Sequence record: OR545507.1
Length of the DNA stretch: 64,000 nucleotides
Direction: 5' to 3' (one strand)
A program made the translations under genes and the position numbers. Within the stretch, counting starts at the first letter, position 1, and every line of letters starts with the position of its first letter. Positions 1-64,000 of this stretch are shown here, piece after piece. Under the pieces are notes generated by a model, which did no database searches, was not told the DNA's origin, and saw nothing but the letters and a program-made list of their open reading frames with translations.

Positions 1-112
1 CTGTATACAGCCTCTGTATCTGTATCCATAATCAAATCACCTTTGTTTAAATTACAAAAGTACTGATAACTGTGCTTAAAAGAATGTACTGATATTAAAA
101 AATCAAATTCCA

Positions 113-490
113 TCACACTTCCCCTAGATTGAAATGATTACAAAAATCATCTTCACCAGTACTGCACCAGATATCTATACATTCCCTGTGAATACATTTA
201 ATTCTACGCTGTAATTCAATCATCTCTTCTAATGTACAGATGTACTTCTTATCAAATACTAATGCCGCCTGAAACAGTGCAGCATCATCAAGTACTGTAT
301 AGTCCAACATCTCGGTTGCTTTACCCCTAAACCCAGTACTAAAATCCATCAAATAAAAGTCAGCATTCCAGTACTTTAAAATCTTGTCCCTAGCGTAGTT
401 TAAATCACCCTTGTATAAGTTAGAGTGCGTAACTAACTCACCAGTGTACATCCATGTCCTTGCACAAAATTCATTATATTTTATTTCCAT
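113..490 (-). CDS. hypothetical protein, FQxSLV-motif family
   Basis: ORF; likely start MEIKYNEF at 490 (track start is a TTG); motif DDAALFQAALVFD. Confidence 0.7.
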   Translation of the reverse strand: MEIKYNEFCARTWMYTGELVTHSNLYKGDLNYARDKILKYWNADFYLMDFSTGFRGKATEMLDYTVLDDAALFQAALVFDKKYICTLEEMIELQRRIKCIHRECIDIWCSTGEDDFCNHFNLGEV

Positions 491-688
491 CTTAATCTCT
501 ACTATAATTAATAAGGTAAACTCCAATATAAGGAGAACGTTCGGCGGCGGGGTATTTTTTGTTTCAAGAAACATGAACTGTACTCTGAAAAACACAATAT
601 AAAACTTTATATTAAACATATACCTTAGCATGTTTTTCAGCGGAAATTTTTTTGACCCCCCCCTGCGGCCTGTCAAAATGAAACGTCT

Positions 689-913
689 CTATTTATTCAG
701 CCTAGAAACCTTGATTTCTTCAATCCTTTTCATTGCACAAAGCCTTCGACTCGTCCTCTCGTATATATTCAATACTCGCTGTAATGCATTATCTGTATTA
801 TCTGCAACTGCAATCTGAACCAAATATGTATCCTTCAAAATAGAATCCATCATGAATTCAAAACCTTTCACACTAAAGCAATATGCCACTTCCGGCTCTT
901 CAAACGTAATCAT
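689..913 (-). CDS. hypothetical protein
   Basis: ORF in co-directional packed run. Confidence 0.65.
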   Translation of the reverse strand: MITFEEPEVAYCFSVKGFEFMMDSILKDTYLVQIAVADNTDNALQRVLNIYERTSRRLCAMKRIEEIKVSRLNK

Positions 914-1109
914 AATTCCAATCCCCTATTCCCTCTAACCTTCTAAGATATCTTGCGTAAATTATTTCGAAATATCTGTGCAACGAAATTACGGATTGCT
1001 CATAATCATCATTCCTGTACATTGTGCATGTCAGAAAATCATTTAACCCAAAATCTAAACTGCACTTGAACTTCTCCTTTGCAATATCACTATTACTTGC
1101 ACTTTTCAT
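900..1109 (-). CDS. hypothetical protein
   Basis: ORF overlapping neighbour; likely start MKSASN. Confidence 0.6.
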   Translation of the reverse strand: MKSASNSDIAKEKFKCSLDFGLNDFLTCTMYRNDDYEQSVISLHRYFEIIYARYLRRLEGIGDWNYDYV

Positions 1110-1269
1110 AATAAACCCTTTGTACCGCATTGGTGTACTGTGAACTCAGCACCACTAATAGGTAATCTATATTGTAAGCACGATTTCCTCGTTGACTAGC
1201 ACGGCTGGAATAAAGAATATTATCCACATATGTATTGAACTGATCTTCAAATAACTCTTTCATCAGCAT
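1093..1269 (-). CDS. small hypothetical protein (58 aa, not in ORF track)
   Basis: hand translation MLMKELFEDQFNTYVDN...YYEKCK fills the gap. Confidence 0.5.
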   Translation of the reverse strand: MLMKELFEDQFNTYVDNILYSSRASQRGNRAYNIDYLLVVLSSQYTNAVQRVYYEKCK

Positions 1270-1291
1270 TATACCATCACATAATCATACA

Positions 1292-1843
1292 TCATACATT
1301 AACAACTTTATCGATGTAATCTTCTAACATATCAATATATCTGGTATTGGTTCTAACTAAAAGGTATGCAAATCCAGAAAACTCCTGTGTATAATGCTTT
1401 ACAGCGTACATACAACGAAGCTTATCATTGTCATACATTGTACTGTACTGAAACAAACTCTCGTCTGATAGCTCTAATAACGCTTGGGCTTCACTTCTCG
1501 TGAACTTCATAGGGTCATGTACTGCATCACAAAAACAAACCTGTGTCTCGCTATTGAAACCCTGTGATAGATATATACCTTCACACTCTGAACGCACCGA
1601 TACTGCATTATAACTATGTGTTGCCCCCATCATATCTGAACTCAAAACTAAAATCAACCCATTTTTATTTTTAATCAACAAATCTGACTTAAGGGATTTG
1701 ATCTCCGTATGGGAAATATCACCAAATCTTCCTGGGACTTCAAACTTATCAACGTTGTATACAATCTTTTGTACTTGCTCTTTTAAACGCTTAATTGCAC
1801 TTCTGTCTTTTTCTAATGTATCTAATAAACTCATTGAACTCAT
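1292..1843 (-). CDS. hypothetical protein, FQxSLV-motif family
   Basis: motif DESLFQYSTMYD; likely start MSSMSLL. Confidence 0.75.
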   Translation of the reverse strand: MSSMSLLDTLEKDRSAIKRLKEQVQKIVYNVDKFEVPGRFGDISHTEIKSLKSDLLIKNKNGLILVLSSDMMGATHSYNAVSVRSECEGIYLSQGFNSETQVCFCDAVHDPMKFTRSEAQALLELSDESLFQYSTMYDNDKLRCMYAVKHYTQEFSGFAYLLVRTNTRYIDMLEDYIDKVVNV

Positions 1844-1853
1844 TGTACTTTCC

Positions 1854-2198
1854 TTACATATTTGTACCGAACAAAACGGAACTTTGAATGCCATTAATCG
1901 ACACTTCATGTACATATATATTTTGTCTGAACAAAGGAACTAATTGAACTAAACTCGTTTGCATAATAATATGCATATGTACATTGTCATATGCCGTTTC
2001 GTATTGGAATCGTGCAGCTTCATCTTCTATGAAATTCGGAACTTGGACTGGATTCTCAAAATTTGTCCTTGTACTGAACTGTACATCATTGTCCTGTACC
2101 TTAATACCATATGAATTATCATTGTTATCAACTACATCAAATTCAATTAAACTACCATCTTTACTGACGTTTACTATATAAACCGAAAATCGACTCAT
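1854..2198 (-). CDS. hypothetical protein, FQxSLV-motif family
   Basis: motif DEAARFQYETAYD. Confidence 0.7.
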   Translation of the reverse strand: MSRFSVYIVNVSKDGSLIEFDVVDNNDNSYGIKVQDNDVQFSTRTNFENPVQVPNFIEDEAARFQYETAYDNVHMHIIMQTSLVQLVPLFRQNIYVHEVSINGIQSSVLFGTNM

Positions 2199-2710
2199 AA
2201 ACCTATTTCCTCTAAATCTTTGACAAATGTATCATAATCCGATAATGACAAAAATATGTCTGTACTGATGTTTTGACGTAATGTATTAAACAAATTATGT
2301 ACCTGTAATAAATCAGGTGCATAAATCAGGGATTGCTGGAAATACGATTCTTCTGTATCTAATATATCCCTGCACTCAATTTCACGAACTCGTTGGTATA
2401 TTGAATTTAATAATACATTTTCATCTTTGAGCATTGGAAGGTATCGGATGTACATGTGCTCCATCAACTCATCCTGGATTGAACCCCTGAACTGCAACAC
2501 GTATTCAAAACACATCACTACATCTTGTAGGTAATTGGCACTGTAATTATTGCTGTAAACAATCTTATGACTTCTGAACTCATCATCATTTCTGAACCAA
2601 TTGTCACCTACTTTGGTGTACTTATGACTAAGCTTCCCATCCTCCAACGCTCGAATGAACTTCATAATGTTAATTGCAAAATCATATGAATGATGCTTGT
2701 GTTGATGCAT
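2195..2710 (-). CDS. hypothetical protein, FQxSLV-motif family
   Basis: motif EESYFQQSLIY; ATGA overlap. Confidence 0.75.
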   Translation of the reverse strand: MHQHKHHSYDFAINIMKFIRALEDGKLSHKYTKVGDNWFRNDDEFRSHKIVYSNNYSANYLQDVVMCFEYVLQFRGSIQDELMEHMYIRYLPMLKDENVLLNSIYQRVREIECRDILDTEESYFQQSLIYAPDLLQVHNLFNTLRQNISTDIFLSLSDYDTFVKDLEEIGL

Positions 2711-2718
2711 TTTTTACC

Positions 2719-2913
2719 TCAATTCTGTCCGAAAAAATAACCAAAATGTTTAAAGCAAGAAAGCATTACTATGTTCATCACTCTATCATCAAATTCATCT
2801 TGTGTTTCTGCACATAATGTTTCACAGATATTCAAATGTAATAATTCAAGCTGGAAACTGTCGGTGAACCAATCAAACTTACGGTATTTTTGTTTAACAT
2901 CAACTGTAAGCAT
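2719..2913 (-). CDS. hypothetical protein
   Basis: ORF in packed run. Confidence 0.6.
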   Translation of the reverse strand: MLTVDVKQKYRKFDWFTDSFQLELLHLNICETLCAETQDEFDDRVMNIVMLSCFKHFGYFFGQN

Positions 2914-2914
2914 A

Positions 2915-3538
2915 CTATATATCCAACCCTTTTACAACATCTACGAAATGTTCAAACACTTCTTTTGAAAAATAACCACCTTCACAAAAAAGCATACTAA
3001 ACGGTGGCAGCATGTCCGATAACTCTTTAGCTAAATTGATTTCTGCTCTTAACTCTTGAACATCAATGATATCATGTACTAAAGATAATTGAAACATGAA
3101 TGCATCTACATCTTCATTCATTTCTGAATTGTAATATAACTCTTCAGGGAATTTGTCGGTTTCGTAATAATAAAAAACTTTATTGTTGAACACACCACTA
3201 ATAGGAACATCATTTTCATCTTTCTTTGAAATGTTTGTTTCCCATGACTCTATATTATTAGGAACAAAAAAATCATAGGCTGATTTTGAACCCTGTACTG
3301 AATCCAACTTTATTCCATAATATTCCGTATCCATGTATTTCTGCTGTAATGTAATACCACGTGTACTGACATTCACTTGGAATATATCATCTTTATCTGG
3401 AACACTAAATGGAATACATAACACTGAATTCTCAGGGTATTTGGCAATGAATGCATCCAGCACTTTATTAAGCACCGGAATGGCAATTTTACTGTACTGC
3501 ATCAAATCATACATTTTAATTCTGGTCATATCATTCAC
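2915..3538 (-). CDS. hypothetical protein, FQxSLV-motif family
   Basis: motif DAFMFQLSLVHD. Confidence 0.75.
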   Translation of the reverse strand: MNDMTRIKMYDLMQYSKIAIPVLNKVLDAFIAKYPENSVLCIPFSVPDKDDIFQVNVSTRGITLQQKYMDTEYYGIKLDSVQGSKSAYDFFVPNNIESWETNISKKDENDVPISGVFNNKVFYYYETDKFPEELYYNSEMNEDVDAFMFQLSLVHDIIDVQELRAEINLAKELSDMLPPFSMLFCEGGYFSKEVFEHFVDVVKGLDI

Positions 3539-4070
3539 CTGTGTATGTTTTCACCCTTAGCGATTCAAAATCCCATACATCACTGATTGTACCATTGTGC
3601 CTGTAATCATAATATTCTACTAATACATTATACAATAACTTCAACGATACAAATTCATGATTCCACGGAGCTTTATTGTCATGAACACATTTGGTGATAT
3701 AAGGTATAATATATAAACTAAACAACACTAATGGTGAATGTATACATTGCATTTGAAAATATTCTTCTTCTTGCATACAATGTTCAGGAATAATTAGATC
3801 ATAATGTGTCTCAAATAAATGTAAACCTATTGTGGTTTTTTTCGTATCACATGCGTACCATATTGTACTATCCGAAATAAATGGAATGATACCATTATTG
3901 TTTGCAATGTACATCATATGGTAAGAGCGATTTGTCTTGTTAAATATCTCGATACTTTCGATATTACTACAAATCATGTATTCAAGGCAATCAATGATCT
4001 TATCTTTAAATGTACCAATTTCATTGAATGACATTGCTTTCTGTACTTTTGATACTGTTGTACTGCTCAT
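3531..4070 (-). CDS. hypothetical protein, FQxSLV-motif family
   Basis: motif EEEYFQMQCIH. Confidence 0.75.
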   Translation of the reverse strand: MSSTTVSKVQKAMSFNEIGTFKDKIIDCLEYMICSNIESIEIFNKTNRSYHMMYIANNNGIIPFISDSTIWYACDTKKTTIGLHLFETHYDLIIPEHCMQEEEYFQMQCIHSPLVLFSLYIIPYITKCVHDNKAPWNHEFVSLKLLYNVLVEYYDYRHNGTISDVWDFESLRVKTYTGE

Positions 4071-4579
4071 ATGTTCTCCTTAAAAAAATCCAAATACTCT
4101 TCATTGAAAGCATATGTATCATCTTTTATGTTATGCACCACATAATCATAAAGAGCTATGAATGCAGGGATTATGATCTTACATGATTTATTATTGTATT
4201 TGTACTGCTCCAAATCAACGGTGTTCAATTTAGCAATAAGCATAGCAGCAAAGATATCTTCATGGCGGTGTACTGTGCTGTACTGAAAATACTCATCCTC
4301 TCCAATATCGGGATGATATAACGGTATAACCAAATTATTACGAATTGACATTTTATATTTTTGTAATGCAGCTAAATGCATGAACCACAATCTATCTTCA
4401 TGGAAAGATGGAAAAATAATTTTGTCTGTGCTAATAAAAATTTCTTCATTTCGATTATTTGTCACAAGAGGTGCATACATTTTAATTTTTGCAGATTTAA
4501 TAATTAAATTAAAAATATAATGAATCTTATGAACTGCACTTGATGCATCTTCGTATGTACTTGGGATTATGAAACTCAC
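4067..4579 (-). CDS. hypothetical protein, FQxSLV-motif family
   Basis: AAGGAG RBS then GTG at 4579; motif EDEYFQYSTVH. Confidence 0.75.
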   Translation of the reverse strand: MSFIIPSTYEDASSAVHKIHYIFNLIIKSAKIKMYAPLVTNNRNEEIFISTDKIIFPSFHEDRLWFMHLAALQKYKMSIRNNLVIPLYHPDIGEDEYFQYSTVHRHEDIFAAMLIAKLNTVDLEQYKYNNKSCKIIIPAFIALYDYVVHNIKDDTYAFNEEYLDFFKENI

Positions 4580-4606
4580 TATATGTTCTCCTTTAAAATG
4601 AATACA

Positions 4607-4636
4607 CATGATAACAGCTTTGGTCTTCTATGTCAA
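4607..4636 (-). promoter_or_regulatory. sigma70-type promoter
   Basis: TTGACA-N17-TATCAT on minus strand upstream of the 4067 gene. Confidence 0.55.
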
Positions 4637-4661
4637 TACCAAAACGAAAAAAGCCCATATC

Positions 4662-5168
4662 TTACGATACAGGCGTTATGGGCATGTTGATTTGAATTTC
4701 ATTGTACAAATCATCAATATATAGACATGAAAAAAACACACTATCTTGTACTATATTGTTGTGATAAAGCATTTTAAATACTACATAAAAAAATAAATCA
4801 ATATCATCGTGGACTAAATTCTGCTGGAACCACCACTCGTCTGTTAAATCTTGTGCATTAAAATCATCAGGAACTTCAATGAACGACATATCACAATCTT
4901 CTTTGTACTCAAACCACATGTCGTCATTCGGATAACGTTCATGCTTCTCTGGGTAACAATTGCTGGGATTAAATGTTAAAATATTAAACCCCGTAGAGCA
5001 ACGTTCTTTATTTAAAAATGTATTATTCCATACCTGATATTTTTCACCAACATCAAGCTCTTCTGTTACTGATTTTATTGCACATAATGTACTGTATATT
5101 GTTTCTATCTTGTGAACATATTTAAATGCAGCATCTAAGCTGAACTCTAAATCATACATGTACTGCAT
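4662..5168 (-). CDS. hypothetical protein, FQxSLV-motif family
   Basis: motif DEWWFQQNLVHD. Confidence 0.75.
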   Translation of the reverse strand: MQYMYDLEFSLDAAFKYVHKIETIYSTLCAIKSVTEELDVGEKYQVWNNTFLNKERCSTGFNILTFNPSNCYPEKHERYPNDDMWFEYKEDCDMSFIEVPDDFNAQDLTDEWWFQQNLVHDDIDLFFYVVFKMLYHNNIVQDSVFFSCLYIDDLYNEIQINMPITPVS

Positions 5169-5488
5169 AAAATTACCTCAACTAAAGCAAGAACTGTATT
5201 AAATTCAACTATACTTGTAATTCCTTGAAGGTACATGTACTTTGCTACTACATATTTCTGTACTAAATTATAATTATTAAATTCCTCAAAATTGTAATTT
5301 AGAACAAAATCTGTACTCAAAAATATCTTATGCATCTCTAATGCACTTTGATAATACGCGTACAACTCACGGATATCAATACTGGTTAAATTATATTGTT
5401 CATATCTATGATACGGGATGGCTTCAATTTCAATACTATAAAACCATTCTCTTAACTTATTAATATCAAATGTATTATTCAGCTTCAT
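5147..5488 (-). CDS. hypothetical protein
   Basis: ORF overlapping neighbours. Confidence 0.65.
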   Translation of the reverse strand: MKLNNTFDINKLREWFYSIEIEAIPYHRYEQYNLTSIDIRELYAYYQSALEMHKIFLSTDFVLNYNFEEFNNYNLVQKYVVAKYMYLQGITSIVEFNTVLALVEVILCSTCMI

Positions 5489-6041
5489 AACTCAATACCT
5501 CCATTAAACACTCATACACACCATCAATCGCATAAGCACAAAAATTGAAATTAATTTTGTGATTCTTGTGTAATGGACTATTGTGTACTGTACTCATTAT
5601 GACATTATAAAATAACAAACGCACTGGTACAAGCATTGAACCTTGGAAAAATTCTTCCTCTGATTTATATGTATTGTACTCTATTGTTTTGTTCGTTTCT
5701 TTATCATATGTTACCATTACTAATGGGGAATTTTTATTATACCATGCGTACTCTAAATCATTCTTTCCAATAACAGCACCAGGTGCGAAATCCAAAAGAC
5801 CAATAACACTACGGGCATTTGGTATATCTGGTGTATTGAATCGTTTATCAAAATGACTCGTGCACGCAATATATGTATTGTACTTCGATGGAATAATACC
5901 AATACATTTGTGGAAATGACGCTTGTGATATTTCTGGGCATTATATAAGGATGCAACAATACAAGCTAACTTTTGTCCCATAAGGATTGCATTAGCGTAG
6001 GTGTACTGAATTTCATTGCTGGTACGGTACTTCGAGGTCAT
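5475..6041 (-). CDS. hypothetical protein, FQxSLV-motif family
   Basis: motif EEEFFQGSMLV. Confidence 0.75.
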   Translation of the reverse strand: MTSKYRTSNEIQYTYANAILMGQKLACIVASLYNAQKYHKRHFHKCIGIIPSKYNTYIACTSHFDKRFNTPDIPNARSVIGLLDFAPGAVIGKNDLEYAWYNKNSPLVMVTYDKETNKTIEYNTYKSEEEFFQGSMLVPVRLLFYNVIMSTVHNSPLHKNHKINFNFCAYAIDGVYECLMEVLSYEAE

Positions 6042-6324
6042 AATATTTCCTTTGCCATATCATGGGCTTAAAATCAATAACAGCTTTCTGTATCTTTTTT
6101 AATAATAAGACATCATAACCACCCGTGTCAATCACTAATTGCTGTTGGAACAATTCTTCATCGGATAATGTATTGAAATCTACAAAATAATCTGTAACTA
6201 TCGAATCATTTAAATGTGCCATGTACCAACCTGAACTTCTTGAATAAATCAAATTCCACCCATCGTCATCATCTTCTAATTCAACATAAATCATATCTGG
6301 GGTATACATCATTTTATACTTCAT
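6013..6324 (-). CDS. hypothetical protein, FQxSLV-motif family
   Basis: motif DEELFQQQLVID. Confidence 0.75.
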   Translation of the reverse strand: MKYKMMYTPDMIYVELEDDDDGWNLIYSRSSGWYMAHLNDSIVTDYFVDFNTLSDEELFQQQLVIDTGGYDVLLLKKIQKAVIDFKPMIWQRKYYDLEVPYQQ

Positions 6325-6862
6325 AACTATATCCTTGCATTAATAAATCATAAACTACATGGACTAAATTTAATTGAATATAAAATTTTAAACCTTTAAT
6401 TAATGAATTCAAATGCATTGTACTGAATAACATTAGATACATCATCTCATGCGGTTTTGTGATTAATGATTTTTGAAATACGCCAGCTTCATCATAAGGG
6501 TCTATGAACTGAAATTTGTCTTCATCATAATTTGTATTGGAATGCTGATATATAAAATAATCATCATTGGTATTGTACCACAAATATCCTTCGAATCCTG
6601 TACTAACATCTTTGGTCAATGGGGATGCTGATACTGGATTTGAACTGATTAATGCACCTACATCAACAATCCCCGTTGTATCATATTCGATTTCAACATC
6701 AATATCAATGTATTTCCTTGCGATATCTGCGTTTATGGACAAATATAAACTACCACCTGTCCTCTGACTCAGGATTCCATCTATATGCGATATAGGATGG
6801 TTGTTATTGAGGATAAGCATTATTGTACTTATCTTGTGTGCTAATAACTCTATCTCATTCAT
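6314..6862 (-). CDS. hypothetical protein, FQxSLV-motif family
   Basis: motif EAGVFQKSLIT. Confidence 0.75.
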   Translation of the reverse strand: MNEIELLAHKISTIMLILNNNHPISHIDGILSQRTGGSLYLSINADIARKYIDIDVEIEYDTTGIVDVGALISSNPVSASPLTKDVSTGFEGYLWYNTNDDYFIYQHSNTNYDEDKFQFIDPYDEAGVFQKSLITKPHEMMYLMLFSTMHLNSLIKGLKFYIQLNLVHVVYDLLMQGYSYEV

Positions 6863-7062
6863 AATTTACCTATCGATGGATACCTAGGATTTGTAGGATG
6901 TAAAATCCTGTCCTGTACTGAAAGGTGCTCAAATGTAATTAAACTCAAATAATAATCGTAATTATCAATACCACCCTTCAAATGTATATTGTAATACATC
7001 TTAATACTATCTAATAATGAATCCTGTAATGCATTTAATGTTATCGTATTAATCTTTTGCAT
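6859..7062 (-). CDS. hypothetical protein
   Basis: ORF, ATGA overlap. Confidence 0.6.
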   Translation of the reverse strand: MQKINTITLNALQDSLLDSIKMYYNIHLKGGIDNYDYYLSLITFEHLSVQDRILHPTNPRYPSIGKL

Positions 7063-7210
7063 TAATGTTCTTCTCTTAAAAATCGTTTGATAGCATAATC
7101 TAAATAAAATTCATAACACATGCTATCTCTGTTCTTTATCCATATTTTGTAATCGGATTTTATATTACGCAACAAATAATTTGTATTAATTGTGTAATAA
7201 TCTAATCGCC

Positions 7211-7603
7211 CTAATCTTTCCATTTAATAGGATACTCCTTTCCTTGTACTATATATGACAAAATCCATCCGTAATGAATAGGATGATTTTTGTCTGAATC
7301 AGGAATAAAATATAAAGCTGTACTTGGATTATGACTGAATAAATCTTTATTGTCAAATGTAAAATGTGATAATATAATTTTCCTTGCACTTGGACGAATA
7401 ACATTCTTAACACTGAACTCTGAACCTTTGTATTTCTCCGATAATTCAAATAATGCATCTGTAATTAAATCACTGATCTCTTGGATTACAAAATTCTGAT
7501 AAAATGCATTAATCTCTTTTAACTCTGTATACAATTCACTTCTGGTATTCAAAAGAAATATTACTTTTTTAAGATCCTGAACTATTTCTGGATTCATATT
7601 CAT
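7211..7603 (-). CDS. hypothetical protein
   Basis: ORF in packed run. Confidence 0.7.
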   Translation of the reverse strand: MNMNPEIVQDLKKVIFLLNTRSELYTELKEINAFYQNFVIQEISDLITDALFELSEKYKGSEFSVKNVIRPSARKIILSHFTFDNKDLFSHNPSTALYFIPDSDKNHPIHYGWILSYIVQGKEYPIKWKD

Positions 7604-7835
7604 TTATCTCATTCTGTAACTTAAGCATCAAAATTTGCATATTAATTTTTTGTAAAAGGTGCTTGATAAATTTCTGTGCCATTTCTTCTTGTTCTTTTGT
7701 ACCAAGATAAAATAACAGATTAAATTCTGATAATCGCAAAGAAAAATCTTCATCACCACCCTTTAAACAAAAATCCCTGTACTTTGTAGCGTACAAATAT
7801 TGGTTTACCTTTTTATAATACCCTGTGTTTTGCAT
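7569..7835 (-). CDS. GTxxQE-family small protein (outlier copy)
   Basis: LFYLGTKEQEE. Confidence 0.7.
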   Translation of the reverse strand: MQNTGYYKKVNQYLYATKYRDFCLKGGDEDFSLRLSEFNLLFYLGTKEQEEMAQKFIKHLLQKINMQILMLKLQNEINEYESRNSSGS

Positions 7836-8023
7836 ACTATCTCCGTTCGCAACGAATTTATATAATAATGAACAAATTGTTCTTGTGAACGTGTTCCAAG
7901 AAAAATAAACATATCAAACTCTGTTGTTTTTAAATTCAATGCATCTTTTGTAAAATTCCTGTTGAATTCCCTGTACTTTTGGGTCTTCCATTCTTGATTA
8001 ATTGTCTTGTATATCGATTTCAA
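7805..8023 (-). CDS. GTxxQE-family small protein (outlier copy)
   Basis: FIFLGTRSQEQ. Confidence 0.7.
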   Translation of the reverse strand: MKSIYKTINQEWKTQKYREFNRNFTKDALNLKTTEFDMFIFLGTRSQEQFVHYYINSLRTEIVCKTQGIIKR

Positions 8024-8324
8024 TGATTCTCCCTGATGTACCTTGTATTAGCTTATCATACATATCGAGCATCACTTTTTGAATACTAATTAGTACTGGC
8101 ATCGTGCAAATATCAATGTCGTATACTAAGCTGTACTGGAATAATTCATCTTCCTGCATTTGTACTAAATTAGGTAAAGGATAATTGTCTGCCTCTTCAT
8201 CCTGGTACTTGAAATGCATAACACCATCCTTTTTGTACAAAAGAATGTCAATATCACCTAACTCATCAGCATAACCAAAAATACATATACTCGATGTTTT
8301 TGCTATATTAAATTTCATCTCCAC
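7998..8324 (-). CDS. hypothetical protein, FQxSLV-motif family
   Basis: motif EDELFQYSLVYD. Confidence 0.75.
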   Translation of the reverse strand: MEMKFNIAKTSSICIFGYADELGDIDILLYKKDGVMHFKYQDEEADNYPLPNLVQMQEDELFQYSLVYDIDICTMPVLISIQKVMLDMYDKLIQGTSGRIIEIDIQDN

Positions 8325-8560
8325 CTCTCTCCGTCAGCACAAGAGTACTGGTACGTTGTCGTTAGGGTAGGGACCATGTTTGTAATGGGCATATTATTAA
8401 CAATAACGGTAACAGGCATAAGAATCGTCTCTACTCTACTCTGTCCTGTCCTTGTACAATTCATCTTCTGCATTTCATCTGAATCCATGAAATACAATAC
8501 AAATGGTGCAATCCCAAGAACAATACACAAGACGATAAGGAAATTTAAAAAATTTAACAT
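8315..8560 (-). CDS. small membrane-anchored protein
   Basis: hydrophobic N-terminus FLIVLCIVLGIAPFVLYF. Confidence 0.65.
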   Translation of the reverse strand: MLNFLNFLIVLCIVLGIAPFVLYFMDSDEMQKMNCTRTGQSRVETILMPVTVIVNNMPITNMVPTLTTTYQYSCADGERWR

Positions 8561-8586
8561 AATTTTTACCCTATGATTAACGTTAG

Positions 8587-8617
8587 TGTACTATATCAGT
8601 AATGAAAAGTACTGTCA
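8587..8617 (-). promoter_or_regulatory. sigma70-type promoter
   Basis: TTGACA-N17-TATAGT with AGTACT next to the -35; coordinates approximate. Confidence 0.65.
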
Positions 8618-8619
8618 AG

Positions 8620-9024
8620 CTAGTATTGCACTGTTCTAATGAAAGTACCTTTACTCATGGATTTAAGCTTATGAACCTCTTCCTGCATACCCTTAATTAA
8701 CCCTAAAGGTATAGGTAAATCATGTACTAAGCTGTACTGAAAGTATTCTTCTTCAGATAAAGTACTAACATCTGGAACGCCAATTTTAGTTATATAATCT
8801 TGATGTGTTGACCAATAAATTATATCTTCAGTACTATTGTACTCCCCATATACTGAACAATATTGATGAATATCTTTCCTGTACCCTTGAGCAATAAAGA
8901 ACTTATCTAATGCATTACCAGCATTAATAGAATTTACTTCGATTGTCACAGTACTTGAGCTTGTATAACTCTTAATATTATCAGTACTCTTAATACTCAA
9001 CGATGTGTTCTTCATAATCACCAT
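8620..9024 (-). CDS. hypothetical protein, FQxSLV-motif family
   Basis: motif EEEYFQYSLVHD. Confidence 0.75.
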   Translation of the reverse strand: MVIMKNTSLSIKSTDNIKSYTSSSTVTIEVNSINAGNALDKFFIAQGYRKDIHQYCSVYGEYNSTEDIIYWSTHQDYITKIGVPDVSTLSEEEYFQYSLVHDLPIPLGLIKGMQEEVHKLKSMSKGTFIRTVQY

Positions 9025-9334
9025 TAGGCTCCTGTTTAGATTCTTTCATTAGTACTATCATCTTATGTACTAATGGCATAGGGAACTCTAAATCCCATAC
9101 TAATGATTCCTGGAAGTATTCCTCTGGTGATAAAGTACTTAAATCTTTAATATCAACGTGCTTGTATATTTTATTTTCGTAATTAACAAATGATATATAT
9201 AAATCACTAACATAAGAATCATAGGTAATTGTGAATGGCTTACCCTTGTAATCCATTACATCTCTACATAGACTACTTTTGATATATGTATGTTCAAATG
9301 ATTTATATACCTTGAGTTGTATATTAGTTTTCAT
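8990..9334 (-). CDS. hypothetical protein, FQxSLV-motif family
   Basis: motif PEEYFQESLVWD; C-terminal part similar to 8620 gene. Confidence 0.75.
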   Translation of the reverse strand: MKTNIQLKVYKSFEHTYIKSSLCRDVMDYKGKPFTITYDSYVSDLYISFVNYENKIYKHVDIKDLSTLSPEEYFQESLVWDLEFPMPLVHKMIVLMKESKQEPNGDYEEHIVEY

Positions 9335-9599
9335 ATTTCTCTTTATTAGCTTGTTTGGTTTTATAGTGAATTAAATCTATTAATGTAATCAAGTACAACG
9401 TCAAATAGTACTCTTGTTGATCTGTACCTAATGATACAAAGAACTTGTGCTCATAGATTAAAACCTGTTTCTCTTCAAATGGACATTTAATCCTCTGTAT
9501 AGGCTTAAGTAAATGATAGTACTTATTAAATCTATGATACATTTCTAGTTCTGTCAGTACTTTCATATTAAACACATACTCCATTAGCTGTAGCATCAC
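9324..9599 (-). CDS. GTxxQE-family small protein
   Basis: SLGTDQQE. Confidence 0.75.
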   Translation of the reverse strand: MMLQLMEYVFNMKVLTELEMYHRFNKYYHLLKPIQRIKCPFEEKQVLIYEHKFFVSLGTDQQEYYLTLYLITLIDLIHYKTKQANKEKYEN

Positions 9600-9789
9600 G
9601 TAAAGCTGTCAAATACTTCTGTACGGCTTGCTCTTGCTTATTTGTACCTAAAAGTATATACATCCATAATTCACTGTAATGTACATCTTGTGTATAAGGG
9701 TCATTGTAACTTTTTGATAATATAGCATCAAATTCAGATGCATGAACCCTTGTGAACTTAAGAATATCTTGTTGTGTTATGATTCTCAT
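9568..9789 (-). CDS. GTxxQE-family small protein
   Basis: LLGTNKQE. Confidence 0.8.
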   Translation of the reverse strand: MRIITQQDILKFTRVHASEFDAILSKSYNDPYTQDVHYSELWMYILLGTNKQEQAVQKYLTALRDATANGVCV

Positions 9790-10001
9790 ATCTTTTCCTG
9801 TACAATCTGTATAAGAATACCTATGTGTGAATTAACAGTTCTCTCTTGATGCTGTGTTCCTAAGAGTGTCAGTACTATCATATCTGAACGCAAAAGATTT
9901 TTTTCAAGTTCACTTATATCAGTTCTTGAATCAAGTGCCATATATTTGTGATTATTCTTCCTGAATAGTGCCAAGTACTCTTGGTTTGATATTATCTTCA
10001 T
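9786..10001 (-). CDS. GTxxQE-family small protein
   Basis: LLGTQHQE. Confidence 0.8.
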   Translation of the reverse strand: MKIISNQEYLALFRKNNHKYMALDSRTDISELEKNLLRSDMIVLTLLGTQHQERTVNSHIGILIQIVQEKI

Positions 10002-10213
10002 AGTTTACTTTTAATTTCCATTAAAAGTGCTCTAATATGCTCATTGACAAATCGCTCTTGGGAATCTGTGTCTAGGGTGAGAAGCATTCTTAAATCGGAA
10101 CCTCTGATGGTATATTCTAAATCATTCTTTGATTCTCGCATAAGTTTCTGAAAGGATGAGAAGTGTAATCCCATGAGTTCAATGTATTCTGCTGTTCCTA
10201 GTGGTTTTGGCAT
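9998..10213 (-). CDS. GTxxQE-family small protein
   Basis: TLDTDSQE. Confidence 0.8.
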   Translation of the reverse strand: MPKPLGTAEYIELMGLHFSSFQKLMRESKNDLEYTIRGSDLRMLLTLDTDSQERFVNEHIRALLMEIKSKL

Positions 10214-10431
10214 TTTAGTTCAATAGCTCGTTTAAGTGTATTAATATAATCTTTAATGTCGTGTTCTTGATAGTTCGTTCCAAGGGTAGCTAGAACATAG
10301 ACTTCATTTCTCTTAATAATTTTATCCATATCTGGTATATCTGATGTGTTAATGACGAAGAGCTTCAAAAACAGTCCATTTATGATTGTTAGGTATTCTA
10401 CATCGGTAATGATTTTCATTTGCATTTGCAT
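10198..10431 (-). CDS. GTxxQE-family small protein
   Basis: TLGTNYQE. Confidence 0.8.
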   Translation of the reverse strand: MQMQMKIITDVEYLTIINGLFLKLFVINTSDIPDMDKIIKRNEVYVLATLGTNYQEHDIKDYINTLKRAIELKCQNH

Positions 10432-10637
10432 TTTCTCAGTACTGATTCTTTAAGTTCATTGATGTAGCACTCTACATATTCTTCTTGTAGGTTTGTTCCG
10501 ATATGTAACAGTACTCTTAAATCTGCTCTCAGTACTTCTTTGTCATCTTCATCTATATCAGACAGTGTTATGTTTAAGAATTTACTTGAACTCTCTATAA
10601 GTAATATTACTGAATCACCTTTGCTTAAAATTTTCAT
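10416..10637 (-). CDS. GTxxQE-family small protein
   Basis: HIGTNLQE. Confidence 0.8.
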   Translation of the reverse strand: MKILSKGDSVILLIESSSKFLNITLSDIDEDDKEVLRADLRVLLHIGTNLQEEYVECYINELKESVLRKCKCK

Positions 10638-10845
10638 AATCTCTTTTTGCTTTCCTCGCCAAAAGGTACATATACGATTCTTCGTATTGTGCTTGGTAGT
10701 TTGTGTTTAAGAGTCGAAACAACTTCTGTTCTGCTAGAACTAGTTGCTTATCTTCATAACAACGGTAGCGTATCAACTTTTTGTATTCGATGTTGATTAC
10801 ATCCATTACTATAAGCCCATGTTCATCATCTGTCAAGTGTTTCAT
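10615..10845 (-). CDS. GTxxQE-family small protein
   Basis: LLNTNYQA. Confidence 0.8.
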   Translation of the reverse strand: MKHLTDDEHGLIVMDVINIEYKKLIRYRCYEDKQLVLAEQKLFRLLNTNYQAQYEESYMYLLARKAKRDYENFKQR

Positions 10846-11084
10846 GCATTTTTTCTTTTTCTTATATGTTTAGTTAAAAGGTATATTAGTTTTCTGATGT
10901 ATTCTTCTTGATAGTTTGTTCCTAAGAGTGCAAGAAGTTTTGCTTCAACTAAAGCTAGTTGTCGTTCTTCGAATGTGTGTTCCAGTATGTACTTGGGGTT
11001 TGATTTTTTAGCGTAAGCACTATTAGTCTTCATTACAATCTTATGATATTCATTAGCTGTTAGGATTTTTAAATACTTGATCAT
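10842..11084 (-). CDS. GTxxQE-family small protein
   Basis: LLGTNYQE. Confidence 0.8.
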   Translation of the reverse strand: MIKYLKILTANEYHKIVMKTNSAYAKKSNPKYILEHTFEERQLALVEAKLLALLGTNYQEEYIRKLIYLLTKHIRKRKNA

Positions 11085-11304
11085 GTATCTTTTCCTTTAT
11101 AGAGAATTTAAGATATCGAAGCATACTTTCAATGTAATACTCTTGTCTGTCAGTGCCAAGAAAGTACATGAGTTGAATGTATAAAACTTCTGCACTCCTT
11201 TCCGCTGGAGACTTGTTTGTGTCGTTTGGAAGTTGATTTGTATGTTTTCTTGATTTAATTAGTCGTTCTTTTAACTCATCGTCTGTTAAGTATTTCATTT
11301 TCAT
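11053..11304 (-). CDS. GTxxQE-family small protein
   Basis: FLGTDRQE. Confidence 0.8.
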   Translation of the reverse strand: MKMKYLTDDELKERLIKSRKHTNQLPNDTNKSPAERSAEVLYIQLMYFLGTDRQEYYIESMLRYLKFSIKEKIHDQVFKNPNS

Positions 11305-11530
11305 TTACTTTTTCCTTAATAGTGATTTTAAGATATCTAATCATACGTGCAACATATTCCTCTTGTCTATCAGTTCCCAGAAGATATGGTAGTGATTGGA
11401 ATAATACTTCTGCACTCCTTTCTGCTGGGGTTTGGTTTAGGTCAATTGGACGTTTATTGGTATATCTCTTGGCACGAACTAATCTCTCGACGTATTCATT
11501 ATAGGTTAAGTATATCATTTCATTTTGCAT
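11276..11530 (-). CDS. GTxxQE-family small protein
   Basis: LLGTDRQE; close to 11053 and 11520 copies. Confidence 0.8.
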   Translation of the reverse strand: MQNEMIYLTYNEYVERLVRAKRYTNKRPIDLNQTPAERSAEVLFQSLPYLLGTDRQEEYVARMIRYLKITIKEKVNENEILNRR

Positions 11531-11750
11531 TTACTTTTTCCTTAATACTCATTATAAGATGTTCAATCATATTTTGAACCATAAATTCTTGTTTATCAGT
11601 TCCAAGAACGTATGGTAGCTTCTGAAACAATACATTTGCAGATACTTCAGATATTGATTGATTTGGAACGAACTTAAGAGTAATGTTTTTGGTTTTTAAC
11701 ATCTTCTCTTGAAATTCTTCATTCGTTAAGTATATCATTTCATTTTGCAT
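11520..11750 (-). CDS. GTxxQE-family small protein
   Basis: VLGTDKQE. Confidence 0.8.
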   Translation of the reverse strand: MQNEMIYLTNEEFQEKMLKTKNITLKFVPNQSISEVSANVLFQKLPYVLGTDKQEFMVQNMIEHLIMSIKEKVNAK

Positions 11751-11966
11751 TTACATTCTCTCATATATATTTTGGGTTAAAAGGTCAATCCAGATTTCCA
11801 CATATCGTTGTTGGTGTTGCGTCCCTAACAGTACACCCAACTTAGCTTCACACTCTAATAACAATCTGGTTTTGTATGGTAGACTTTGGAATCCTATAGT
11901 AGCATCTAATTTGGTAATTGCATAGTTGATTCGGATGAATCTTTCTTGCAATGTGATGTTGTTCAT
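11751..11966 (-). CDS. GTxxQE-family small protein
   Basis: LLGTQHQQ. Confidence 0.8.
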   Translation of the reverse strand: MNNITLQERFIRINYAITKLDATIGFQSLPYKTRLLLECEAKLGVLLGTQHQQRYVEIWIDLLTQNIYERM

Positions 11967-12253
11967 TTCTTAGTACACCTCAGTGGTTGGGTCATTTGAT
12001 AAAAGTACAGCTTACCTTTGATTTCCAGTAGTAACTCCGCGATTAAGCGATTTACTTCTGTATCTTGATAGTTTGTTCCTAAGAATACACCCATCTTTAA
12101 CTCACGCATCATAATCATTTTCTTACTGTGTTGAATTTCTGGGTTGTGATAGATTGTATTACGTTTGTGCGTAATTTTTGTCATACGCTCGGTATATTCA
12201 TCTTTACTTAAATTGATCATTTGCATGTTCATCAACCTCACATTTATTTTCAA
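11963..12253 (-). CDS. GTxxQE-family small protein
   Basis: FLGTNYQD. Confidence 0.8.
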   Translation of the reverse strand: MKINVRLMNMQMINLSKDEYTERMTKITHKRNTIYHNPEIQHSKKMIMMRELKMGVFLGTNYQDTEVNRLIAELLLEIKGKLYFYQMTQPLRCTKK

Positions 12254-12255
12254 TA

Positions 12256-12522
12256 CTATTCTTTAGTTTGTAGATATAGTTTTCTTCCAATGTATCTCTT
12301 AAGTGCGATTATGTATTCATCTACATAATACTCCTGATAGTTTGTTCCTATGAATGCACCCACCTTTAACTCAAGTTTCATAATCATCTTATTTCCGTGT
12401 TTAATGACTTCTCCGTGATGGATTTCATTAAGTCCAGGTGCAATTTTCACCAGGCGTTCTTTATATTTTGCTTGAGATAATTTAATCATTTTCATGTTAA
12501 TTACCCTTACATTTATTTTCAA
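12256..12522 (-). CDS. GTxxQE-family small protein
   Basis: FIGTNYQE. Confidence 0.8.
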   Translation of the reverse strand: MKINVRVINMKMIKLSQAKYKERLVKIAPGLNEIHHGEVIKHGNKMIMKLELKVGAFIGTNYQEYYVDEYIIALKRYIGRKLYLQTKE

Positions 12523-12727
12523 TACTATTCATGAGTTCTATAAGATAGTTTTCTACCTTACCTTCCTGATAGTTAGTCCCTAGGAAGTTGCACAACACGG
12601 CTTCTATGATTTTGATTTTCCTGATATCAGGCTTCAATCTTTTGTTATTGAATATTTGAATCCTTATATCTCTGGATGCATTTAAACGTTTTTGATATTC
12701 ATGGTAAGTTAAATGAATCATTTTCAT
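12497..12727 (-). CDS. GTxxQE-family small protein
   Basis: FLGTNYQE. Confidence 0.8.
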   Translation of the reverse strand: MKMIHLTYHEYQKRLNASRDIRIQIFNNKRLKPDIRKIKIIEAVLCNFLGTNYQEGKVENYLIELMNSIENKCKGN

Positions 12728-12942
12728 TTACGTTTAACCTCTCGCTGGAGGGCATCAATTAACATCAGTACAGCATTCTCTTGATAGTTTGTTCCTAAGA
12801 CTGAAAGCATCTTTATCTCATTTACTAAAATCAACTTCTTTGAGGGTTCAATAATGTGACTATCATAAACGGCCTTACGTGCTGGATAAGTTTTCGCCAG
12901 TATAACATAAAATTCGTCTTTACTTAAATTAATCATTTGCAT
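12724..12942 (-). CDS. GTxxQE-family small protein
   Basis: VLGTNYQE. Confidence 0.8.
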   Translation of the reverse strand: MQMINLSKDEFYVILAKTYPARKAVYDSHIIEPSKKLILVNEIKMLSVLGTNYQENAVLMLIDALQREVKRK

Positions 12943-13151
12943 TTACTTTTAACCTCTTTCTGTAGAGCGTCAATCCATAGATCTACATACATTTGTTGAT
13001 AGTTTGTGCCTAAGAGTGCACCTACATAGAGTTCAGTTACTAGTGCGTGCTTAAGGTTAGCTTGGATGCTCTTATCGCTTGATATCATTCTCCTTCTGCT
13101 TCCACATGTTTTCAGGAGTCTGATGTATTCAAAGCCTTGTAAATTTCTCAT
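12933..13151 (-). CDS. GTxxQE-family small protein
   Basis: LLGTNYQQ. Confidence 0.8.
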   Translation of the reverse strand: MRNLQGFEYIRLLKTCGSRRRMISSDKSIQANLKHALVTELYVGALLGTNYQQMYVDLWIDALQKEVKSKCK

Positions 13152-13363
13152 ATTTTGGATACCACCTTGTTACGTAAGGAACTTAATAATACGTCAGTGT
13201 AGATGTTTTGATAGTTTGTCCCTACGAATACACCCAACTTCATTTCAGCTATTATAACACATTTGTCCTCTTGTGCAATAGATTTGTTTAACACAATACT
13301 ATACACTTTTGATTTGATAGTTTGTAACCTCCAATGATACTGATACTCATTAAGGATTATCAT
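13148..13363 (-). CDS. GTxxQE-family small protein
   Basis: FVGTNYQN. Confidence 0.8.
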   Translation of the reverse strand: MIILNEYQYHWRLQTIKSKVYSIVLNKSIAQEDKCVIIAEMKLGVFVGTNYQNIYTDVLLSSLRNKVVSKI

Positions 13364-13598
13364 TCTCTTTCCTCCAGATTTCGGTTCTCATGTGTTGGCA
13401 GTGTGCATCAATATATTGCTCTATCGATCTGGCGATTGCTGTTTTATCAGTGCCTGTCATCAGTACAAGCATCTCGGCCTCACAGTGAAGTAAACGCATG
13501 ATATCATAGGGTAATATTTCAGATACCGTGTCATAGTGTTTCTGTGCCAGTGTCTGCAATAGTTTACAATACATTTTGTGATTTAGTCTTTGTCGCAT
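13350..13598 (-). CDS. GTxxQE-family small protein (divergent)
   Basis: EAEMLVLMTGTDK...IEQYIDA; motif has an insertion. Confidence 0.7.
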   Translation of the reverse strand: MRQRLNHKMYCKLLQTLAQKHYDTVSEILPYDIMRLLHCEAEMLVLMTGTDKTAIARSIEQYIDAHCQHMRTEIWRKENDNP

Positions 13599-13834
13599 TG
13601 TTTCTTCCATTCTCTTCTGGCTTGGCGGGTTTTATCTGATATTTCGTTTCTCAATGCAGAGATATATCGTAGAGTGAACAGTTCTTGATAGTTAGTCCCT
13701 ATGAATTTATTAAGATATACATCAGCGTTGACGATATCAGCTTCACGGGAATTATAAAGTTTATTGTTAGTGCGAAGGGTGTTTAGAAGAGAGAAGAGGG
13801 CAGTCTGATACTCAGTGCTTGATAAAGTTTTCAT
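13583..13834 (-). CDS. GTxxQE-family small protein
   Basis: FIGTNYQE. Confidence 0.8.
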   Translation of the reverse strand: MKTLSSTEYQTALFSLLNTLRTNNKLYNSREADIVNADVYLNKFIGTNYQELFTLRYISALRNEISDKTRQARREWKKQCDKD

Positions 13835-14069
13835 ATTTTTCCACAATTCGTTCATTTAGTTTTATCTGTATAAGATCCATTAGTTGTTCAAGATAATCGG
13901 TACAATATTTCTCTTGATATTGGGTTCCCACAAAGTACAGCAACCATAGCTCATGAACTTTAACTTTCATCTCGTTCCATGAAAGTGCATCGTCATCGTA
14001 GATTACTCTTGCTTCTGGGGTGAGCTTTCGAATTCTAAGTGAATATTCATCGTCCGTCAAGTGTTTCAT
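13812..14069 (-). CDS. GTxxQE-family small protein
   Basis: FVGTQYQE. Confidence 0.8.
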   Translation of the reverse strand: MKHLTDDEYSLRIRKLTPEARVIYDDDALSWNEMKVKVHELWLLYFVGTQYQEKYCTDYLEQLMDLIQIKLNERIVEKYENFIKH

Positions 14070-14224
14070 TTACATTTATCCCTTATTAGATTTGTGAGTG
14101 CAACTATGTGTTCATGGATATAAAAATTTTGATGAGAAGTTCCAAGAAAGTACAGCATCCATCCCTCACTCTGCTCGACTTCTAGTTTAGTATCGAGTTG
14201 GTCAGATATGTTAATGAAAACCAT
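14066..14224 (-). CDS. GTxxQE-family small protein (52 aa, not in ORF track)
   Basis: hand translation MVFINISDQLDTKLEVEQSEGWMLYFLGTSHQNFYIHEHIVALTNLIRDKCK; ATGA overlap. Confidence 0.75.
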   Translation of the reverse strand: MVFINISDQLDTKLEVEQSEGWMLYFLGTSHQNFYIHEHIVALTNLIRDKCK

Positions 14225-14448
14225 TAGTTCTTTTCCTTTCTTTCTATTTGTTTCATAAGAACATCGATATACTCACCCGCAAACCTATTCTGATACTGCG
14301 TCCCCATGAATTCCAACATCCATACTTCAGCAACCTTTTCTTCAATTTCAGTCCATTGTAAGTACATCATAGTGAAGTAAATGGTGTTCTCTTTTTTTCT
14401 GGCACTCTTAGCACGGGCCTCGTATTCAAAGTTATTAATGATGTTCAT
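14224..14448 (-). CDS. GTxxQE-family small protein
   Basis: FMGTQYQN. Confidence 0.8.
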   Translation of the reverse strand: MNIINNFEYEARAKSARKKENTIYFTMMYLQWTEIEEKVAEVWMLEFMGTQYQNRFAGEYIDVLMKQIERKEKN

Positions 14449-14662
14449 TACATTTGTCCATAATGTAATTCTTGAGTGCAACTATGTGTGCAATAACATA
14501 CTCTTCCTGGAAGTTCGTCCCCAGTACAGCCAACATGCGTACATCGGTGGTGTTTATCTTGTGTTCCAATCGAGTTAAACCTTTTATTTGTAAAAGGGTA
14601 TCGTATTTGTTTAATGCATCAATGATAATTCTCATCTTCTCAATATTACTTAAATGTTTCAT
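14435..14662 (-). CDS. GTxxQE-family small protein
   Basis: VLGTNFQE. Confidence 0.8.
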   Translation of the reverse strand: MKHLSNIEKMRIIIDALNKYDTLLQIKGLTRLEHKINTTDVRMLAVLGTNFQEEYVIAHIVALKNYIMDKCNEHH

Positions 14663-14871
14663 AGTTTACTCTTAATGTAGTTCTGAAGTTCAATTAAGTA
14701 TTTCCCTACATAATACTCCTGAAAGTCTGTATCCAAAAATGCACCCAAAAGTAAATCCTTCTCCATTGCCCTTGATAAGTTAAGGTCTGCATTTGAAAGG
14801 TATATAAGTAATATTTCAGTCTGGACAGAATTAAAACGTTTCTTATATTCTTCAGGTGTTAATATAATCAT
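14659..14871 (-). CDS. GTxxQE-family small protein
   Basis: FLDTDFQE. Confidence 0.8.
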   Translation of the reverse strand: MIILTPEEYKKRFNSVQTEILLIYLSNADLNLSRAMEKDLLLGAFLDTDFQEYYVGKYLIELQNYIKSKL

Positions 14872-15083
14872 AATTTGCTCCTGATGTATTTCTCAAGAGA
14901 TGACAAATACTTTTCCTCATAATACTCCTGATAGTCTGTTCCCAAGAATGCACCCATAAGTATTTCATTTTCCAATACCTCGGCTAAGTTTAAATCAGAC
15001 GTCTCTTCGTATATTATGAGGATTTCAAGTTGTCTGGCAGCGATGCGTTCAGTATATTGATATGAGTTTTCTATAATAATCAT
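14868..15083 (-). CDS. GTxxQE-family small protein
   Basis: FLGTDYQE. Confidence 0.8.
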   Translation of the reverse strand: MIIIENSYQYTERIAARQLEILIIYEETSDLNLAEVLENEILMGAFLGTDYQEYYEEKYLSSLEKYIRSKL

Positions 15084-15289
15084 ATTTTACTCTTAATATC
15101 TTCTATTAAAAATCGAATCCATTCTTCAACATAATCTTCCTGATGGTTTGTGTTCAGTACAGCCAACATGCGGATCTCTGCTCTTGCAACTTCAATTTCA
15201 GTTTTAGGCAGGTCTTTGCTGATATCCACCATTAAGTCCATGTATTTCAAGATAAGACCGTATGATTGGGTTCGTGTTATAGTTTTCAT
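15080..15289 (-). CDS. GTxxQE-family small protein
   Basis: VLNTNHQE. Confidence 0.8.
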   Translation of the reverse strand: MKTITRTQSYGLILKYMDLMVDISKDLPKTEIEVARAEIRMLAVLNTNHQEDYVEEWIRFLIEDIKSKI

Positions 15290-15486
15290 TGTTTCCTCGT
15301 GGACAATATTTTATTTTTCAATGTATCCATATATTGCCACACCCATCTACCCTGATAGTTTGTTCCCAATGTAATCAAAAGGTATAACTCCATTCGTTCT
15401 ACGTGTGTGTCTGTGTTGTAAATCTTTACGTAGTTTTTACGTAACAGTGATTGATATTCTTCTTTATTTAAAATACGCATTTTCAT
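15286..15486 (-). CDS. GTxxQE-family small protein
   Basis: TLGTNYQG. Confidence 0.8.
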   Translation of the reverse strand: MKMRILNKEEYQSLLRKNYVKIYNTDTHVERMELYLLITLGTNYQGRWVWQYMDTLKNKILSTRKQ

Positions 15487-15680
15487 AGTTTACTCGTTAT
15501 ATCTTCAATTAAATACCAAATCCAATCGTTGACATACCTTTCCTGAAAGTTAGTTCCAATGAATAGTGCCATAATTAATTCACGCTTATAGGCAATACCA
15601 CGGTCATGGGACTTATACATTATCATAGCCATGTTATTGATAAGTCTTTCGTGGTGCTGTTCTTTAGTTAAAATACGCAT
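15483..15680 (-). CDS. GTxxQE-family small protein (first of array)
   Basis: FIGTNFQE; AAGGGAG RBS before MRILTKE. Confidence 0.8.
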   Translation of the reverse strand: MRILTKEQHHERLINNMAMIMYKSHDRGIAYKRELIMALFIGTNFQERYVNDWIWYLIEDITSKL

Positions 15681-15710
15681 AGGGACTCCCTTAAAATTAA
15701 TATCAATCAT

Positions 15711-15739
15711 ATTTTATACGATTCATATAAAAAGTCAAT
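15711..15739 (-). promoter_or_regulatory. sigma70-type promoter for GTxxQE array
   Basis: TTGACT-N16-TAAAAT on minus strand. Confidence 0.55.
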
Positions 15740-15929
15740 AACATTTTATTCGTAATACCCCTTTATCGAAGTCGCTAAGGTTACCCGCCCTTTAGCCCCC
15801 TACGCATTTTGCCATAGTCCAATCCCTTTTATTTCAAAAAAGTCAAGGGATTACCTATGCATTTTTTTAACGCATAATTTTAAAAACGCCTTGACTTTTT
15901 TCTGAATCAGTACTAGATCCCTTTACGCA

Positions 15930-16139
15930 TTAATCCTTCGTTACGCTAACGATTATCTGTGTATCCCCGTAGTCCTGCCATACTTCCACGCCATCGGTCG
16001 CCCTGGTTAGTCGTGCTGTCATCTGCTTAATGGTCTTAGGCTTTAGTGGAACCTGTTGCAGTACTGTACGCATAGCATCATTGACGTTATCATGTACGCC
16101 TGCAATAGTACCTAGAACGCTGTATACTGTATAGAACAT
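15930..16139 (-). CDS. hypothetical early protein
   Basis: ORF with GGAGGG RBS. Confidence 0.7.
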   Translation of the reverse strand: MFYTVYSVLGTIAGVHDNVNDAMRTVLQQVPLKPKTIKQMTARLTRATDGVEVWQDYGDTQIIVSVTKD

Positions 16140-16162
16140 ATGTATGCCCTCCTGATATAGTT

Positions 16163-16183
16163 AAGGCCGCTACAAGGCGGCCT
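16163..16183. terminator. GC hairpin
   Basis: AGGCCGC-N-GCGGCCT stem. Confidence 0.5.
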
Positions 16184-16207
16184 ATGATGTTTGGTGATGT
16201 GTAACGC

Positions 16208-16609
16208 TTACAGTCCTAAGATAGTGCGTGCTTCGTTACGTTCCGTACACAGCTGCATGATGTGAGCAAGTAAGTCCTTGCTAATGTATCCGGTGTTCAT
16301 AGCTTCACGAATAGATACATCATACGCACCGAACCCCGTGCGAACGATACGCACATCATTCAGGTTAGTATTATAGATACCGCCGAGATCAACGGCTTCG
16401 AATACTACATCAACAGAATATTCATTGTTGCCATCGTGGAAGTTTTCCAGTGCAATAGTATTGGATACCGCCCAACGTTTGCAGTTTCCAATGATGCGGC
16501 ACTGTTCCGGTTGGATAGTACCATTACTTACAGCGTACTCCAGTGCATCTTTACCAAAAGTCCGAGCCAGTACTAAAACGTCAGCGAAGGAATTGATTGA
16601 GAAGGTCAT
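16208..16609 (-). CDS. hypothetical early protein
   Basis: ORF behind promoter-stem-loop; start MTFSINS. Confidence 0.75.
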   Translation of the reverse strand: MTFSINSFADVLVLARTFGKDALEYAVSNGTIQPEQCRIIGNCKRWAVSNTIALENFHDGNNEYSVDVVFEAVDLGGIYNTNLNDVRIVRTGFGAYDVSIREAMNTGYISKDLLAHIMQLCTERNEARTILGL

Positions 16610-16698
16610 GATAAAACTCCTTAATTTAGGAGGGAGAACCATTTCCCCCTCTCTATGTAAAACATTATACTTGATTCTAAGTACTATGCAAGTACTTT

Positions 16699-17031
16699 TT
16701 ACATTTTAATACCTGGATTCAGGTAGCGGTGAGATCCATATTCTGGATCGGTTTCGGTCCAGTACTGTAAATCGATAGTACCTTTCGCGTTAATCTTGTC
16801 TACCAGCTTATTCATCTTAGTGTATACTACGTCAGCATCGATGCGTTTAAAGCCAGTAGCTTTAGTGAAGTAGTAGTGATTTGCTTCACTATCATTAAGG
16901 ATATACCGAGCACCGTTTGCAGTCTGTGCGATAATGATTGAGTATTCTACTTCCCGATCCAGACCGTCGATGAATACAGATGAAACATTGGTACGGATGA
17001 AAGCTTTAACGATAGCGATTGAAGTACTCAT
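16699..17031 (-). CDS. hypothetical early protein
   Basis: ORF with own promoter and AGGAG RBS. Confidence 0.75.
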   Translation of the reverse strand: MSTSIAIVKAFIRTNVSSVFIDGLDREVEYSIIIAQTANGARYILNDSEANHYYFTKATGFKRIDADVVYTKMNKLVDKINAKGTIDLQYWTETDPEYGSHRYLNPGIKM

Positions 17032-17181
17032 TTTGAATCTCCTAACTTTGTGGGCCGTCGCACCATTGCCGCCCTACGAGATACATTATTGCAGTACTGA
17101 TATACTTTGTCAATACTTTTTTTATTAATAGTTTTCACCCCACCAGCAGATAGTTACTCACCGTTATTAACTATATATTTT

Positions 17182-17262
17182 AGATACACTCCTGCACCCA
17201 GTGGGCTAGTTTTTGTCTATGCGTATATAATAGCAAAGGGACTGACCGGAGTCAATCCCTTT
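17182..17262 (-). repeat. promoter-CCCANNGGGTGC element A (with terminator/promoter hairpin)
   Basis: GGGATTGAC-TCCG-GTCAGTCCC; TTGACT-N17-TATTAT; then GCCCACTGGGTGCAGGAGTGTATCT; no ORF. Confidence 0.8.
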
Positions 17263-17277
17263 TTTTATTCTTTTTTG

Positions 17278-17478
17278 TTAGATGATTCTCCAATCTTCTA
17301 CGATCATGGTAAGATAACGGACCATCGATTCAAGTGATTCGAATTCCCGATAGTCTGCCGCTCCACCAGCGGTACAAGTACAGCCGATTAAACCATTTTG
17401 TAATTCCTTAATCTGTACATCGATAAGGTTGGCTTTAGCTTCTTTCAGTACTTCAACCAGGGCGATAGCGATAGACAT
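17278..17478 (-). CDS. hypothetical early protein
   Basis: ORF behind promoter-stem-loop. Confidence 0.7.
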   Translation of the reverse strand: MSIAIALVEVLKEAKANLIDVQIKELQNGLIGCTCTAGGAADYREFESLESMVRYLTMIVEDWRII

Positions 17479-17567
17479 AATGTTTTACTCCAAACTATTG
17501 ACGGGAGAACTATTCCCCCGCTCTATGTAAAACATTATACATTACTGGTTAGTACTGTCAAATAGTT

Positions 17568-17825
17568 TTATGAAATATCTTCGATGTAGTCGGCCCATTT
17601 CATTTTTTCAGTACTGTCAATGGCTACCGGATTATTTGGATCAAACCATTCACCATTCCCGCAATACATACCCACGGCAACGGTTTTATATCCATCCTGT
17701 GCAGTACTCCACGACATAGCACGATAGATATGGCCTTTAACTGGTTGCAATACTGGTAATGTTTTATGGTCTTCTACGTAGGCCATAGCTTGAGGATTTA
17801 CCCGATATTGTGTGAACTGTTCCAT
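17568..17825 (-). CDS. hypothetical early protein
   Basis: ORF with own promoter and RBS. Confidence 0.7.
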   Translation of the reverse strand: MEQFTQYRVNPQAMAYVEDHKTLPVLQPVKGHIYRAMSWSTAQDGYKTVAVGMYCGNGEWFDPNNPVAIDSTEKMKWADYIEDIS

Positions 17826-17901
17826 TATGTTTCCCCTTGTAGTTAGTAAAGTTATTACATCAGTACTATCAAGCTATGTCAATAGTACTGAAATAAAACT
17901 T

Positions 17902-18126
17902 TTAGATTAGATTATTGATGCCGTTGATGGTAGACTCGCTTTCTTCTTTCTCCCATTGGCGGTAGTACTTCCATGCTTCATGATATGTGGCGATTAGTTC
18001 ATCTTTTTGATCCTGAGTACATGCCAGTACTGAATCACGGTGAGCGGTTTTATAGATAGAATCGAATGATTTCTTCTCTTCTGCCAGGTTAGCTACTTCC
18101 CGCATCAGTTCATCAAAGTTAGCCAT
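17902..18126 (-). CDS. hypothetical early protein
   Basis: ORF with GGAG RBS. Confidence 0.7.
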   Translation of the reverse strand: MANFDELMREVANLAEEKKSFDSIYKTAHRDSVLACTQDQKDELIATYHEAWKYYRQWEKEESESTINGINNLI

Positions 18127-18193
18127 TTTATTACTCCTTTTAGTGGGGGAGGATATCTCCCCCTATGCAAAACATTATACTTTGTTTTAGTTA

Positions 18194-18457
18194 TTATGCA
18201 AGTACTTTTTTCATATAAAGATTATATTCTACACCGCCGTAACCTTCTACGATGATATGTTTTGCGTTATCACGTTTGCACATAGTGAAACCGTTGTTGA
18301 TGTGTTCTGCATTTTCCAGGGCGACATCACCGATAGCGGCACATACGGCACTAATAACAGTATTCCGCAAAGTACTGGTATCATTAGCGGTCATAGTAGT
18401 TTGCAGTACTACGTTGTCGTATACGTGTGCATTGATAGTGATTTCGATAGTGTTCAT
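18194..18457 (-). CDS. hypothetical early protein
   Basis: ORF behind promoter-stem-loop. Confidence 0.7.
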   Translation of the reverse strand: MNTIEITINAHVYDNVVLQTTMTANDTSTLRNTVISAVCAAIGDVALENAEHINNGFTMCKRDNAKHIIVEGYGGVEYNLYMKKVLA

Positions 18458-18543
18458 GGTGTATCTCCTGGACTGGCGGGAGAACTATTCCCCCGCTCTA
18501 TGTAAAACATTATACGTTAATCTAACTACAATGCAAGTACTTT

Positions 18544-18735
18544 TTAAATTTTATTTCCGATATAGTCCGGTCTATTCTTTTCGGTCATACGCTTTGCTAA
18601 TGTTTGCATATGGCTTATTGCGTTTAATGTGTCTTCCTCCAGGGATGAATCAACATAATCAGGATCATTCTTCACCTTGCAATGATTATGATAGCGTAGT
18701 ACTGCCAGTACTTTTTTAACTTCTTCTACTGTCAT
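18544..18735 (-). CDS. hypothetical early protein
   Basis: ORF, ATGA overlap. Confidence 0.65.
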   Translation of the reverse strand: MTVEEVKKVLAVLRYHNHCKVKNDPDYVDSSLEEDTLNAISHMQTLAKRMTEKNRPDYIGNKI

Positions 18736-19004
18736 AATAAGTACCCCACTTCGTTAGCTTTCAGGTTAGTATCAATCATCAGTGGATTTTTGTAGTTCAC
18801 AAAACGATTAGTTTTCTCGATAGCGAATCCCATATAATCCAGCTTACTAACAGTACATTCATTCTTAAAAACTTCTTTCGCTGCATCGATGGCTGATTGC
18901 ATGGATAACCGACCATCTAAATTAATGTTTCCAAATGATCCACCAGCAGAAGTAGGATTACCGTTCATATCTTTAATGATCATAGTAGCGGAGTAGCTGG
19001 ACAT
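18732..19004 (-). CDS. hypothetical early protein
   Basis: ORF behind promoter-stem-loop. Confidence 0.7.
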   Translation of the reverse strand: MSSYSATMIIKDMNGNPTSAGGSFGNINLDGRLSMQSAIDAAKEVFKNECTVSKLDYMGFAIEKTNRFVNYKNPLMIDTNLKANEVGYLL

Positions 19005-19091
19005 AATTTTGTTTCCTTTTAGTATCGGGGAGAACTATTCTCCCCTTGATGTAAACTATTATACAGTACTGATATACTTTGTCAAATACTT

Positions 19092-19499
19092 TTATTCGCC
19101 CATATAGATTAAGTTATCATCGCCTACATAGGGATCGCAAACGTTGATTTCTTCGCAGTACTTCGTGAATACATCGCCATAGTGACCTAAACCACGATCC
19201 CAAAAACCAGTTCCGTGACCTTCGCGGGTAAGGAACAGATCATGACCAGCTTGCTCATAACCGTAATCAATAAACATACCGCGAACTACTTCCAGATCAT
19301 TACCGTGTTTCTCAATGAAGCGAGAACATGCAATCACCGCCGCTTGACGTGCTTCATCAGATAACTCATAATCTTCCAGGTAATCGCCGTTATCATTATG
19401 TACAGTACTGAATTGCATAGCTTCAATGTAAGCTACAACCATTGCAGCATGATTTTTATCGTTAGTGATGTTCCGAGCGAGATTAGTAGTAGTAGACAT
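19092..19499 (-). CDS. conserved phage hypothetical protein (GHD-F-LTR-GHG-GFWDRG motif)
   Basis: AGHDLFLTREGHGTGFWDRG; motif recalled from other phage early proteins, function unknown. Confidence 0.75.
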   Translation of the reverse strand: MSTTTNLARNITNDKNHAAMVVAYIEAMQFSTVHNDNGDYLEDYELSDEARQAAVIACSRFIEKHGNDLEVVRGMFIDYGYEQAGHDLFLTREGHGTGFWDRGLGHYGDVFTKYCEEINVCDPYVGDDNLIYMGE

Positions 19500-19582
19500 G
19501 ATTTTATTCCTTATTGTATTGGGGAGAACTATTCTCCCCTTGATGTAAACTATTATACAGTACTGATATACTTTGTCAATAC

Positions 19583-19804
19583 TTAATTACGTTTAAAATG
19601 ATATGTGCCTTTATCATCCTGTACGCCCCACACTGATTTACCATCAACACCAGTGAAACCGGATTGTAATTCAATATGGAAACCATTATTATCAACTACA
19701 AAAACTTTTTTATTTTCATCCCGATAACATTGATATTCTGAATCAACATTAAAGGCCGCATCATTCAGAAGATTGGAAGCGTAAATGCAAGTCATTGTAG
19801 TCAT
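19583..19804 (-). CDS. hypothetical early protein
   Basis: start MTTMTC after promoter-stem-loop. Confidence 0.7.
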   Translation of the reverse strand: MTTMTCIYASNLLNDAAFNVDSEYQCYRDENKKVFVVDNNGFHIELQSGFTGVDGKSVWGVQDDKGTYHFKRN

Positions 19805-19928
19805 GATTTTATTCCTTATTACCAGGGAGAACCATTTCCCCCTCTCTATGTAAAACATTATACTTGATTCTAAGTACAATGCAAGTACTTTTTATCAAAT
19901 AGTTTTCAGTACTGAATACTTATATAAT

Positions 19929-20012
19929 AGATACACTTCCGCACCCTATGGGTCAGTGAGTTATCTCTCAATGAATATATAATAGCAAAGGGACTGACCG
20001 GAGTCAATCCCT
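19929..20012 (-). repeat. promoter-CCCANNGGGTGC element B
   Basis: same terminator/promoter; GAG-AGATAA-CTC hairpin; ACCCATAGGGTGCGGAAGTGTATCT. Confidence 0.8.
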
Positions 20013-20025
20013 TTTTTAATCTTTT

Positions 20026-20610
20026 TTATCGTGTTACCTTACTTGCTTCTACATCACGCTTTTTATAGTACTGATTCCAGATATTGCGGGTTAAACCGTA
20101 ATCAAGTACTTTAATAAGGCCATTACGATCCTGGCCGATATTCTGTTTTCTGATATCTCTTATCGTTAGTGTTGATAATGTATCATCAACGTGTTGTAGT
20201 GCATCAGCAAAGCGGTGCTGGCGTTCAATGGCATTACGTTTAATATTGTACTTTAATTCATTGCACGCGTTTACGTGCTTTACACTGCCTTTACTTGCAG
20301 TACTCAACCGATCCATAACGATAAACATATTATCAGGATCGCATAAATGCATATGCACCTTTGCAAAGTACTGTTTCAATTGAGGGCGGTCATAATCTAA
20401 AAAATTCCATACCTTACATTCAGTTTCATTTTGTTCTACACCCGCATCACAATTCGCGACCTTGATCACTAACCGATCATTTAAAGCGAATACAATACGG
20501 GAAGAACCCGCACCGATGATCTCCAGACCAGCTAACCGACAAGCTGAAAGGATCTCTTTGTTGGTTTCCATTTCTGACAGGGTACGGATGAATTTAGTAT
20601 AATTACGCAT
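20026..20610 (-). CDS. minimal protein-kinase-like protein
   Basis: IGAGSSRIVF (Gly loop), LVIKVA, QNETE, RDIRKQN, VLDYG. Confidence 0.75.
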   Translation of the reverse strand: MRNYTKFIRTLSEMETNKEILSACRLAGLEIIGAGSSRIVFALNDRLVIKVANCDAGVEQNETECKVWNFLDYDRPQLKQYFAKVHMHLCDPDNMFIVMDRLSTASKGSVKHVNACNELKYNIKRNAIERQHRFADALQHVDDTLSTLTIRDIRKQNIGQDRNGLIKVLDYGLTRNIWNQYYKKRDVEASKVTR

Positions 20611-20641
20611 TGCATGTTCTCCTTGAGTTAATGAAACTATC

Positions 20642-20884
20642 TTACAGTACTTTACTATCAATGGCAACTACTTTTTTAACATTAACGGCGTGGATCACCT
20701 CCTTAGTGTTTTTAGTACTGAATACTTTCGCCGCCCCATTCACGACCGTGATACGATAGCGACCATTAACATCAACCATATTAATAAAGTCCGGCGTGCT
20801 GAATGGTGTTGTTTTACATTTGAGTACTGTTAACAATTCCACCAGCGATGTAGTTTCTTTGATACGTTTTTCTAAAGTAATCAT
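20642..20884 (-). CDS. hypothetical early protein
   Basis: ORF with TTGACA-N17-TACTAT promoter. Confidence 0.7.
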   Translation of the reverse strand: MITLEKRIKETTSLVELLTVLKCKTTPFSTPDFINMVDVNGRYRITVVNGAAKVFSTKNTKEVIHAVNVKKVVAIDSKVL

Positions 20885-20942
20885 TTTGTTTTTCCCCGTG
20901 TTGGTATGTACATATAGTACTAAAACATTTGAGTACTGTCAA

Positions 20943-21161
20943 TTAGATAATATTATATTTCTTAAAATAAAATGCGTCCTGTGTTGGTTGATACTCAATG
21001 CCATTGCCGTTATTGACTTCAACTAATAAACCTTTGTCAATAAGTTTTTTAATAGTACGATACCCTTGTTGAAAATTGGTAAAATGTGAATCATTACGAA
21101 AGGTATAACCGTGCTTAACTGCTTCATCAATAGTTTTCTTTTCGATTTTAGATAATTTCAT
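20943..21161 (-). CDS. hypothetical early protein
   Basis: start MKLSKIE; promoter duplicated from 20885 region. Confidence 0.7.
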   Translation of the reverse strand: MKLSKIEKKTIDEAVKHGYTFRNDSHFTNFQQGYRTIKKLIDKGLLVEVNNGNGIEYQPTQDAFYFKKYNII

Positions 21162-21214
21162 TTTGTTTCTCCCGTGTTGGTATATGTACATAGTACTAAA
21201 ACATTTGAGTACTG

Positions 21215-21469
21215 TCAACGTGATATTAGTTTTATTTTCTTATTATATTGTTGGTGTTCATATAGGTTTATCTTTCCTGTGTTCTCAATTACTATTCTGT
21301 TGTTAGTGTCCACATCGATTACACGCAGTTTCCCGTTGCTTAACTTCCTTGGTAATAGGTTACCATTAATAAACTCATTAGCAAGCTGTACGGCCTTTGT
21401 GATGATTCTCTTCGGTGCTTTATAGTGTACCCGTAAGATGTTATCTTTATATAGTTGAACCTTAATCAT
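21215..21469 (-). CDS. hypothetical early protein
   Basis: ORF. Confidence 0.65.
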   Translation of the reverse strand: MIKVQLYKDNILRVHYKAPKRIITKAVQLANEFINGNLLPRKLSNGKLRVIDVDTNNRIVIENTGKINLYEHQQYNKKIKLISR

Positions 21470-21486
21470 TTTGTTTGTCCTATAAA

Positions 21487-21509
21487 AAAGGCGGGAACTG
21501 ATCCCGCCG
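21487..21509 (-). terminator. rho-independent terminator
   Basis: GGCGGGA-N-TCCCGCC followed by TTTTT on minus strand. Confidence 0.65.
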
Positions 21510-21530
21510 TGTTGTTAGTACTGCAAGTTA

Positions 21531-21935
21531 TTAGATAACCTGGCGGCGTTTACTGAATACTGTTACACGATTACCCTTACGGTCGTGTCGGATCTCTTTC
21601 TGGTTGCGAATCAGTTCACTTGGACGCTTAAGGTTTGCCAGGTGATCCGCGTGAGTCCATGCGGTGTGGTTTACCTGTACTTTGATATCAGAATCAGCGA
21701 TAAACTCATCTTGTGCGTCAAGTATTGCCGCCAGCATATCCGCTCGTTTTAGTTCTGCTGCTGTCAGTACTGGCTCAGGTGAATTCACAATATCAGAGAT
21801 TTCTTTGAACTGTACGGCCCAGCGTTGACCTTTCGGTGCATCTTTGCCCATGTCTTTAAATGCTGCTCCTTCCTCGCGTGCAACAATACGGGCAGCTTCA
21901 CGGGTAGCGTAGAATTTAGTAATCATGGTATACAT
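21531..21935 (-). CDS. hypothetical early protein (paralogue of 33713)
   Basis: FYATREAARIVAR..FKDMG..RWA..DRKGNRVTV. Confidence 0.75.
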   Translation of the reverse strand: MYTMITKFYATREAARIVAREEGAAFKDMGKDAPKGQRWAVQFKEISDIVNSPEPVLTAAELKRADMLAAILDAQDEFIADSDIKVQVNHTAWTHADHLANLKRPSELIRNQKEIRHDRKGNRVTVFSKRRQVI

Positions 21936-22021
21936 CCTATTAGTTGAGATAGTACTACAAGTTAGAGTCTATTATAAAGTACTATCTGGGCAATGTCAAA
22001 TAGTACTTTAAATGGATTCTA

Positions 22022-22345
22022 TTACATGTCTTTCTTACGTTTTACATCGTAGTATCGAACTGTAATTTCTTTGTTGATCTCTTCCTCGATGCGGTGAATA
22101 ACTTTTTCTTTCGGGTTGAAACCTATAACGGTTTCTTTAATGATCTCCAAGCCCGTGTATTCGCCTTGTGTACCGTAACCGTATGTAAAGGTTTCGTGTC
22201 CCAGGTCTTCCCAGCGGTCGCCAATTAACGCTGACACGTAGCAAGAGTGGTAAGTATTGCCGTTCCGATCAGTCCAGCGATTAACTTTAATGTCAAAGGA
22301 GGTTACAATTTTCAGTTCTACTTTCTGGGTAAGGATCATAGCCAT
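22022..22345 (-). CDS. hypothetical early protein (paralogue of 28140)
   Basis: RWTDRNGNTYHSC..FTYGY..VKRKKDM. Confidence 0.75.
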   Translation of the reverse strand: MAMILTQKVELKIVTSFDIKVNRWTDRNGNTYHSCYVSALIGDRWEDLGHETFTYGYGTQGEYTGLEIIKETVIGFNPKEKVIHRIEEEINKEITVRYYDVKRKKDM

Positions 22346-22432
22346 TTTTATTTCTCTCTCTTTGTTAGGAGGGGAACCATTCCCCTCGCTTGATGTAAAC
22401 TATTATACAGTACTAAGATACTTTGTCAATAC

Positions 22433-22615
22433 TTATTTTTTGGAAAGTTTACGCATTAATTCTACGCTTTCTTGTGAACGTTTTGCTACCTGGCAAGCTG
22501 TATGGGCAGTAAACATTTTTGTATAGTCTGACGCTTTGCCACCAAACCGAGCGGCACGTTCACGGGCACTTGGAACTAATACTATTTCTTTCTTGCAGAT
22601 AGTGCACTTAGCCAT
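22433..22615 (-). CDS. small Cys/His-containing protein
   Basis: CxxC...HxxC; start MAKC. Confidence 0.7.
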   Translation of the reverse strand: MAKCTICKKEIVLVPSARERAARFGGKASDYTKMFTAHTACQVAKRSQESVELMRKLSKK

Positions 22616-22703
22616 TTTTATTTCTCTCTCTTTGTTAGGAGGGGAACCGTTTCCCCTCACTTGATGTAAACTATTATACAGTACTAAGATACTTTATCAA
22701 TAC

Positions 22704-22979
22704 TTAAGTATTGTAAATGTCGTGAATAGTGATAAAGTTTTTACGACCGTAAACCTGCAAATCAATATCAATGTAGTGCTTATCTAGTACATCCTCGACG
22801 CTTAACGCGGTGTCGTGGATATCTTCGTAGAATTGAGGATCTACAATCTTGCTTAAGTCATCCGGCGTTAACTTATCGTTAAGCCATTGAACCGCCTGGA
22901 TATCTGCTTCACGTTTCCAGTCTTCCAGGTTAGTAGTCAGTACTTGTTCGATTTCGTTAGCTGTCAGTAGAATCCGCAT
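22704..22979 (-). CDS. hypothetical early protein
   Basis: ORF with own promoter. Confidence 0.7.
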   Translation of the reverse strand: MRILLTANEIEQVLTTNLEDWKREADIQAVQWLNDKLTPDDLSKIVDPQFYEDIHDTALSVEDVLDKHYIDIDLQVYGRKNFITIHDIYNT

Positions 22980-23048
22980 TTTTATGTTTCCTTATCAGTG
23001 GTTGATGTAAGTATTATACTCGTTTACTTTCTATTGTCAAACTATTTT

Positions 23049-23126
23049 ATCAGGGGAGTTTTTCGTATGTCTTACTCCTGGACTACTTAACAGGGTTACT
23101 TATTTCGTTCCCCGTCCTGATGTAAA
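23049..23126 (-). ncRNA. candidate structured small RNA, copy 1
   Basis: consensus promoter, no ATG, near-identical copy at 33037, hairpins. Confidence 0.5.
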
Positions 23127-23202
23127 ACATTATACTTGATTCTAAGTACAATGCAAGTACTTTTTTAAAAATAGTTTTCAGTACTAGCCACCAGCAAACA
23201 AT

Positions 23203-23283
23203 AGATACATTTATGCACCCTGTGGGCTGATTTGTTTCTATGCGTATATAATAGCAAAGGGACTGACCGGAGTCAATCCCTTT
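23203..23283 (-). repeat. promoter-CCCANNGGGTGC element C
   Basis: same terminator/promoter; GCCCACAGGGTGCATAAATGTATCT. Confidence 0.8.
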
Positions 23284-23720
23284 TTCAAATATTTTTAAAC
23301 TTCTTTCGGGTTGCGATAGGTGATAGCGTTCGGGTACATTTGTTTAATGTTATTCCATGCCTGGTTAACATTATAACCACTTGAGCGAATCAGTTGGTTA
23401 CTACCGACACCTTGAAACACTACTTCGAATAAGAATTCTTTCATGCTTTCACCTCGCTATCTGCTTTACCTTTACGCCAGGACATTACTAATTGTTCGCG
23501 TTGCCATAAGTCGAGTGATACAAAAAGTTTTGCGGTATCACTTTTAGGATACTCGCCAGTAGTACCTAACCGATAAAACAGATCTTTCAGTACTGATAAT
23601 TCTACTTGAATCATTTTATTACTCCTGATTGCGTTAATACTTCTACTATTGCATGAATGATCATAAGTACAGCTAACACAATAATCATCGGATTCATTTG
23701 CATAAGCTGTACTCCTTATA

Positions 23721-23933
23721 TTAATCTTTCAGCCAATGATCTTGAATGAATTTTTCACCGTATCCCTGTTTCATGGATTCTAACAGGCGTTCGCGGTGAG
23801 CGGCGGCATATTGCTCAGTACTATGCGTTACGCCAGGCTGATAACGTGATACCCCATCCGGTCCGATGTATTGTACATCCCACGGTTTTTCGTTAGTATC
23901 AGACCATTTACGAACGATTAGTTGACCTTGCAT
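23721..23933 (-). CDS. hypothetical early protein
   Basis: ORF behind promoter-stem-loop. Confidence 0.7.
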   Translation of the reverse strand: MQGQLIVRKWSDTNEKPWDVQYIGPDGVSRYQPGVTHSTEQYAAAHRERLLESMKQGYGEKFIQDHWLKD

Positions 23934-24016
23934 TTTTCTTTCCTCTCAGTGGGGAGAATCATTTCTCCCCTTCATGTAACTTATTATACAGTACTAGATT
24001 ATCTTGTCAATAGTTT

Positions 24017-24340
24017 TTATTCACCTTGTTTGAATTTAGTTTTCTCCATTGATTCCATGATTGCAACCAATACGCTGTGGATCTCGCTTAACGCGGAATC
24101 ACTGAAAGCATTAATGAATAGTCGATCATTCTCGCGAATATTTTTAATGTACTTTTCAGCAGTAGTTGCGAATTCATTCAACGGTAGATCAAATGCTTTA
24201 TCCCATGATGGATGGCGTAATTGTAACAGTACTGGATTATCACGATCACCAGGGGAAAACGTACCAGTGATGAAACATACGCCCGGAATACTTTCGAACT
24301 GGCAACGGACTTCCTTTGTGATAGTAGTATGAATGTACAT
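24017..24340 (-). CDS. hypothetical early protein
   Basis: ORF with GAGG RBS. Confidence 0.7.
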   Translation of the reverse strand: MYIHTTITKEVRCQFESIPGVCFITGTFSPGDRDNPVLLQLRHPSWDKAFDLPLNEFATTAEKYIKNIRENDRLFINAFSDSALSEIHSVLVAIMESMEKTKFKQGE

Positions 24341-24367
24341 TTATTGTTATCCTCTATTAAATTAATA

Positions 24368-24562
24368 TTACAGTTTATGAATCAATTCTTTATCTAAGCG
24401 ATAGCGTACATTATTAATAGTAACGGCATTGTTTTTAATGCTACGCTGTACAGGTCCACCAGCAATAACAAATGTTGCTTTATTACCCCGAACAATGATA
24501 GCACTTCCAGGATTACCGAAATCATCTTGTACTAAAATACTTGATAAGTTTTCCATTTTCAT
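24368..24562 (-). CDS. hypothetical early protein
   Basis: ORF behind promoter-stem-loop. Confidence 0.7.
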   Translation of the reverse strand: MKMENLSSILVQDDFGNPGSAIIVRGNKATFVIAGGPVQRSIKNNAVTINNVRYRLDKELIHKL

Positions 24563-24637
24563 TTCCTCTTAGTAGGGGAAGATGTTTCCCCTTGATGTAA
24601 GTACTATAACACTACTGGATAGTACTGTCAATACTTT

Positions 24638-24895
24638 TTATCTCATAGATCTATGCCAACAATTACGCGGGGGACGTTTAAAAGTACTATCATGATCCTC
24701 CTGGCAAGTTATGCAGTACTTACATCCCTTAACAGCCTGGCGGCGATTCTCAGGGATTTTATCGCCACAGTCGAGGCAATGTATCAGTGATTCTATTTGT
24801 GCGTTAATTTGCTTTCTAGCGTGGTTTACGGCGGCCTGAATCACTGCGTTAATCTCGTCTTGTTCGGCCCCGTCTTTCGCGAATCCTACAGCCAT
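24638..24895 (-). CDS. TraR/DksA C4-type zinc finger protein (YbiI-like)
   Basis: MAVGFAKDGAEQDEI...CLDCGDKIPENRRQAVKGCKYCITCQE. Confidence 0.9.
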   Translation of the reverse strand: MAVGFAKDGAEQDEINAVIQAAVNHARKQINAQIESLIHCLDCGDKIPENRRQAVKGCKYCITCQEDHDSTFKRPPRNCWHRSMR

Positions 24896-25092
24896 TATTT
24901 TAACCTTTTTCTATCATTAATTAATGCTTTCAGTACTATACTAATAACTTGCAATGATTCATCAATGACTATAAAATTATTTTCTTTCATTAGATGATAG
25001 TTACCATTGATATTATATTCTAACGAGTACTGTTTACGTTTAATTTTTGATAATGTTTCTATTTGTTTTTGTACTGATTTCATGCTAATCAT
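24895..25092 (-). CDS. hypothetical protein
   Basis: ORF abutting TraR gene. Confidence 0.6.
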   Translation of the reverse strand: MISMKSVQKQIETLSKIKRKQYSLEYNINGNYHLMKENNFIVIDESLQVISIVLKALINDRKRLK

Positions 25093-25713
25093 TGTTAAAC
25101 GTCCTGTAACGCATTCTAACGAGATAAACGGTTTAGTACTGGCATTGTATAGGGTAATGAATTAAAGCCCACCAGCGTTAACCAGTGGGCTATAATCTTA
25201 CATCTTGCGGATAATCTTAACAGTATCTTTCACCGATTTACCGTCTTGCTGGCATTGCTCGATCATTGCGTATTGTTCTGCGGTCAGATCCTCGCCAGTT
25301 TTTGCCAGTACTGCGTCGATGAATGAATCCAGTGCGATCATTTTATTTCTCTCTTAGGTTAAGTTAACTACTGTTTATAAAACTTATTATACAGTACTAT
25401 CAAACGTTGTCAATATATTTAATAGTACTGGTAATATATTTTAGCGGTAATCGTCGTATGCTTTATTCACCTGGCGAATGTAACTTTCAAAGGCTTCGTC
25501 TACCGTTTCATACTCCCGAACATAATCACCATAGGAAACTACATACATACCTTTTTGATCTTCAAACGTCATGATGATAGAATCCAGACCAACGATTTCA
25601 GTTTTTGCGATGATAGCCATTTTTTTAATTCCTTAGTAGTGTAGTTGATAAAACTTATTATGCCAGTACTATCAATCATTGTCAATAGCTTTGATAGTAC
25701 TGTGATAATATTT

Positions 25714-25926
25714 TTAGTTAATGATAGTCAGTGTAAAATTGTAATCACCACAGCGATATAGCACGTTATTCCCAAATGTTCCAACTAATCGCACATCACA
25801 CAAAACGCCGGTTTTTTCTTTTACTTCCTTGATACTTGTAACTCCTGTAATATCTTTATTAAAGTATTCATGATCTGAAAATAAAACTTGTTTTGCATTT
25901 TTTAATTTCGACCGGATATTAGCCAT
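25714..25926 (-). CDS. hypothetical early protein
   Basis: ORF behind promoter-stem-loop. Confidence 0.7.
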   Translation of the reverse strand: MANIRSKLKNAKQVLFSDHEYFNKDITGVTSIKEVKEKTGVLCDVRLVGTFGNNVLYRCGDYNFTLTIIN

Positions 25927-26021
25927 TTTGTTTTCTCTCTGTTAGTGGGGAGAAGTTTTTCTCCCCTTGATGTAAACTATTATACAGTACTATAATCTAT
26001 TGTCAAACTATTTTTTTTATA

Positions 26022-26363
26022 TTATTCGAAATCTTCTGGACCGGACTGATAATCATCTTCACCGTATGCACTTTCTAACTTCTCGCCAGTGTGGTCATCA
26101 GTTAGTGAGTCATCCTCATAGTTCACGTCTACGCCAGTGATGTAAAACTGGCTATCGTCTGGATCATTGAAATTAATTTTCTGTATGTTTACAATAACTG
26201 TATTGATGCCCAGGACACCGCCATCAGCCGTTACAAAGTACTGATATTTTTCACAACCGCCTGAATTGAAACCGTAATTAATTTCGGCCCGACCATCATT
26301 TAAACGCAGTGCCTGAGCGATGATTTCATTTTCAAAGTTAGATTGAGCAATTGAGATAGTCAT
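26022..26363 (-). CDS. conserved acidic phage hypothetical protein
   Basis: YFVTADGGVL...VDVNYED...ESAYGE; motif recalled from other phages. Confidence 0.75.
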   Translation of the reverse strand: MTISIAQSNFENEIIAQALRLNDGRAEINYGFNSGGCEKYQYFVTADGGVLGINTVIVNIQKINFNDPDDSQFYITGVDVNYEDDSLTDDHTGEKLESAYGEDDYQSGPEDFE

Positions 26364-26485
26364 GATTTGTTTCCTTATTACCAGGGGAAACCGTTTCCCC
26401 TTTCGATGTAAAACATTATACGCTTATTGAGATAGTTTGCAAGTACTTTTTAAAAATAGTTTTCAGTACTCAAACATTATACAAT

Positions 26486-26572
26486 AGATACACTCCTGCA
26501 CCCTGTGGGCTAGTGAGCTATCTCTCAATGAATATATAATAGCAAAATGGCTGACCGAAGTCAACCACTTTT
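26486..26572 (-). repeat. promoter-CCCANNGGGTGC element D
   Basis: GTGGTTGAC-TTCG-GTCAGCCAT hairpin/promoter; GAG-AGATAG-CTC; GCCCACAGGGTGCAGGAGTGTATCT. Confidence 0.8.
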
Positions 26573-27250
26573 TTCATTTATTTTTAGCTTTTAGAATCGC
26601 CGCCTTTCGTGTCATTCCTTGTTTGATGTACTCCTTTACTTTCGCTTTTTTAGCGTTTACCTTGTCTGCTTTCGTTTTAGGAGTACTGTAAATTATACCG
26701 TTAGGATTCATTTAAATCACCATAAAGAATAGATAGGTTACTAACAACGCCGCGATCAATGCACCGACCAGGGCCGAACTATAGTAAGCTAATGTTTTCA
26801 TTTTTTAGCCTGAAAATAATGTTTAATTTGTGCGGCGGTCAATGCACAATTACGCAGGAAGTTTTCTGTATAACTGCGGCGAGTACTGAAAGAGAATTGA
26901 CCTTTGCCGTTGCCGATAGTAACATCAAACCGAGCGTTGTATTGTTTCATTTTGATTCTCCTTGTATCAGGGGAGAACCATTTCCCCCCCCTCTATGTAA
27001 ACAATTATACAGTACTGGAAACTAATTGCAAGTACTATTTTTTAGATTTACGCAAACTTTCTACCATCTCAGGAGTAAGGCCCGGCGGGTAGGAAACCAC
27101 TTCATCCACAAAACGCAAAGGGAATACCCCAGCGAAAGGTGAACGTGCTTTCTTGTTAGTACTCTTTTTTGATGCTTTCATTTCATATTCCTTAATTAGT
27201 GGGGAGAATCATTTCTCCCCTTCATGTAAAACATTATACAGTACTGAAAA

Positions 27251-27460
27251 CTAATTGCAAGTACTATTTGAAAGTAAATGCTCATACGCTGCATTAACTA
27301 CGTTTTCAATAACCGACTGTACAGAAAGATCCCCCACGTCCCGGCTATAGTAGAAATCGCTTACAGTGGTGTCATCGTATGCAAATACTTTACCAGGTAC
27401 GGCATCAATCACATACATATTAACCTTTAAGATGTCGATCTTATCCTGTACAGTAAGCAT
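27251..27460 (-). CDS. hypothetical early protein
   Basis: ORF. Confidence 0.65.
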   Translation of the reverse strand: MLTVQDKIDILKVNMYVIDAVPGKVFAYDDTTVSDFYYSRDVGDLSVQSVIENVVNAAYEHLLSNSTCN

Positions 27461-27465
27461 ATTAA

Positions 27466-27738
27466 TTAACCTTTTAAGTACTGGCTTAAGTAGTCTTGTT
27501 GATCTTCGGTGATTGCAGCCATCTTCCCTAGTACTGGATTGATGATATAATCCCCTGTAACGTCCTGTAACGCATTCTCAGGCGGTTTAACGGCTGGGGT
27601 AGCCATAGCCATTGCCTGGACTTGTTCGACGCTGTAACGCTCATAAAGGCGGCATTCTTCCGGTGTTAACATAGCATCAGTACGCTTCATCGGTTTAATG
27701 ATGCTTTCGATCTCATTCAGTACTTGATTAACGTTCAT
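27466..27738 (-). CDS. hypothetical early protein
   Basis: ORF. Confidence 0.7.
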   Translation of the reverse strand: MNVNQVLNEIESIIKPMKRTDAMLTPEECRLYERYSVEQVQAMAMATPAVKPPENALQDVTGDYIINPVLGKMAAITEDQQDYLSQYLKG

Positions 27739-27789
27739 GGTATAATCCCCAATATAAGCGGCCTGAATCGACCGCTAACGATGTTTTGA

Positions 27790-28059
27790 TTAATAGGTGT
27801 ATGGTTGACGTTCAAACAATGATTGCACGTTGTACGCCCCACTAATGGGCTTTGCTGGTAAATCAATTTTATATTGTTCACGCTTAAAGATAATAAAACG
27901 GCAATTGTTTTTTACATCAAAATTGATTGAACGTTCCAGGAGTTTTCCATCGTGTACAAATACAAGATAACCGCTTGCTACTTGTTTTGTAGTACTGGTT
28001 GCAACCATAGACCGACGAACATGCGTACCTGCATCGATTAAAGTACTGATATTTTTCAT
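27790..28059 (-). CDS. hypothetical early protein
   Basis: ORF with GAGG RBS. Confidence 0.7.
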   Translation of the reverse strand: MKNISTLIDAGTHVRRSMVATSTTKQVASGYLVFVHDGKLLERSINFDVKNNCRFIIFKREQYKIDLPAKPISGAYNVQSLFERQPYTY

Positions 28060-28139
28060 TATACGATCCTCTTAAGTTAATTTAATTTCTTTCCCCTATG
28101 CAGACACTATATCAAAGTATCTGCATAAAGTAAAGCTAA

Positions 28140-28463
28140 TTAAAGATCTTTTTTGCGTTTAACATTCTGTACAGTACAATGCAACGGGATATTAAGATCA
28201 TTGCACACACGAGTAAGGGAGGTTTCATCAGTATTAAGCCCGTCTACTGATTCCTTTAAGAGAGATAACGCCGTTTGTTGATATGCATCTTCATAGCCAT
28301 AAGTAAATGATTCAACCGCCAGATCATTCAAACCGTTATCCAGTTCAACGCTTACATGACAAGAATGATAAGTATTGCCATATGAATCAGTCCAACGTTT
28401 ACCGTCAACATTGATTGCACGGATTGCAGCCAGGGAAACGGTGTTAATGATAGTTTTAGCCAT
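28140..28463 (-). CDS. hypothetical early protein (paralogue of 22022)
   Basis: RWTDSYGNTYHSC..FTYGY..VKRKKDL. Confidence 0.75.
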   Translation of the reverse strand: MAKTIINTVSLAAIRAINVDGKRWTDSYGNTYHSCHVSVELDNGLNDLAVESFTYGYEDAYQQTALSLLKESVDGLNTDETSLTRVCNDLNIPLHCTVQNVKRKKDL

Positions 28464-28782
28464 TTTTGTATTCCTTAAATTAATATGTTGTCTTGATAAA
28501 ATCTATTATGCCAGTACTATCAAACTATGTCAATAGTACTGTGATAATATTTTTACTTACTTTTTGCTTTCTTTGCTGCTTCCACCTGGTCGGCCCATTC
28601 TTTACCCCATACTTGTAAATTATAATGGTACTGGCAAAGAGCAACGCCCCGCTTTAAACCCGTAATAGATTTCTGACCACATTGACAAGTTTTCATTTTA
28701 GTTTCCTTGTAGTGGGGAGAACCATTTCTCCCCTTGATGTAATGTATTATACTTTATTCGATTTACTTTGCAAGTACTTTTT

Positions 28783-29010
28783 TTAATTTAATTCATCCAG
28801 GCAAAGGATACGCTCAACGCCCAAATCAGTTAAACTAATCGACGGCACTTGATAGGTTTCAATGTATGCTACACTTGCCCACTGACCGAACTCATTAACG
28901 GCCCAGGTATTCATTGCATTTTGCAATTCCGCACCTTCCTTGTTGGTAATTACAGCAACAGTAGAAGAATTACCAGTAGTACCAGATACGCGAGTGATTA
29001 CGATAGCCAT
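28783..29010 (-). CDS. hypothetical early protein
   Basis: ORF with own promoter. Confidence 0.7.
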   Translation of the reverse strand: MAIVITRVSGTTGNSSTVAVITNKEGAELQNAMNTWAVNEFGQWASVAYIETYQVPSISLTDLGVERILCLDELN

Positions 29011-29445
29011 TTTTTAATTCCTATTCAGTAGTTGATGTATGTATTATGTCAGTACTTAAAACTATTGTCAAACTATTTTTTAAAGTTTATCAATGATTGA
29101 TGCCGTTTCATTGATAGTCTTGCCGTGTTTTGCACACGCGATAACTGCTTTAAATTCCTTTGATGACCAATCTTTCTTGCTGCATACTGACATTACTTGT
29201 AAAGTAAAACAATCCAGTTCATAAGTATTCATCTTTAAATCCTCAGTTAGTTAAGGTGTCTCGCCTTGATGTAATTAATTATACGCTAATCTCTTAATCG
29301 TGCAAGTACTTTTTATTACTTTTTGCAAAATACTTTAAACGCTCTCAATCGCATTCTAACGACCTTAACTCCACCAGCTAGGGCGATGTATCAGATAATC
29401 AGTTTAATGCGTTAGGCGGTGCTAGTGGACTGGAATACTATAGAC

Positions 29446-29488
29446 ACAAAAAAGCCCACTGTTTAAGGTGGGCTAGTGATTCAGTACT
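29446..29488 (-). terminator. terminator, 43-bp direct repeat copy 1
   Basis: AGCCCAC-CTTAAACA-GTGGGCT-TTTTT; identical copy at 30182. Confidence 0.75.
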
Positions 29489-29495
29489 TTAATTT

Positions 29496-29978
29496 TTATG
29501 CTTCAACTTTGCGATGAGCTTCGATCCATTCCTCGCGAGTCATACCGCTTTCTTTGATAGCGTCCAGTACTACCGCAATGCAGTTACCGCGTACAGGAAT
29601 CAAATGTTCTTCCCCGTTATCAAGTACTACCGCTACACGTTCCTGAATCCATTTTTTAGGCTTAGATTCCGGCTTATCTTCACCATACTTAACCGCCAGG
29701 GCTTTATGTGCCATTTCCACAACCACTTCCAGATCCAATCCAGACACTGCCGCCTGAATACTTTCAATTGTTGCTTGTAGTTCTGCTTCACGGGCTTTTT
29801 TCTGTTCTTCCAGTTCTGCTACCTTTTTGGCTTGCAGTTCTTTCGCAGTACTGTACGCAATGTTAAAATTGTTGCGTACCGCTTTCATGGTATCGCTATC
29901 CAGTTCAGCCAGGATTTCTGCCGCTACGTTAGTTTCATTTGCTACCAGTGCTTTGATGAATGATTTTACATTAGCCAT
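29496..29978 (-). CDS. H-NS/StpA-like protein (divergent)
   Basis: coiled-coil N-half; C-terminal VLDNGEEHLIPVRGNCIAVVLDAIKESGMTREEW aligns by eye with H-NS [34 protein letters not shown]. Confidence 0.55.
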   Translation of the reverse strand: MANVKSFIKALVANETNVAAEILAELDSDTMKAVRNNFNIAYSTAKELQAKKVAELEEQKKAREAELQATIESIQAAVSGLDLEVVVEMAHKALAVKYGEDKPESKPKKWIQERVAVVLDNGEEHLIPVRGNCIAVVLDAIKESGMTREEWIEAHRKVEA

Positions 29979-30181
29979 TTTATAAATCCTCAATTAAAGT
30001 TTAGTTTACGTTAGATAGTGTATCAAAGTTTTCTCGACGTGTCCAGTTTTTCGTTCGACTTACTGGCGGTCTACTTAGTGCTCCCCGTCTTGATGTAATA
30101 CATTCTACGCTTTTCTGTGGTAATGTCAACTACTTTTTTAAAACTATTTTTAAAGTATCTCAGTACTACGATACTACAAAA

Positions 30182-30224
30182 ACAAAAAAGCCCACTGTTT
30201 AAGGTGGGCTAGTGATTCAGTACT
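30182..30224 (-). terminator. terminator, 43-bp direct repeat copy 2
   Basis: identical to 29446-29488. Confidence 0.75.
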
Positions 30225-30227
30225 AGA

Positions 30228-30527
30228 TTATAAACAGTTAATTACTCCGGTGTGCGTTACTTTCTCAGTATCCATAACCGTGACCGATCCACGCTTAGTA
30301 CTGGCATCATAATAAATTGTGGTGCTACCGTTTTCGTCTTCTTCATGGAACGGGCCGTTTTTAAATGCTTCCGGCTGGATCTCTAAATCCTTTAATACAA
30401 TCTCGCCAGTTCTTTCATCGGTCATTGCAACAGTGCACTGAATGAATTTTTCATTACTTACATCTAATGACGCATTAACAGCGAAAGAGGAAACAGATAA
30501 AGCCAGGGCGATGATTGCAATTTTCAT
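30228..30527 (-). CDS. predicted exported protein
   Basis: Sec-type signal MKIAIIALALSVSSFAVNA. Confidence 0.7.
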   Translation of the reverse strand: MKIAIIALALSVSSFAVNASLDVSNEKFIQCTVAMTDERTGEIVLKDLEIQPEAFKNGPFHEEDENGSTTIYYDASTKRGSVTVMDTEKVTHTGVINCL

Positions 30528-30611
30528 TTGATTATCCTTAGTTACCAGGGGGAACCGCTCCCCCTTGCTATGTAAAATATTATACAGTACTAAAAACTAA
30601 TTGCAAGTACT

Positions 30612-30848
30612 TTATGATTTTTTATAAAACATTTCGGCAGTGATATTTTTACCCGTTGGCTGTACTTTATCCAGAATTTTTTGATGCCCTGGCCGTCCAA
30701 ATGAATATGATCCGTAAACCGTAAACCAGTAGTTACCCTCAGTGTTTACATGTACAGCACAATAGGGAACGCCCCGCGATTCATCACTAGTAAAGTGTGC
30801 TACCGTTCCCGTTACATTCGAAGTCGTTGATTTGATTTGTTCAAGCAT
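30612..30848 (-). CDS. hypothetical early protein
   Basis: ORF behind promoter-stem-loop. Confidence 0.7.
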   Translation of the reverse strand: MLEQIKSTTSNVTGTVAHFTSDESRGVPYCAVHVNTEGNYWFTVYGSYSFGRPGHQKILDKVQPTGKNITAEMFYKKS

Positions 30849-30955
30849 TTTCTTATTCCTTAGTTACCAGGGGAACCGCTCCCCTATGCAAAACATTATA
30901 CGCGTTTAAAAACTAATAGCAAGTATTTTAATAAAAAGTATTTGGAAAATAATTG

Positions 30956-31030
30956 TTGACAAGTGCATCCAGTACTGGCATAATTACTACATCAAGACGA
31001 AACAGTCACTAACCCACCGGGTGCATAGAT
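30956..31030 (+). repeat. promoter-CCCANNGGGTGC element F
   Basis: TTGACA-N17-CATAAT; GAC-GAAACA-GTC hairpin; ACCCACCGGGTGCA. Confidence 0.8.
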
Positions 31031-31062
31031 CCGTCTATTAAATGATTCAGTACTGAAAAAGT

Positions 31063-31090
31063 AACGGGGAGTTATTATCTCCCCGCGTTG
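31063..31090. terminator. hairpin between convergent transcripts
   Basis: CGGGGAG-TTATTAT-CTCCCCG. Confidence 0.65.
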
Positions 31091-31312
31091 TTATTTTGTA
31101 AGGTATAAACAGAAGTCACCTTTATTTGCTACGCCGCCAGTGTAACGCGATGAATAGTTAGAAATATCTTGTACTTCTGCTATTACCAGTGTATCATCAT
31201 TCATTTCGTCGCAGAAGCAAACGGCTGGATCTTTTACGCCGATATTGTCGGCATGTTCCCGCATAGATTTAACCAGTGCTTCCAGTTGAGAAAGAGTAGT
31301 GATATTAGCCAT
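31091..31312 (-). CDS. hypothetical early protein
   Basis: start MANITT after promoter-stem-loop. Confidence 0.7.
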   Translation of the reverse strand: MANITTLSQLEALVKSMREHADNIGVKDPAVCFCDEMNDDTLVIAEVQDISNYSSRYTGGVANKGDFCLYLTK

Positions 31313-31398
31313 TGTATTTTCCTCATTACCAGGGAGAACCATTTCTCCCCTCTATGTAAACTATTATACAGTACTGAAAACTAATTGCAAGTACTTTT

Positions 31399-31602
31399 TT
31401 AATTTAATTGCTTTAAAACATACTCAAAGACACCACGCACATCATTGATCATCGCCTGGCGGTTAGCAGGTAACGCATCAGGATCGCCACTATCCCAGGC
31501 ATTGATAAAACTCCCCAAATCATGATAGATTTTATTCTGTAAGCCGATTAACTGTAATTCTTTTTCTTCAAGCTCTTTGATGCGGTCGATTAAATCACTC
31601 AT
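31399..31602 (-). CDS. hypothetical early protein
   Basis: start MSDLIDR. Confidence 0.65.
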   Translation of the reverse strand: MSDLIDRIKELEEKELQLIGLQNKIYHDLGSFINAWDSGDPDALPANRQAMINDVRGVFEYVLKQLN

Positions 31603-31619
31603 TAGATAATCCTCAGTAC

Positions 31620-31904
31620 TTAACTGTAAGATCCGCAACGGTCGCAGTAGTGCCCGTCCTCGTCATCGTCAACGAATTGACCGACGAAATGATCTACTTT
31701 CGCTTTCAGGTTATTATAATCGTTTTCTACTTCATTTAAACGCTTCTGGTAGTATTCCAGTGCTTTAAGATATGCCGCATCAGCAGTTTTCTCCTGCATA
31801 GCTAAATTCATGCCACGCGTTTCATCGTACAGCCAAAAACCATCGGTGCACTGGCTAATAGATAATGACTTGCTTAGTACTGTATAGTTAATTACTTTAC
31901 CCAT
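31620..31904 (-). CDS. hypothetical early protein
   Basis: ORF; C-terminal CxxC. Confidence 0.7.
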   Translation of the reverse strand: MGKVINYTVLSKSLSISQCTDGFWLYDETRGMNLAMQEKTADAAYLKALEYYQKRLNEVENDYNNLKAKVDHFVGQFVDDDEDGHYCDRCGSYS

Positions 31905-31996
31905 TAGATAATCCTCAGTAAAGGCGGGAACTATTCCCCGCCTCGATATAAAGTATTATACGTTAATCTAACTACAATGCAAGTACTTTTTAAATT

Positions 31997-32263
31997 TTAT
32001 AATCCTTTTACTGCATCAGGTGCGACTACTCCATCAATGTATTGAACATCGTTTTCAACTTCACGGGCGGCATCATTCAGCAGATCAAAATTAAATTCCA
32101 TTTCTTCCAGATCATCGAAATCAGGCTCATAACCATTAATTGTTGAATAAGTCCAAGTACCTTTTTCATAAGTTACGACACTTACATCAGGGAAGAAATC
32201 TTGCACATGATCCATCGCATCCCGAACCAATTGATGTGCAGTTGTGATATTTAAAGTTTTCAT
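31997..32263 (-). CDS. acidic hypothetical early protein
   Basis: ORF behind promoter-stem-loop. Confidence 0.7.
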   Translation of the reverse strand: MKTLNITTAHQLVRDAMDHVQDFFPDVSVVTYEKGTWTYSTINGYEPDFDDLEEMEFNFDLLNDAAREVENDVQYIDGVVAPDAVKGL

Positions 32264-32356
32264 TTTGTTGCCCTTTTAGTGTGAGCGGGGAACCACTCCC
32301 CGCCTCGATGTAAAGTATTATACGCTTTTAAACTTAGTTTGCAAGTACTTTTTAAA

Positions 32357-32968
32357 TTAATATGCGATTGATTCTACTACGTCATCAATAACATTGAATT
32401 GATATTCGTTACCCTCAATCAGTGCCGTAATGTTTTCAGTAGTGAATTGATCCTCATATGCATTCTCTAAATCACGGTACAACTTGCGGGATAATTCACG
32501 AATAGTTTCAGTGAGTAGTTCCTCAAGCTCATTAACTAACGTTTCTTGTTTTGCGGTTAAATCAGTGTAAGCCGATTCAATGTACCCGCTTACAGTATTC
32601 TCATGCGAGTAGTGGGAGTGAGAACGCTTTACACTCATCGCCAAATCATCTTCATTCAGCAGGTGACGGATTGAGCGATACTTAGTTAATGCTCTTACCT
32701 TGCGTAAAAACTTCACTGCGTCAACGTGGTCAGTACTGATTGATGCACCGTCACCCTGGGACCAAAAACCACTGAATTGTATTTCAGCTTCATTAATGCC
32801 ATATTCCGGTAGTACTGTTTCTTTATAGTATTCAATTTCACTTTCAGAAAAATAATTGTCGTTTGAGTTTTTTTCACGTTCCCGAACCAGTTCGATAGCT
32901 GACGTTTTTTGTTCTGCGTTCAATTCAGAAAAATCCATAACGAAAGTAGTAGTAGTGATAGTTTTCAT
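32357..32968 (-). CDS. SGFWSQGDG-motif protein (family often labelled antitoxin-like in mobile elements)
   Basis: DFSELNAEQK...IQFSGFWSQGDGAS; family label recalled, not verified. Confidence 0.6.
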   Translation of the reverse strand: MKTITTTTFVMDFSELNAEQKTSAIELVREREKNSNDNYFSESEIEYYKETVLPEYGINEAEIQFSGFWSQGDGASISTDHVDAVKFLRKVRALTKYRSIRHLLNEDDLAMSVKRSHSHYSHENTVSGYIESAYTDLTAKQETLVNELEELLTETIRELSRKLYRDLENAYEDQFTTENITALIEGNEYQFNVIDDVVESIAY

Positions 32969-33036
32969 TTTGTAACCCTCATTCAGTAGTTGATGTAAGT
33001 ATTATACGCTTTTAAAAACATTTGTCAAACTATTTT

Positions 33037-33116
33037 ATCAGGGGAGTTTTTCGTGTGCCTTACTCCTGGGCTACTTAACGGGAAGTTACTTATTTCGTTC
33101 CCCGTCCTGATGTAAA
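33037..33116 (-). ncRNA. candidate structured small RNA, copy 2
   Basis: as 23049; stem variants keep pairing. Confidence 0.5.
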
Positions 33117-33191
33117 ACATTATACGCCTTTAAACATAGTTTGCAAGTACTTTTTAAAAATAGTTTTCAGTACTGAATATTTAAAAAAGTA

Positions 33192-33255
33192 TTGACAGCA
33201 TTATCAAGTACTGGCATAATATACCCCATGACAACAGCTAACCCACCGGGTGCAC
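33192..33255 (+). repeat. promoter-CCCANNGGGTGC element G
   Basis: TTGACA-N17-CATAAT; ACCCACCGGGTGCA; converges on E. Confidence 0.8.
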
Positions 33256-33286
33256 AATTGTAACTATACTAAACTACTTTTTCTAT

Positions 33287-33364
33287 AGATACACTCCCGC
33301 ACCCTATGGGCTACGGCTTATCTGCCAATGAATACATTATGCCAGTACTGACAAAATAAGTCAA
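33287..33364 (-). repeat. promoter-CCCANNGGGTGC element E
   Basis: TTGACT-N17-CATAAT; GGC-AGATAA-GCC; GCCCATAGGGTGCGGGAGTGTATCT. Confidence 0.8.
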
Positions 33365-33394
33365 TACCGGCAATTGTAAAGATTTGTAAACTGC

Positions 33395-33625
33395 TTATAC
33401 TGCAATCGCGTCCAGGCTATAATAATAATAAGTGCCGTATTGGTGTACTTTATTACCTTTTATTTCAGTACTGAATGAATCCGAACGGTTTGCATATGAT
33501 GTTAATTTAAAGTACTTTGATTTGCTGATACGTTGCCATACACCGCAGATCCGCTGTAAGTAAGTAGTTTTATTCGTGGTAGTATCTTTTACAGTTTTAA
33601 CTTCAGTCATATACATATTAGTCAT
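33395..33625 (-). CDS. hypothetical early protein
   Basis: ORF behind promoter-stem-loop. Confidence 0.7.
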   Translation of the reverse strand: MTNMYMTEVKTVKDTTTNKTTYLQRICGVWQRISKSKYFKLTSYANRSDSFSTEIKGNKVHQYGTYYYYSLDAIAV

Positions 33626-33712
33626 TTTTATTACTCCAGGTTATAGGCGGGAAGAGTTCCCGCTCTCGATGTAAAACATTATACGCCATTAAACATAGTT
33701 TGCAAGTACTTT

Positions 33713-33979
33713 TTATTCAAGTACTGCAATCTTTTTAGTACGGTACACGGTCACGCGGTTGCCCTTTCGGTCGAGCTTTATTTCTACCACTCGACGCGAT
33801 ACACTATCAGGACTTTTCAACGCCGCTAACCAGTACTGTAATGATCTGGCGGTACTACGCTTTATAATGGCCCAACGTTTACCACGTTCCGATTGTACGC
33901 CCATATCTTTAAACGTTGCCCCGTCCTGGCGTGCGGCGATCCGAGCTTGTTCACGCGTCGCAAAATACTTAATATTCAT
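33713..33979 (-). CDS. hypothetical early protein (paralogue of 21531)
   Basis: YFATREQARIAAR..FKDMG..RWA..DRKGNRVTV. Confidence 0.75.
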   Translation of the reverse strand: MNIKYFATREQARIAARQDGATFKDMGVQSERGKRWAIIKRSTARSLQYWLAALKSPDSVSRRVVEIKLDRKGNRVTVYRTKKIAVLE

Positions 33980-34064
33980 GCTGTTGCCCTTATCGTTGGT
34001 GTATGAATAAAACACTATTATAAAGTACTATCGCAAAAAATGATAGTACTTTAAATAAATTCTA

Positions 34065-34304
34065 TTACATTCCAACCATTGCAGCACGGATCGCAGTAGT
34101 GCTATATTTGAATCCGTCCGGCGTTTTATCTTGTCCAGTCTGTTCTAAAAATAACATCATATGACGGGCCGCATCATTACGATTAGTATTGGCGGCAATA
34201 AAGTCCTGGGCCAACCGGTATAATGATTCATCGTTATTAATCCAAAGGCTTACATTCCAATGAGTTTTGTTTTTGTGACCTAAGAACATTTTTGATTTAG
34301 CCAT
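34065..34304 (-). CDS. conserved phage hypothetical protein
   Basis: GHKNKTHWNVSLWINNDE...TPDG..YS...IRAAM; motif recalled from other phages. Confidence 0.75.
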   Translation of the reverse strand: MAKSKMFLGHKNKTHWNVSLWINNDESLYRLAQDFIAANTNRNDAARHMMLFLEQTGQDKTPDGFKYSTTAIRAAMVGM

Positions 34305-34397
34305 TTTTTTAATCCTCTTATATAGTGGGGAACTATTCCCCACCTGATGTAAAACATTATACGCTTTTAAACATAGTTTGCAAGTACTTTATTAAAC

Positions 34398-34760
34398 TTA
34401 TTCGTAAATTTTGCCACTGTCAGCCCATACCAGGAAACGAGGCATATTATCCCATGCATCTTGTTTTAAATTTAAACCGTGTAATACTTCTGTACTTTCC
34501 ATTCCTGGTACTGGTTTACTATACACCGCGAAATTTTCGCCCATATACTGATAAACCATCGTCAAATCACTGGCGATCATCTTATGGATCATCGCATCAA
34601 GCATCACGGTAGCGGCGTATTGTTCACGCTTAAGCGGCAACATTGTAATAAGTTCCCGATAAGCTGAAATGTGAATTTTTACCGTTTCAGCCGGAAGACC
34701 TTTCATCTCTTCACGGAAGTTGACCAGGTTAGAAATAATTTTATTGATTTGGGTCGCCAT
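34398..34760 (-). CDS. hypothetical early protein (first gene of the early run)
   Basis: start MATQINK after promoter-stem-loop. Confidence 0.7.
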   Translation of the reverse strand: MATQINKIISNLVNFREEMKGLPAETVKIHISAYRELITMLPLKREQYAATVMLDAMIHKMIASDLTMVYQYMGENFAVYSKPVPGMESTEVLHGLNLKQDAWDNMPRFLVWADSGKIYE

Positions 34761-35079
34761 CGTATTAATCTCTTTTAAAGTGTAGCGGGAAGTGTTCCCG
34801 CTCTCGATGTAAAACATTATACGCCTTTAAACATAGTTTGCAAGTACTTTCTACATGTACTTTTAAAATAGTTTTCTTTCTATATAGGGGAACTATCATT
34901 CAGTACTATTATTCAGTACTGAATCAACCAAATCACTACTACACCCCATAAAACGGCCTCAGACGCATTCTAACGCATTAATACACCTAAGCTATACATT
35001 TGCACCATTCCAATCATTCCAGGGCTTTACGGGCCGTTTAAACGCGTTAAATTATTTTCAATTATTTTGTTTTTAGCTA

Positions 35080-35167
35080 TTGACTCAGTACAGAAAAAGC
35101 GTATAATTACTACATAGACGCGAGAAAGCGGAAACCCCAGAGGGTGCGGAATTACGCCCAAAATTCA
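35080..35167 (+). repeat. promoter-CCCANNGGGTGC element H
   Basis: TTGACT-N16-TATAAT; CGC-GAGAAA-GCG; CCCCAGAGGGTGCGG. Confidence 0.8.
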
Positions 35168-35180
35168 AGATATAAAAAAA

Positions 35181-35262
35181 GGATACACTCCCGCACCCTA
35201 GCAGGTAAACGCACTTTCTCAGTACTGAAATATAGTACCATAGTCCGGCCCAGGATAGCAAG
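35181..35262 (-). repeat. promoter-GGGTGC element I (degenerate left arm)
   Basis: CTAGGGTGCGGGAGTGTATCC; TACTAT -10 upstream; converges on H. Confidence 0.7.
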
Positions 35263-35295
35263 CAAATTAATTAAAACTTTTTTGCTTCCAGGGTA

Positions 35296-35382
35296 TTGCT
35301 TTATTTTTTCAGTACTGTATAATAGTTCCATCAAGTCGAGAAAGACTCAAGCCCACCGGGTGCATAGTTACGCCCAAAATTC
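35296..35382 (+). repeat. promoter-CCCANNGGGTGC element J
   Basis: TTGCTT-N16-TATAAT; GTC-GAGAAA-GAC; GCCCACCGGGTGCA. Confidence 0.8.
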
Positions 35383-36710
35383 AGTACTGAAAAAATTTTT
35401 AAAAATATCCGTCCAGGCCGTTGACATTGCCCCCAGTTTATAAGATAATGATTCCAGATTCAGAAAAATCTAACTCCAGATACTGCGGGGAAACTATCCC
35501 CACGCGGTAGGGGAACTATTGGAAAAAACAAAATAAAATTTTGATTTAGCCGTCTATACTTCCAGACGTGTAACCATCTAGCCGTTTAGCCGTCCAAACG
35601 TCTAGCCATCCAGAAATCTAGCCGTCTAGATGGATAGCCATCTTTACTTCCAGACTTCTGGAGGGCTAGACATATCTACGCCCAAAATCCATCCAGGGTA
35701 ACTACACCCAAAATCCGTCAGTACTATACCATAGATCTATCTTTTGAAAGGGAGTATTCAGTACTGCCATCATAGCCCTCACTATGTTACCCTAGGAGGA
35801 TGAAGACCATCATGTAGTACTGAATACTGTTAGAGGGAATCCACCAGCACAAGCTGGTGGTATAATGCTTTAGATTAAAATCAGTACTGACACCATTCTG
35901 TTAATATCAGTACTGTTATTACGATTTTCATATGAGGTTCAAAAAGATGTACCACCACAGGAGGAACTATCTTTTCTGTACTGTCTCACGACAGGAGGTA
36001 GAGTAAATGAATTGTTCGCAGCAACTCATCACCCCTTGAAGCTATGTAGAACATTATACAGTACTGAATCATAATGTCAATAGCTTTCTTTCATTATTCA
36101 GTACTGATATTCTTGAGAACTACCCGACTACAAACATCATTATATCCCACAAATCATAAACGTCCCAACGTAAATTTCAACTTTCGAAGATCCAACTTTT
36201 ATTTCATAGGTACTCCAAAATTTTTAGGATCGAGATTTAGGATGGAGTACTAACCAACTTTTTGCTGGAGCCTCAAGGGGTAATTGAATTTTACCCCGAA
36301 GGGTAAAAGGGTAATTGTAATTAAGGTGAAAGTAATAATTCAGTACTAATCATTGCGTGATTACTTTTGATTACATTTGATGTAATTTGCAAAATGGAAA
36401 AGGAGCTTGGAAACTACAAAGTACGGCAGACTTCCTCTGCCTACTTAGTGGCATATCAGTACTGAATCATTCACACACATTTCCGTGCATTCTTGTCTAT
36501 ACTAATCAGTACTGAATCATATATAATCATTCTGTGATTCTACGGTGCTCATATAAATGTTTATATATGATTACTTATGACTACCTATGATTACGGGGTT
36601 TAGCCTGGGGAGAATCCTAGTGATCGCATTTGTCCAGGCTGAATTTTAACATATGCAACATATGTTAAAGCCTGTATAATGCTTCCACTACGGAGCTTCC
36701 CCTAGCTATA

Positions 36711-36902
36711 TTACTTCCTATATATAATCATTAAGATATAGTAGTACTGATTATACTGTACATTCTCTTTAATATTATAAGGGTCTATAGCAATCTCGGT
36801 ACATCTATTAAATGCATATCTATTAAATGCCAGTGGAATTATAGATCTAATCCATACTTGTTCATTTTCTTTTAGTTTACTTATATAGAAGTTTTTATAC
36901 AT
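36711..36902 (-). CDS. MHKEYY-family small protein
   Basis: MYKNFY...YYYILMIIYRK. Confidence 0.75.
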   Translation of the reverse strand: MYKNFYISKLKENEQVWIRSIIPLAFNRYAFNRCTEIAIDPYNIKENVQYNQYYYILMIIYRK

Positions 36903-36917
36903 AGTATTCTCTATTAA

Positions 36918-37100
36918 TTAATATGATAGTACTAGTGTTAGTACTGAGCACAATTGTTCTTTGTAGTTCTTAGGGTATATAGAATCTTTTATGCACTCAT
37001 TGAAGTGCCATAGGTATAATCTTGGGTCGCATTCTTTATATATTCTTACGGGGACGAATGTTAGTTTTCTTATATAGAATTCTTTATGTTCTTTATTCAT
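36918..37100 (-). CDS. MHKEYY-family small protein
   Basis: HKEFYI...VLTLVLSY. Confidence 0.75.
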   Translation of the reverse strand: MNKEHKEFYIRKLTFVPVRIYKECDPRLYLWHFNECIKDSIYPKNYKEQLCSVLTLVLSY

Positions 37101-37105
37101 ATTAG

Positions 37106-37291
37106 TTAGTGTCTGTATATAAGTAATAGTAAGAATACGTACTGCACATCTTCATCTTTAGTATTGAGTACTGTACGTATTGCGTCATGGAACAAGAATA
37201 TAGTACTTGGGTCATGAAAATTTAAAGGGGTTCTGGGTACGGCATGTTTGTAGTTCCCTTTAACAAATTGTGTGTAGTATTCTCTATGCAT
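37106..37291 (-). CDS. MHKEYY-family small protein
   Basis: MHREYY...YVFLLLIYRH. Confidence 0.75.
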   Translation of the reverse strand: MHREYYTQFVKGNYKHAVPRTPLNFHDPSTIFLFHDAIRTVLNTKDEDVQYVFLLLLIYRH

Positions 37292-37292
37292 A

Positions 37293-37478
37293 TTAGTACC
37301 TATATATTAGGGCGAGAATGTAGTACAATTCATATGGAATGTAATTTGGGGTGATCGCACACTGTGTATGGTAAATGAATTGTTCGGTATTTTTCTTATC
37401 CTTGATATCTATTGGGATTAGTGGTATAAGCATTTGGGAGTTTAGATCCAGATGGCTTAAGTAGAATTCTTTATGCAT
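37293..37478 (-). CDS. MHKEYY-family small protein
   Basis: MHKEFY...YYILALIYRY. Confidence 0.75.
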   Translation of the reverse strand: MHKEFYLSHLDLNSQMLIPLIPIDIKDKKNTEQFIYHTQCAITPNYIPYELYYILALIYRY

Positions 37479-37487
37479 ATTGTTCTC

Positions 37488-37676
37488 TTAGAATACGAAA
37501 GCTAGGTACAGGGTATGATACAGTACTCGATGGTAGCTGTCAAAATCTAGTATACATGCTTTAGTGCACATAGTAAAATACACTTTATCATTTTGTGCAT
37601 TGATACCGCGAGGTTTATCTAATAGATTAGTTCTGAGGTACATTGGGAAATATTTTGTGTAGTATTCTTTATGCAT
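37488..37676 (-). CDS. MHKEYY-family small protein
   Basis: MHKEYY...YHTLYLAFVF. Confidence 0.75.
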   Translation of the reverse strand: MHKEYYTKYFPMYLRTNLLDKPRGINAQNDKVYFTMCTKACILDFDSYHRVLYHTLYLAFVF

Positions 37677-37677
37677 G

Positions 37678-37860
37678 TTAGTACCTGAATATAAGTAGGA
37701 TAGTGTTATATAGCTGGTCATAACTACTACTATTTTCTATACTTCGTTCTATGCAGTTATTGAATCCCAGTACTGCCAAATCGTTATCCAGAGGGACTTT
37801 ATATCTGGCGTAGTGTACAAAAATGCTGGGGAGAAATTGTGTGTAGTATTCTTTGTGCAT
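37678..37860 (-). CDS. MHKEYY-family small protein
   Basis: MHKEYY...YNTILLIFRY. Confidence 0.75.
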   Translation of the reverse strand: MHKEYYTQFLPSIFVHYARYKVPLDNDLAVLGFNNCIERSIENSSSYDQLYNTILLIFRY

Positions 37861-37861
37861 A

Positions 37862-38053
37862 TTAGTACCTATATATTAGTAAAAGGATGTGATACAGTAC
37901 TCGATTATAGTCTTCAATATATATCGAGGATTTAGTGCACTGAATGAAGTAGTCTTTTTCGTAGTTTTTTTCTATACCCAATGGTTCTGTTGGTACAAGG
38001 TGTTGGAGATACATTGGGAGTTTCTCTATGTAGTATTCTTTGTGGTTATTCAT
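37862..38053 (-). CDS. MHKEYY-family small protein
   Basis: HKEYYI...YHILLLIYRY. Confidence 0.75.
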   Translation of the reverse strand: MNNHKEYYIEKLPMYLQHLVPTEPLGIEKNYEKDYFIQCTKSSIYIEDYNRVLYHILLLIYRY

Positions 38054-38054
38054 A

Positions 38055-38237
38055 TTAGTACCTGAATGTTAGCATTACTACGTAGTACAGCATATATGGA
38101 TTATCATCGTATATGAGCGTGTACTTAGTACATTGTTGGAACATTATCTTTGCGTGATCTTTTATTCCTATTGGTTCTGTTGGTATATGGTGCTGGAGAT
38201 GCATAGGGATTTTATCCCTGTAGTATTCTTTGTGCAT
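38055..38237 (-). CDS. MHKEYY-family small protein
   Basis: MHKEYY...YYVVMLTFRY. Confidence 0.75.
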   Translation of the reverse strand: MHKEYYRDKIPMHLQHHIPTEPIGIKDHAKIMFQQCTKYTLIYDDNPYMLYYVVMLTFRY

Positions 38238-38247
38238 GTTGTTCTCT

Positions 38248-38430
38248 TTAGTACTTATATATTAGGAGTAAAATGTTATAGTACTGGTTCATTGCGTCAT
38301 CATTTTCTATAGCACGTTTTACGCTATTCATGTAGTTAGATCGAGCGGCACGAGTTATGAGAAGAACTTTGTATGCAGCAAAGTATTTTTGCTGCACGGG
38401 TAGTTTAGAGATATAGTATTCTTTATACAT
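38248..38430 (-). CDS. MHKEYY-family small protein
   Basis: MYKEYY...YNILLLIYKY. Confidence 0.75.
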   Translation of the reverse strand: MYKEYYISKLPVQQKYFAAYKVLLITRAARSNYMNSVKRAIENDDAMNQYYNILLLIYKY

Positions 38431-39094
38431 AGTTTGTAATATACGTAATGAGGTGATGCATTTTCTTATTAGTACTGATAATTTCCTGTACATGTTTTGT
38501 CAGATTGTACGCGTTTTTATAGAGTACTGGATTATCGATTACAGTACTGTACATGAATAGTTCTTCTTCCTGTAGTTCTTTGTGTTCTAGTTCTTTGAGG
38601 AAATCTACAATTGATTTAGTTTCTTCTGAACGTTGTGCTTGCCAGAAGTGCATATTCTCGTGTACTTTTTCTGCATCAGTAGAGTATATGCCACCCATTT
38701 GGAATTGTGCTGTATTGACATCGTGGGAGGTGTTACAATTCCCGAAGAAGTATGTATTCCCGAAGTATAGCATTAAAGTGCACGGGGTATTATCCAACTG
38801 CATATTGATGATGAAGGATGCGTTCTTTAGTACCTTTGTGCTCGTATTAGTACTCAATACTTTTAAATCAGTATTATAGATATTCATATAATGAACAGCT
38901 ATATTATTTTTCTTCATGTACAATTCAAGGTTCTTTGATACGTTAACTCCATTTGTACTGGATTTTTCCTTTTTATTTCGTTTCTTTAGTACATTCGGGT
39001 GATACGTATATGCAGATGTAACTGATTCTGCCTGAATACTATTGAGGTACTTAAAGTGCTTAAGGTATTGTTTGCTGTGTGCATTAAGTTTCAT
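38423..39094 (-). CDS. hypothetical protein, FQxSLV-motif family
   Basis: EEELFMYSTVID; interrupts MHKEYY array. Confidence 0.75.
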   Translation of the reverse strand: MKLNAHSKQYLKHFKYLNSIQAESVTSAYTYHPNVLKKRNKKEKSSTNGVNVSKNLELYMKKNNIAVHYMNIYNTDLKVLSTNTSTKVLKNASFIINMQLDNTPCTLMLYFGNTYFFGNCNTSHDVNTAQFQMGGIYSTDAEKVHENMHFWQAQRSEETKSIVDFLKELEHKELQEEELFMYSTVIDNPVLYKNAYNLTKHVQEIISTNKKMHHLITYITNYV

Positions 39095-39104
39095 TTGGTT
39101 TCCT

Positions 39105-39284
39105 TTATATAGATGCCAGGGCGAGGATTTCCCTGTAGGGATTATCTTGTGTTAGTACAGCATAAATGCAGCTATTGAGATTAATATTTTTAGTACTTTT
39201 TGTTCCTAGTTTGTAGTACTTCACGAAGGTGTCGTACATGAAACGGTCTTTTATGGTTATACGTTCTCTATAGAATTGTTGCAT
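39105..39284 (-). CDS. MHKEYY-family small protein (59 aa, not in ORF track)
   Basis: hand translation MQQFYRERI...PYREILALASI. Confidence 0.7.
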   Translation of the reverse strand: MQQFYRERITIKDRFMYDTFVKYYKLGTKSTKNINLNSCIYAVLTQDNPYREILALASI

Positions 39285-39292
39285 AGTATTCC

Positions 39293-39475
39293 TTAAATAG
39301 CGATTAGTTTCATTACTTCTCTGTATGTGTACTTTTCGTTTTGTGCATCTCTTGTGACGACATATAGGAAGGTGTGTTTATCTTTTTTGTTCCCGCAATT
39401 GTAGAAAATATTGAACTTATTGAAGTTGAATCTTTCGGCGTGTTGTAGTTTAGTTAAATAGAATTCTATGTTCAT
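39293..39475 (-). CDS. MHKEYY-family small protein
   Basis: MNIEFY...YREVMKLIAI. Confidence 0.75.
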   Translation of the reverse strand: MNIEFYLTKLQHAERFNFNKFNIFYNCGNKKDKHTFLYVVTRDAQNEKYTYREVMKLIAI

Positions 39476-39483
39476 TTTCTTCC

Positions 39484-39669
39484 TTACATTTCAATAAGTT
39501 TAAGTACTGCTCGGTACGTGTACTTAGTTGTTAGTGCTTCTTTAATAGAAATGCAGAAGTAATGTTGTTTGTCTCTTATACTGCCGCGTTTGTAGTACCA
39601 CACATGGGAGTTGTGACTGTACTTGTCTCTGTCGGATAGTTGTTGGTAGTAGTAGCTTATATGATTCAT
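39484..39669 (-). CDS. MHKEYY-family small protein
   Basis: HISYYY...YRAVLKLIEM. Confidence 0.75.
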   Translation of the reverse strand: MNHISYYYQQLSDRDKYSHNSHVWYYKRGSIRDKQHYFCISIKEALTTKYTYRAVLKLIEM

Positions 39670-39878
39670 TATAATGTAATTAGCCTTACTATATTAAAGT
39701 ACTCGGTCCCTGGTGTACCTTGTAGTATATTACGCACGACATTTTTTTGGTGCTGGATGATTGCTGAAGGTGCGGTTCTTTTTAGTTTTTTTAAAGTACT
39801 GAATTCTTGTTTAAGTATGAACTGTACATCTTTAGGGAGAATATCTATGTAGTACTGATGAATGTTTGTAGTTTTCAT
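39669..39878 (-). CDS. MHKEYY-family small protein
   Basis: IHQYYI...YFNIVRLITL. Confidence 0.75.
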   Translation of the reverse strand: MKTTNIHQYYIDILPKDVQFILKQEFSTLKKLKRTAPSAIIQHQKNVVRNILQGTPGTEYFNIVRLITL

Positions 39879-39888
39879 ATAGCACCTT

Positions 39889-40083
39889 TTAGAACTTAAA
39901 GATGAGGTTCAGGATAGAGCGGTACTTAGTTTCAGGGAACTGATGTTCTATTGCATAACGTGTCGCCATCCTGAAATCGTAATTGTAATATAGATTATCC
40001 TTTCTCATAGGTGGTGCTAAAGAGAATGATAGCTGGTCTTGCTTGTGTAGTTTACTACCATAGAAATCTTTATGATTATTCAT
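39889..40083 (-). CDS. MHKEYY-family small protein
   Basis: HKDFY...YRSILNLIFKF. Confidence 0.75.
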   Translation of the reverse strand: MNNHKDFYGSKLHKQDQLSFSLAPPMRKDNLYYNYDFRMATRYAIEHQFPETKYRSILNLIFKF

Positions 40084-40285
40084 AGAAGTAGATTAGTCCT
40101 ATTAAACCTGAGTACATAATATTTTTGTTATTGCATTCGATTGCTTCTAGAGTACTACGTATACAATTATTAAAGCAATCTCTACCGAAGTGAGTATTGG
40201 TACTTACAGGTGATACACTCCTTAGAAACAATTGTTCTTCGTTGCTAAGGTATTTGGTGTAGAATTCTTTATGTTCAGTATTCAT
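40076..40285 (-). CDS. MHKEYY-family small protein
   Basis: HKEFY...YSGLIGLIYFYE. Confidence 0.75.
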   Translation of the reverse strand: MNTEHKEFYTKYLSNEEQLFLRSVSPVSTNTHFGRDCFNNCIRSTLEAIECNNKNIMYSGLIGLIYFYE

Positions 40286-40286
40286 A

Positions 40287-40490
40287 TTAGTACTCGATTA
40301 AAAGGGCAAGGATATAATAGTATTGCATACTTTCTGCCCCTTGTAAAGCATTTCTTATGATATTACTCCTGTACGAGTTCAGGAGTTTAGGACAACGTTT
40401 GTAGTGTATAAAAGTATTTTGTGTATACAGTAGGCTTTCTCGTAGACCTTTTGTTGGTAGTGCATCGATGTAGTACTGTTCAATGTTCAT
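40287..40490 (-). CDS. MHKEYY-family small protein
   Basis: MNIEQYY...YYYILALLIEY. Confidence 0.75.
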   Translation of the reverse strand: MNIEQYYIDALPTKGLRESLLYTQNTFIHYKRCPKLLNSYRSNIIRNALQGAESMQYYYILALLIEY

Positions 40491-40714
40491 ATAGATAGCA
40501 GTACTAAGATTTTTGATAATTGTTTATTGCTATCCCCGCAGATGTTGCTGTGTAAAATACTCACAATGAGGGTATCAATTGCATTGTTCATCATAAGGGT
40601 GCATCTTGGACTATTATAATTTTTTAGCTCAATTAGCCACGAACTATCCGAGAGAAATTCCCCGTACTCTAGTTCATTTAGAGTATTGAGGTAGTACTTA
40701 AGAGTATTTGTCAT
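40487..40714 (-). CDS. MHKEYY-family small protein (first of array)
   Basis: LKYYLN...KILVLLSI; GGAG RBS. Confidence 0.7.
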   Translation of the reverse strand: MTNTLKYYLNTLNELEYGEFLSDSSWLIELKNYNSPRCTLMMNNAIDTLIVSILHSNICGDSNKQLSKILVLLSI

Positions 40715-40739
40715 GTGTAGTTCTCCTTATATTCCTTCT

Positions 40740-40770
40740 ATAGTACACCAGTACTGAAAGGATGTCAAGG
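40740..40770 (-). promoter_or_regulatory. sigma70-type promoter for MHKEYY array
   Basis: TTGACA-N17-TACTAT with AGTACT in spacer. Confidence 0.7.
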
Positions 40771-40816
40771 GTTTTCTTTATGGGGTAAATATGATATAAT
40801 GAATAAGGAGGGATTT

Positions 40817-41953
40817 ATGTTACCTTTTGTTAGAATGTTAAATTATGGGAACGTAGCACCAGAAAAACTAAAAGTTCGTGATATTGTTGCAGGTGCTAAT
40901 TCATTATTACTAATAACCGAGGATAATGAATTATGGGTGCGTGGTAATAATTCGTATGGCAAATTAGGTATAGGAACTGATACTATAGTGAATGTAACCG
41001 AGTGGACTAAAGTTAGAGATGATGTTAAGTTTGCTTGTGCTAGTAATTTAGTATGCGTTGTATTAACTGTAGATAATAAAATTTTCTACTGTGGTGATGA
41101 ATGGTTTGAATCTGGTGGTTCGACAAGTTCTAAAGTTGTTACATGGAAAGATGTTACGACACAATTTAGTGCAGTGAATCTAAGCACAGTACGTGAAATG
41201 AAAATGACTTCTTATTGTGTAGGATTACTTACAAATGATAATAGATTATATGCTAAAGGATATGATAATAACCAATCATTTGGTGGTTCAACAAGCAAAG
41301 TTAATGCTGTATTAGTTGCGTCAAATGTTTCAAAATTCTACACTTCTCTATCTGGTACTATATATTCTAGTACTACTGGTGGTTACTACCGCTGTGGTAT
41401 AAGCAATACTGGAGCATTGGGTACTAGCACAAATTTAACTTCTTATAATTTGTACTCTGCTCCCGAATTTGCATCCGAATGTGCAGTTGGTATGTCAACA
41501 TTAAACTCTGGTATATTATATTATGATACTAATGGTAGCACTAGATATGTTATAGCAGGTCAAAATAGATATTATCAACTAGGTAATTCTTCTTCAAATA
41601 CCACAAACGTATATTCGTATACAGAATTAACCGGATATAGAGGCAGGTTTAGGGATTTGTGGAGTGATATGAATAACTCTGTTCTTTCTTTTGCTATAAG
41701 CACAGATGGCAATACTTTATATTATGCTGGTACTAACACTACACTATCTTCTGGTGACCCTGGTGTTGAATATTCATCTACATTTAAAGAAGTACCACAC
41801 GGGTTTAATGATATAACAAAGGCGGCATCGTTAGCCTATCTATCTATAGTGCAAGATTCAACGGGATGGTATTATTCTGGAAATGCAACTACGTTATATG
41901 GTTTGCCATCGAGTGATGAATTTATACCATTACCATTACCAACAATAATTTAA
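40817..41953 (+). CDS. MLPF-leader RCC1/BLIP-II-like beta-propeller protein 1 (putative virion fibre/appendage protein)
   Basis: MLPFVRMLNYGNVAP; G-N-YGKLG-G repeats. Confidence 0.8.
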   Translation: MLPFVRMLNYGNVAPEKLKVRDIVAGANSLLLITEDNELWVRGNNSYGKLGIGTDTIVNVTEWTKVRDDVKFACASNLVCVVLTVDNKIFYCGDEWFESGGSTSSKVVTWKDVTTQFSAVNLSTVREMKMTSYCVGLLTNDNRLYAKGYDNNQSFGGSTSKVNAVLVASNVSKFYTSLSGTIYSSTTGGYYRCGISNTGALGTSTNLTSYNLYSAPEFASECAVGMSTLNSGILYYDTNGSTRYVIAGQNRYYQLGNSSSNTTNVYSYTELTGYRGRFRDLWSDMNNSVLSFAISTDGNTLYYAGTNTTLSSGDPGVEYSSTFKEVPHGFNDITKAASLAYLSIVQDSTGWYYSGNATTLYGLPSSDEFIPLPLPTII

Positions 41954-42024
41954 ATACAGGCCAGTACTTGATACTGGCTTTTCTTTTTTGTATTAAATAT
42001 AGTATAATGAATAAGGAGGGAAAT

Positions 42025-43227
42025 ATGTTACCTTTTGGAAGAATGGTTAAGTACGCAAATATTGCACCAGGTCCAGAACCTGTAGAGTTCTCAGATGTTT
42101 TACAACAACATTATACAAACTGTATGTATCTCCATAACCCAACTAATACTTTATATGGTTATGGTAGTAATAACTTTTACCAATTTGGTCTTGGGAATTC
42201 AGCAGCAGTTTCGTCATTTACAGTACTTGCAAGGAACTGTGCAGCCTTTTGGCTTGGTGTTCAAGGTTCATTGATGATTGATTTGGATAATAAAATATAC
42301 TACACTGGGTCGGTTGGTGCATTTTCTGATTATGGAGATGCAACACCTGTTAATGGTTATTTGACAACATGGACTGATGTTACTGTTGCATTTAATAAAA
42401 TAGGTGTTATGGCTAATATGATCAAGAGTGTATATATAGGTGAAAGTACTAGAATATTATTAACCGATGGTAGAGTAATTGCGTGTGGAAGAAATACTAA
42501 TGGTGAATGTGGCTCTGGTAATAAAAATTCCATCCCTACACTCACAGTTATGACTAATATGGGTGAAGTTACACATATGGCATGTTCATTACAAGGAACG
42601 CACTATATCAAATCAAATAAAGATGCATGGTTTTGTGGTAAGGATAACTTTGGTGAAAGTGGATGTGGTGGTAGTTTTGTTGTATATTTGAACAAATTCG
42701 TGATTAGTAATGTAGAACATATTAGTACTACATACGATGTTACTTGGTGGTTTACTACTGGTGGGCCTGTATATTATAGCGGGGCTAACAGTTCTGGACA
42801 AGCTGGTAATGGTACGACTACATCGGTAAATCAGCTAACACCAATTAGGAACACATCGGTCACGGTTGATGTAAGTAAGTACAGTACTTTTATTTGTCCA
42901 AGTAATATGGGAAATGCATCAATTGGTGCACCTATGGCACAATACGCACCATATGTTAGAAGTAGTGGTGCTAACTCATATGGTCAAGAAGGTAATGGAA
43001 CTAATACATTAGTTAGAACTTGGAATATTTTTAATCTTAGTGCAATAAGTGGTGGTTATGACAATGTTCTTATGGCATCTAAAGATTGGAGCAGAACCAT
43101 AATAATTACTAAAGATTATAAATTATATGCATGTGGTGGCTGGAATGGTAGTGGTGGTAGATTACCTGATGGCACTTATAGTATTACTACACTAACATTA
43201 ATGCCAACGCAGTTATGGCAACAATAG
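42025..43227 (+). CDS. MLPF-leader beta-propeller protein 2
   Basis: MLPFGRMVKYANIAP; GRNTNGECG, GANSYGQEG repeats. Confidence 0.8.
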   Translation: MLPFGRMVKYANIAPGPEPVEFSDVLQQHYTNCMYLHNPTNTLYGYGSNNFYQFGLGNSAAVSSFTVLARNCAAFWLGVQGSLMIDLDNKIYYTGSVGAFSDYGDATPVNGYLTTWTDVTVAFNKIGVMANMIKSVYIGESTRILLTDGRVIACGRNTNGECGSGNKNSIPTLTVMTNMGEVTHMACSLQGTHYIKSNKDAWFCGKDNFGESGCGGSFVVYLNKFVISNVEHISTTYDVTWWFTTGGPVYYSGANSSGQAGNGTTTSVNQLTPIRNTSVTVDVSKYSTFICPSNMGNASIGAPMAQYAPYVRSSGANSYGQEGNGTNTLVRTWNIFNLSAISGGYDNVLMASKDWSRTIIITKDYKLYACGGWNGSGGRLPDGTYSITTLTLMPTQLWQQ

Positions 43228-43235
43228 GAGGGAAT

Positions 43236-44345
43236 ATGTTACCTTTTGGAAGAATGATTAGGTATGGAAATATTGTCCCTGGTCCTAAAAAAATAATTAA
43301 AGTTGGTGCTTCTACCCAAGGCCAATTCTTATTGACTGATTCACATGATTTATATTACATAGGTAGAAATCAAGGTGGTGAATCTGGAAATGGTAATACC
43401 AACACGGTGTCTTCGTGGACATTAGTAAGTGCAGATGTTTCTAATTTTTTCGTGGGTGATCGTACACTTGTTATTATTAAAAATGATAATACGATATGGA
43501 CATCAGGTCAAACGTACTGGTTCTCATCTTCTACAACTACTTCTTACAGTACTGTATTAGTTGAAAGAACTAATTGGTTTACCAATGCTATACCAGTAAG
43601 TGAAATTGCTAATATTGTATGCACAAATGGTTTAATATTTGTACTTAGCACTAATTCAGTACTCTATGGTGCAGGAGATAATGGATATCGTGGTTCTTTG
43701 GGTATTGGTTCATCATCAATTTACACATTAACTCAATGTGCTACGAACGTTCGTAAAGTAATGACCAATGCGAATGATAGTATGTATCTTACATTAGATA
43801 ATAAGCTATATAGTTCTGGATGGAATAGTAGTGGGCAGCATGGTACGGGGAACCAAACACAAATTAACACTTGGGGATTGCGTAGTTCTGGTGTAATCGA
43901 TGCAGCCATTGGTGGTAATGCATTAAATTACTATAATGGTACATCATATTTCGTATGTGGTCAAACTCCAAACTTTCTTAGTTCAGGTACGACTACATTC
44001 CGTGCAGTTCCTTTAAGTACTTTGCCTAATAGTTCTCCATTGTTTATGACGAATTCACCTGCCTTAAATACTGCTACACAAATGGTAATTACTAGTACAT
44101 ATCAGAAGGGTGTTGGGGCGAACCGTGGTTTGGGATTAAACAATTCTCAAACTGGTGCTATATATAGTGCTACCAATTTACAATTACCCGTTGAAGTTAG
44201 TGAGATTAGGGATGTTCTTTTTAGTGATGGTTTGACATCGATATTAACCAAAAATGGAGACGTGTATAGTACTGGATCGTATTACGCCATTCCAGGTGCA
44301 ATCGAGGATGTTGCAGTCTTTACTAAAATTGATTTACCAAAATAA
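43236..44345 (+). CDS. MLPF-leader beta-propeller protein 3
   Basis: MLPFGRMIRYGNIVP; GWNSSGQHG repeats. Confidence 0.8.
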   Translation: MLPFGRMIRYGNIVPGPKKIIKVGASTQGQFLLTDSHDLYYIGRNQGGESGNGNTNTVSSWTLVSADVSNFFVGDRTLVIIKNDNTIWTSGQTYWFSSSTTTSYSTVLVERTNWFTNAIPVSEIANIVCTNGLIFVLSTNSVLYGAGDNGYRGSLGIGSSSIYTLTQCATNVRKVMTNANDSMYLTLDNKLYSSGWNSSGQHGTGNQTQINTWGLRSSGVIDAAIGGNALNYYNGTSYFVCGQTPNFLSSGTTTFRAVPLSTLPNSSPLFMTNSPALNTATQMVITSTYQKGVGANRGLGLNNSQTGAIYSATNLQLPVEVSEIRDVLFSDGLTSILTKNGDVYSTGSYYAIPGAIEDVAVFTKIDLPK

Positions 44346-44415
44346 CATAATGCCAGTACTCTGTACTGGCTTTCTTATTTGTATTAAATATAGTATAATG
44401 AATAAAGGAGGGAAT

Positions 44416-45585
44416 ATGTTACCTTTTGGAAGAATGATTAAGTACGGAAATATTGCACCTGCTAAACCAAATATTAAAAAAATACTTGCTAACAACTATA
44501 ATGTTGCTGTTTTAACAAACAGTGGTGATTTATATGTGCGTGGTGAGAATGCAAATGGTCTTTTGGGTTTAGGTCACAAAAATACTGTTACTACATGGAC
44601 TTATAGTACTTCTGGTGTTCAAGATTTTTGGATGGGAGCCACGACGATAGTTCTTAAGAAAAGCAATGATGAAATATGGTACAGTGGAAGTTCAACAACT
44701 GTTGGTATGAAAGGGGCAGCAGTATCAATATGGACTTCTGCTATGCCAACATTCGATACATTAACATTACCAATATTAGATATAGCAGTTAGTTATCAGA
44801 CTACAAGTGTGTTACTGTCAGACCAAACAATATGGAGTACTGGAGTGGGGTCAGATGGTCAGTTGGGTGATGGGACAACAACTAACAATATTGCTGGTAA
44901 ATTCGTCAAAAGTACTGTTCCGGCCGCAGCAAATCAATTACCTGTTAAATTGTTTGCAAGTAATTTAATGCACGGTTATGTTACAAACCAAGGATGGCTA
45001 TTTTATACAGGAAGAGTAAATGCAGTTACAAGTTCAGGAAGTAAGTTATATACTATATATTATGGTGCTCCTACCAGCTTAAGAAATACAATTAATATCA
45101 AGTACTACACGGAGAATGGTACTTCAATGGCAATGGCAATTGGTACTGATCCAAATGGAAAAACCATCATCGCAAATGGCGGTTCGAGAATATTTGGTGC
45201 ACAAGCAGATGGGACAAATGGTTCTCTCAATGATTATAGAGCATTTGAGGTTCAAACTGCTTCACTAATGCCACCCGGTGATGTAGTAAGCATTGCTAAC
45301 AATACTTCATATTATAACCAAGTTATTGCTACAACAGATGGTATATATTGTTGCGGCTACAATCAATCTTCAGAAGCTGGTATGTTAGGTATTGGTACAT
45401 CTACCAATGCATTGGTATATACCAAAGCAATCGTGCCTGATGGGTTTGATTATAGTAAGTCGCAGATGGCAGGTGGGTATAACCGAACTTATATAACTGA
45501 TGGTAATTTTGTATATAGCACAGGGACAAATGTCACATATGGTGGCGTTAGTAGCTTAGAATTTGTATTAGATTCACCAGTTTAA
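44416..45585 (+). CDS. MLPF-leader beta-propeller protein 4
   Basis: MLPFGRMIKYGNIAP; GENANGLLG, GSDGQLG. Confidence 0.8.
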   Translation: MLPFGRMIKYGNIAPAKPNIKKILANNYNVAVLTNSGDLYVRGENANGLLGLGHKNTVTTWTYSTSGVQDFWMGATTIVLKKSNDEIWYSGSSTTVGMKGAAVSIWTSAMPTFDTLTLPILDIAVSYQTTSVLLSDQTIWSTGVGSDGQLGDGTTTNNIAGKFVKSTVPAAANQLPVKLFASNLMHGYVTNQGWLFYTGRVNAVTSSGSKLYTIYYGAPTSLRNTINIKYYTENGTSMAMAIGTDPNGKTIIANGGSRIFGAQADGTNGSLNDYRAFEVQTASLMPPGDVVSIANNTSYYNQVIATTDGIYCCGYNQSSEAGMLGIGTSTNALVYTKAIVPDGFDYSKSQMAGGYNRTYITDGNFVYSTGTNVTYGGVSSLEFVLDSPV

Positions 45586-45656
45586 ATATATGCCAGTACT
45601 CTGTACTGGCATTCTTATTTGTATTAAATATAGTATAATGAATAAAGGAGGGAAAT

Positions 45657-46805
45657 ATGTTACCTTTTGCAAGAATGATGAATTATGGGAATATTGCCCC
45701 TGGTAAGGATAGGCGTTTTAAAATATATTCAAGTGATTCTATGTATCTTCATGATACTTATACTAATAAGTTGTATGCATCTTCTGCGACGAATTGGGGT
45801 ACTGGAACAGGTGTAGCATCGAGTAAATTTATTCTTTGTGCAGAGAATGTTAAACGAGTTCTATTGGAAGATAACAGTAGTAGTTGTCAATTGTATGAAG
45901 AGAAAGGTACTGGAAAAGTTTTTATCACTGGTAACACGAAGGCATTCACTGGTGTAACTGATACAAAAACTTTGTGGACGGACTGTACTACGTGGATAAC
46001 ATCAGGTGGTATTAATGTTTCTGATATAAAATACATGAGTAGTTTTAATGATATGAAGGTGAATTTGATAACAAACGATGGTACGTTGTATTGTTGTGGA
46101 GTTAACAATAACTCGAACCTATCATCATTTGGTGATGGTACAAACATTAATTCTTTTAACACATTCAAAAGGGTAGATACTATAACTTCGGTTAAAAAGG
46201 CAGTTGGTAACATATACCTAAAAGAAGATAATACTTTATGGGGTTGTGGTTTTAACTATTACTATCAGTTAGGTACAGGTAATCAAACTTCTATTACTGG
46301 GGTGACGATGATTGCTTCGGATGTTATAGATTTTGATGTAAGTTATCAAAGTACATTTTTTATTAAATCGGATAATAATTTGTACGCTTGTGGTAAACAG
46401 TTCGGTGCACAATACGGGAACGAATTTGGCACAGGTGGTACTTCTTCATCTACCGATATACAATACAAAACTCCGACATTATTGAGTTCAGGAGTTTATA
46501 CTCTATATACTTGTGTTAGTAACATGGCATCACATATAGCTAAAGGTGATGAAGTTCTATACGCATCTGGGTCGAATGGATTTGGTCAATTAGGTGTTGG
46601 TAATAATATTAATCAGTACTCATATACTCCTTCGTATACTTCGTTTAATAGTTCGTGTAATTTGGTACGCACTCCATCTGGTTCACTTATACTTACGGAC
46701 ACTGAGCAATTATATTATTGTGGGTATGCTATGGTAGTAATGGGGGGAATTGCTGGACAAAACATTCTTAGTTATACAGAAGTTGATATGTCATTTATAC
46801 AATGA
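45657..46805 (+). CDS. MLPF-leader beta-propeller protein 5
   Basis: MLPFARMMNYGNIAP; GFNYYYQLG, GSNGFGQLG. Confidence 0.8.
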   Translation: MLPFARMMNYGNIAPGKDRRFKIYSSDSMYLHDTYTNKLYASSATNWGTGTGVASSKFILCAENVKRVLLEDNSSSCQLYEEKGTGKVFITGNTKAFTGVTDTKTLWTDCTTWITSGGINVSDIKYMSSFNDMKVNLITNDGTLYCCGVNNNSNLSSFGDGTNINSFNTFKRVDTITSVKKAVGNIYLKEDNTLWGCGFNYYYQLGTGNQTSITGVTMIASDVIDFDVSYQSTFFIKSDNNLYACGKQFGAQYGNEFGTGGTSSSTDIQYKTPTLLSSGVYTLYTCVSNMASHIAKGDEVLYASGSNGFGQLGVGNNINQYSYTPSYTSFNSSCNLVRTPSGSLILTDTEQLYYCGYAMVVMGGIAGQNILSYTEVDMSFIQ

Positions 46806-46876
46806 TTTAATGCCAGTACACTGTACTGGCTTTCTTATTTGTATTAAATATAGTATAATGAATAAAGGAGGAATTT

Positions 46877-48019
46877 ATGTTACCTTTTGCAAGAATGATG
46901 AATTATGGGAATATTGCACCAGAACCAAAACCTCTATTTAAAAATAGATTACAAGCAAATTATAATACTCGTTTTTATTTGCATGTTAATGGTGACTTGT
47001 ACTGGTATGGTTCATCTTCATTTGGACAAGGTGGTAATGGTTCATTACAATCATCCACCGTATGGACCCGTGTGAATAATAATATTGAACGTTACTGGGG
47101 TGGTGTTCTTGGTTCCATTGCCATTAAGAATGATGGAACTATTTGGTTCACAGGTGCTAGTATAGTAATGCCACAAATCGGAACAAATACAAATGGGGTT
47201 TGGATTGATGTAACCCAGTACTTCACTGATTTTGGTGTCAGTGCTGATGATATTGATGGTATTGCTGTTGGGCAGAATTTGCGTGTATTTTTAAAAAATG
47301 GAAAATGGTTCTACTGTGGTACTGGCGAAGCTGGTGTATTTGGTAACGCGTCAACAGCTAATGTCACATCGTTCAGATACAGCACTATAGAAAATGTTAA
47401 AAGTTATGGCTGTTCTTTGCTCAGTACTGGGTTAGTACTTGATGATGGCTCCTATTGGTATGCAGGAAATACTGTTGCTCCTGGTAGTACAAAAACATCA
47501 AATATATTAAGTTTTACAAAAGACAATACGATCACCAATGCTATACAAGCTGTAAATACATACCGTACTTCATATATATTTCTTAATGATGGTTCAGTGA
47601 AGGTTGCTTCACCAAATGCATATGGTCAAGCTGGTGTAGGTACAGTATCAGCAGTACCAATGAGTACATTAATTCCCAATTTATCATTCCAAGGTGAAAT
47701 AGAGTTGGTGGGTGGTTTATCCAACAACGAAGGGAATGGATGTGTTGTTAAAAATAATAATAAGTTATATACTTGTGGTCGAAATACCTATGGTCTATGT
47801 GGTGTTAATCAAACATCCGAAAATATACTAACTTTCACCGAAATGGTTCTTGATGCATTAGAAGGAAGACGAATTTCAGGCTTCGTAAATGATAATTTCT
47901 ATTCAATGATAATTGATGAAAATAACAATTTGTATATGTGTGGTTTGGCTGAACTTGGAAATGTTCCAGTCAATAGAGTTCCAACAAGGGTTCCTGATTC
48001 ACTTCTACCGTGGAAATAA
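46877..48019 (+). CDS. MLPF-leader beta-propeller protein 6
   Basis: MLPFARMMNYGNIAP; GRNTYGLCG. Confidence 0.8.
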   Translation: MLPFARMMNYGNIAPEPKPLFKNRLQANYNTRFYLHVNGDLYWYGSSSFGQGGNGSLQSSTVWTRVNNNIERYWGGVLGSIAIKNDGTIWFTGASIVMPQIGTNTNGVWIDVTQYFTDFGVSADDIDGIAVGQNLRVFLKNGKWFYCGTGEAGVFGNASTANVTSFRYSTIENVKSYGCSLLSTGLVLDDGSYWYAGNTVAPGSTKTSNILSFTKDNTITNAIQAVNTYRTSYIFLNDGSVKVASPNAYGQAGVGTVSAVPMSTLIPNLSFQGEIELVGGLSNNEGNGCVVKNNNKLYTCGRNTYGLCGVNQTSENILTFTEMVLDALEGRRISGFVNDNFYSMIIDENNNLYMCGLAELGNVPVNRVPTRVPDSLLPWK

Positions 48020-48089
48020 TATAATGCCAGTATCAAGTACTGGCATTTCTTTTTGATTAAATATAGTATAACAAATAAAGGAGGGAATT

Positions 48090-49277
48090 ATGTTACCTTT
48101 TGCAAGAATGATGAATTATGGGAATATTGCCCCAGTACCACTTCAAATTAAGAAAATAATCCCAACTGATTTAGATGTTGTGGTTCTGTATACGGATGGT
48201 CAACTATATGCACGTGGGAATAATAGTTTTGGGAAATTCGGTAGAGGAAACAACACTGCATTAAAATCATGGACATTAATTAGAGAAAACGTTAACGATT
48301 GCTGGCTTACACAAGGAACTTTATTAGTAAAAGACAATGACTCAAATTATTATTACTGTGGATATGGTAGTCATATTGGTTTATCAACTAGTACTACTAC
48401 GTTTTTAAGTTATAACCAATATATTCAAAATTTGTACACACAAAGTTCAAGTACTTCAATTAAACAGATGTATGGAGGTACTACGTGGTTTACTTTCTTA
48501 ATGGACAATAATACAATATGGAGTACAGGGTGGAACAGTGCTAGACAATTCGCCGATGGAACGGGAACTACTTATGAAATAACCGATGGTTCATTTGTAA
48601 AAGCGGTCACACCTAATGTTGATATTGCACAAATACAGTCAACAAATAACTGTGTATTGTTGTTTGATAAACAAAATAATTTATATATTGGTGGTGTTAC
48701 ATCCGGTATAAGTTCCGCGACTACATGGACTTCATATAATCAATATACTTTATATCAACCAAATACAACATACACAAAAACGTTACAATACACAGGATGC
48801 TCAACTGGTGCAGTAAGTGCTTTAGTTGAAAATCCAAATACAGGAGCACGTCAGTTCCTTGTCGGTGGGTTAGCTAATAATGGGGCATGGGGAAATAACA
48901 CTACATCTAGCTCTGTTAATGGAGTTTTAGGAAATAACAGTACGACGTTACCACCCGGTACTTTGTATTCAATTCATACTGGATACCCACCACAATCTAG
49001 TATACTAATTACGAGTACTGGTGTATATGCAACTGGTTTAAATGCCAGTAGTTATGCTGGTTCATTGGGTATTGGTACTAGTGCAACTGTTGGTAAGTTT
49101 ACTGCATGTCCAATGCCTACACAAATAACATATTCTATGTATGATAAAATAAAAATATATAGAGGTTCATATCGTACATTTCTAACTGATATGAAAAATA
49201 TATATTCAACCGGAACTTATGATGATGGTGGTCCTAGTACAACTAGATATGTACTAGATACACCCCGACAATTATAA
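48090..49277 (+). CDS. MLPF-leader beta-propeller protein 7
   Basis: MLPFARMMNYGNIAP; GNNSFGKFG. Confidence 0.8.
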   Translation: MLPFARMMNYGNIAPVPLQIKKIIPTDLDVVVLYTDGQLYARGNNSFGKFGRGNNTALKSWTLIRENVNDCWLTQGTLLVKDNDSNYYYCGYGSHIGLSTSTTTFLSYNQYIQNLYTQSSSTSIKQMYGGTTWFTFLMDNNTIWSTGWNSARQFADGTGTTYEITDGSFVKAVTPNVDIAQIQSTNNCVLLFDKQNNLYIGGVTSGISSATTWTSYNQYTLYQPNTTYTKTLQYTGCSTGAVSALVENPNTGARQFLVGGLANNGAWGNNTTSSSVNGVLGNNSTTLPPGTLYSIHTGYPPQSSILITSTGVYATGLNASSYAGSLGIGTSATVGKFTACPMPTQITYSMYDKIKIYRGSYRTFLTDMKNIYSTGTYDDGGPSTTRYVLDTPRQL

Positions 49278-49349
49278 TATAATAGCCAGTACTCAGTACT
49301 GGCTTTTCTTTTTGTATTAAATATATTATAATGAATAAAGGAGGGAATT

Positions 49350-50087
49350 ATGTTACCTTTTGGAAGAATGATTAAGTACGGGAATGAAATTGAATATAAG
49401 CCACATGGTGAACAATTAATCACGACAATAGGAACAACACAATTTACAGTTCCTGCTGGCGTTACCGAAATATCAGTATGTGTTATTTCGCCGGGTGGTC
49501 AACGTGGTGCTGGCGGCGGCTTATCGTGGCGTAATAATATTCCGGTTACTAGTGGTGAGTACTTAAGTGTTTCTCTTACGCATACCAACACTACTACACC
49601 AGTTGAAAACGGTTTATATCGTGGAACTGAAAAACTATGTGTTAGCTTCACTGGTGCATATACGGTTGGTGGACTAGGTGGAAAAGCTGCTAACGCTATT
49701 AATGATGGTGGTGGTAATGGTGGCAATACTGGTGTAAGTGGTGGTGCAGTCATTGGTGGTGGTGCTGGTGGCTACACAGGTAAAGGTGGTAACGGAGATG
49801 CAATCACTGGTGAAAATGGTGCTGGCGGCGGCGGGGGCGGTGGTACATTCTATAATACCTCGTTCATTGGTACGGGTGGTGGTACTGGTATCATTGTTCA
49901 AGGTGCTAATGGTATTGGTGGTAGCTACGGTGGTTCATATAATGGTGGTGCTGGTAGTGGTGGTGCTGGTAAGATGTATGGTGGTGGTGGTAGTATATGG
50001 GATAATTCTTCTTATACGGCTGCTGGTGGTGGTGCTGTGCGAATAATATGGGGAAATGGGAGATATTATCCTAACAATTCAGTATAA
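49350..50087 (+). CDS. MLPF-leader glycine-rich protein (fibre-like)
   Basis: same leader followed by FTVPAGVTEISV and GGGAGG-rich domain, no RCC1 repeats. Confidence 0.75.
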   Translation: MLPFGRMIKYGNEIEYKPHGEQLITTIGTTQFTVPAGVTEISVCVISPGGQRGAGGGLSWRNNIPVTSGEYLSVSLTHTNTTTPVENGLYRGTEKLCVSFTGAYTVGGLGGKAANAINDGGGNGGNTGVSGGAVIGGGAGGYTGKGGNGDAITGENGAGGGGGGGTFYNTSFIGTGGGTGIIVQGANGIGGSYGGSYNGGAGSGGAGKMYGGGGSIWDNSSYTAAGGGAVRIIWGNGRYYPNNSV

Positions 50088-50157
50088 AATATAGGCCAGT
50101 ACAGAGTACTGGCTTTTCTTTTTGATTAAATATAGTATAATGAATAAAGGAGGAAAT

Positions 50158-51333
50158 ATGTTACCTTTTGCAAGAATGGTTAAGTATGGAAATATTAAAC
50201 CTGCACCTTCTGGTGTATTAAAGATTAGTACATCGTCATCACATATGGGTATGTTATTTGATAGTGGTAACTTATATCTACGTGGAAGTGGTGCACATTA
50301 TAGGCTAGGAAATAATAGTACGGAGTATGTACAAAATGGGTGGGTACAGTGTCCATATAAAGTTTCTAATGTTTGGTGTTTATTCGCAGGGACAATTATA
50401 CTTACGACTGACGGAGAATTTTACTTAGCAGGGCAAATGAACTATGTCGGTGTATCTGCATCACCTGTTCCCGGATGGACTAATATTACATCTATATTGT
50501 CTACAATTCCAAGCCTTACTACAGTTCAAGATATAGCTTCTACCGAAACTACCGCATCCAATGGTTCTTTGTTAATTCTGTTAAGTGATGGTAACTTATA
50601 TGGGATAGGCCGTAATGCTGGGGGTGAATTGGGTGTTACTGGAATAAAATCAACACCTATTTTGATTAACACGGGTGTTACTTTAATCGCAGGAACACAG
50701 TCGGGTGGTGCTTTCCATTTTGTAAAAAATGGACAATATTACAGATGTGGTAATAATGCAAGTTATAACCTAGGTTCAAGTTCATCTAAACTATCCACAT
50801 TTACAGTAAGTACTGATATATCTGGAACAGTTATTGGTATTTCATGTACTCCTGAAACCACTTCAGTACTTACATCCAATAGAAATAAGATTAATGTATA
50901 TACTGCTGGAAAAAACACTGATTATTGTTTAGGAATAGGGTATGGCGACACTACTATTATCATGAGTCCATTTAGTACCACTCCTGTAATTAGTGGTATT
51001 ATACCAGATGCTGGGTCGATGAACAATCACAGTTTGAATTATTTTATAATGGCAATGACACAGAATGGTAAACTTTATACATGTGGTAGTGGTGTTCCTC
51101 TTGGTTGGCCTGTTACTACTGCATCAGAAAGATCTTATTACCACCAGGTACAATATGAGGATATGGATGTTGCACCAGATGTTAATGCATTTTCAGTACA
51201 AGGTGGTTCTGGTGTGTTATACGCGTTAGTAGGGACTAATGAGGTGTACTGGTGTGGTAACGGGTCTATGTTTCAGGAACAGAGTCCAGGTACACAACAA
51301 GTTAAAATGAAGAAAATGATTTTACCAGAATAG
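50158..51333 (+). CDS. MLPF-leader beta-propeller protein 9
   Basis: MLPFARMVKYGNIKP; GRNAGGELG. Confidence 0.8.
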   Translation: MLPFARMVKYGNIKPAPSGVLKISTSSSHMGMLFDSGNLYLRGSGAHYRLGNNSTEYVQNGWVQCPYKVSNVWCLFAGTIILTTDGEFYLAGQMNYVGVSASPVPGWTNITSILSTIPSLTTVQDIASTETTASNGSLLILLSDGNLYGIGRNAGGELGVTGIKSTPILINTGVTLIAGTQSGGAFHFVKNGQYYRCGNNASYNLGSSSSKLSTFTVSTDISGTVIGISCTPETTSVLTSNRNKINVYTAGKNTDYCLGIGYGDTTIIMSPFSTTPVISGIIPDAGSMNNHSLNYFIMAMTQNGKLYTCGSGVPLGWPVTTASERSYYHQVQYEDMDVAPDVNAFSVQGGSGVLYALVGTNEVYWCGNGSMFQEQSPGTQQVKMKKMILPE

Positions 51334-51341
51334 GAGTGAAT

Positions 51342-52484
51342 ATGTTACCTTTTGGAAGAATGGTTAAGTACGGGAATATTATAATCCCACTTGATATAAA
51401 AAAAGTGGATTTAACAATAAATGGTTGTATAATACTTACAAGTGATGGTAAATTATATGCAAGTGGGACTCAATCAGCAGGTCAATTTGGATTAGGAAAT
51501 AGAACAACACTTACAGTACGTACATTAATAGCCGAAAATGTGGTTAATTTTTGGTTTAGTCAGTCTGGATTAACTATTTTAAAAAATGATAGTTCATATT
51601 GGTTTAGTGGAGCAGCATATGCCTATGGAGATAGTGGTAATGTTTTTATTAACATTGATAGTTTAATCAAAGACAAATTTGACAATGCGAGTGAAATATA
51701 TGTTGCACGTGATCATGCAACTATTATTGTAAACTCAGATGGTTCAGTTTGGGTTTTAGGTTCTAATTTATATAGTATGATTGGGTTAGCAAGTACTACA
51801 ACAAACGCCCCTACATGGACACAAAATACAAACCTTACTGGTGTTTCTAAAATGCAATTTGGTCATCTGAACGCATGTGGAATAAGATCGAATGGCGACG
51901 TTGTTGCGTGGGGTGAGAACAGATTCAACTGCTTCACAACTGTGGGCGGTACTGGTTACCTGACACCAAGAGTAGTTAAGTCAAATGTGATTGATTTTTA
52001 TTTAACTGCAACATCTTGTTTTATGTGGAGTGATGCTACTTCTGTTTATTTTAGTGGCTATACTGGGGACACTGGATTATTAAATTCTGCGGCTGGTACT
52101 ACCTTTCAGTCATACAATATATACAGTGTAGCTCAACCGGAAACATATGTAAGTTCAGAGTTTCGTTTTATAAAGCATACAAACTACAACTATGGTAATG
52201 CTGTTAACTTACCAGTATACGTTAAATTTAGAATTAATGGTGAAGTTTATAGTAGTGGATATAACTTAAGTAGTAGTTTGGGGGTAAATTCCGTTTCCAC
52301 CAGCGTAAAAAATACAACTTTAGTTCCAGGTGCATCAAAAATGACATCGTGGGTGGCTGGTGATACTAATGTTAAATTAGCTACTATTGATGGTAGTTTA
52401 TATGGTGCAGGTAACGTACAATATATTTTAGATAAACCAAGTCAAGAAATTTATCCCACATATCAAAATTTAAATATAATATAA
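51342..52484 (+). CDS. MLPF-leader beta-propeller protein 10
   Basis: MLPFGRMVKYGNII; GTQSAGQFG. Confidence 0.8.
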   Translation: MLPFGRMVKYGNIIIPLDIKKVDLTINGCIILTSDGKLYASGTQSAGQFGLGNRTTLTVRTLIAENVVNFWFSQSGLTILKNDSSYWFSGAAYAYGDSGNVFINIDSLIKDKFDNASEIYVARDHATIIVNSDGSVWVLGSNLYSMIGLASTTTNAPTWTQNTNLTGVSKMQFGHLNACGIRSNGDVVAWGENRFNCFTTVGGTGYLTPRVVKSNVIDFYLTATSCFMWSDATSVYFSGYTGDTGLLNSAAGTTFQSYNIYSVAQPETYVSSEFRFIKHTNYNYGNAVNLPVYVKFRINGEVYSSGYNLSSSLGVNSVSTSVKNTTLVPGASKMTSWVAGDTNVKLATIDGSLYGAGNVQYILDKPSQEIYPTYQNLNII

Positions 52485-52494
52485 AGGAGGGAAT

Positions 52495-53674
52495 ATGTTA
52501 CCTTTTTCTAGAATGGTTAAGTACGGGAATATAGCACCTGTATATGAATCTAGTGTGATTAAAATGCAAGCACCATCAGCTTTTACCAACAACACATTGA
52601 TGATTCTGTATAAGAACGGTGATTTGTGGGGTATTGGCGGTAACAATGCTGGTATATTCGGTCTTGGAAATACAACGACACAGACCAAATGGGGTCGCTT
52701 AATGCAAAATGTGAAAAATTTTTGGTGCACAAGGAATGCTTCATATAGCTTAGTTCAGACCAATGATAATAAATTTTATTATGCAGGTTGGAACCTTTGG
52801 ACTGGTACATCTAGTGCAGTTCAAAGTACTACATTTGTTGATTGTACGTCTTATTTTTCAGGTTTTAATGTGGATAATATCAAGGAGATATATCCAAATG
52901 TTCGTAATATGTTTTTACTAACAAATGATAGTGTTCTTTACGCAATAGGTGATAATTCGACCTATGAGTTGGGTAGTAGTTCATCTACACTTACATCATT
53001 TACACAGGTTAATATTAATGTTAAAAAGGTTAGTTCATTTTTCAATAGTCCGACTTGGATAATTAAAAATGATAATTCAGTATGGCGATGTGGTAAAACT
53101 AGTACTGGTACATTGTTAACTGGTTCTGCTACTGATACGTTGACGATTTGGACAAAGTATAGTTTTCCTACAGGACAGTACCCCGTTGATATAATTTCAT
53201 ATAACAATATGTTGGGTATAGTTCTTAATGTAGATAATACTTATCCGCTATATGGTGTAGGGTCACAAAATTCACGGACAATTAGGAAATGGTGTTCTAT
53301 CTAATACTAATAAGATATCTTTAACGCCACAAAGTACTTATTTACAATTAACTAATGTTTCCGATTTTGAATTTATACAAACATATTCACAAAATCCTAG
53401 GGGATTATTATATAGAAATGGAAGTCGTATTTTTGGAACAGGGTATAATAATTATGGACAGCTTGGTAACAATTCATCTAATAATGCTTCAATTTTCGTC
53501 CAAGCACAATTTCCAAATTCTGTAGTTTATGATCCGTCAACATCGTTGGTTGCTGCGAATGACAATGCATTATTTGCATATGTGAATGGGAAATTATACT
53601 ACACTGGTATGTCTCCAGTAGGGACAGTTGTTGGTACATGGACTTTAACTGAATACCAATTGCCACAAATTTAA
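52495..53674 (+). pseudogene. MLPF-leader beta-propeller protein 11, frameshifted near 53275
   Basis: ORF stops at 53304, but the shifted frame continues GQLGNG...GYNNYGQLGNN...EYQLPQI to a stop at 53674. Confidence 0.75.
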
Positions 53675-53684
53675 GGAGAAAATT

Positions 53685-54854
53685 ATGTTACCTTTTGGAA
53701 GAATGTTAAAGTACGGAAATATTAAACCAACTCTTCCTGAAATAAAGAAATTGGATGGTAGTCAATTACATGTCGGATTACTTTATAGTACAGGGAATAT
53801 GTACATGCGTGGTTCTGGTTCGAACTATAAATTAGGTACAGGGGATGCTAGTGATGTATTAGGTGGTTGGGTACATGTACCCTATGAAGTTGATGATTTT
53901 TGGGCGTGTGTATCCGGTACATTAATAAAGACTGTTGATAATAAATTATATTGTGCAGGTCTATACATGGGTGGATATTTTGGGGCTAGTGGTTCATATG
54001 TTAACTGGACTGAAGTAACTTCATTATTTGTAGGTATTGACGTGTCGCAAATAAAGAATATAGAATTTACGTCAGCGGGTACTTCCGGTAGTACACTAAT
54101 ATTGATGTTAGATGGTCGTTTATATGGGTTCGGTATGAACAGTAGATCTGAGTTAGGTGTTAATAACAAAGTTGTATCTCCCATTCTTATAGATACTGGG
54201 GTAAGTGCAATAGGAGCACATAAGTTAGGCGGTTCATCGTTCCATTATATAAAAGGCGGTAAGTACTACAGATGTGGAACATCGGTTGGTAGTAATATTG
54301 GAAGTTCTTCTTTAACTACTTTTACGGTATTGAGTATTCCTGATAACGTTATATCTATGCAAATATTATATGACAACGTACAGTTATTATGTTTAGGAAG
54401 TTCTGGATATAGTATCTATATGGCTGGTTCTAATGATTATGGTGGAAGAGGTGTTGGCGGTTCTACGGTTTATACTACATTCAGGAAAATAGATCTTACA
54501 GGATTTGGTGTTGTTCCCAGTGAAATACTATTTGAAAATGCTGGAAATGGTTATGTTAATATATCAACTGATAGTACTGGAGTATATACATGTGGTGGTG
54601 GAGCGGGTGTTAACGGTTTAGGTAGACCAACTAATGTAATACCAAGTTCACAGTTGGGAGTAGTTCAGTTCAGTACTGGAGTAGAACAATCAAATATAAG
54701 TCGTGTGTATTCACAGAGTTCGAGTTCTGTTATATATTGTATAGTCAATAATGAATTGTACTGGGCTGGTAGTAATTCATATTTTACTGATCAAACCACA
54801 AATACTGGTACACAATTTTCATTTATTAAGATGAAGGATATGCCTTCTGCTTAG
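53685..54854 (+). CDS. MLPF-leader beta-propeller protein 12
   Basis: MLPFGRMLKYGNIKP; similar to copy 9. Confidence 0.8.
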   Translation: MLPFGRMLKYGNIKPTLPEIKKLDGSQLHVGLLYSTGNMYMRGSGSNYKLGTGDASDVLGGWVHVPYEVDDFWACVSGTLIKTVDNKLYCAGLYMGGYFGASGSYVNWTEVTSLFVGIDVSQIKNIEFTSAGTSGSTLILMLDGRLYGFGMNSRSELGVNNKVVSPILIDTGVSAIGAHKLGGSSFHYIKGGKYYRCGTSVGSNIGSSSLTTFTVLSIPDNVISMQILYDNVQLLCLGSSGYSIYMAGSNDYGGRGVGGSTVYTTFRKIDLTGFGVVPSEILFENAGNGYVNISTDSTGVYTCGGGAGVNGLGRPTNVIPSSQLGVVQFSTGVEQSNISRVYSQSSSSVIYCIVNNELYWAGSNSYFTDQTTNTGTQFSFIKMKDMPSA

Positions 54855-54925
54855 ATTTTATGCCAGTGCCTTGTACTGGCATTTTTTGTCCTAAATATAA
54901 TAACGATTTACATTTGGAGGATACA

Positions 54926-55331
54926 ATGCTACCCTTTCGAAGAATTATCACATCATCAAAAAAGAACATACAACCTTCTGTTACAAAAATAGCTTCATCT
55001 GATAAGACAGTTTTTGCCCTTATGTCAGATGGTACGTTGTACAGTAGAGGTTCTCAATAGTTTGGGTTATTAATATTTTTCTAATCATATTATAACTTTA
55101 TTAGGTGTTTACTCAACTGGTTATAACACAAGACAATTAGGTATAGGTACACAAACCGATGCGTCGGCCTATACCAAATGTGTACTACCAATAGAGATGA
55201 ATAACGTATATGTTACAGCAACTTTATACAGAACTTACTTAACCGATGGTATACAAATTTACAGTACTGGACAAAATATTACAGACGGTGGAGTTGCCAG
55301 TACTGTATTTGTCAAAGATTCACCATTTTAG
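54926..55331 (+). pseudogene. MLPF-family remnant (N- and C-termini only)
   Basis: MLPFRRI...YSRGSQ* then TGYNTRQLGIG...YRTYLTDGIQIYSTG...KDSPF, like the C-termini of copies 4 and 7. Confidence 0.7.
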
Positions 55332-55974
55332 GAATATTGTACAGAGTGTATGCAGTTATTTTAGAACTCTTTTTAAATTCATCATAGAGAAAATTCAAAA
55401 TTCTGGAGCATTCAATATACTTTTCAATATCTTTATGGATTAATGAGTACTGAAACATTAAATCAGATGATATATTGTAGGTACTACCTTTTAAACTGTT
55501 TAAAATATCACAGATTTCAGGGTTTACGGGTACTTCGTCAAAATTATCATCTAAAACATTTATTTCAAAATCAAAGCCATCTTTGTTTTTGATTAATTTG
55601 ATAATAGAATCACCATAAACATTATATTGTTTTAATGGATTTACTACAATGTTAAAAAGATTGGATGTATTACAATCAATATCCATAAAGTATGTATTAT
55701 CATTGTACTTAATATTGAAACATCCGTACTCAATAAAATCACCAGGAGTTATTGATGAGTTTCTTCTCGTTTCAACATAAGAAGCTTTAATTTTGTTTTT
55801 ATGTAAAAGAGTAATAAATTTCTTAGACTGTTTAGCACCAGCTAAGTAAGTATTATAACTTGGTCTTTTAAAGATTATAGGACTAGACTTCTCGCCAGAG
55901 AAATATTTTTTTATAAATTTACGTTGTTTAAAAAAATAGTTTTTATAAAACAAACCTAATTTTGATTTCATCAT
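55312..55974 (-). CDS. hypothetical protein, FQxSLV-motif family
   Basis: SDLMFQYSLIH. Confidence 0.75.
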   Translation of the reverse strand: MMKSKLGLFYKNYFFKQRKFIKKYFSGEKSSPIIFKRPSYNTYLAGAKQSKKFITLLHKNKIKASYVETRRNSSITPGDFIEYGCFNIKYNDNTYFMDIDCNTSNLFNIVVNPLKQYNVYGDSIIKLIKNKDGFDFEINVLDDNFDEVPVNPEICDILNSLKGSTYNISSDLMFQYSLIHKDIEKYIECSRILNFLYDEFKKSSKITAYTLYNIPKMVNL

Positions 55975-55986
55975 AACTCCTTATAC

Positions 55987-56014
55987 ATCCAGTACTTAAT
56001 AGTACTGGATTTTT
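55987..56014. terminator. AGTACT-containing hairpin
   Basis: ATCCAGTACT-TAAT-AGTACTGGAT-TTTT. Confidence 0.6.
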
Positions 56015-56015
56015 A

Positions 56016-56387
56016 TTATGACATACGCTTATTATGAATGGAATTATGAATGGATTTTAAATAATTATATAATTTTATCAATCCACTACCAGTAGCTACA
56101 AACAGTAGTGCTGTTGGTATCATACATCCAAACATGGTTATTAATTCATGTATTTCCATACCATCACTATTTGGTCCCACATCAAATATAACAACCAAAA
56201 CAACACCTAAAATGCTTAGACAATAATATCCCATAAAGACCATAAAAGTGATATATCCGGCACTTGATTTAATATTACATAACATATTATACACTGGATT
56301 AATACAGAAGAAGTATAATAACCATACCAGTGTTCCAGTACTGAACATAATAATTGAAATAATGGAAAATATCTCACGGTAACTCAT
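56016..56387 (-). CDS. small multi-pass membrane protein
   Basis: three hydrophobic segments, basic C-terminus. Confidence 0.75.
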   Translation of the reverse strand: MSYREIFSIISIIMFSTGTLVWLLYFFCINPVYNMLCNIKSSAGYITFMVFMGYYCLSILGVVLVVIFDVGPNSDGMEIHELITMFGCMIPTALLFVATGSGLIKLYNYLKSIHNSIHNKRMS

Positions 56388-56388
56388 A

Positions 56389-56751
56389 TTATTTCCTCAT
56401 ACCCAAACGTTGGTGGATTTCAGAGATCTTTATATACAATAGTACCACAAGGTGCAGTACTAAACAACATATAATTACGGCTAATACCAATGAACATATC
56501 ATAAGACCGAAGGTTATTGTATTCAAAGAGGATGTGAACAGTCCAATTATTAATACAATAAAACCAAAATTGAATACTGTACCCAACACAGTATATGCTG
56601 GACTATATCTCTTTTGGATTACATCATATATATTTGATAATGGTCGCTTATGGAAGTACTTCCCAATGCACACGAATGCATTCAGTGAGAAGATAAATGT
56701 ATACGCCATTACTAGTAATTGACCAACGAAAGATAATTCTATCCCGTTCAT
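56389..56751 (-). CDS. small multi-pass membrane protein
   Basis: three hydrophobic segments; start MNGIEL. Confidence 0.75.
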   Translation of the reverse strand: MNGIELSFVGQLLVMAYTFIFSLNAFVCIGKYFHKRPLSNIYDVIQKRYSPAYTVLGTVFNFGFIVLIIGLFTSSLNTITFGLMICSLVLAVIICCLVLHLVVLLYIKISEIHQRLGMRK

Positions 56752-56752
56752 A

Positions 56753-57121
56753 CTAACCTCGTTTACGTTTTTTAATTGTACTGTGCATCTTTTCGAAATA
56801 GGGAACCAAAACATATTGAACAGTTTGCCAGATAACCATTAGATTATGCACTGCACCACCAAGGATACCAAACACTAGAACAATAATTGCCATAATAGGA
56901 TCACCGTCTACCATACCCCATTTAAAGATATGTAAAATCCAAGCAATGACTAGACAAAATAAACTAAGCCAATACGTAATGAAAAATCCGGCTTGTAATT
57001 CATAATCATCAGCAATTTCATCGTATACCGTTTCTAAAAATGATACACAAAAGAATTTACCAATTATAACCACAGTACTAATAAACAGCATAGCAGTTAA
57101 GATAATAAGAGCAATTTCCAT
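56753..57121 (-). CDS. small multi-pass membrane protein
   Basis: three hydrophobic segments, ends KKRKRG. Confidence 0.75.
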   Translation of the reverse strand: MEIALIILTAMLFISTVVIIGKFFCVSFLETVYDEIADDYELQAGFFITYWLSLFCLVIAWILHIFKWGMVDGDPIMAIIVLVFGILGGAVHNLMVIWQTVQYVLVPYFEKMHSTIKKRKRG

Positions 57122-57435
57122 TACATCCCTCGTTTACGCTTTTGATTGCGTCTAAATTCTGTTAGTCCACGGCTAATCGGCGGCATCAGACTACATAAAA
57201 AAGTAACAGTTGTTGGTAGTAACATCAAGTCAATCATTGCTGTATTATCAGGTGGATCACATACCAAATAATACAAACAAGTAATACTAATAATGGTTGA
57301 CCCAATAAAAGGAATACAAAATTCTTTTATCTGTTTTTCAACATAATCAAACATCTTCAGTACAAATAAAAATCCAACCCAACACATAATGAAATAGAAT
57401 GAATACAACGTGTAAATCAATGTTACGATATCCAT
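57121..57435 (-). CDS. small multi-pass membrane protein
   Basis: three hydrophobic segments, ends KRKRGM. Confidence 0.75.
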   Translation of the reverse strand: MDIVTLIYTLYSFYFIMCWVGFLFVLKMFDYVEKQIKEFCIPFIGSTIISITCLYYLVCDPPDNTAMIDLMLLPTTVTFLCSLMPPISRGLTEFRRNQKRKRGM

Positions 57436-57773
57436 TAGTACCTCGCATCAGGAACTTTAGCACGTAATTTATGAACGACTGGGAACAACAACAAACTTAC
57501 ATATGCAATAGTTGAACCCCAATAGAATACTAATACAATTGGTTCACCATTAGAACGGAAACCTCTACTAATCATTGAGTAGTGAATAATAGGCATAATC
57601 ATCGCCATACCAAACCATGCGTGTAATTTTAATTGCAGCATGTTATCAGCGATGAATACTGAAATTGGTCGTTTGAAGAACCACATCAGAAAGTAGAATC
57701 CAGCACTAATAATATAGTACAAAGTACTAACTTTCATATACCACGGCAGTAAATCAATAAAGTACTCCATCAT
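57435..57773 (-). CDS. small multi-pass membrane protein
   Basis: WFFKR after first segment. Confidence 0.75.
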   Translation of the reverse strand: MMEYFIDLLPWYMKVSTLYYIISAGFYFLMWFFKRPISVFIADNMLQLKLHAWFGMAMIMPIIHYSMISRGFRSNGEPIVLVFYWGSTIAYVSLLLFPVVHKLRAKVPDARY

Positions 57774-58117
57774 TCCTCCGGTATCTTATTTCGAAGTTCA
57801 ATCATAACACAACAAATTTTAATGGTCAATATAAAAGTTAAACATATCATCCCAAGTGTGCCGTAAACTGCGGAAAAAGCTGGTAGTACCTTTCCTGTGA
57901 GTGTTGCTACAATACATGCAATCAATGTTGATGCAAACAACGATTGATTAATGACAGAATTCATAAAATCTTCACCATTACGTTTATAGAATTGTCGTTT
58001 AAAATACCATCCTAGAAACATAACTACCCAAAATGATACATAAGTTGTTAGAATAATCCCTGCAAGTGAATGTGCAACTGGACTACTCCTTAAAAACTCA
58101 AGATAAGCTTCAAACAT
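57770..58117 (-). CDS. small multi-pass membrane protein
   Basis: WYFKR after first segment. Confidence 0.75.
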   Translation of the reverse strand: MFEAYLEFLRSSPVAHSLAGIILTTYVSFWVVMFLGWYFKRQFYKRNGEDFMNSVINQSLFASTLIACIVATLTGKVLPAFSAVYGTLGMICLTFILTIKICCVMIELRNKIPEE

Positions 58118-58455
58118 TAGAAGTCTCCGCGAATTTTATCTCTACCATGAATAATGAGATGGATTAAGTATACAACTAACCAAATGAACAACCCAAAGAA
58201 TACAATATATTGTGAGATTGAGTTCAAGTGAGGATTAGCACAATAAATTAAGTGTGCCATAAGACCAACAATTGCAAACAAACCTTGAACAAGTGTGTAA
58301 AGAACTAGTGATGAATTCCTCACTGGATACAGTTTAAAAACAATTTTCTTTTTAAAATACCATAGTACTACAACTAGTGCATGATAAAAGAAAAAACCAA
58401 ACAGATAAATCAAAGTAATACTAATCATTGTATCTGATTTAAAAAATTCTAACAT
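58117..58455 (-). CDS. small multi-pass membrane protein
   Basis: WYFKK; close paralogue of 58455. Confidence 0.75.
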   Translation of the reverse strand: MLEFFKSDTMISITLIYLFGFFFYHALVVVLWYFKKKIVFKLYPVRNSSLVLYTLVQGLFAIVGLMAHLIYCANPHLNSISQYIVFFGLFIWLVVYLIHLIIHGRDKIRGDF

Positions 58456-58796
58456 TAGAATCCCCATTTAAAGTTATTACGAGCTTTAATAATAAAGTAC
58501 ATAGTACACACCAATAACCAGACGATTAGTCCTGAAAACACAACATATTGTGTAATGTGTGGTGTGTTATCAATTTGTAACATGTAAATCACATATGTCA
58601 TCACACCAAATAAAATAAACCCACCTTGTATAATGCTATATACAACTAAGAATACATTATCATACGAATACAATTTAAAAACAACTTTCCTTTTAAAATA
58701 CCAAAGACTAATTACAATTGAATGATAAAACAAGAATACAAACATGTATATCAGTGTAATACCAAGCATTATATTAGATTCAAAAAACTCACGCAT
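58455..58796 (-). CDS. small multi-pass membrane protein
   Basis: WYFKR; close paralogue of 58117. Confidence 0.75.
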   Translation of the reverse strand: MREFFESNIMLGITLIYMFVFLFYHSIVISLWYFKRKVVFKLYSYDNVFLVVYSIIQGGFILFGVMTYVIYMLQIDNTPHITQYVVFSGLIVWLLVCTMYFIIKARNNFKWGF

Positions 58797-58824
58797 TGGG
58801 TGTCTCCAGTGATTAAACTTTTGT

Positions 58825-58855
58825 TATAGTACTACACATTGTTAGTACTGTCAAT
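58825..58855 (-). promoter_or_regulatory. sigma70-type promoter
   Basis: TTGACA-N17-TACTAT with two AGTACT. Confidence 0.7.
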
Positions 58856-58861
58856 ATTGAA

Positions 58862-59632
58862 TTAAATTTTCTCAAGGAACAAGTTTTCGCACTGTTCTTC
58901 CCAATCGTATGGGTTGTTGTTATATACTGCCGAAATCAACAGTGGCATACGCAGTGAAGGTGAACGAAGAGAATCTTCATGTTTTAACATCCAGTTCAGA
59001 ATTGCTTTACTACCGTTACTGTTAACACCTTTAGATGCAAGGATATTAGTCTTAGTCATTACATTTTCAATATGAATCATGATATCACTTTTAGTCTGAA
59101 TCTGTAAATCCACGTACACAGAACGAGACATAAGAGCAGCATAATGAGCAGACATTTTAGTTTTAGCTTTAGCATCTAACGCTAAATCTTTGTTAGTAAT
59201 GAATACGATGCGACCATTAAAATCAAAGCTATTAGGAATTCCGTTAGTGCTCAAGTACTTAGAGCTAGTCATATAAGACACGGTACGCTTACCACTATCC
59301 AGTACTGCTTTGAGCAGGTTCATACCGTCTTCAGAATCAAAAATACTGTCCATATCGTCCAGTACTAACACGTTGGTGCTGTGACGATTCTTGTACAGAA
59401 CTTCGTACAGAGCCAGTGTAGTCATCTTACCACTGATAGTAGCTACGTTCCATTCTGCTGCGTCATGAGCCTTCTGGAGACGTTGGGACAAGGTGTAAGT
59501 CTTACCAACACCAGGAGCACCACTGACAACCATACTTTTTACAGTACTGCTATCATCGAGCAAACACTCAAGAGCAACCATCATGGAGTTGAAGTTTTTC
59601 TGAATTTGAATGCTGCGTGCTTCTCTGGTCAT
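58862..59632 (-). CDS. AAA+ family P-loop ATPase
   Basis: Walker A GAPGVGKT, Walker B VLVLDD, sensor-like VFITN, SRS. Confidence 0.85.
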   Translation of the reverse strand: MTREARSIQIQKNFNSMMVALECLLDDSSTVKSMVVSGAPGVGKTYTLSQRLQKAHDAAEWNVATISGKMTTLALYEVLYKNRHSTNVLVLDDMDSIFDSEDGMNLLKAVLDSGKRTVSYMTSSKYLSTNGIPNSFDFNGRIVFITNKDLALDAKAKTKMSAHYAALMSRSVYVDLQIQTKSDIMIHIENVMTKTNILASKGVNSNGSKAILNWMLKHEDSLRSPSLRMPLLISAVYNNNPYDWEEQCENLFLEKI

Positions 59633-59649
59633 TTCTTTACCCTCTTCAG

Positions 59650-59697
59650 TTGATGAAATGATTATAGCAAAAAGGGCTGACCGAAGTCAACCCTTTT
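59650..59697 (-). promoter_or_regulatory. fused UUCG terminator / sigma70 promoter
   Basis: GGGTTGAC-TTCG-GTCAGCCC-TTTTT; TTGACT-N18-TATAAT. Confidence 0.75.
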
Positions 59698-59700
59698 GTT

Positions 59701-60819
59701 TTAGATAATTTGTACTTCACCATAGATCTGCACGATTTGCTTTCCTGGATTCTCTTCAATGAGTTTAAGGAAAGATTTCAATGCTCCAATATGGTCTTCA
59801 TAATACGCAATACGAATGAAGTTATATCCATTTTTTATTGCGTATTCTGTTTTGATTTTATCGTGTTTTTTCCTCATAAGTCCGTTTCCCCATCCTGATT
59901 CACGTTCTTCAAAGTGATTACTACCATCATATTCAAATAACGTATTAATATCACGAATATAAAAATCATATGGAAGTTTTGATTTATTTTTTAAATCAGG
60001 AAATGTTTTCTCTCTTTCAGTAACAAACATTCCTCTCAAAAACTCTTTACAATCATTATGACCAAATGAGTGTGTTTCTAATTGGGAACAACATCCACAC
60101 TTTTGTGCTTGTTTACTAGTAAACGCATAATAGTCTTGATTACACTCGTGTCCTTTATCACATATATATTTTACATAATAACGACCATTTGATTTCTTGT
60201 AAACTTCTTTTAATGTATATCCTAGTTCATTACAGCGTGTGTTAGCAATTGTTTCACGCATTTCAGGTGTTATAAAATATCTAACGTTCATTGATGTTTT
60301 TGTAATTATATCATTTATTCTTCGTGGTTGTGTAAATCCATCGGAATATGTGAATTTAATATATGACATTATCCCATTGTCTAAATGTTCATTTTCATAT
60401 ATATAGCATCCTCTTTCCTCAAGAGAACCCAATTTGGTTACATAGTAATAATAATTTTCATCTGTATAGGTAAATGATGGCTTGAATTTATTGTTTGTTA
60501 TTTTTTCAAGCTTTGTTTTTAAACCAGTTATTTTATAATTATCATACAATACCCCATTATACATAATCAGTAAATTGTTATTACTATTTCCGTTTTTACC
60601 AAACTCACGTGATGATTTAACTGATAATCCAATAATAGTAATATTGTCAATATCTTTGTTTTTTAATTTTGCTTCTATGTCATCAACATGATCCTTAGCA
60701 GTGAGTCCTTTTGAAACCCTTTTTATATCTTCAGGCTTCATCCATTCAAAACGCATACCAAGTTCTTCATGAAAATAAACTTTTTCACCATCTTCATTTA
60801 AATAATACTGTTCAAACAT
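59701..60819 (-). CDS. putative homing-endonuclease-like protein (PD-(D/E)xK/DUF559-like C-terminus, Zn-binding motif)
   Basis: CDKGH...KCGCC; EKTFPDLKNKSKLPYDFYI...FEYDGSNH...KTEYAIKNGYNFIRI. Confidence 0.7.
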   Translation of the reverse strand: MFEQYYLNEDGEKVYFHEELGMRFEWMKPEDIKRVSKGLTAKDHVDDIEAKLKNKDIDNITIIGLSVKSSREFGKNGNSNNNLLIMYNGVLYDNYKITGLKTKLEKITNNKFKPSFTYTDENYYYYVTKLGSLEERGCYIYENEHLDNGIMSYIKFTYSDGFTQPRRINDIITKTSMNVRYFITPEMRETIANTRCNELGYTLKEVYKKSNGRYYVKYICDKGHECNQDYYAFTSKQAQKCGCCSQLETHSFGHNDCKEFLRGMFVTEREKTFPDLKNKSKLPYDFYIRDINTLFEYDGSNHFEERESGWGNGLMRKKHDKIKTEYAIKNGYNFIRIAYYEDHIGALKSFLKLIEENPGKQIVQIYGEVQII

Positions 60820-61048
60820 TACTTAATACTCCTTTCCAGTACTGAACCCGTCCAGCACCATTAATCTTAGCTTTAATCTTATCTTTTTCGACAAGACCTT
60901 CTTTGAAATCGATGGAAGTATTATCGCACTGAATTACATCTAAGTCAAGTACTTCTTGTGTACTTAATGAAGTATTATCTGCAATTTGTTGTAAAGTAAT
61001 TACATCAGTACCGAAGAATTCAGCTAATCGTATAAAAGATAGTTTCAT
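60812..61048 (-). CDS. hypothetical protein
   Basis: ORF with GAGG RBS and promoter. Confidence 0.7.
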   Translation of the reverse strand: MKLSFIRLAEFFGTDVITLQQIADNTSLSTQEVLDLDVIQCDNTSIDFKEGLVEKDKIKAKINGAGRVQYWKGVLSNV

Positions 61049-61065
61049 TTGTTACCTCTTGTGTT

Positions 61066-61110
61066 GATGAAATAATTATAGCAAAAAGGGCTGACCGAAG
61101 TCAACCCTTT
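61066..61110 (-). promoter_or_regulatory. fused UUCG terminator / sigma70 promoter
   Basis: near-identical to 59650-59697. Confidence 0.75.
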
Positions 61111-61113
61111 ATG

Positions 61114-61473
61114 TTATTCTAATTCACTCATAGTACTAATAGTTAATCCCATTTCTTCTGCAATGTTGCATAACATACCAACTGCATTACGAAGAATATC
61201 AGTGTTGTCCACCGATAATGATGAGTTTTCATTTACAGTTGAAGACTCAATGTAGTACTCAAAATAACGAGAAGTTGAACGCACAACTTTAACACCTTCA
61301 TAGTTCTGTAGTTCAGAGTTGATACGCTCGATGAGCGAATCTTCCAGTACTCGATAGTCACCATTCATTCCACGTTTCCATCCATCAGCAGGACGGAAAT
61401 AAAAAGTTTTTGTACGTTGAATTGTTGAGATTGTTAGTGGGTTGTATTCTGCGATTTCACTTAAAGATGCCAT
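61114..61473 (-). CDS. hypothetical protein
   Basis: ORF with GAGG RBS. Confidence 0.7.
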   Translation of the reverse strand: MASLSEIAEYNPLTISTIQRTKTFYFRPADGWKRGMNGDYRVLEDSLIERINSELQNYEGVKVVRSTSRYFEYYIESSTVNENSSLSVDNTDILRNAVGMLCNIAEEMGLTISTMSELE

Positions 61474-61579
61474 GTTGTATTCCTCATTTGGTGATGTACA
61501 TAATACAGAAAGATAGAACAGGTGTCAATGTTTATATATCAAATATCCAAATACTTTGGTGTATCACATACTACATCAA

Positions 61580-61774
61580 CTAATCCTCGCTGAAGACAAC
61601 AAGAAGGAATGACACGAACAATGCCGCATAACAAGGAGCTATCTTCATGTACCACGGGACTTCATAATACCATGTACCTAATTCATCCCACGAAAAGAGT
61701 ATACTCAAACCGAAGCCGATTAGCGATAGTACAATAAAAGAAATCCAGAAACGCGTTGAATATACTAATAACAT
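61580..61774 (-). CDS. small membrane protein
   Basis: two hydrophobic segments. Confidence 0.6.
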   Translation of the reverse strand: MLLVYSTRFWISFIVLSLIGFGLSILFSWDELGTWYYEVPWYMKIAPCYAALFVSFLLVVFSED

Positions 61775-61812
61775 GTTATGTTCCTTTGTGTAACCGAAGT
61801 CAACCCTTTCCT

Positions 61813-62328
61813 TTAATAATTATTCATTTCATCTTTGATTTGTTCTTCAATTTCGTCGAACATATCAGTACTAGATTCGTTCTTACTACTTACGTTCTGC
61901 ATATCTTTAACGTACTGTGGACATTCAACATCAGTAAACTTATACCACGTAGGCTTCATCTGGAGCTTCTCAATCAAACGATCACGAGACATTTTAATCT
62001 CTGACTCCGTTGGTACGTAGTCATTACAAAACTCAGTAGGGAAGCCGCTAATGTCGTTTACTTCAGTGTTTTGAATCTTCATACCACGACGCAGACATTC
62101 GTTGACAATATCAATATGACGCTTCTGTAAGTACAATAACTTGTCGTAAAAGAATGTCACATGACCTGAACCTAACAGATAAGTACTATTAATTTTGAAA
62201 TCACGTACACGCTTACGTGCTTGAACGTGTTTTTGTACAGCACCAAATACACGTGGGAGTTCACGATATTCAGCCATCAGATGTTGGTCAGCAAGTTCTT
62301 TAACGTGTACTAAGTTAATGCGTGTCAT
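61813..62328 (-). CDS. denV: pyrimidine-dimer DNA glycosylase / endonuclease V
   Basis: [25 protein letters not shown]...[16 protein letters not shown]...KP.WY matches T4 endonuclease V. Confidence 0.95.
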
Positions 62329-62347
62329 GTATTCATCCTCTCGTCTT

Positions 62348-62394
62348 GATGAAATAATTATAGCAAAAAGGGCTGACCGAAGTCAACCCTTTTC
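62348..62394 (-). promoter_or_regulatory. fused UUCG terminator / sigma70 promoter
   Basis: near-identical to 59650-59697. Confidence 0.75.
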
Positions 62395-62395
62395 T

Positions 62396-62665
62396 TTATT
62401 CAATGATCCCCAACTTCACAATCTCATACCCGTCCAGATAGCCGTAGGAACACTCAGGTGTTTCATAAGATGAACCATCATGGATGCCCTGGCATTGACT
62501 TTTGGAATTCTCAAGCAATCGTTGCAGTACTGATACGTCATCAAGAACGTAATACAAGTTAGCATATAGGTCAGTTACAATACAGTACTCCAACATATCA
62601 AATGTATCAATCGAAATTTCAACCTTAGCAAATCGTTTCTTTTCTTTATTATACAGTGCGTACAT
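62396..62665 (-). CDS. hypothetical protein
   Basis: ORF with GGAG RBS. Confidence 0.7.
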   Translation of the reverse strand: MYALYNKEKKRFAKVEISIDTFDMLEYCIVTDLYANLYYVLDDVSVLQRLLENSKSQCQGIHDGSSYETPECSYGYLDGYEIVKLGIIE

Positions 62666-62666
62666 A

Positions 62667-63038
62667 TTAATCTCCATAATCAAGTTTAACTAACTTACCA
62701 CCCAGATACCCAAAGTTTTCTGGCTTCGCATCTGAATAGAAGAAGTCAGTACTTAACTCTGAATTCAATGCTAAAGCACACAACTCCACCCAAAATAAAC
62801 CCCTATGTTGAACTGGCTTACAACGTTTCTGTACAGTTACTAGTCCAGTACATGATGACCACAACGTAGGACAGATACTACTATCACTACGATTGGAGTA
62901 CTGCATCCACGAACGTTCATTGAGGTTAGCTATCATCCCTGTTAAGAATAGCTTCCAACTTTTAAAGGTTGGAATCTTGATAGCATATTCCCCAATGAGG
63001 ATAACAGTTCGTGTTGCACCTTTCAAATCTATATTCAT
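62667..63038 (-). CDS. minimal protein-kinase-like protein
   Basis: GATRTV, YAIKIP, NLNE, SDAKPENFG, KLDYG at the C-terminus. Confidence 0.65.
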   Translation of the reverse strand: MNIDLKGATRTVILIGEYAIKIPTFKSWKLFLTGMIANLNERSWMQYSNRSDSSICPTLWSSCTGLVTVQKRCKPVQHRGLFWVELCALALNSELSTDFFYSDAKPENFGYLGGKLVKLDYGD

Positions 63039-63046
63039 ATTTTTAA

Positions 63047-63298
63047 TTAGAAGAACACAAACCAAGTCCAGAACAAATTCCACATTACAAATAAAGACAT
63101 AGTGGTTTTATGTACAATATCAGCAGTACTGGTCCATCCTCCACCGTGTCCTATTCCATTTATGAATAGAACTAAGAACAAGATACCATTTACTACAATA
63201 GTACATACTAAGTACACAAATACATTCCATGCAAGTCCAGGGGATACTAAAGTAAATGGTAAAACTATTAGTAGTATTAGAACTAATAATATTTTCAT
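63047..63298 (-). CDS. small membrane protein
   Basis: three hydrophobic segments. Confidence 0.65.
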   Translation of the reverse strand: MKILLVLILLIVLPFTLVSPGLAWNVFVYLVCTIVVNGILFLVLFINGIGHGGGWTSTADIVHKTTMSLFVMWNLFWTWFVFF

Positions 63299-63337
63299 TT
63301 ATCGCCTCACTTAATTAACGTGACATATCACGTAATA

Positions 63338-63514
63338 TTAGTACGAATCAGATTCCCAGTACTCGATTGCTTCTTTCAGCAATTCTTTAGCACGTTGTTT
63401 TGCAATGCGAGCGGGGAACTGATATGTGTACATTAACTGACGCTTCACTTCATTCAGTGAAAGCTGTTCATGGTACAGTGCATCCATCAGTCGATTACGA
63501 GTACGTAGTTTCAT
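63338..63514 (-). CDS. small hypothetical protein (58 aa, not in ORF track)
   Basis: hand translation MKLRTRNRLMDALYHEQ...EYWESDSY; AAGGA RBS. Confidence 0.6.
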   Translation of the reverse strand: MKLRTRNRLMDALYHEQLSLNEVKRQLMYTYQFPARIAKQRAKELLKEAIEYWESDSY

Positions 63515-63525
63515 ATAAGTTATCC

Positions 63526-64000
63526 TTATTTCAAAGAATCATAGTAAGCAGTGTCAAAGATTGGAGTCATAATAACATAGTCAATACGGTCAATGTAAGT
63601 TGAACTCCACATTTCTGGTTTGTCATATAACTGACGCTCGCGTTCATTCATACGAGTCAGTACTTCTTCCAATTTACTACGTGAATCCATCAATGTATTA
63701 CTCGAACCATAAGTGAAGTACTCAGTCCAATGATATTCATATTCAGTACTGATAGATTGAATAGTACCATCTTTGAAATGAGCTAAGGCATAACCTTTCT
63801 CTACAAAGTTATCAGGTGGAAGAACACCATCTGGATTAGTTTTCAATGCTTGTGCTAACTTTTCTTTAATTTCATTTAACGTGCATACTGAACGAATGTT
63901 CTTCAGGTTTGATACTTGAAAATCACTGTACTTTCCAAAGAAAAAGACACGCCAATCTTTAGGTTCATTATCAGATACGGTAGCATCAGGGTGATGGGCG
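63526..64000 (-). CDS. hypothetical protein, 5' end outside window
   Basis: frame of 63526-63846 stays open to the window edge. Confidence 0.65.
   Translation of the reverse strand, partial: AHHPDATVSDNEPKDWRVFFFGKYSDFQVSNLKNIRSVCTLNEIKEKLAQALKTNPDGVLPPDNFVEKGYALAHFKDGTIQSISTEYEYHWTEYFTYGSSNTLMDSRSKLEEVLTRMNERERQLYDKPEMWSSTYIDRIDYVIMTPIFDTAYYDSLK

Follow-up and report, generated by a model that had tools for sequence, protein, structure and literature searches.

Two tail-to-tail pairs of predicted promoter-driven RNA modules in the terminal repeat of Escherichia phage Sharanji

Results

Layout of the two pairs

The DNA analysed here (the window) is a 64,000-nt stretch of record OR545507.1 and comes from Escherichia phage Sharanji, an Asteriusvirus and Rak2-like jumbo phage that houses its small early genes in a terminal repeat of ~20.7 kb. 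The hexamer GGGTGC had been noticed in a first-pass annotation on the plus strand at 33248-33253 and 35142-35147, in each case facing a GCACCC (33299-33304 and 35193-35198), and these positions were confirmed exactly. It was likewise confirmed that both gaps are 45 nt long, A/T-rich and unlike in sequence beyond a conserved tail. The arrangement GGGTGC-N45-GCACCC was matched twice in the window (33248-33304 and 35142-35198), vs no match in 100 dinucleotide-preserving shuffles. The hexamer by itself is not enriched (15 observed, 10.3 expected); what is non-random is its context, an exact 12-nt core present in nine copies (e.g., CCCACCGGGTGC at 33242-33253) and as a variant in a tenth, which belongs to module I below.

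Judged from sequence and predicted folding, each hexamer supplies the 5' arm, invariant among copies, of the second hairpin (hairpin 2) in a two-hairpin RNA module of ~47 nt. The module begins ~2 nt past the start site predicted for a strong sigma70-type promoter and consists, in order, of hairpin 1 (a stem of 3-5 bp, free in sequence, with a purine-rich loop of 6-7 nt), a conserved single-stranded linker, the 12-nt core and hairpin 2. Among 93 distinct copies, 86% had a predicted promoter that agrees with the sigma70 consensus at no fewer than 10 of 12 positions, vs 2.5% of shuffles, and the -10 hexamer lay at the same offset in 66; the copies in the window scored 8-11 of 12.

In the first pair, module G (33227..33265, plus strand) points to the genome end and is preceded by a predicted promoter at 33192..33220 (TTGACA-17-CATAAT, 11/12; predicted start ~33227). 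Its covariance model (CM) match covers 33233-33268 (21.6 bits, E 0.006), and it comprises a shortened leader with a degenerate hairpin 1, the core at 33242-33253 and hairpin 2 to 33265. The facing module E (33287..33329, minus strand) runs in the same direction as the genes and matches the model at 33329-33284 (49 bits, E 4.5e-9), with a hairpin 1 of GGC, loop AGATAA and GCC, the core at 33310-33299 and hairpin 2 to 33287; its promoter lies at 33336..33364 on the minus strand (TTGACT-17-CATAAT, 10/12; predicted start ~33329). The gap between the hexamers (33254..33298) is accounted for by the 12-nt 3' half of hairpin 2 of G, a 21-nt A/T spacer and the 12-nt 3' half of hairpin 2 of E.

The second pair has the same plan. 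Module H (35114..35159, plus strand; CM match 35116-35162, 29.1 bits) also points to the genome end, follows a promoter at 35080..35107 (TTGACT-16-TATAAT, 11/12; predicted start ~35114) and has a hairpin 1 of CGC, loop GAGAAA and GCG, the core at 35136-35147 and hairpin 2 to 35159. In jumbo phages of Salmonella and Klebsiella, the segment 35100-35151 is conserved at 94-96% identity. The gap (35148..35192) is again divided into 12, 21 and 12 nt. Module I (35170..35225, minus strand), which was delimited by a terminator scan and has a variant core to 35193, gave a partial CM match at 35200-35181 (E 0.12); after its hairpin 2 (35199-35180) comes a stretch of seven U, as in a terminator, and the predicted RNA is ~55 nt long. 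Upstream of it lies a weak promoter-like site at 35232..35261 on the minus strand (TTGCTA-18-TACTAT). The degenerate hairpin 1 of G and the weak promoter of I (8/12) are counterpoints to a reading of the pairs as RNA genes. The predicted start sites of the facing promoters are 102 bp apart in G/E and 111 bp apart in H/I, and the predicted transcripts overlap in both pairs.

Occurrence of the module

The remaining six modules of the window are solitary. Two are on the plus strand: one lies with its promoter at 35296..35378, 216 nt downstream of H and directed towards the genome end (CM match 35332-35378, 42.5 bits), and the other runs against the genes at 30956..31095, where a promoter (30956-30984), a module (30993-31039) and an intrinsic terminator (31065-31085) together make what is, by prediction, a self-contained small-RNA gene of ~100 nt. 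Four run with the genes on the minus strand, at 26486..26564 (57.3 bits; the -35 hexamer of its promoter falls within a terminator-like hairpin) and, each with a promoter, at 23203..23276 (34 bits), 19929..20007 (63.5 bits) and 17182..17255 (33.1 bits). Because six of the ten copies are solitary, the functional unit is the single module and not the pair.

An unfiltered covariance-model search of the 64-kb window returned nine matches at E <= 0.006 and module I at E 0.12, all in 17179-35378; the next best match had an E of 0.71. All ten modules fall within the direct terminal repeat (~20.7 kb). A search of the complete genome of ECO103 4-12-1 (352 kb) found the same ten copies in one 19-kb stretch and none elsewhere, and Rak2-like phages yielded 97 matches at E < 0.01 in 19 loci. 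In Muenster and CBB every copy is inside the annotated terminal repeats, with none in the next 7.5-10 kb.

No published or Rfam description of the module was found: Rfam gave no match at gathering score or at E <= 5, and the element is not described in the papers on Sharanji, CBB, fEgEco12 and G17 or in those reached by keyword searches. ARAGORN found no tRNA or tmRNA gene in the window. A blastn search with a 71-nt module against 5,426 E. coli genomes, made to look for a host homologue or a long complementary target, returned nothing at E <= 10. When 185,579 species genomes were scanned with a 17-base pattern, 40 matches resulted, none of them in Enterobacterales and none a full-length match to the model. 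GC-rich IMG/VR contigs that matched the pair pattern were rejected as family members; they contain arrays of an unrelated palindrome.

Selection on the RNA

The base-pairing pattern of the copies was used to examine at which level the module is maintained. Hairpin 1 shows many compensatory changes among the 97 copies from 19 loci: by covariation statistics that treat paralogous copies without correction for relatedness, 36-45 cells per pair are altered on both sides and 92% of cells are paired. An alignment-independent test gave full pairing in 44% of copies vs 9% when the arms were taken from different copies, and the observed value was reached in none of 2000 permutations. In hairpin 2, a plain MAFFT alignment contained one pair that is U-A in 46 and U-G in 32 copies and another that is G-U in 55 and G-C in 23, with no copy unpaired at either; the MAFFT alignment also contained a C-G to G-C swap in six cells. 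Such G-U/G-C and U-A/U-G exchanges point to selection on the RNA, and on one strand; with so many G-U pairs, the stem of hairpin 2 is impossible in DNA or in a transcript of the other strand. These comparisons establish, at the level of sequence, that the modules are a strand-specific RNA family confined to the terminal repeat.

The same variation bears on whether the gaps and cores are parts of small protein-coding genes. ORFs of 58-99 aa do overlap H/I, and some relatives have short CDSs annotated over the pairs (e.g., 121Q gene 270 and WPEC3 CDS 72-73). However, PHROG and Pfam gave no match for the overlapping ORFs, nothing is annotated here in most records (those of Sharanji and G17 among them), stop codons occur in all frames across the leader of family copies, and the variation is compensatory in stems rather than codon-like. 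A coding origin is regarded as extremely improbable.

A further fold, in which the loop and 3' arm of hairpin 1 pair with the tail of hairpin 2, was predicted by RNAfold for two solitary copies; it was rejected on two grounds, the weak z-scores and the lack of covariation, from copy to copy, between the type of loop and the type of tail. The CCC...GGG part of the core can form an alternative small hairpin that excludes hairpin 2.

In 78 distinct copies the core itself (CCC, A, GGGTGC) shows little or no variation, and its pairing partner varies. Because these 12 nt are far more invariant than base pairing demands, a further constraint on the core, from a protein or at the DNA level, is likely. 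The core could also, alone or on top of its role in the RNA, be recognised as DNA by a protein of the phage or of the host. One example would be a shut-off repressor seated ~25-35 bp downstream of early starts, and in a pair the two inverted sites at their fixed distance would be bound cooperatively on one face of the helix. The near-invariance of the core opposite a variable partner favours such a site. Evidence against it comes from the compensatory changes of hairpin 1 and from the variation opposite the core, which is transition-only and tolerates G-U; both show selection on RNA. Further points against it are that most copies are solitary, that the core is no true palindrome beyond CCC/GGG and that no candidate binding protein was identified.

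Spacing of the pairs in relatives

The length of the gap provides a second line of evidence on this point. Both pairs have 45 nt in vB_Ec-M-J, ECO103 4-12-1, 121Q, A4, ph0011, TH47, WPEC3 and EJP2, and the lone exception in Asteriusvirus is a 42-nt H/I gap in CMSTMSU, an unverified record. Three pairs of Pectobacterium phage CBB have a 45-nt gap too, as do XbC2, GAP32 and a number of IMG/VR contigs, for a count of 16 distinct units. The Mimasvirus group shares the 45 nt of Asteriusvirus. Munch-, Muenster- and related phages have gaps of 56, 63 or 67 nt with an inserted A/T palindrome. The check suggested in the first-pass annotation, whether the spacing is conserved in related genomes, was thus answered by a 45-nt gap that recurs across genera, with 56, 63 or 67 nt in the Munch- and Muenster-type phages.

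Since the fixed gap is kept across genera while the spacer sequence changes, the spacing is under constraint, and the RNA model alone gives no prediction of exactly 21 nt for a spacer whose sequence changes freely. Of the bipartite DNA-level site that had been proposed earlier, the spacing constraint therefore stands, whereas the two sites are reinterpreted as the cores of predicted promoter-driven folded RNA modules. The constancy of the gap is also an argument for the protein site described above, as is its geometry: the hexamer centres are 51 bp apart, the 56- and 67-nt classes add 11 and 22 bp (about one and two helical turns), and what the longer-gap relatives have in addition is an A/T palindrome that resembles an operator. 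The 63-nt class, with four units, is out of helical phase, however. Overall, a protein site at the core, whether alone or as a second layer over the RNA, is considered unlikely.

Two other sources of the spacing were tried and rejected. One was that the 21 nt are set by an AGTACT palindrome common to the spacers and placed at their centre; it occurs in only ~5 of 16 units, not always centrally, and at solitary copies the distance to AGTACT varies from 7 to 17 nt. Selection on a long-range GGGTGC/GCACCC helix was discarded as well; the partners are no more alike at flanking positions than the whole family is.

Orientation and terminators

Both G/E and H/I consist of an end-directed module facing a gene-directed one, and neighbours less than 400 nt apart were convergent in 20 cases, tandem in one and divergent in none. 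The two orientations differ in what follows them. Genes, and terminators that a leader RNA could let transcription pass, lie downstream of the 25 gene-directed solitary copies, none of which has a terminator within 140 nt; most opposed solitary copies end at terminators instead. A terminator was found at four of seven opposed solitary copies under a strict rule, with terminator hairpins at two more, and five or six of the seven, across five loci, end at a terminator after ~100 nt. Of the two in the window, the copy at 31019 is terminator-ended and that at 35358 is not. At the four gene-directed solitary copies of the window, the -35 hexamer lies within a hairpin that is followed by a T run; no such terminator-type stem-loop was found at the promoters of G, E, H or I. 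Folding z-scores were -4.4 to -5.6 for the read-through RNAs of pairs vs -0.6 to -1.5 for solitary copies.

This arrangement was considered in relation to promoter-proximal RNA elements that act on RNA polymerase, such as lambda nut/boxB, HK022 put and the rrn leader boxes. The module would in that case be a cis-acting leader that loads a factor onto the transcribing polymerase, or modifies it, so that many early-region terminators are read through. It shares with these elements its place directly downstream of early promoters and a small purine-loop hairpin followed by a conserved single-stranded stretch. Its position at the 5' end of the transcript is in keeping with such a role, as are the short stem and purine-rich loop of hairpin 1, which may resemble boxB, and the gene-directed solitary copies that head gene blocks with a terminator hairpin before them. 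It differs in having no sequence or Rfam family match and in that copies preceding no gene are followed by terminators; most opposed solitary copies precede no gene and then meet strong terminators, and no antiterminator protein was identified. A nut/put-like leader is considered rather improbable.

The pairs as candidate origins

Each pair had also been suggested to be a bidirectional origin; the facing promoters would then prime synthesis or open an A/T-rich unwinding element. This interpretation has some attractions: strong promoters flank the 21-nt A/T-rich spacer, H/I is 1.26-1.32 kb away from the physical end of the genome, the 1.9 kb of non-coding DNA in which it is placed also hold a 16/32-nt periodic array, and the GC skew changes sign near 36-37 kb. 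It is not borne out by the pairs themselves, at which nothing origin-specific was found. Neither contains iterons, initiator boxes or a repeat family, and the nearest periodic array (35547-35642) is ~350 bp from H/I. The Sharanji repeat has two pairs and six solitary copies and CBB has three pairs, G/E is located between two ordinary small genes, and opposed solitary copies typically end at a terminator after ~100 nt. The spacer is short and its transcription convergent. DNA between convergent promoters is overwound by positive superhelical stress, not unwound, which makes an origin less likely. GC skew was rejected as an origin mark: its change is at the terminal-repeat boundary, ~1.3 kb from H/I and 3.2 kb from G/E, and not at either pair. 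Gene strand explains the positive skew only from ~40.8 kb.

RNA-primed or promoter-dependent origins such as T4 oriF/oriG and the T7 primary origin are similar in placing a promoter beside an A/T-rich stretch. They differ in that the promoters converge here, the sites are multiple, the module also occurs alone and the pair has no initiator-site array. A replication origin at either pair is deemed very unlikely. The suggestion that the pairs are processing sites, made in the same context, is compatible with an RNA reading.

Discussion

The explanation preferred here, which we hold to be probable by a modest degree, is that the modules are a promoter-driven family of structured small RNAs, and that the pairs are two such genes facing one another tail to tail. 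Host RNA polymerase would fire from the module promoters on entry of the repeat into the cell. Gene-directed modules would become the 5' ends of early transcripts, and opposed modules would be stand-alone small RNAs, stopped by an intrinsic terminator at solitary copies and by the facing gene-directed module in pairs. The two transcripts of a pair would be mutually complementary, RNA I probably ending in the spacer, and the read-through RNA of a pair would fold into a long hairpin. A pair would confine both transcripts, as a boundary or a cis-antisense unit, and yield sense/antisense small RNAs.

We infer that the modules are abundant early small or leader RNAs and that the pairs are antisense or boundary units. 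The leading candidate roles are to stabilise or tag early RNAs at their 5' end, or to act as a multi-copy decoy for a host factor. A more ambitious version, put forward tentatively and regarded as possible though doubtful, is that the modules represent a new class of early small RNA that phages make from many gene copies: some twenty strong promoters per genome (ten per repeat) would act in the first minutes of infection, the invariant single-stranded linker and the core would sequester or imitate a conserved Enterobacterales host factor in take-over or counter-defence, and the facing pairs would add sense/antisense control.

Several known systems are related in part. Facing promoters give rise to cis-antisense units in P22 (Pant/Psar with sar RNA), coliphage 186 (pR/pL) and ColE1 (RNA I/RNA II). 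The pairs are like these in having facing promoters ~100-120 bp apart, overlapping transcripts and one partner (I) that is short and terminator-ended; they are unlike them in that both partners share a folded 5' module and the unit is repeated within one genome. No credible regulated target (ORF, ribosome-binding site, primer or switch gene) was found in the overlap of the pairs. The promoter-early stem-loop (PeSL) cassettes of T4-type phages combine a strong sigma70-consensus early promoter with a stem-loop (PMC2839356, PMC4122927). The modules resemble PeSLs in joining such a promoter to a stem-loop and in occurring as many copies among small genes of function not assigned. They differ in that the predicted transcript begins with two conserved hairpins and a 12-nt core that does not vary, in that the family is restricted to the terminal repeat, and in that copies occur in both orientations and in facing pairs at a fixed distance.

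An apparent DNA-spacing signal can arise from two tail-to-tail RNA genes. Rak2-like jumbo phages are widespread and are candidates for therapy, and their early programme is almost unknown. The module family probably marks the first transcripts from the terminal repeat, and its ~100 instances, strong covariation and simple architecture offer a concrete handle for RNA-end mapping and structural work. If the RNA does act as a decoy for a host factor, it would represent a new RNA-based mechanism of take-over or counter-defence.

Identity of the facing elements

Over positions 32000-37000 the window matches Escherichia phage Sharanji (OR545507, same coordinates) and vB_EcoM_G17 at 100% identity; both phages are members of Asteriusvirus, i.e., Rak2-like jumbo phages. 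The four hexamers that make up the two facing pairs, G/E (GGGTGC to GCACCC, 33248-33304) and H/I (35142-35198), were confirmed. G/E lies inside the 425 bp that separate gp097 from gp098, and H/I inside a 1.9-kb non-coding stretch (34818-36710); neither site is annotated in the Sharanji or G17 record. The arrangement GGGTGC-N45-GCACCC occurs twice in the window and not at all in 100 shuffles, and the hexamer by itself is not enriched in the window. It is embedded in a longer repeat, with an exact 12-nt core common to nine copies (e.g., CCCACCGGGTGC at 33242-33253) and a variant core in the tenth, I. Six copies lie on the minus strand (first G of the core at 17199, 19946, 23220, 26503, 33304 (E) and 35198 (I)) and four on the plus strand (31019, 33248 (G), 35142 (H) and 35358).

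A family of structured RNAs

Relatives were gathered from annotated phage records and IMG/VR, and a covariance model of 47 positions was built from 21 gaplessly aligning copies. Run unfiltered on the window, the model returned only the ten copies, nine at E <= 0.006 and I at 0.12, the next match being at 0.71; it recovered 97 copies at E < 0.01 across 19 loci. Arrays of a palindrome containing the same 12-mer occur in unrelated G+C-rich viral contigs (IMG/VR, 58-61% G+C; L010, L021, L022, L026, L028, L031, L034 and L041). These contigs gave no match to the model and were ruled out as family members; their arrays are probably operator arrays.

The module is predicted to fold into two hairpins. 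The stem of hairpin 1, 3-5 bp long, varies freely in sequence but keeps its pairing: 36-45 cells per pair are altered on both sides and 92% of cells are paired, in a model-fitted alignment of related paralogues that overstates independence. Because this alignment was fitted to the model, an alignment-free test was also run. Complete pairing of the 3' arm with the 5' region of the same copy was seen in 44% of copies, compared with 9% for arms exchanged between copies, and none of 2000 permutations reached the observed value (38 distinct arms, from related paralogues whose independence is again overstated). Purines predominate in the loops; the best hairpin of the alignment-free search had the loop GCGAAA in 15 cases, GAGAAA in 9 and AGAACAA in 7, and AGATAA-type loops are also common, in copies for which the search often chose a competing AT-rich hairpin.

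In hairpin 2, the GGGTG of the core pairs with the tail, in which the only changes are pairing-preserving transitions. In a plain MAFFT alignment of these related paralogues, one pair is U-A in 46 cells and U-G in 32, another is G-U in 55 and G-C in 23, with none unpaired at either, and a C-G to G-C swap occurs in six cells. Such a G-U-rich stem cannot form on the complementary strand or as DNA, so selection acts on the RNA transcribed from the promoter-carrying strand. The invariant CCC...GGG can form a small alternative hairpin that competes with hairpin 2, with no covariation signal for or against it.

Promoters and neighboring repeats

Every copy in the window has a predicted sigma70-type site (8-11 matches of 12) ending 27-34 nt upstream of the hexamer. 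Of 93 distinct copies in relatives, 86% match at 10/12 or better, compared with 2.5% of shuffles, and the -10 hexamer stands at one fixed offset in 66, which places the predicted start site ~2 nt upstream of hairpin 1. Upstream of all four gene-directed solitary modules (unpaired copies that point with the genes), the -35 hexamer lies within a G+C hairpin that precedes a T run (minus strand; about 17227-17275, 19979-20025, 23248-23295 and 26536-26580).

Separate from the module family is a second repeated cassette on the minus strand, composed of AGTAC, a TTGCAA-16-TATAAT promoter, a leader G+C hairpin and a gene, with 8-11 copies between 30088 and 36090 (repeat families D1-D3; e.g., 33105-33158 and 34802-34855). 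The palindrome AGTACT, often found as CAGTACTG, occurs 253 times in the whole window (21.5 +/- 4.5 expected), e.g., at 33207-33212, 33344-33349, 35221-35226 and 35383-35388. Its sites fall in promoter spacers, directly upstream of the -35 in promoters of the second class, and a few bases past most RNA modules; it probably serves as a binding site or as an element of a promoter signal.

Orientation and termination

Neighboring copies less than 400 nt apart are convergent in 20 cases, tandem in one and divergent in none. At five loci of known gene strand, a terminator within 140 nt was found at none of 25 gene-directed solitary copies and, under a strict rule, at four of seven opposed solitary copies, which point against the genes. 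Two further opposed solitary copies have clear terminator hairpins (window 31065-31085; Munch 3327). The opposed solitary copies are thus self-contained predicted small-RNA genes of about 100 nt. Neither partner of a pair has a standard terminator, with the exception of I, where hairpin 2 is followed by seven U. The predicted read-through RNAs of pairs form long hairpins (z-scores -4.4 to -5.6; solitary copies are weak, at -0.6 to -1.5), because their arms consist of two homologous modules that are inverted relative to each other.

Spacing between facing cores

The 45-nt gap had been taken in the first-pass annotation to suggest a bipartite DNA-level site, such as a bidirectional origin or a recombination or processing site. 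The gap consists of the 12-nt 3' half of each hairpin 2 and a 21-nt A/T spacer. Eight further Asteriusvirus genomes keep it at 45 nt in both of their pairs, despite substitutions in tails and spacer; the sole exception is 42 nt, in an unverified record. Three CBB pairs with unrelated spacer sequences also have 45 nt, as do XbC2, GAP32 and several IMG/VR contigs. The spacing is therefore a real constraint that does not vary freely in relatives, but it is not universal: Munch-, Muenster- and related phages have gaps of 56 nt (four units), 63 nt (four units) or 67 nt (one unit), the additional bases being an operator-like A/T palindrome. This palindrome, ~13-26 bp long, sits within the gaps between facing modules at 1015-1077 and 7415-7470 in Munch and at 1287-1342 and 2398-2464 in Muenster, and is absent from the window; it may resemble the class of iron-regulator operators.

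The distance between -10 ends varies (116 vs 125 bp) while the gap is held, so the constraint lies between the cores. The RNA model explains 24 of the 45 nt and not the fixed 21 nt. The other obvious candidate is a protein that recognizes the invariant core at the DNA level as well. The 45-, 56- and 67-nt classes step by 11 bp, about one helical turn; the 63-nt class falls off this step.

Confinement to the terminal repeat

In fEgEco12, a close relative, PhageTerm and restriction digests set the physical left end (PMC13070987) at a point corresponding to window ~36461, and the G17 record, which includes both repeat copies, begins at window ~15778. Together with the 20,668-bp direct terminal repeat of Sharanji (Sharanji paper), these place the repeat at window ~15.5/15.8-36.5 kb, a span that takes in all ten copies. 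A search of the complete ECO103 4-12-1 genome (352 kb) with the covariance model gave the same ten copies within one 19-kb stretch and nothing else notable. All copies of Muenster and CBB lie within the annotated repeat, with none in the following 7.5-10 kb, and those of Munch and XbC2 are likewise clustered at the genome start. H/I is 1.26-1.32 kb and G/E ~3.2 kb from the physical end; CBB, XbC2, Munch, Muenster and fENko-Kae01 each have an H/I homologue ~1.0-1.3 kb into the record, and 35100-35151 is 94-96% identical in Salmonella and Klebsiella phages.

The pairs were also considered as replication origins. The sites are multiple and the same module is also solitary, initiator repeats were sought within the pairs and none was found, G/E lies between ordinary genes, and the predicted transcription is convergent. 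GC skew changes sign near 36-37 kb, which is the repeat boundary and neither pair; there (about 36000-38000) it passes from -0.1 to +0.17. Positive skew spans 36-40 kb, where ORFs are still minus-strand, and matches the plus-strand gene block from about 40.8 kb. Two ORF runs nearby are apparent paralogue arrays: twelve ORFs of 245-443 aa at 40799-54854 (+), ten of them 376-443 aa, and tandem ~60-aa ORFs with repeated DNA (repeat families D6, D9-D13) at 36711-38300 (-). Of the original interpretation, the spacing constraint stands and the origin is left without evidence.

The terminal non-coding region around H/I is unusual and contains a conserved periodic array; end-related functions would better be sought in this region than in the pair. 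The array (16/32-nt period, 35547-35642) lies between H/I and the genome end, has a similar counterpart at the matching position in Pectobacterium phage CBB (715-805) and is a candidate packaging or end-related signal. The E. coli Chi octamer, GCTGGTGG, occurs 13 times in the window (0.58 expected); the terminal repeat contains ten of these, nine on the minus strand (17140-35860). Two inverted copies 4 nt apart, 35841-35848 (-) and 35853-35860 (+), form a hairpin ~0.6 kb from the physical end. These copies may protect the genome ends from RecBCD.

Relation to known elements

The module matched no Rfam family, no tRNA was found in the window, ORFs overlapping the pairs gave no protein family, and no host counterpart was found in E. 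coli genomes or by a species-genome pattern scan. It is undescribed in the Sharanji, CBB, fEgEco12 and G17 genome papers. Among described elements, the PeSL promoter/stem-loop cassette of T4-type phages (PMC2839356) comes closest, and the gene-directed solitary copies resemble it in combining terminator and promoter with a hairpin around the -35. However, PeSL descriptions include no conserved transcribed RNA, terminal-repeat restriction or facing pairs.

The identity of the modules as an RNA family is well supported; their function we infer. The best reading of these observations is that the modules constitute a new family of structured, promoter-driven RNAs encoded in multiple copies in the terminal repeat, and that the two pairs are tail-to-tail small-RNA genes, each confining the transcripts of the other.

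Follow-up and report, generated by a model that had tools for sequence, protein, structure and literature searches.

Next to the terminal repeat of the giant Escherichia phage Sharanji (Asteriusvirus), short minus-strand open reading frames follow one another almost without a gap, raising the question of whether they are genes, whether they form one family and what they could do for the phage. We analysed a window of 64,000 nucleotides from this genome (record OR545507.1), in which the array occupies positions 36711-40714.

Coding status and transcription of the array

On the minus strand, the array holds 17 ORFs of 59-75 aa and one unrelated 223-aa gene, and is 98% coding. Each small ORF listed in the original prediction was found in its place on this strand. 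In two of them (37488-37676 and 38248-38430), the start that fits the family is an ATG inside the ORF. The features are, in the order of reading:

Promoter, 40740-40768, minus strand: sigma-70-type; TTGACA, a 17-nt spacer with AGTACTG, then TACTAT; from a consensus scan (10 of 12 matches) and direct reading
Ribosome-binding site, 40717-40730, minus strand: strong, AAGGAG, about 8 nt upstream of the a17 start; conserved in the promoter-region alignment
a17, 40487-40714, minus strand: 75 aa; first gene of the operon; family-like end motifs; hhalign probability to the family 5-25%
a16, 40287-40490, minus strand: 67 aa; subgroup C; matches a13 at E 3e-10
a15, 40076-40285, minus strand: 69 aa; core member; phrog_11711 E 1.7e-12
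a14, 39889-40083, minus strand: 64 aa; core member; phrog_11711 E 1.4e-21
a13, 39669-39878, minus strand: 69 aa; subgroup C; absent from 121Q
a12, 39484-39669, minus strand: 61 aa; subgroup B; matches a11 at E 1.6e-10
a11, 39293-39475, minus strand: 60 aa; subgroup B
a10, 39105-39284, minus strand: 59 aa; subgroup B; unannotated in the Sharanji record
223-aa gene, 38423-39094, minus strand: phrog_29152 (a PHROG without function); unrelated; fixed position within the array
a09, 38248-38430, minus strand: 60 aa; core member; internal ATG start; annotated in G17
a08, 38055-38237, minus strand: 60 aa; core member; phrog_11711 E 8e-26
a07, 37862-38053, minus strand: 63 aa; core member; phrog_11711 E 6e-28; the protein modelled with AF2
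a06, 37678-37860, minus strand: 60 aa; core member; phrog_11711 E 1.3e-23
a05, 37488-37676, minus strand: 62 aa; core member; internal ATG start
a04, 37293-37478, minus strand: 61 aa; core member; annotated in 121Q
a03, 37106-37291, minus strand: 61 aa; core member
a02, 36918-37100, minus strand: 60 aa; core member; annotated in 121Q
a01, 36711-36902, minus strand: 63 aa; core member; last gene; phrog_11711 E 8e-23

Genes in the array are spaced by -8 to +15 nt, leaving about 80 of 4004 nt non-coding, and most junctions carry Shine-Dalgarno-like sequences or stop/start overlaps. Because a 60-codon open frame has a chance of only about 1% at 34% G+C, 18 adjoining ORFs on the same strand are far beyond chance. 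The reading frames are kept in nine phages, with frames and lengths retained even in the most divergent phages, and the pooled dN/dS of orthologues against five phages is 0.24-0.42. Between them, the records of 121Q, G17 and Sharanji annotate all 17 small ORFs. These include 39105-39284, whose absence from the Sharanji annotation had been pointed out beforehand and which is annotated in both G17 and 121Q. The array ORFs are real coding genes, and the present work corrects the Sharanji record, which annotates four of the 17 small ones and lacks the other 13. That sparse annotation might suggest that the ORFs are untranslated and that the region codes for RNA or for nothing. Set against a dN/dS below 0.45, the 98% tiling by ORFs in an AT-rich genome, the frames conserved in nine phages and a confident fold prediction, such a reading is hardly credible.

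The array is best explained as one polycistronic operon that is transcribed from the host-type (sigma-70) promoter at 40768-40740 and runs in the direction of the left terminal repeat, whose boundary at 36445 lies 266 nt from the a01 stop codon. As originally predicted, this promoter heads the array; it is divergent from the neighbouring RCC1-like array. Seven phages, among them the divergent JNE01 and Turkey5, conserve it with an invariant -35 hexamer and a consensus-like -10 hexamer. The promoter also has the TTGACA...AGTACTG signature that marks the terminal repeat; this signature occurs at 16 sites in the window, where 0.01 are expected, and 14 of the 16 are in the repeat. Judging from the type and position of the promoter, the array would be expressed early. 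Wastewater metatranscriptome contigs gave scattered coverage of the array and its flanks, which may be of DNA origin. The virion proteome list of phAPEC6 (PMC7247149) includes no small array protein, and virion mass spectrometry readily misses small proteins.

Family membership and predicted fold

Of the 17 paralogues originally proposed, 16 are supported by homology. Eleven core ORFs are clearly paralogous (pairwise E-values down to 1e-19; leave-out HMM tests). Subgroup B (three ORFs, 39105-39669) joins this core by profile-profile comparison only (hhalign 95.5%, E 1.4e-8), as does subgroup C (39669-39878 and 40287-40490; hhalign 93.1%, E 3e-7). The exception is a17, at an hhalign probability of 5-25% against the family. 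Its orthologues stand as the first gene in eight phages, with none detected in CMSTMSU.

In the HMM search suggested alongside the original prediction, all eight core paralogues scanned matched the full length of the phrog_11711 profile (PHROGs v4) over positions 1-62 (E 1.7e-12 to 6e-28). For a17 and for the two other proteins scanned, one each from subgroups B and C, there was no match at E ≤0.01. Since this PHROG carries no function, membership in it explains nothing. The family was also expected to be independent and diversified, which agrees with its lack of relation to the GTxxQE array (hhalign probability <1%).

The motifs first noticed in Sharanji recur across 121 unique members. They comprise an N-terminal motif (H4 49%, K5 56%, E6 66%, position 7 aromatic or hydrophobic, Y8 100%), a central motif (F36 60%, C39 53%) and a C-terminal helix motif (L57, L59 (92%), I60, Y63). 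The conserved positions in these members are Y7, Y8, L12, F36, C39, L44, Y53, I56, L57, L59, I60 and Y63, spaced i/i+3/i+4. Elsewhere, the commonest residue is always under two-thirds in frequency and mostly under 0.35. Conservation is limited to the hydrophobic core and the N-terminal Tyr-Tyr, and the surface positions are all highly variable.

An AF2 model of a07 (pLDDT 91.9, pTM 0.77) places helices at 4-9, 14-17, 30-45 and 49-61, and the family can confidently be predicted to be a compact, soluble helical-bundle protein of about 60 residues. A Foldseek comparison of the predicted structure with the PDB, also proposed at the outset, gave generic helical matches (best E 3.5). Likewise, the best VIA-align score against 48,161 chains was Z 4.3, with all matches being generic helical hairpins. 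Neither search found a structural match to a helix-turn-helix or other known DNA-binding fold.

The original prediction had considered membrane association through the C-terminal helix, and Leu, Ile and Tyr are indeed frequent in the last 11-13 residues. The analysis did not support it. The highest 19-residue Kyte-Doolittle mean among the array proteins is 1.08, under the usual membrane-span threshold of about 1.6. The helix itself has 13 residues, which is too short for a membrane span or anchor of about 18-20 residues with high hydropathy. It is amphipathic with polar or charged interruptions, and in the confident model it packs on helix 30-45 to form the core of a globular domain. Nor is there a signal peptide, because the start of the protein is polar. 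Small membrane-associated proteins with this helix as their anchor are therefore highly improbable.

The 223-aa gene at 38423 does split the array, as had been described, but its assignment to the FQxSLV family fails. The motif is absent and the protein has no similarity to the FQxSLV genes used for comparison (2918-3550 and 8001-9370; BLASTP against the 207-aa FQxSLV gene, E 0.95). We found no paralogue in the window (phmmer) and no relation to the small family (hhalign probability 0.2%). Homologues occur only in Asteriusvirus-like contigs, and the fold model is poor (pLDDT 49). The gene keeps a fixed array position in every phage examined, and its end runs 8 nt into the next small gene in Sharanji and 8-17 nt across these phages; the orthogroup of that downstream gene varies by phage.

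Distribution and turnover of the copies

An exhaustive profile search of 1.84 billion proteins yielded only 33 representatives, all of 41-69 aa, and a word search gave 61 matches. By tblastn, 36 phage records matched, all Asteriusvirus-like. The three divergent matches whose contigs were fetched had the same locus and synteny and belonged to Asteriusvirus-like phages. To judge by these searches, the family is restricted to Asteriusvirus.

Nine phages carry 13-21 copies each, forming a collinear mosaic of about 47 orthogroups. Copies have been gained and lost freely between close relatives, and the differences in copy number consist of cassettes of distinct orthogroups rather than extra copies of one gene. 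The locus had been called an accordion. This label is misleading, since the best paralogues within a genome are no more than 50-59% identical at the protein level and Tandem Repeats Finder detected no DNA tandem repeat with a gene-length period. The array is old and diversified, not a breathing accordion. With dN/dS below 1 among orthologues, there is also no sign of an arms race.

Wherever the upstream flank was captured, the small-gene array and the RCC1-like array adjoin across one common intergenic region. Together with its two neighbouring arrays, the studied array covers about 25 kb beside the terminal repeat, among the most variable parts between close relatives.

Possible functions and known systems

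The best explanation of the whole, which we hold tentatively, is an operon of diverged, soluble helical binders that would act early in takeover or counter-defence. The operon encodes 16 diverged paralogues, the leader a17 of uncertain kinship and the unrelated 223-aa protein. Its family probably originated in old tandem duplications, with each copy since kept by purifying selection, and whole gene cassettes have been gained, lost and swapped among related phages. The proteins would be made early, in the cytoplasm, and would work as a repertoire of single-domain binders, each aimed at a different host or defence component. With targets that differ from binder to binder, array content would adapt the phage to different E. 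coli strains. The most likely reading of the array is a set of early proteins that bind their targets inside the cell, with host takeover or counter-defence as the most likely function. The anti-defence or host-modulating roles named in the original prediction are plausible. Counting against this reading, Pfam, PADLOC, PDB sequences, PDB folds and BFVD gave no significant match to a known anti-defence or takeover protein, and the orthologue dN/dS does not point to an arms race. A structural match to AcrIF23 at Z 3.4 was within noise.

Alternatively, the paralogues may be adaptors, chaperones or subunits within one larger structure, in which they would co-assemble among themselves, with the 223-aa protein or with the divergently encoded RCC1-like beta-propellers. 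Co-expression and translational coupling in one operon, the fixed position of the 223-aa gene and its conserved overlap, the shared intergenic region with the RCC1-like array and the presence of two RCC1-like proteins in the phAPEC6 virion (PMC7247149) are all consistent with this. The content of the array varies cassette by cassette among phages, however, so independent modules fit better than a fixed assembly, and even the gene downstream of the 223-aa gene belongs to different orthogroups in different phages. We consider co-assembly unlikely. The free gain and loss of copies could also mean that past tandem duplication has left an array which is largely dispensable and helps to fill the large capsid, its single copies having little specific function; Hua et al. 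(2017, PMC5646251) proposed capsid filling for jumbo-phage arrays and such arrays are taken as genome expansion. Purifying selection on orthologues, the retention of frames and lengths in the most divergent phages and a fold core conserved over 121 variants all argue against this, making it quite unlikely. It is very unlikely, too, that the proteins are small regulators which bind nucleic acid and, early in infection, reset transcription or translation of the host or the phage. Small helical proteins behind an early-type promoter would suit such a role, as would a pI of at least 8.8 in 10 of the 17 proteins. Yet the pI values range from 5.0 to 10.0, no basic patch is conserved, conservation among polar positions is confined to K5 and E6, and the structural searches recovered generic helical matches and no nucleic-acid-binding fold.

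Asteriusvirus phages are widely isolated as therapy candidates, yet over 80% of their genes lack a functional assignment. Should the small proteins bind host or defence components early, the content of the array would help to explain differences in host range, and the family would offer new small inhibitors on a compact, well-predicted 60-residue scaffold. If they are dispensable, the array would support the idea that jumbo genomes grow partly through neutral tandem duplication.

A close likeness is to the array described in 2017 (PMC5646251), which lies in the same genome and is also a minus-strand operon of helical paralogues (about 60-85 aa) abutting the terminal repeat. That array is present in the window as 27 copies at 9571-15713, beside the other boundary of the repeat at 15778. 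The family studied here is unrelated to it (hhalign probability <1%) and has different motifs, and the literature searched held no published description of the present array.

The host-takeover module of Bacillus phage SPO1 and the pre-early genes of T5 lie in or beside long terminal repeats; in both, small genes are tightly packed behind strong promoters of host type, and the genome end is terminally redundant. The studied array shares the packed small genes, the host-type promoter and the terminally redundant end. In contrast to those modules, which encode mostly unrelated small proteins, it consists of one expanded family, whose early timing we infer from promoter type and position only.

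Large eukaryotic DNA viruses have terminal multigene families or 'genomic accordions', such as the poxvirus K3L amplification and the ASFV MGF families. By analogy only, these resemble the present locus in having paralogue arrays near genome ends whose content varies between relatives, and a beta-propeller family (here RCC1-like) beside a small-protein family. They differ in that the studied array shows no recent amplification (≤59% identity, no DNA repeat) and has no homology to them. It is possible, if doubtful, that the array is a cassette repertoire of single-domain binders that share an orphan helical scaffold, each directed against a different host factor or defence system, of which nine phages would already hold about 47 specificities. 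Taken with the neighbouring array of RCC1-like propellers and the second array of small proteins, it would then form 'terminal variable regions' in a giant phage, a case of convergence with the terminal multigene families of poxviruses and ASFV.

Organisation and annotation of the small-gene array

The original prediction described 17 tandem open reading frames (ORFs) of 59–75 amino acids. Over 36500-41000, the window matches Escherichia phage Sharanji (Asteriusvirus) at 100% identity and identical coordinates. All 17 ORFs are present on the minus strand, together with one ORF of 223 amino acids:

36711-40714, minus strand: small-gene array, numbered from a17 (first gene) to a01 (last gene)
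38423-39094, within the array: gene of 223 amino acids

As the spacing between array genes is only −8 to +15 nt, coding sequence fills approximately 98% of the 4004 nt. Gene junctions in many cases consist of stop-N-ATG or an overlap, and an AGG or AAGGA-type ribosome-binding site precedes most starts. At the 34% G+C of this genome, the chance of a 60-codon open frame is approximately 1%. Still, the Sharanji GenBank record (OR545507.1) annotates just four of the 17 small genes. Phage vB_EcoM_G17 is 100% identical across 36500-41000, and its record contains 15 of the small ORFs, all annotated as hypothetical, with those at 36918-37100 and 37293-37478 missing. The 121Q record contains 16, again all as hypothetical proteins, and the a13 gene is absent altogether from that phage. 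A further 34 jumbo phages of Escherichia and Salmonella from the 121Q/PBECO4 group (Asteriusvirus) are 87–98% identical over the same region.

A genus-specific, mosaic small-protein family

A profile HMM constructed from the 17 ORFs recovered exactly those 17 among 977 ORFs in the window, with the next match at an E-value of 0.04. Pairwise and leave-group-out tests identified a solid core of 11 members (a01–a09, a14 and a15), which matches phrog_11711, listed in PHROGs as of unknown function. Subgroups B (a10–a12) and C (a13 and a16) are weakly linked to the rest within the Sharanji genome alone. Adding homologues from eight related phages gave a set of 147 sequences, in which profile-profile comparison to the core resulted in a probability of 95.5% for subgroup B (E-value of 1.4 × 10−8, 53 columns) and 93.1% for subgroup C (E-value of 3 × 10−7, 56 columns). 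The first gene of the operon, a17, occupies that position in eight of nine phages, but reached only 5–25% probability against the family despite its family-like end motifs. The supported count is therefore 16, with a17 as one possible member. The 223-aa gene belongs to phrog_29152, has no paralogue in the window and is not a relative of the small proteins; the FQxSLV label it had been given is incorrect. Its fold model, with a pLDDT of 49, was too poor for use.

Pfam contained no matches for any of the small ORFs or the 223-aa gene, PADLOC returned nothing beyond a noise-level Cas8b row, and a sequence profile search of the PDB found no credible match. Foldseek against the PDB gave nothing meaningful (best E-value of 3.5), a wide VIA-align search gave generic helical rows only (Z of 4.3 or below), and the best ESM Atlas score of 0.77 lies inside the range reached by shuffled proteins. 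In the BFVD, the fold search found family members only. The predicted independence of this family is supported: it is unrelated to the GTxxQE array, the other tandem small-protein array in the window (hhalign <1%).

We queried 50,697 phage records with tblastn and found 36 positives, all from the Asteriusvirus group. A word search of 5.8 billion proteins yielded 61 matches. When 1.84 billion representatives were searched exhaustively with a profile, 33 proteins, all of 41–69 aa, reached an E-value of 0.001 or better. The contigs of three divergent matches carry the same locus, with small genes and a 221–224-aa gene among them on one side and, where the contig extends far enough, RCC1-like genes on the other. 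The small-protein family is confined to Asteriusvirus.

An AlphaFold2 model of the core member a07, built on a 63-sequence alignment, was confident (pLDDT of 91.9, pTM of 0.77). It consists of short helices at residues 4–9 and 14–17, a proline-containing loop, and a helical hairpin formed by residues 30–45 and 49–61. Conservation among 121 unique members falls on Y7, Y8 (100%), L12, F36, C39, L44, Y53, I56, L57, L59 (92%), I60 and Y63. These are almost all hydrophobic or aromatic, and their spacing puts them on a single face of each helix. Elsewhere, the frequency of the top residue is below two-thirds at every position and below 0.35 at most of them. This pattern corresponds to diversified surfaces around a conserved core.

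Copy number among nine phages is 21 in E9.1, 20 in WPEC5, 17 in Sharanji and A4, 16 in 121Q, 15 in CMSTMSU, 14 in TH47 and Turkey5, and 13 in JNE01. Clustering at ≥62% identity resulted in approximately 47 orthogroups, which are collinear between phages and differ by the insertion, loss or replacement of entire cassettes. The closest paralogue pair within any genome shares 50–59% identity, and Tandem Repeats Finder detected no gene-length repeat in the array. Because within-genome paralogues are at most 59% identical and a gene-length DNA repeat is absent, the term "accordion" was misplaced: the array is old, diversified and mosaic, and not recently amplified.

Promoter and terminal repeat

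A promoter had been predicted near 40740, and we found TTGACA and TACTAT upstream of a17, separated by a 17-nt spacer with AGTACTG. An AAGGAG lies between this promoter and the a17 ATG. Seven phages, the most divergent ones among them, share this promoter, with an invariant −35 and a −10 that remains consensus-like. TTGACA followed 6–12 nt on by AGTACTG occurs at 16 sites in the window (17092-40768), where 0.01 would be expected; of these, 14 are minus-strand sites. By location, the terminal repeat contains 14 sites, another is the a17 promoter and the last is a non-conserved site inside a05. The combination resembles the signature of a single phage promoter class whose spacer holds the CAGTACTG palindrome. 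The promoter-like site inside a05, at 37543-37515 (11/12 consensus), was dismissed as incidental, as its −35 is not conserved in CMSTMSU, WPEC5 or A4.

From the type and position of the promoter, we infer early transcription of the array by host RNA polymerase. Wastewater metatranscriptomes from a single study (four runs) contain short contigs from related phages, which cover the array and its flanks alike; these contigs show neither transcription of the array nor its absence.

The surroundings of the array include the following features:

9571-15713, minus strand: GTxxQE array, 27 paralogues of approximately 70–85 aa, ending 65 nt from the boundary at 15778
about 15778-36445: direct terminal repeat
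36455-36470 and 36505-36520, minus strand: 16-nt motif with CAGTACTG, present in two exact copies at most 75 nt from the boundary at 36445
36645-36667, minus strand: perfect AT-rich palindrome with 10-nt arms and a 3-nt loop, approximately 45 nt past the a01 stop
40799-55331, plus strand: RCC1-like beta-propeller genes (PF25390 hit), divergent from the small-gene array

The repeat was placed by combining its length of 20,668 bp, as reported for Sharanji (PMC11895373), with the end of the G17 record, which maps exactly onto position 36445. Given this boundary, the array begins in the unique region, 266 nt from the repeat, and its genes point towards the repeat. Since the GTxxQE array ends 65 nt from 15778, each side of the repeat carries a small-protein array, and both arrays are read in one direction. 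The nearer copy of the 16-nt motif is 10 nt from 36445, and a further ten, less exact copies are found at other positions, most of them within the repeat; the motif may be linked to end formation or packaging. The palindrome has no T-run and is therefore not a typical intrinsic terminator.

Between 34000 and 42000, plus-strand GC skew changes from negative to positive at approximately 36 kb, near the repeat boundary rather than at the divergent promoter (40.75 kb). Because of this flip, the array coding strand is G-poor, unlike other minus-strand genes, which fits proteins with abundant Tyr, His, Leu and Ile but little Gly, Asp and Glu.

Possible roles of the array

The reading with the best support is an early operon that would encode a set of small soluble binders sharing one scaffold. 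These would serve host takeover or counter-defence, and the content of the array differs from phage to phage. The analysis established that the genes are real and belong to a family restricted to the genus, that the fold is predicted with confidence, that array content is mosaic and that the promoter is conserved; the timing, the binding and the targets are what we infer here. Membrane anchoring through the C-terminal helix, as originally suggested, has lower odds and is not supported. The maximum 19-residue Kyte-Doolittle mean over all array proteins is 1.08, and the C-terminal helix spans 13 residues, has polar interruptions and is packed into the bundle in the model, while the N-terminus is polar.

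A near-neutral expansion is likewise less probable than the operon of soluble binders. Pooled Nei-Gojobori dN/dS, calculated phage by phage between Sharanji genes and their orthologues, was 0.40 (WPEC5), 0.38 (E9.1), 0.42 (TH47), 0.24 (A4) and 0.28 (121Q), and JNE01 and Turkey5, the most divergent phages, still retain the reading frames and lengths. These results also mark the ORFs as genuine genes. Lower odds also apply to the small proteins binding nucleic acid, and to their assembling with one another or with products of adjacent genes. The RCC1-like array adjoins the small-gene array in every related locus where the upstream flank was captured, and the virion proteins listed for phAPEC6 include two RCC1-like proteins and no small array protein (PMC7247149).

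We found no description in the literature of the array at 36711-40714, nor of its transcription or function. For Sharanji itself, filamentation has been reported (PMC13282480). Judged by copy number, the array reported by Hua et al. (PMC5646251) is the GTxxQE/LGTNYQE array. The small proteins form a real, genus-specific family that was previously undescribed though annotated, and their array belongs to a known style of jumbo-phage tandem array.

Follow-up and report, generated by a model that had tools for sequence, protein, structure and literature searches.

Escherichia phage Sharanji (Asteriusvirus; 121Q/PBECO4/phAPEC6 group) carries an array of 13 consecutive plus-strand genes, whose products share a short N-terminal leader followed by strongly divergent bodies, and which we read, with moderate confidence, as a set of interchangeable external ligand-binding heads docked to the virion through that leader. 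The window analyzed here comprises bases 1–64000 of the Sharanji record (OR545507.1). A multi-copy RCC1 array and its association with virions are already published for relatives of this phage. In the CBB paper, 121Q_234-238, 240-242 and 244-248 are recorded as RCC1-like, together with the PBECO4 copies (PMC5259590). For phAPEC6, the published total is eleven RCC1-like proteins, eight array proteins annotated as 'DNA condensation' or hypothetical were reported in virions, and a function in DNA condensation or in an inner body was proposed (PMC7247149). These published 121Q-like arrays occupy the same locus as the array of Sharanji, but the searchable literature on these phages yielded nothing on the tag that the proteins share, on the multi-fold repertoire (non-RCC1 folds bearing the tag, including the fibre-type fold of gene 8), on the cassette or on shuffling at its boundaries. 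New here are the position of the leader outside both modeled folds, the match of the glycine-rich member to the Pam3 fibre, the occurrence of the leader on Kelch and ConA-like domains, and the cassette-bounded shuffling.

All 13 genes start with MLPFxR, as the sequence-only reading had described, and the longer motif MLPFxRMxxY(G/A)N is present in 12 of them and absent elsewhere in the 350-kb genome. Scanning both strands of the whole 350,079-bp genome with a 36-nt degenerate pattern (ATGYTNCCNTTY...TAYGSNAAY) returned 12 matches, all on the plus strand within 40817-53685; the minus strand gave none, nor did a reversed control pattern, and the thirteenth gene, at 54926, starts MLPFRRIITSS. Eleven propeller bodies of about 380–400 aa had been described, of which ten stand as intact RCC1-type seven-blade propellers (369–400 aa), the remaining genes being one frameshifted propeller (gene 11), one deletion remnant (gene 13) and one TNF-like/glycine-rich protein (gene 8). 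Pairwise identity among the array proteins is 76% over the first 15 residues and 27% (range 21–38%) over the bodies, and the first seven codons are nucleotide-identical in all 12 motif-bearing genes, including at synonymous sites.

A repeat search bore out that a near-identical DNA block stands upstream of about half the genes, with the full block at seven of them, and resolved the repeats of the array into an 85-nt family with 11 copies, a 111-nt family with six and a 42-nt terminator with seven. The full cassette is made up of a GCCAGTAC-loop-GTACTGGC hairpin with a T-run, TTAAATATAGTATAAT, AAGGAGG and the ATG. Along the plus strand, with every leader-bearing gene interval beginning at its MLPF ATG, a promoter-like box (GGTAAATATGATATAAT) and AAGGAGG RBS (40784..40816), i.e. 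the cassette without its upstream terminator, precede gene 1 (gp106, 378 aa, 40817..41953), a leader-plus-propeller gene of a type with matches of only ~27% in 121Q, PBECO4 and phAPEC6. A full cassette (41958..42024; hairpin 41958-41980, T-run, TTAAATATAGTATAAT at 41993-42008, AAGGAGG) leads into gene 2 (gp107, 400 aa, 42025..43227), which gene 3 (gp108, 369 aa, 43236..44345) adjoins with an RBS only, its MLPF start at 43236 differing from the start annotated in the record at 43215. Further full cassettes lie before gene 4 (gp109, 389 aa, 44416..45585; cassette 44352..44415, hairpin 44352-44370, box 44384-44399), gene 5 (gp110, 382 aa, 45657..46805; cassette 45590..45656, hairpin 45590-45612, box 45624-45639), gene 6 (gp111, 380 aa, 46877..48019; cassette 46812..46876, hairpin 46812-46830, box 46844-46859) and gene 7 (gp112, 395 aa, 48090..49277; cassette 48023..48089, hairpin 48023-48047, box 48057-48072). 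Genes 2 to 7 all encode the leader plus an RCC1 propeller. Gene 8 (gp113, 245 aa, 49350..50087; cassette 49284..49349, hairpin 49284-49304, box 49317-49332) joins the same leader to a TNF-like/glycine-rich domain of the type seen in the tail fibre gp24 of Pam3, and the last full cassette (50093..50157; hairpin 50093-50115, box 50126-50141) precedes gene 9 (gp114, 391 aa, 50158..51333), again a propeller. Genes 10, 11 and 12, like gene 3, adjoin the preceding stop codon with an RBS only: gene 10 (gp115, 380 aa, 51342..52484) has a propeller type not present in the three relatives compared (121Q, PBECO4, phAPEC6), gene 11 (gp116, 269 aa, 52495..53304) encodes the leader and first blades before a frameshift, its remaining blades being open in another frame (53261..53674), and gene 12 (gp117, 389 aa, 53685..54854) is a leader-plus-propeller gene. 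Gene 13 is preceded by a terminator hairpin (54860-54882) with a degenerate CCTAAATATAATAA box (together 54860..54925), and consists of a 44-aa N-terminal remnant (54926..55060), found at the array's end in each of the four phages compared, and of C-terminal propeller blades in another frame (55074..55331).

The two strands hold 19 terminator-like hairpins between them, where shuffles gave 5.4 ± 2.1, and eight of the 19 lie on the plus strand after array genes, near-identical and each followed by a T-run and the conserved box. The box reads TTAAATA then TATAAT, with no −35 hexamer paired to the TATAAT hexamer at 16–18 nt in our scan. The suggestion of a T4-type late promoter holds as far as a TTAAATA-containing box upstream, but this array-only variant, alike at six of eight positions, is not the full T4-type TATAAATA found upstream of the capsid and baseplate genes of Sharanji, and late timing is for that reason not established, a point against docked heads. 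The same GGGTAAATA box recurs ahead of the array in GAP32, Munch and fHe-Yen9-04, before its first gene. About 45 nt of coding sequence belong to the cassette repeat, which makes the protein tag itself part of the recombination substrate. In having a terminator and promoter repeated between genes, the array resembles the PeSL cassettes between non-essential genes of T4-type phages, where recombination between copies inserts, deletes and replaces modules (PMC2839356, PMC4122927). PeSL cassettes carry strong sigma-70-type early promoters, from which the Sharanji box would differ in lacking a −35 element, and the inclusion of the start of the coding region sets the Sharanji repeat apart.

Sharanji, 121Q, PBECO4 and phAPEC6 have 95–97% of their genomes in common at 98–99.8% identity, and their arrays differ in content and order. 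All 22 inner homology-block edges in the comparisons with the three relatives fall between −98 and +50 nt of a leader ATG, i.e. at the cassette or leader, in likeness to PeSL and in agreement with the proposal that the DNA repeat serves as a swap boundary. Array modules were also missing in some of the four metagenome runs compared, that of gene 6 in three of the four, and that of gene 4 was missing or at far lower depth in some; an invariant array, the outcome that would have spoken against interchangeable subunits, was thus not what we saw. The surrounding genes belong to accessory paralogue families, outside the structural module. In the Vequintavirinae phage A7_1, similar genes come after runs of small genes.

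The assignment of the bodies to RCC1/BLIP-II-type propellers is supported by profiles and by structure prediction. Several members match PF00415 at 34.0–36.1 bits (cut-off 21.7) and PF13540 at 38.5–39.3 bits (cut-off 22), with PF25390 (RLD) at 56–95 bits, under its whole-domain cut-off of 150, and PHROG 4219 at E values from 1e-48 to 1e-113. The AlphaFold2 model of gene 7 (pLDDT 82.6, pTM 0.85) is a seven-bladed beta-propeller from about residue 20, for which Foldseek returned UVR8 as the best match (E 1.6e-17, TM 0.72), together with the HERC2 RLD, RPGR and RCC1. Gene 8 is modeled (pLDDT 91.5) as a TNF-like sandwich followed by a polyglycine lattice, and this model matches the Pam3 tail fibre (7ypx_A; Z 13.0, 171 residues, rmsd 3.4), the Bxb1 tail tip (9d93_Qa; Z 9.1) and the ALK GRD (Z 6–7). 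The gene 8 protein itself has no Pfam match at E≤1 and no sequence-level match to any solved chain, and its homologues carry PF21722. Cyanophage Pam3 gp24 is docked to the baseplate by its N-terminal part, and receptor binding is proposed for its TNF-like/glycine-rich part (PMC9608196, PMC9942802). Gene 8 shares this TNF-like plus glycine-rich architecture, to which the Bxb1 tail-tip protein, S16 gp38 and the ALK glycine-rich domain are related, but has a 19-residue MLPF tag in place of the N-terminal helical bundle, with the fold starting at residue 20, and no adjacent chaperone gene was identified for it.

In both AlphaFold models the leader (MLPFxRMxxYGNIxP, ~15–19 residues) is of low pLDDT (47–66) and lies outside the fold. 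The peptide is kept across genera with other codons (CCA/CCG for CCT, AGG for AGA) and also as MIPF for MLPF, and this retention despite codon changes points to selection on the peptide rather than to gene conversion alone. The same leader heads Kelch propellers and ConA-like lectin (Laminin_G_3) domains in other RaK2-like jumbo phages, where such genes form tandem arrays in every RaK2-like jumbo genome matched by the scan; no RaK2-type (Alcyoneusvirus) record was among the leader matches found. The tag also falls within PHROG 6011, a family named 'virion structural protein'. The models and the range of domains support the leader as a separate, apparently unstructured tail common to unrelated ligand-binding folds. 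A second, unrelated N-terminal type, MLEMLNL, occurs in rV5-like phages and may be a similar plug.

The anchors of CBA120-type multi-tailspike systems and of the RaK2 and phiKp24 hyperbranched fibres are folded trimeric domains of ~100 residues or more, carried on beta-helix depolymerases. The array would share with these systems the presence of several receptor-binding proteins per virion with common N-terminal attachment and variable distal parts, but its constant portion amounts to 15 residues, far below the length of known fibre and tailspike anchors, and neither a shaft nor a trimerisation element is evident in the compact domains that follow; both this shortness and the absence of such an element from the propellers count against docked heads. 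Of these phages, phiKp24 is itself related to Sharanji within the wider RaK2 group (PMC9700779).

Published mass spectrometry places array proteins in the virions of four relatives, as the sequence-only reading would require. In phAPEC6, gp003, gp005, gp006, gp007, gp009, gp010, gp549 and gp551 were detected (PMC7247149), which map to eight of its ~14 array proteins, and among these gp549, gp006, gp007 and gp010 are counterparts of Sharanji genes 5 (92% identity), 9 (87%), 11 (99%) and 12 (99%). Five of the seven array genes of CBB (CBB_548-554) are annotated as structural from such data, JP4_577 and JP4_581 were detected in virions, and GAP32 gp1 is a virion protein (PMC5259590). The detected phAPEC6 gp007 is a truncated protein of 270 aa, which implies incorporation with no need for a whole propeller. 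Against docked heads, the peptide counts are low (1–5 unique peptides), and the phAPEC6 list also includes thymidylate synthase, RecA-like and SSB proteins, all non-structural, so some detections could be carry-over. Sharanji does belong to the group with hair-like fibres, in line with the sequence-only reading (PMC7247149, PMC5259590).

The main rival, which we judge unlikely, is that the tag serves for capsid targeting, with the heads packed inside the capsid, perhaps as the phAPEC6 inner body, and ejected with the DNA like the T-even internal proteins that counter host defences. Those proteins (IPI-III and relatives) likewise occur in virions and combine a short constant leader with unrelated bodies at one hyperplastic locus, so that a constant leader, a variable body and a polymorphic locus are equally their signature (PMC3012670), and shared regulatory DNA extends the parallel. 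Sharanji encodes a T4-type prohead protease, virion mass spectrometry cannot separate inside from outside, and phAPEC6 has an inner body of 91 x 18 nm for which its authors suggested RCC1 proteins (PMC7247149). However, the T4 leader has a prohead-protease site at its end and is cleaved off, whereas no conserved (L/I)-x-E site follows the MLPF tag, although the capsid protein has such sites; [LIV]xE occurs within the first 40 residues in only four of 12 leader genes, at differing positions, and in six the first Glu lies beyond residue 40. The Sharanji bodies, moreover, are large lectin-like or propeller binding modules with near-neutral pI (5.1–9.2) rather than basic DNA-associated proteins, the glycine-rich member folds like external tail-fibre or tail-tip proteins, and the detection of several paralogues by only one or two unique peptides fits a bulk inner body poorly.

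We consider it less probable still that the array encodes abundant intracellular or released proteins (e.g. decoys or anti-defence binders) that end up in virion preparations as contaminants, with the leader serving translation, stability or another intracellular interaction. The low peptide counts, the evident contaminants on the phAPEC6 and JP4 lists, the accessory surroundings of the array, the small-gene runs preceding its A7_1 counterparts and the identical first seven codons, which could reflect a translation-initiation constraint, are consistent with such proteins; detection in four independent virion studies of four phages, with more than half of the phAPEC6 array found, the conservation of the peptide across genera despite codon differences and the fibre-tip fold of gene 8 argue against them. 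Very improbable, finally, is the database reading of 'regulator of chromosome condensation' or 'DNA condensation' proteins that organize packaged or replicating phage DNA, which rests on the annotation of many records, on the Pfam RCC1 repeats and on the suggestion of the phAPEC6 authors (PMC7247149). The name was taken from a single eukaryotic protein, although the propeller fold is a generic one; structural comparison ranks a plant photoreceptor (UVR8) first, and the gene 7 propeller is 12% identical to RCC1 proper. Ran is not known from bacteria. The proteins lack basic charge or a basic tail, Kelch, lectin and fibre-tip domains occur with the same tag at the same locus, and near-identical phages differ in the number and types of copies, as a core DNA-packing component would not. 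We find no support for the 'DNA condensation' annotation, and the RCC1 functional name is not justified.

Taken together, the shuffled arrays of relatives and the presence of their products in particles suggest that the tag probably mounts interchangeable heads; docking by the tag, an external location and ligand or receptor binding are what we infer. The array products would then be interchangeable virion proteins of low copy number, each made up of a flexible ~15–19-residue N-terminal tag and one compact ligand-binding head, the heads being RCC1 propellers and one fibre-tip-type TNF-like/glycine-rich domain in Sharanji, to which relatives add Kelch and ConA-like lectin domains. The tag may plug all heads into one site, or class of sites, on the particle exterior (a fibre, sheath or capsid anchor), and the virion would then show a mixture of adhesin heads by which attachment to cell surfaces is widened or tuned. 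Most genes are self-contained modules, with edges set by the terminator/promoter/RBS cassette and the tag codons, and homologous recombination between the ~100-nt repeats would insert, delete, duplicate and reorder them. More tentatively, and with some doubt, the MLPF/MIPF peptide may be a universal plug of RaK2-like jumbo phages that brings at least four unrelated folds to one class of virion site, possibly forming or tipping the hair-like fibres, such that each particle is an adhesin mosaic drawn from a cassette-shuffled pool; the MLEMLNL-type plug may act alike in rV5-like phages. Were this the case, a tag of 15 residues would be enough to display foreign proteins on these virions.

Bases 40000-56000 of the window aligned at 100% identity over their full length with phage vB_EcoM_G17 and, at identical coordinates, with Escherichia phage Sharanji (OR545507; megablast), and the window matches the opening 64,000 bases of the Sharanji record exactly. 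Both phages are members of Asteriusvirus, the group of RaK2-like jumbo myophages of about 350 kb that includes 121Q, PBECO4 and phAPEC6. The array at 40817-55331 (plus strand; Sharanji gp106-gp118, here genes 1-13) is annotated as hypothetical throughout, bar one 'RCC1 repeat protein'. Scanning the 350,079-bp genome with a degenerate 36-nt leader pattern gave 12 matches, all on the plus strand within 40817-53685, with no match on the minus strand and none for the reversed control. A whole-genome scan for ORFs opening with M-[LIV]-P-F added only a 13th gene to the array, at 54926; two further ORFs outside it are unrelated and have TTG or GTG starts. The 13 consecutive MLPF genes described in the sequence-only reading were thus recovered, 12 by the leader pattern and the last by the ORF scan, and the array end proposed there (55331) is exactly the last base of the C-terminal blades of gene 13. 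Pairwise identity is 76% over the first 15 residues (the tag, or leader, MLPFxRMxxYGNIxP) vs 27% (21-38%) over the bodies, and an alignment of 17 sequences shows no variation at M1, L2, P3, F4, Y10 and N12. An in-frame upstream ATG within the repeated block preceding array genes (ATGAATAAGGAGG; 40799, 42007, 44398 and 50140) would prefix MNK(E/G)G(F/N) to MLPF, while before other genes it is out of frame by a 1-nt difference, so that ORF callers choose inconsistent starts. The ribosome-binding site AAGGAGG precedes the MLPF ATG, which both GenBank records use as the start.

The bodies behind the tag are predominantly propellers, which exceed the cut-off for Pfam RCC1 and RCC1_2 and also match PHROG 4219. 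In the AlphaFold2 model of gene 7 (48090-49277; pLDDT 82.6, pTM 0.85), a seven-blade propeller begins at about residue 20, with residues 1-19 outside it (pLDDT 52-66), and the best solved matches are UVR8, HERC2, RPGR and RCC1, at 12-18% identity. These matches and the model bear out the RCC1-like bodies of the earlier reading, whose count of eleven propellers needed revision: ten genes encode intact proteins of 369-400 aa, gene 11 is frameshifted and gene 13 is a remnant (54926-55060, 44 aa, with C-terminal blades in another frame at 55074-55331). In gene 11 (52495-53674, plus strand) the shift ends the product at 269 aa, the other blades remaining open at 53261-53674. This frameshift is common to 121Q (121Q_238), phAPEC6 (gp007) and G17 at 98-99% identity, and gene 11 may be either a tolerated pseudogene with its N-terminal part still incorporated or a programmed shift. 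We also considered the leader as the closing strand of the propeller, and rejected this because the strands start at residue 20 and the leader also heads non-propeller folds.

One such fold is that of gene 8 (49350-50087), the glycine-rich array protein of 245 aa, whose family is PHROG 4474 and whose relatives carry Pfam PF21722. Its model (pLDDT 91.5) again has a low-confidence leader (47-65) and a fold from residue 20. In VIA-align comparisons this fold resembled the cyanophage Pam3 tail fibre gp24 (7ypx_A; Z 13.0, rmsd 3.4 over 171 residues) and the mycobacteriophage Bxb1 tail-tip protein (9d93; Z 9.1, 25% identity), followed by the ALK glycine-rich domain (Z 6-7) and the S16 gp38 adhesin (Z 3.6). 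Foldseek with the same model returned weak rows only, the glycine-rich profile gave nothing meaningful against solved-structure sequences, and a homotrimer prediction (score 0.00) speaks neither for nor against a trimer. In Pam3 gp24, the fibre is attached to the baseplate wedge through N-terminal helices, and a TNF-like/glycine-rich part is the proposed receptor recogniser (PMC9608196, PMC9942802); in gene 8 the MLPF tag stands where Pam3 has its docking part.

The tag extends well beyond Sharanji. Leader starts read MLPFSRIIQYGN in GAP32 gp1, MIPFxRILxYGN in Munch genes and MLPFPIIS in fHe-Yen9-04 genes, in codons that differ from those of Sharanji, within which the first seven leader codons are identical. 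Gene conversion was rejected as the sole cause of leader conservation, since the peptide is kept with other codons in distant phages. A pattern scan of IMG/VR yielded eight contigs, of which seven are jumbo genomes (348-378 kb) and the other measures 109 kb, and a relaxed scan of these loci revealed tandem arrays of 5-9 M[LI]PF genes each, with bodies that include, besides RCC1, Kelch propellers (PF01344, PF13964, PF24681), Laminin_G_3/ConA-like lectin folds (PF13385) and glycine-rich proteins. In the CBB array (CBB_548-554) there are seven MLPF genes, whose bodies are of the Kelch and Laminin_G_3 kinds; the array is followed by opposite-strand small membrane-protein genes of the same family as in Sharanji. 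Lectin-type tag bearers also occur in Serratia phage BF, Erwinia Eneladusviruses and Xanthomonas phage XbC2, and PHROG 6011, named 'virion structural protein', is a 221-position profile beginning at the tag. Judged from these sequences, the MLPF tag is a clade-wide feature of RaK2-like phages, carried on at least four unrelated binding folds. RCC1 and glycine-rich homologues in rV5-like phages (Vequintavirinae) are without the MLPF tag and have another common one, MLEMLNL or MLE(L/M)L, which heads three tandem RCC1-type genes in Escherichia phage A7_1 (5007-7845) and many metagenomic glycine-rich (PF21722-type) proteins; this leader looks like a second, unrelated tag system of like logic.

The expression signals of the array are repeated along with the tag. 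Before seven genes we found a cassette consisting of a GCCAGTAC-loop-GTACTGGC hairpin with T-run, TTAAATATAGTATAAT and AAGGAGG, running into a conserved ~45 nt of coding start. The sequence-only reading was right that a near-identical block precedes about half of the genes, while the T4 late motif that it invoked differs from the box found, TTAAATA and then TATAAT. ARNOLD terminators at the cassette hairpins are annotated independently in the G17 record, and terminator-like sites numbered 19 vs 5.4 +/- 2.1 in shuffles. Genes 3, 10, 11 and 12 follow directly on the stop codon before them, which leaves about nine transcription units for the 13 genes. In RaK2-like phages, which have a gene for a gp55-like sigma factor, an ATAAATA motif stands before structural genes (PMC5259590). 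In Sharanji, the full T4-type TATAAATA lies 36-55 nt upstream of capsid, scaffold, baseplate and other structural genes, or 24-55 nt where lysozyme-region genes are counted along with those for capsid, scaffold and baseplate, and six exact sites, all outside the window (183285, 184494, 190445, 192330, 196980 and 203019), make a clean late-promoter set for this phage. The cassette box has its TAAATA core and its 33-nt spacing in common with TATAAATA, but the exact TTAAATA/TATAAT form occurs only in the array, save for a near copy upstream of gp352, a gene that adjoins a tail-fibre assembly gene. In Salmonella phage Munch, array genes have the same box and hairpin in front of them, and the GGGTAAATA form recurs upstream of the first array gene in GAP32, fHe-Yen9-04 and Munch, a recurrence by which the box is conserved and probably a promoter. 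Public RNA runs cover only small shares of the stretch; any timing class given to the box is inferred.

Sharanji, 121Q, PBECO4 and phAPEC6 have 95-97% of their genomes in common at 98-99.8% identity, yet their arrays differ in content and order, in line with the variability among relatives that the earlier reading anticipated. With letters for orthologous types (>= about 85% identity), a prime for diverged copies, i for a fragment and 'frag' for a short fragment without close match, the orders are A B C D E F G H I J K L M in Sharanji, E F C F' G H E' N i K O M in 121Q, B C F' E G frag N P Q M in PBECO4, and E E'' F C B' D' G H N I K O L M in phAPEC6; nothing in the other three exceeds about 28% identity to type A or type J. 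The megablast blocks that Sharanji shares with these phages have 22 inner edges, every one of which falls within -98 to +50 nt of a leader ATG, and thus inside cassette or tag codons. Parts of 44300-50200 occur in 20 public runs, which belong to 12 studies. In four contig sets, gene 4 (44416-45585) and gene 6 (46877-48019) are missing or far shallower than their neighbours in some runs, contigs terminate at cassettes, and at the tag end (44454-44461) they run on into at least four different bodies; since assembly graphs break at repeats anyway, these data show natural content variation, not recombination events as such. When the ends of the circular phAPEC6 record (MK817115) are joined, a two-gene array unit appears twice, 2,423 bp apart, which is exactly the record length of 352,598 bp minus the 350,175 bp stated in the paper; the repeat may reflect a true duplication in tandem or else overlapping ends in the assembly.

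The array is flanked on the minus strand by a tandem paralogue family of about 17 genes of 59-81 aa upstream (36711-40714) and by about eight small membrane-protein genes (104-141 aa) downstream (56016-58800), the latter family being syntenic beside the array in CBB and fHe-Yen9-04. A 220-aa downstream gene (55312-55974, minus strand) was rejected as a conserved partner or chaperone, as it has no similarity to same-position genes in fHe-Yen9-04 and GAP32. In Cronobacter phage CR9 (7620-10552), the RCC1-type CR9_033, starting MFPIPAL, directly follows 'putative tail fiber protein 2' (CR9_032) on the same strand.

Published proteomics places array products in virions. The phAPEC6 virion list (Table 1: gp003, 005, 006, 007, 009, 010, 549 and 551; PMC7247149) maps onto MLPF genes of the syntenic array, each detected by 1-5 unique peptides at 3-18% coverage. 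GAP32 gp1 was found by mass spectrometry (PMC5259590), CBB_551 and CBB_552 were reported as detected by the CBB authors, with 5/7 CBB array genes annotated structural, and two array proteins appear in the JP4 data, each on the strength of a single peptide (PMC12648861). Peptide counts are low, and evident non-structural proteins occur among the entries of these lists. That the array encodes non-virion proteins appears improbable to us. The phAPEC6 gp007 in virions is the 270-aa frameshifted form, present in Sharanji too, so incorporation does not require the whole propeller, and this implicates the N-terminal part.

The reading best supported, and towards which we lean, is external: the array would supply interchangeable ligand-binding heads, a flexible N-terminal plug would fix each of them to a common virion site, and cassette and tag codons would serve as recombination substrate. 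The strongest rival is modelled on the T4 internal proteins, where a leader directs diverse proteins into the prohead (PMC3012670); it fits the array genetics equally well and is compatible with the mass spectrometry, but no protease site follows the MLPF tag, and we consider it unlikely, if less so than a non-virion role. The missing protease site favours an external location, as do the fold of gene 8, which is of the fibre-tip kind, the lectin or propeller character of all heads, and the RCC1 domains in annotated tail-fibre proteins of other phages together with the CR9 RCC1 gene adjoining a tail-fibre gene. A role in DNA condensation has no support here and is very improbable: the label goes back to a single eukaryotic representative of a general binding fold, and the array proteins, at pI 5.1-9.2, are without a basic tail. 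The phage group is known for hair-like fibres on capsid and sheath. CBB is haired but has no RCC1 gene, which excludes the RCC1 bodies themselves as hair material; tag-bearing Kelch and lectin proteins are present in CBB, and a link between array and hairs may exist.

The multi-copy RCC1-like genes of 121Q-like phages, their virion detection, and tandem duplication as a path to jumbo-genome growth have been published already. A constant-leader locus is of a known kind from the T4 internal proteins, as are promoter-terminator cassettes that mediate module shuffling from PeSLs (PMC2839356, PMC4122927). The literature searched held no account of the shared MLPF tag or its placement outside the fold, of its use on four or more unrelated binding folds in different RaK2-like genera, of the Pam3-type fibre fold in the glycine-rich member, or of cassette-bounded shuffling in the MLPF array, which the Sharanji paper does not mention. 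Phages of this type are repeatedly isolated as therapy candidates, with the array still annotated "DNA condensation". Leader-directed incorporation and cassette-mediated shuffling would carry T4 ideas to a different virus lineage and to external-fibre folds. If the tag docks, it would explain how near-identical jumbo phages could come to have different surface-binding repertoires, provide a concrete candidate set for the hairs or hair tips, and make tag and cassette a simple handle by which binding heads could be exchanged or added in laboratory phage engineering, and for display.
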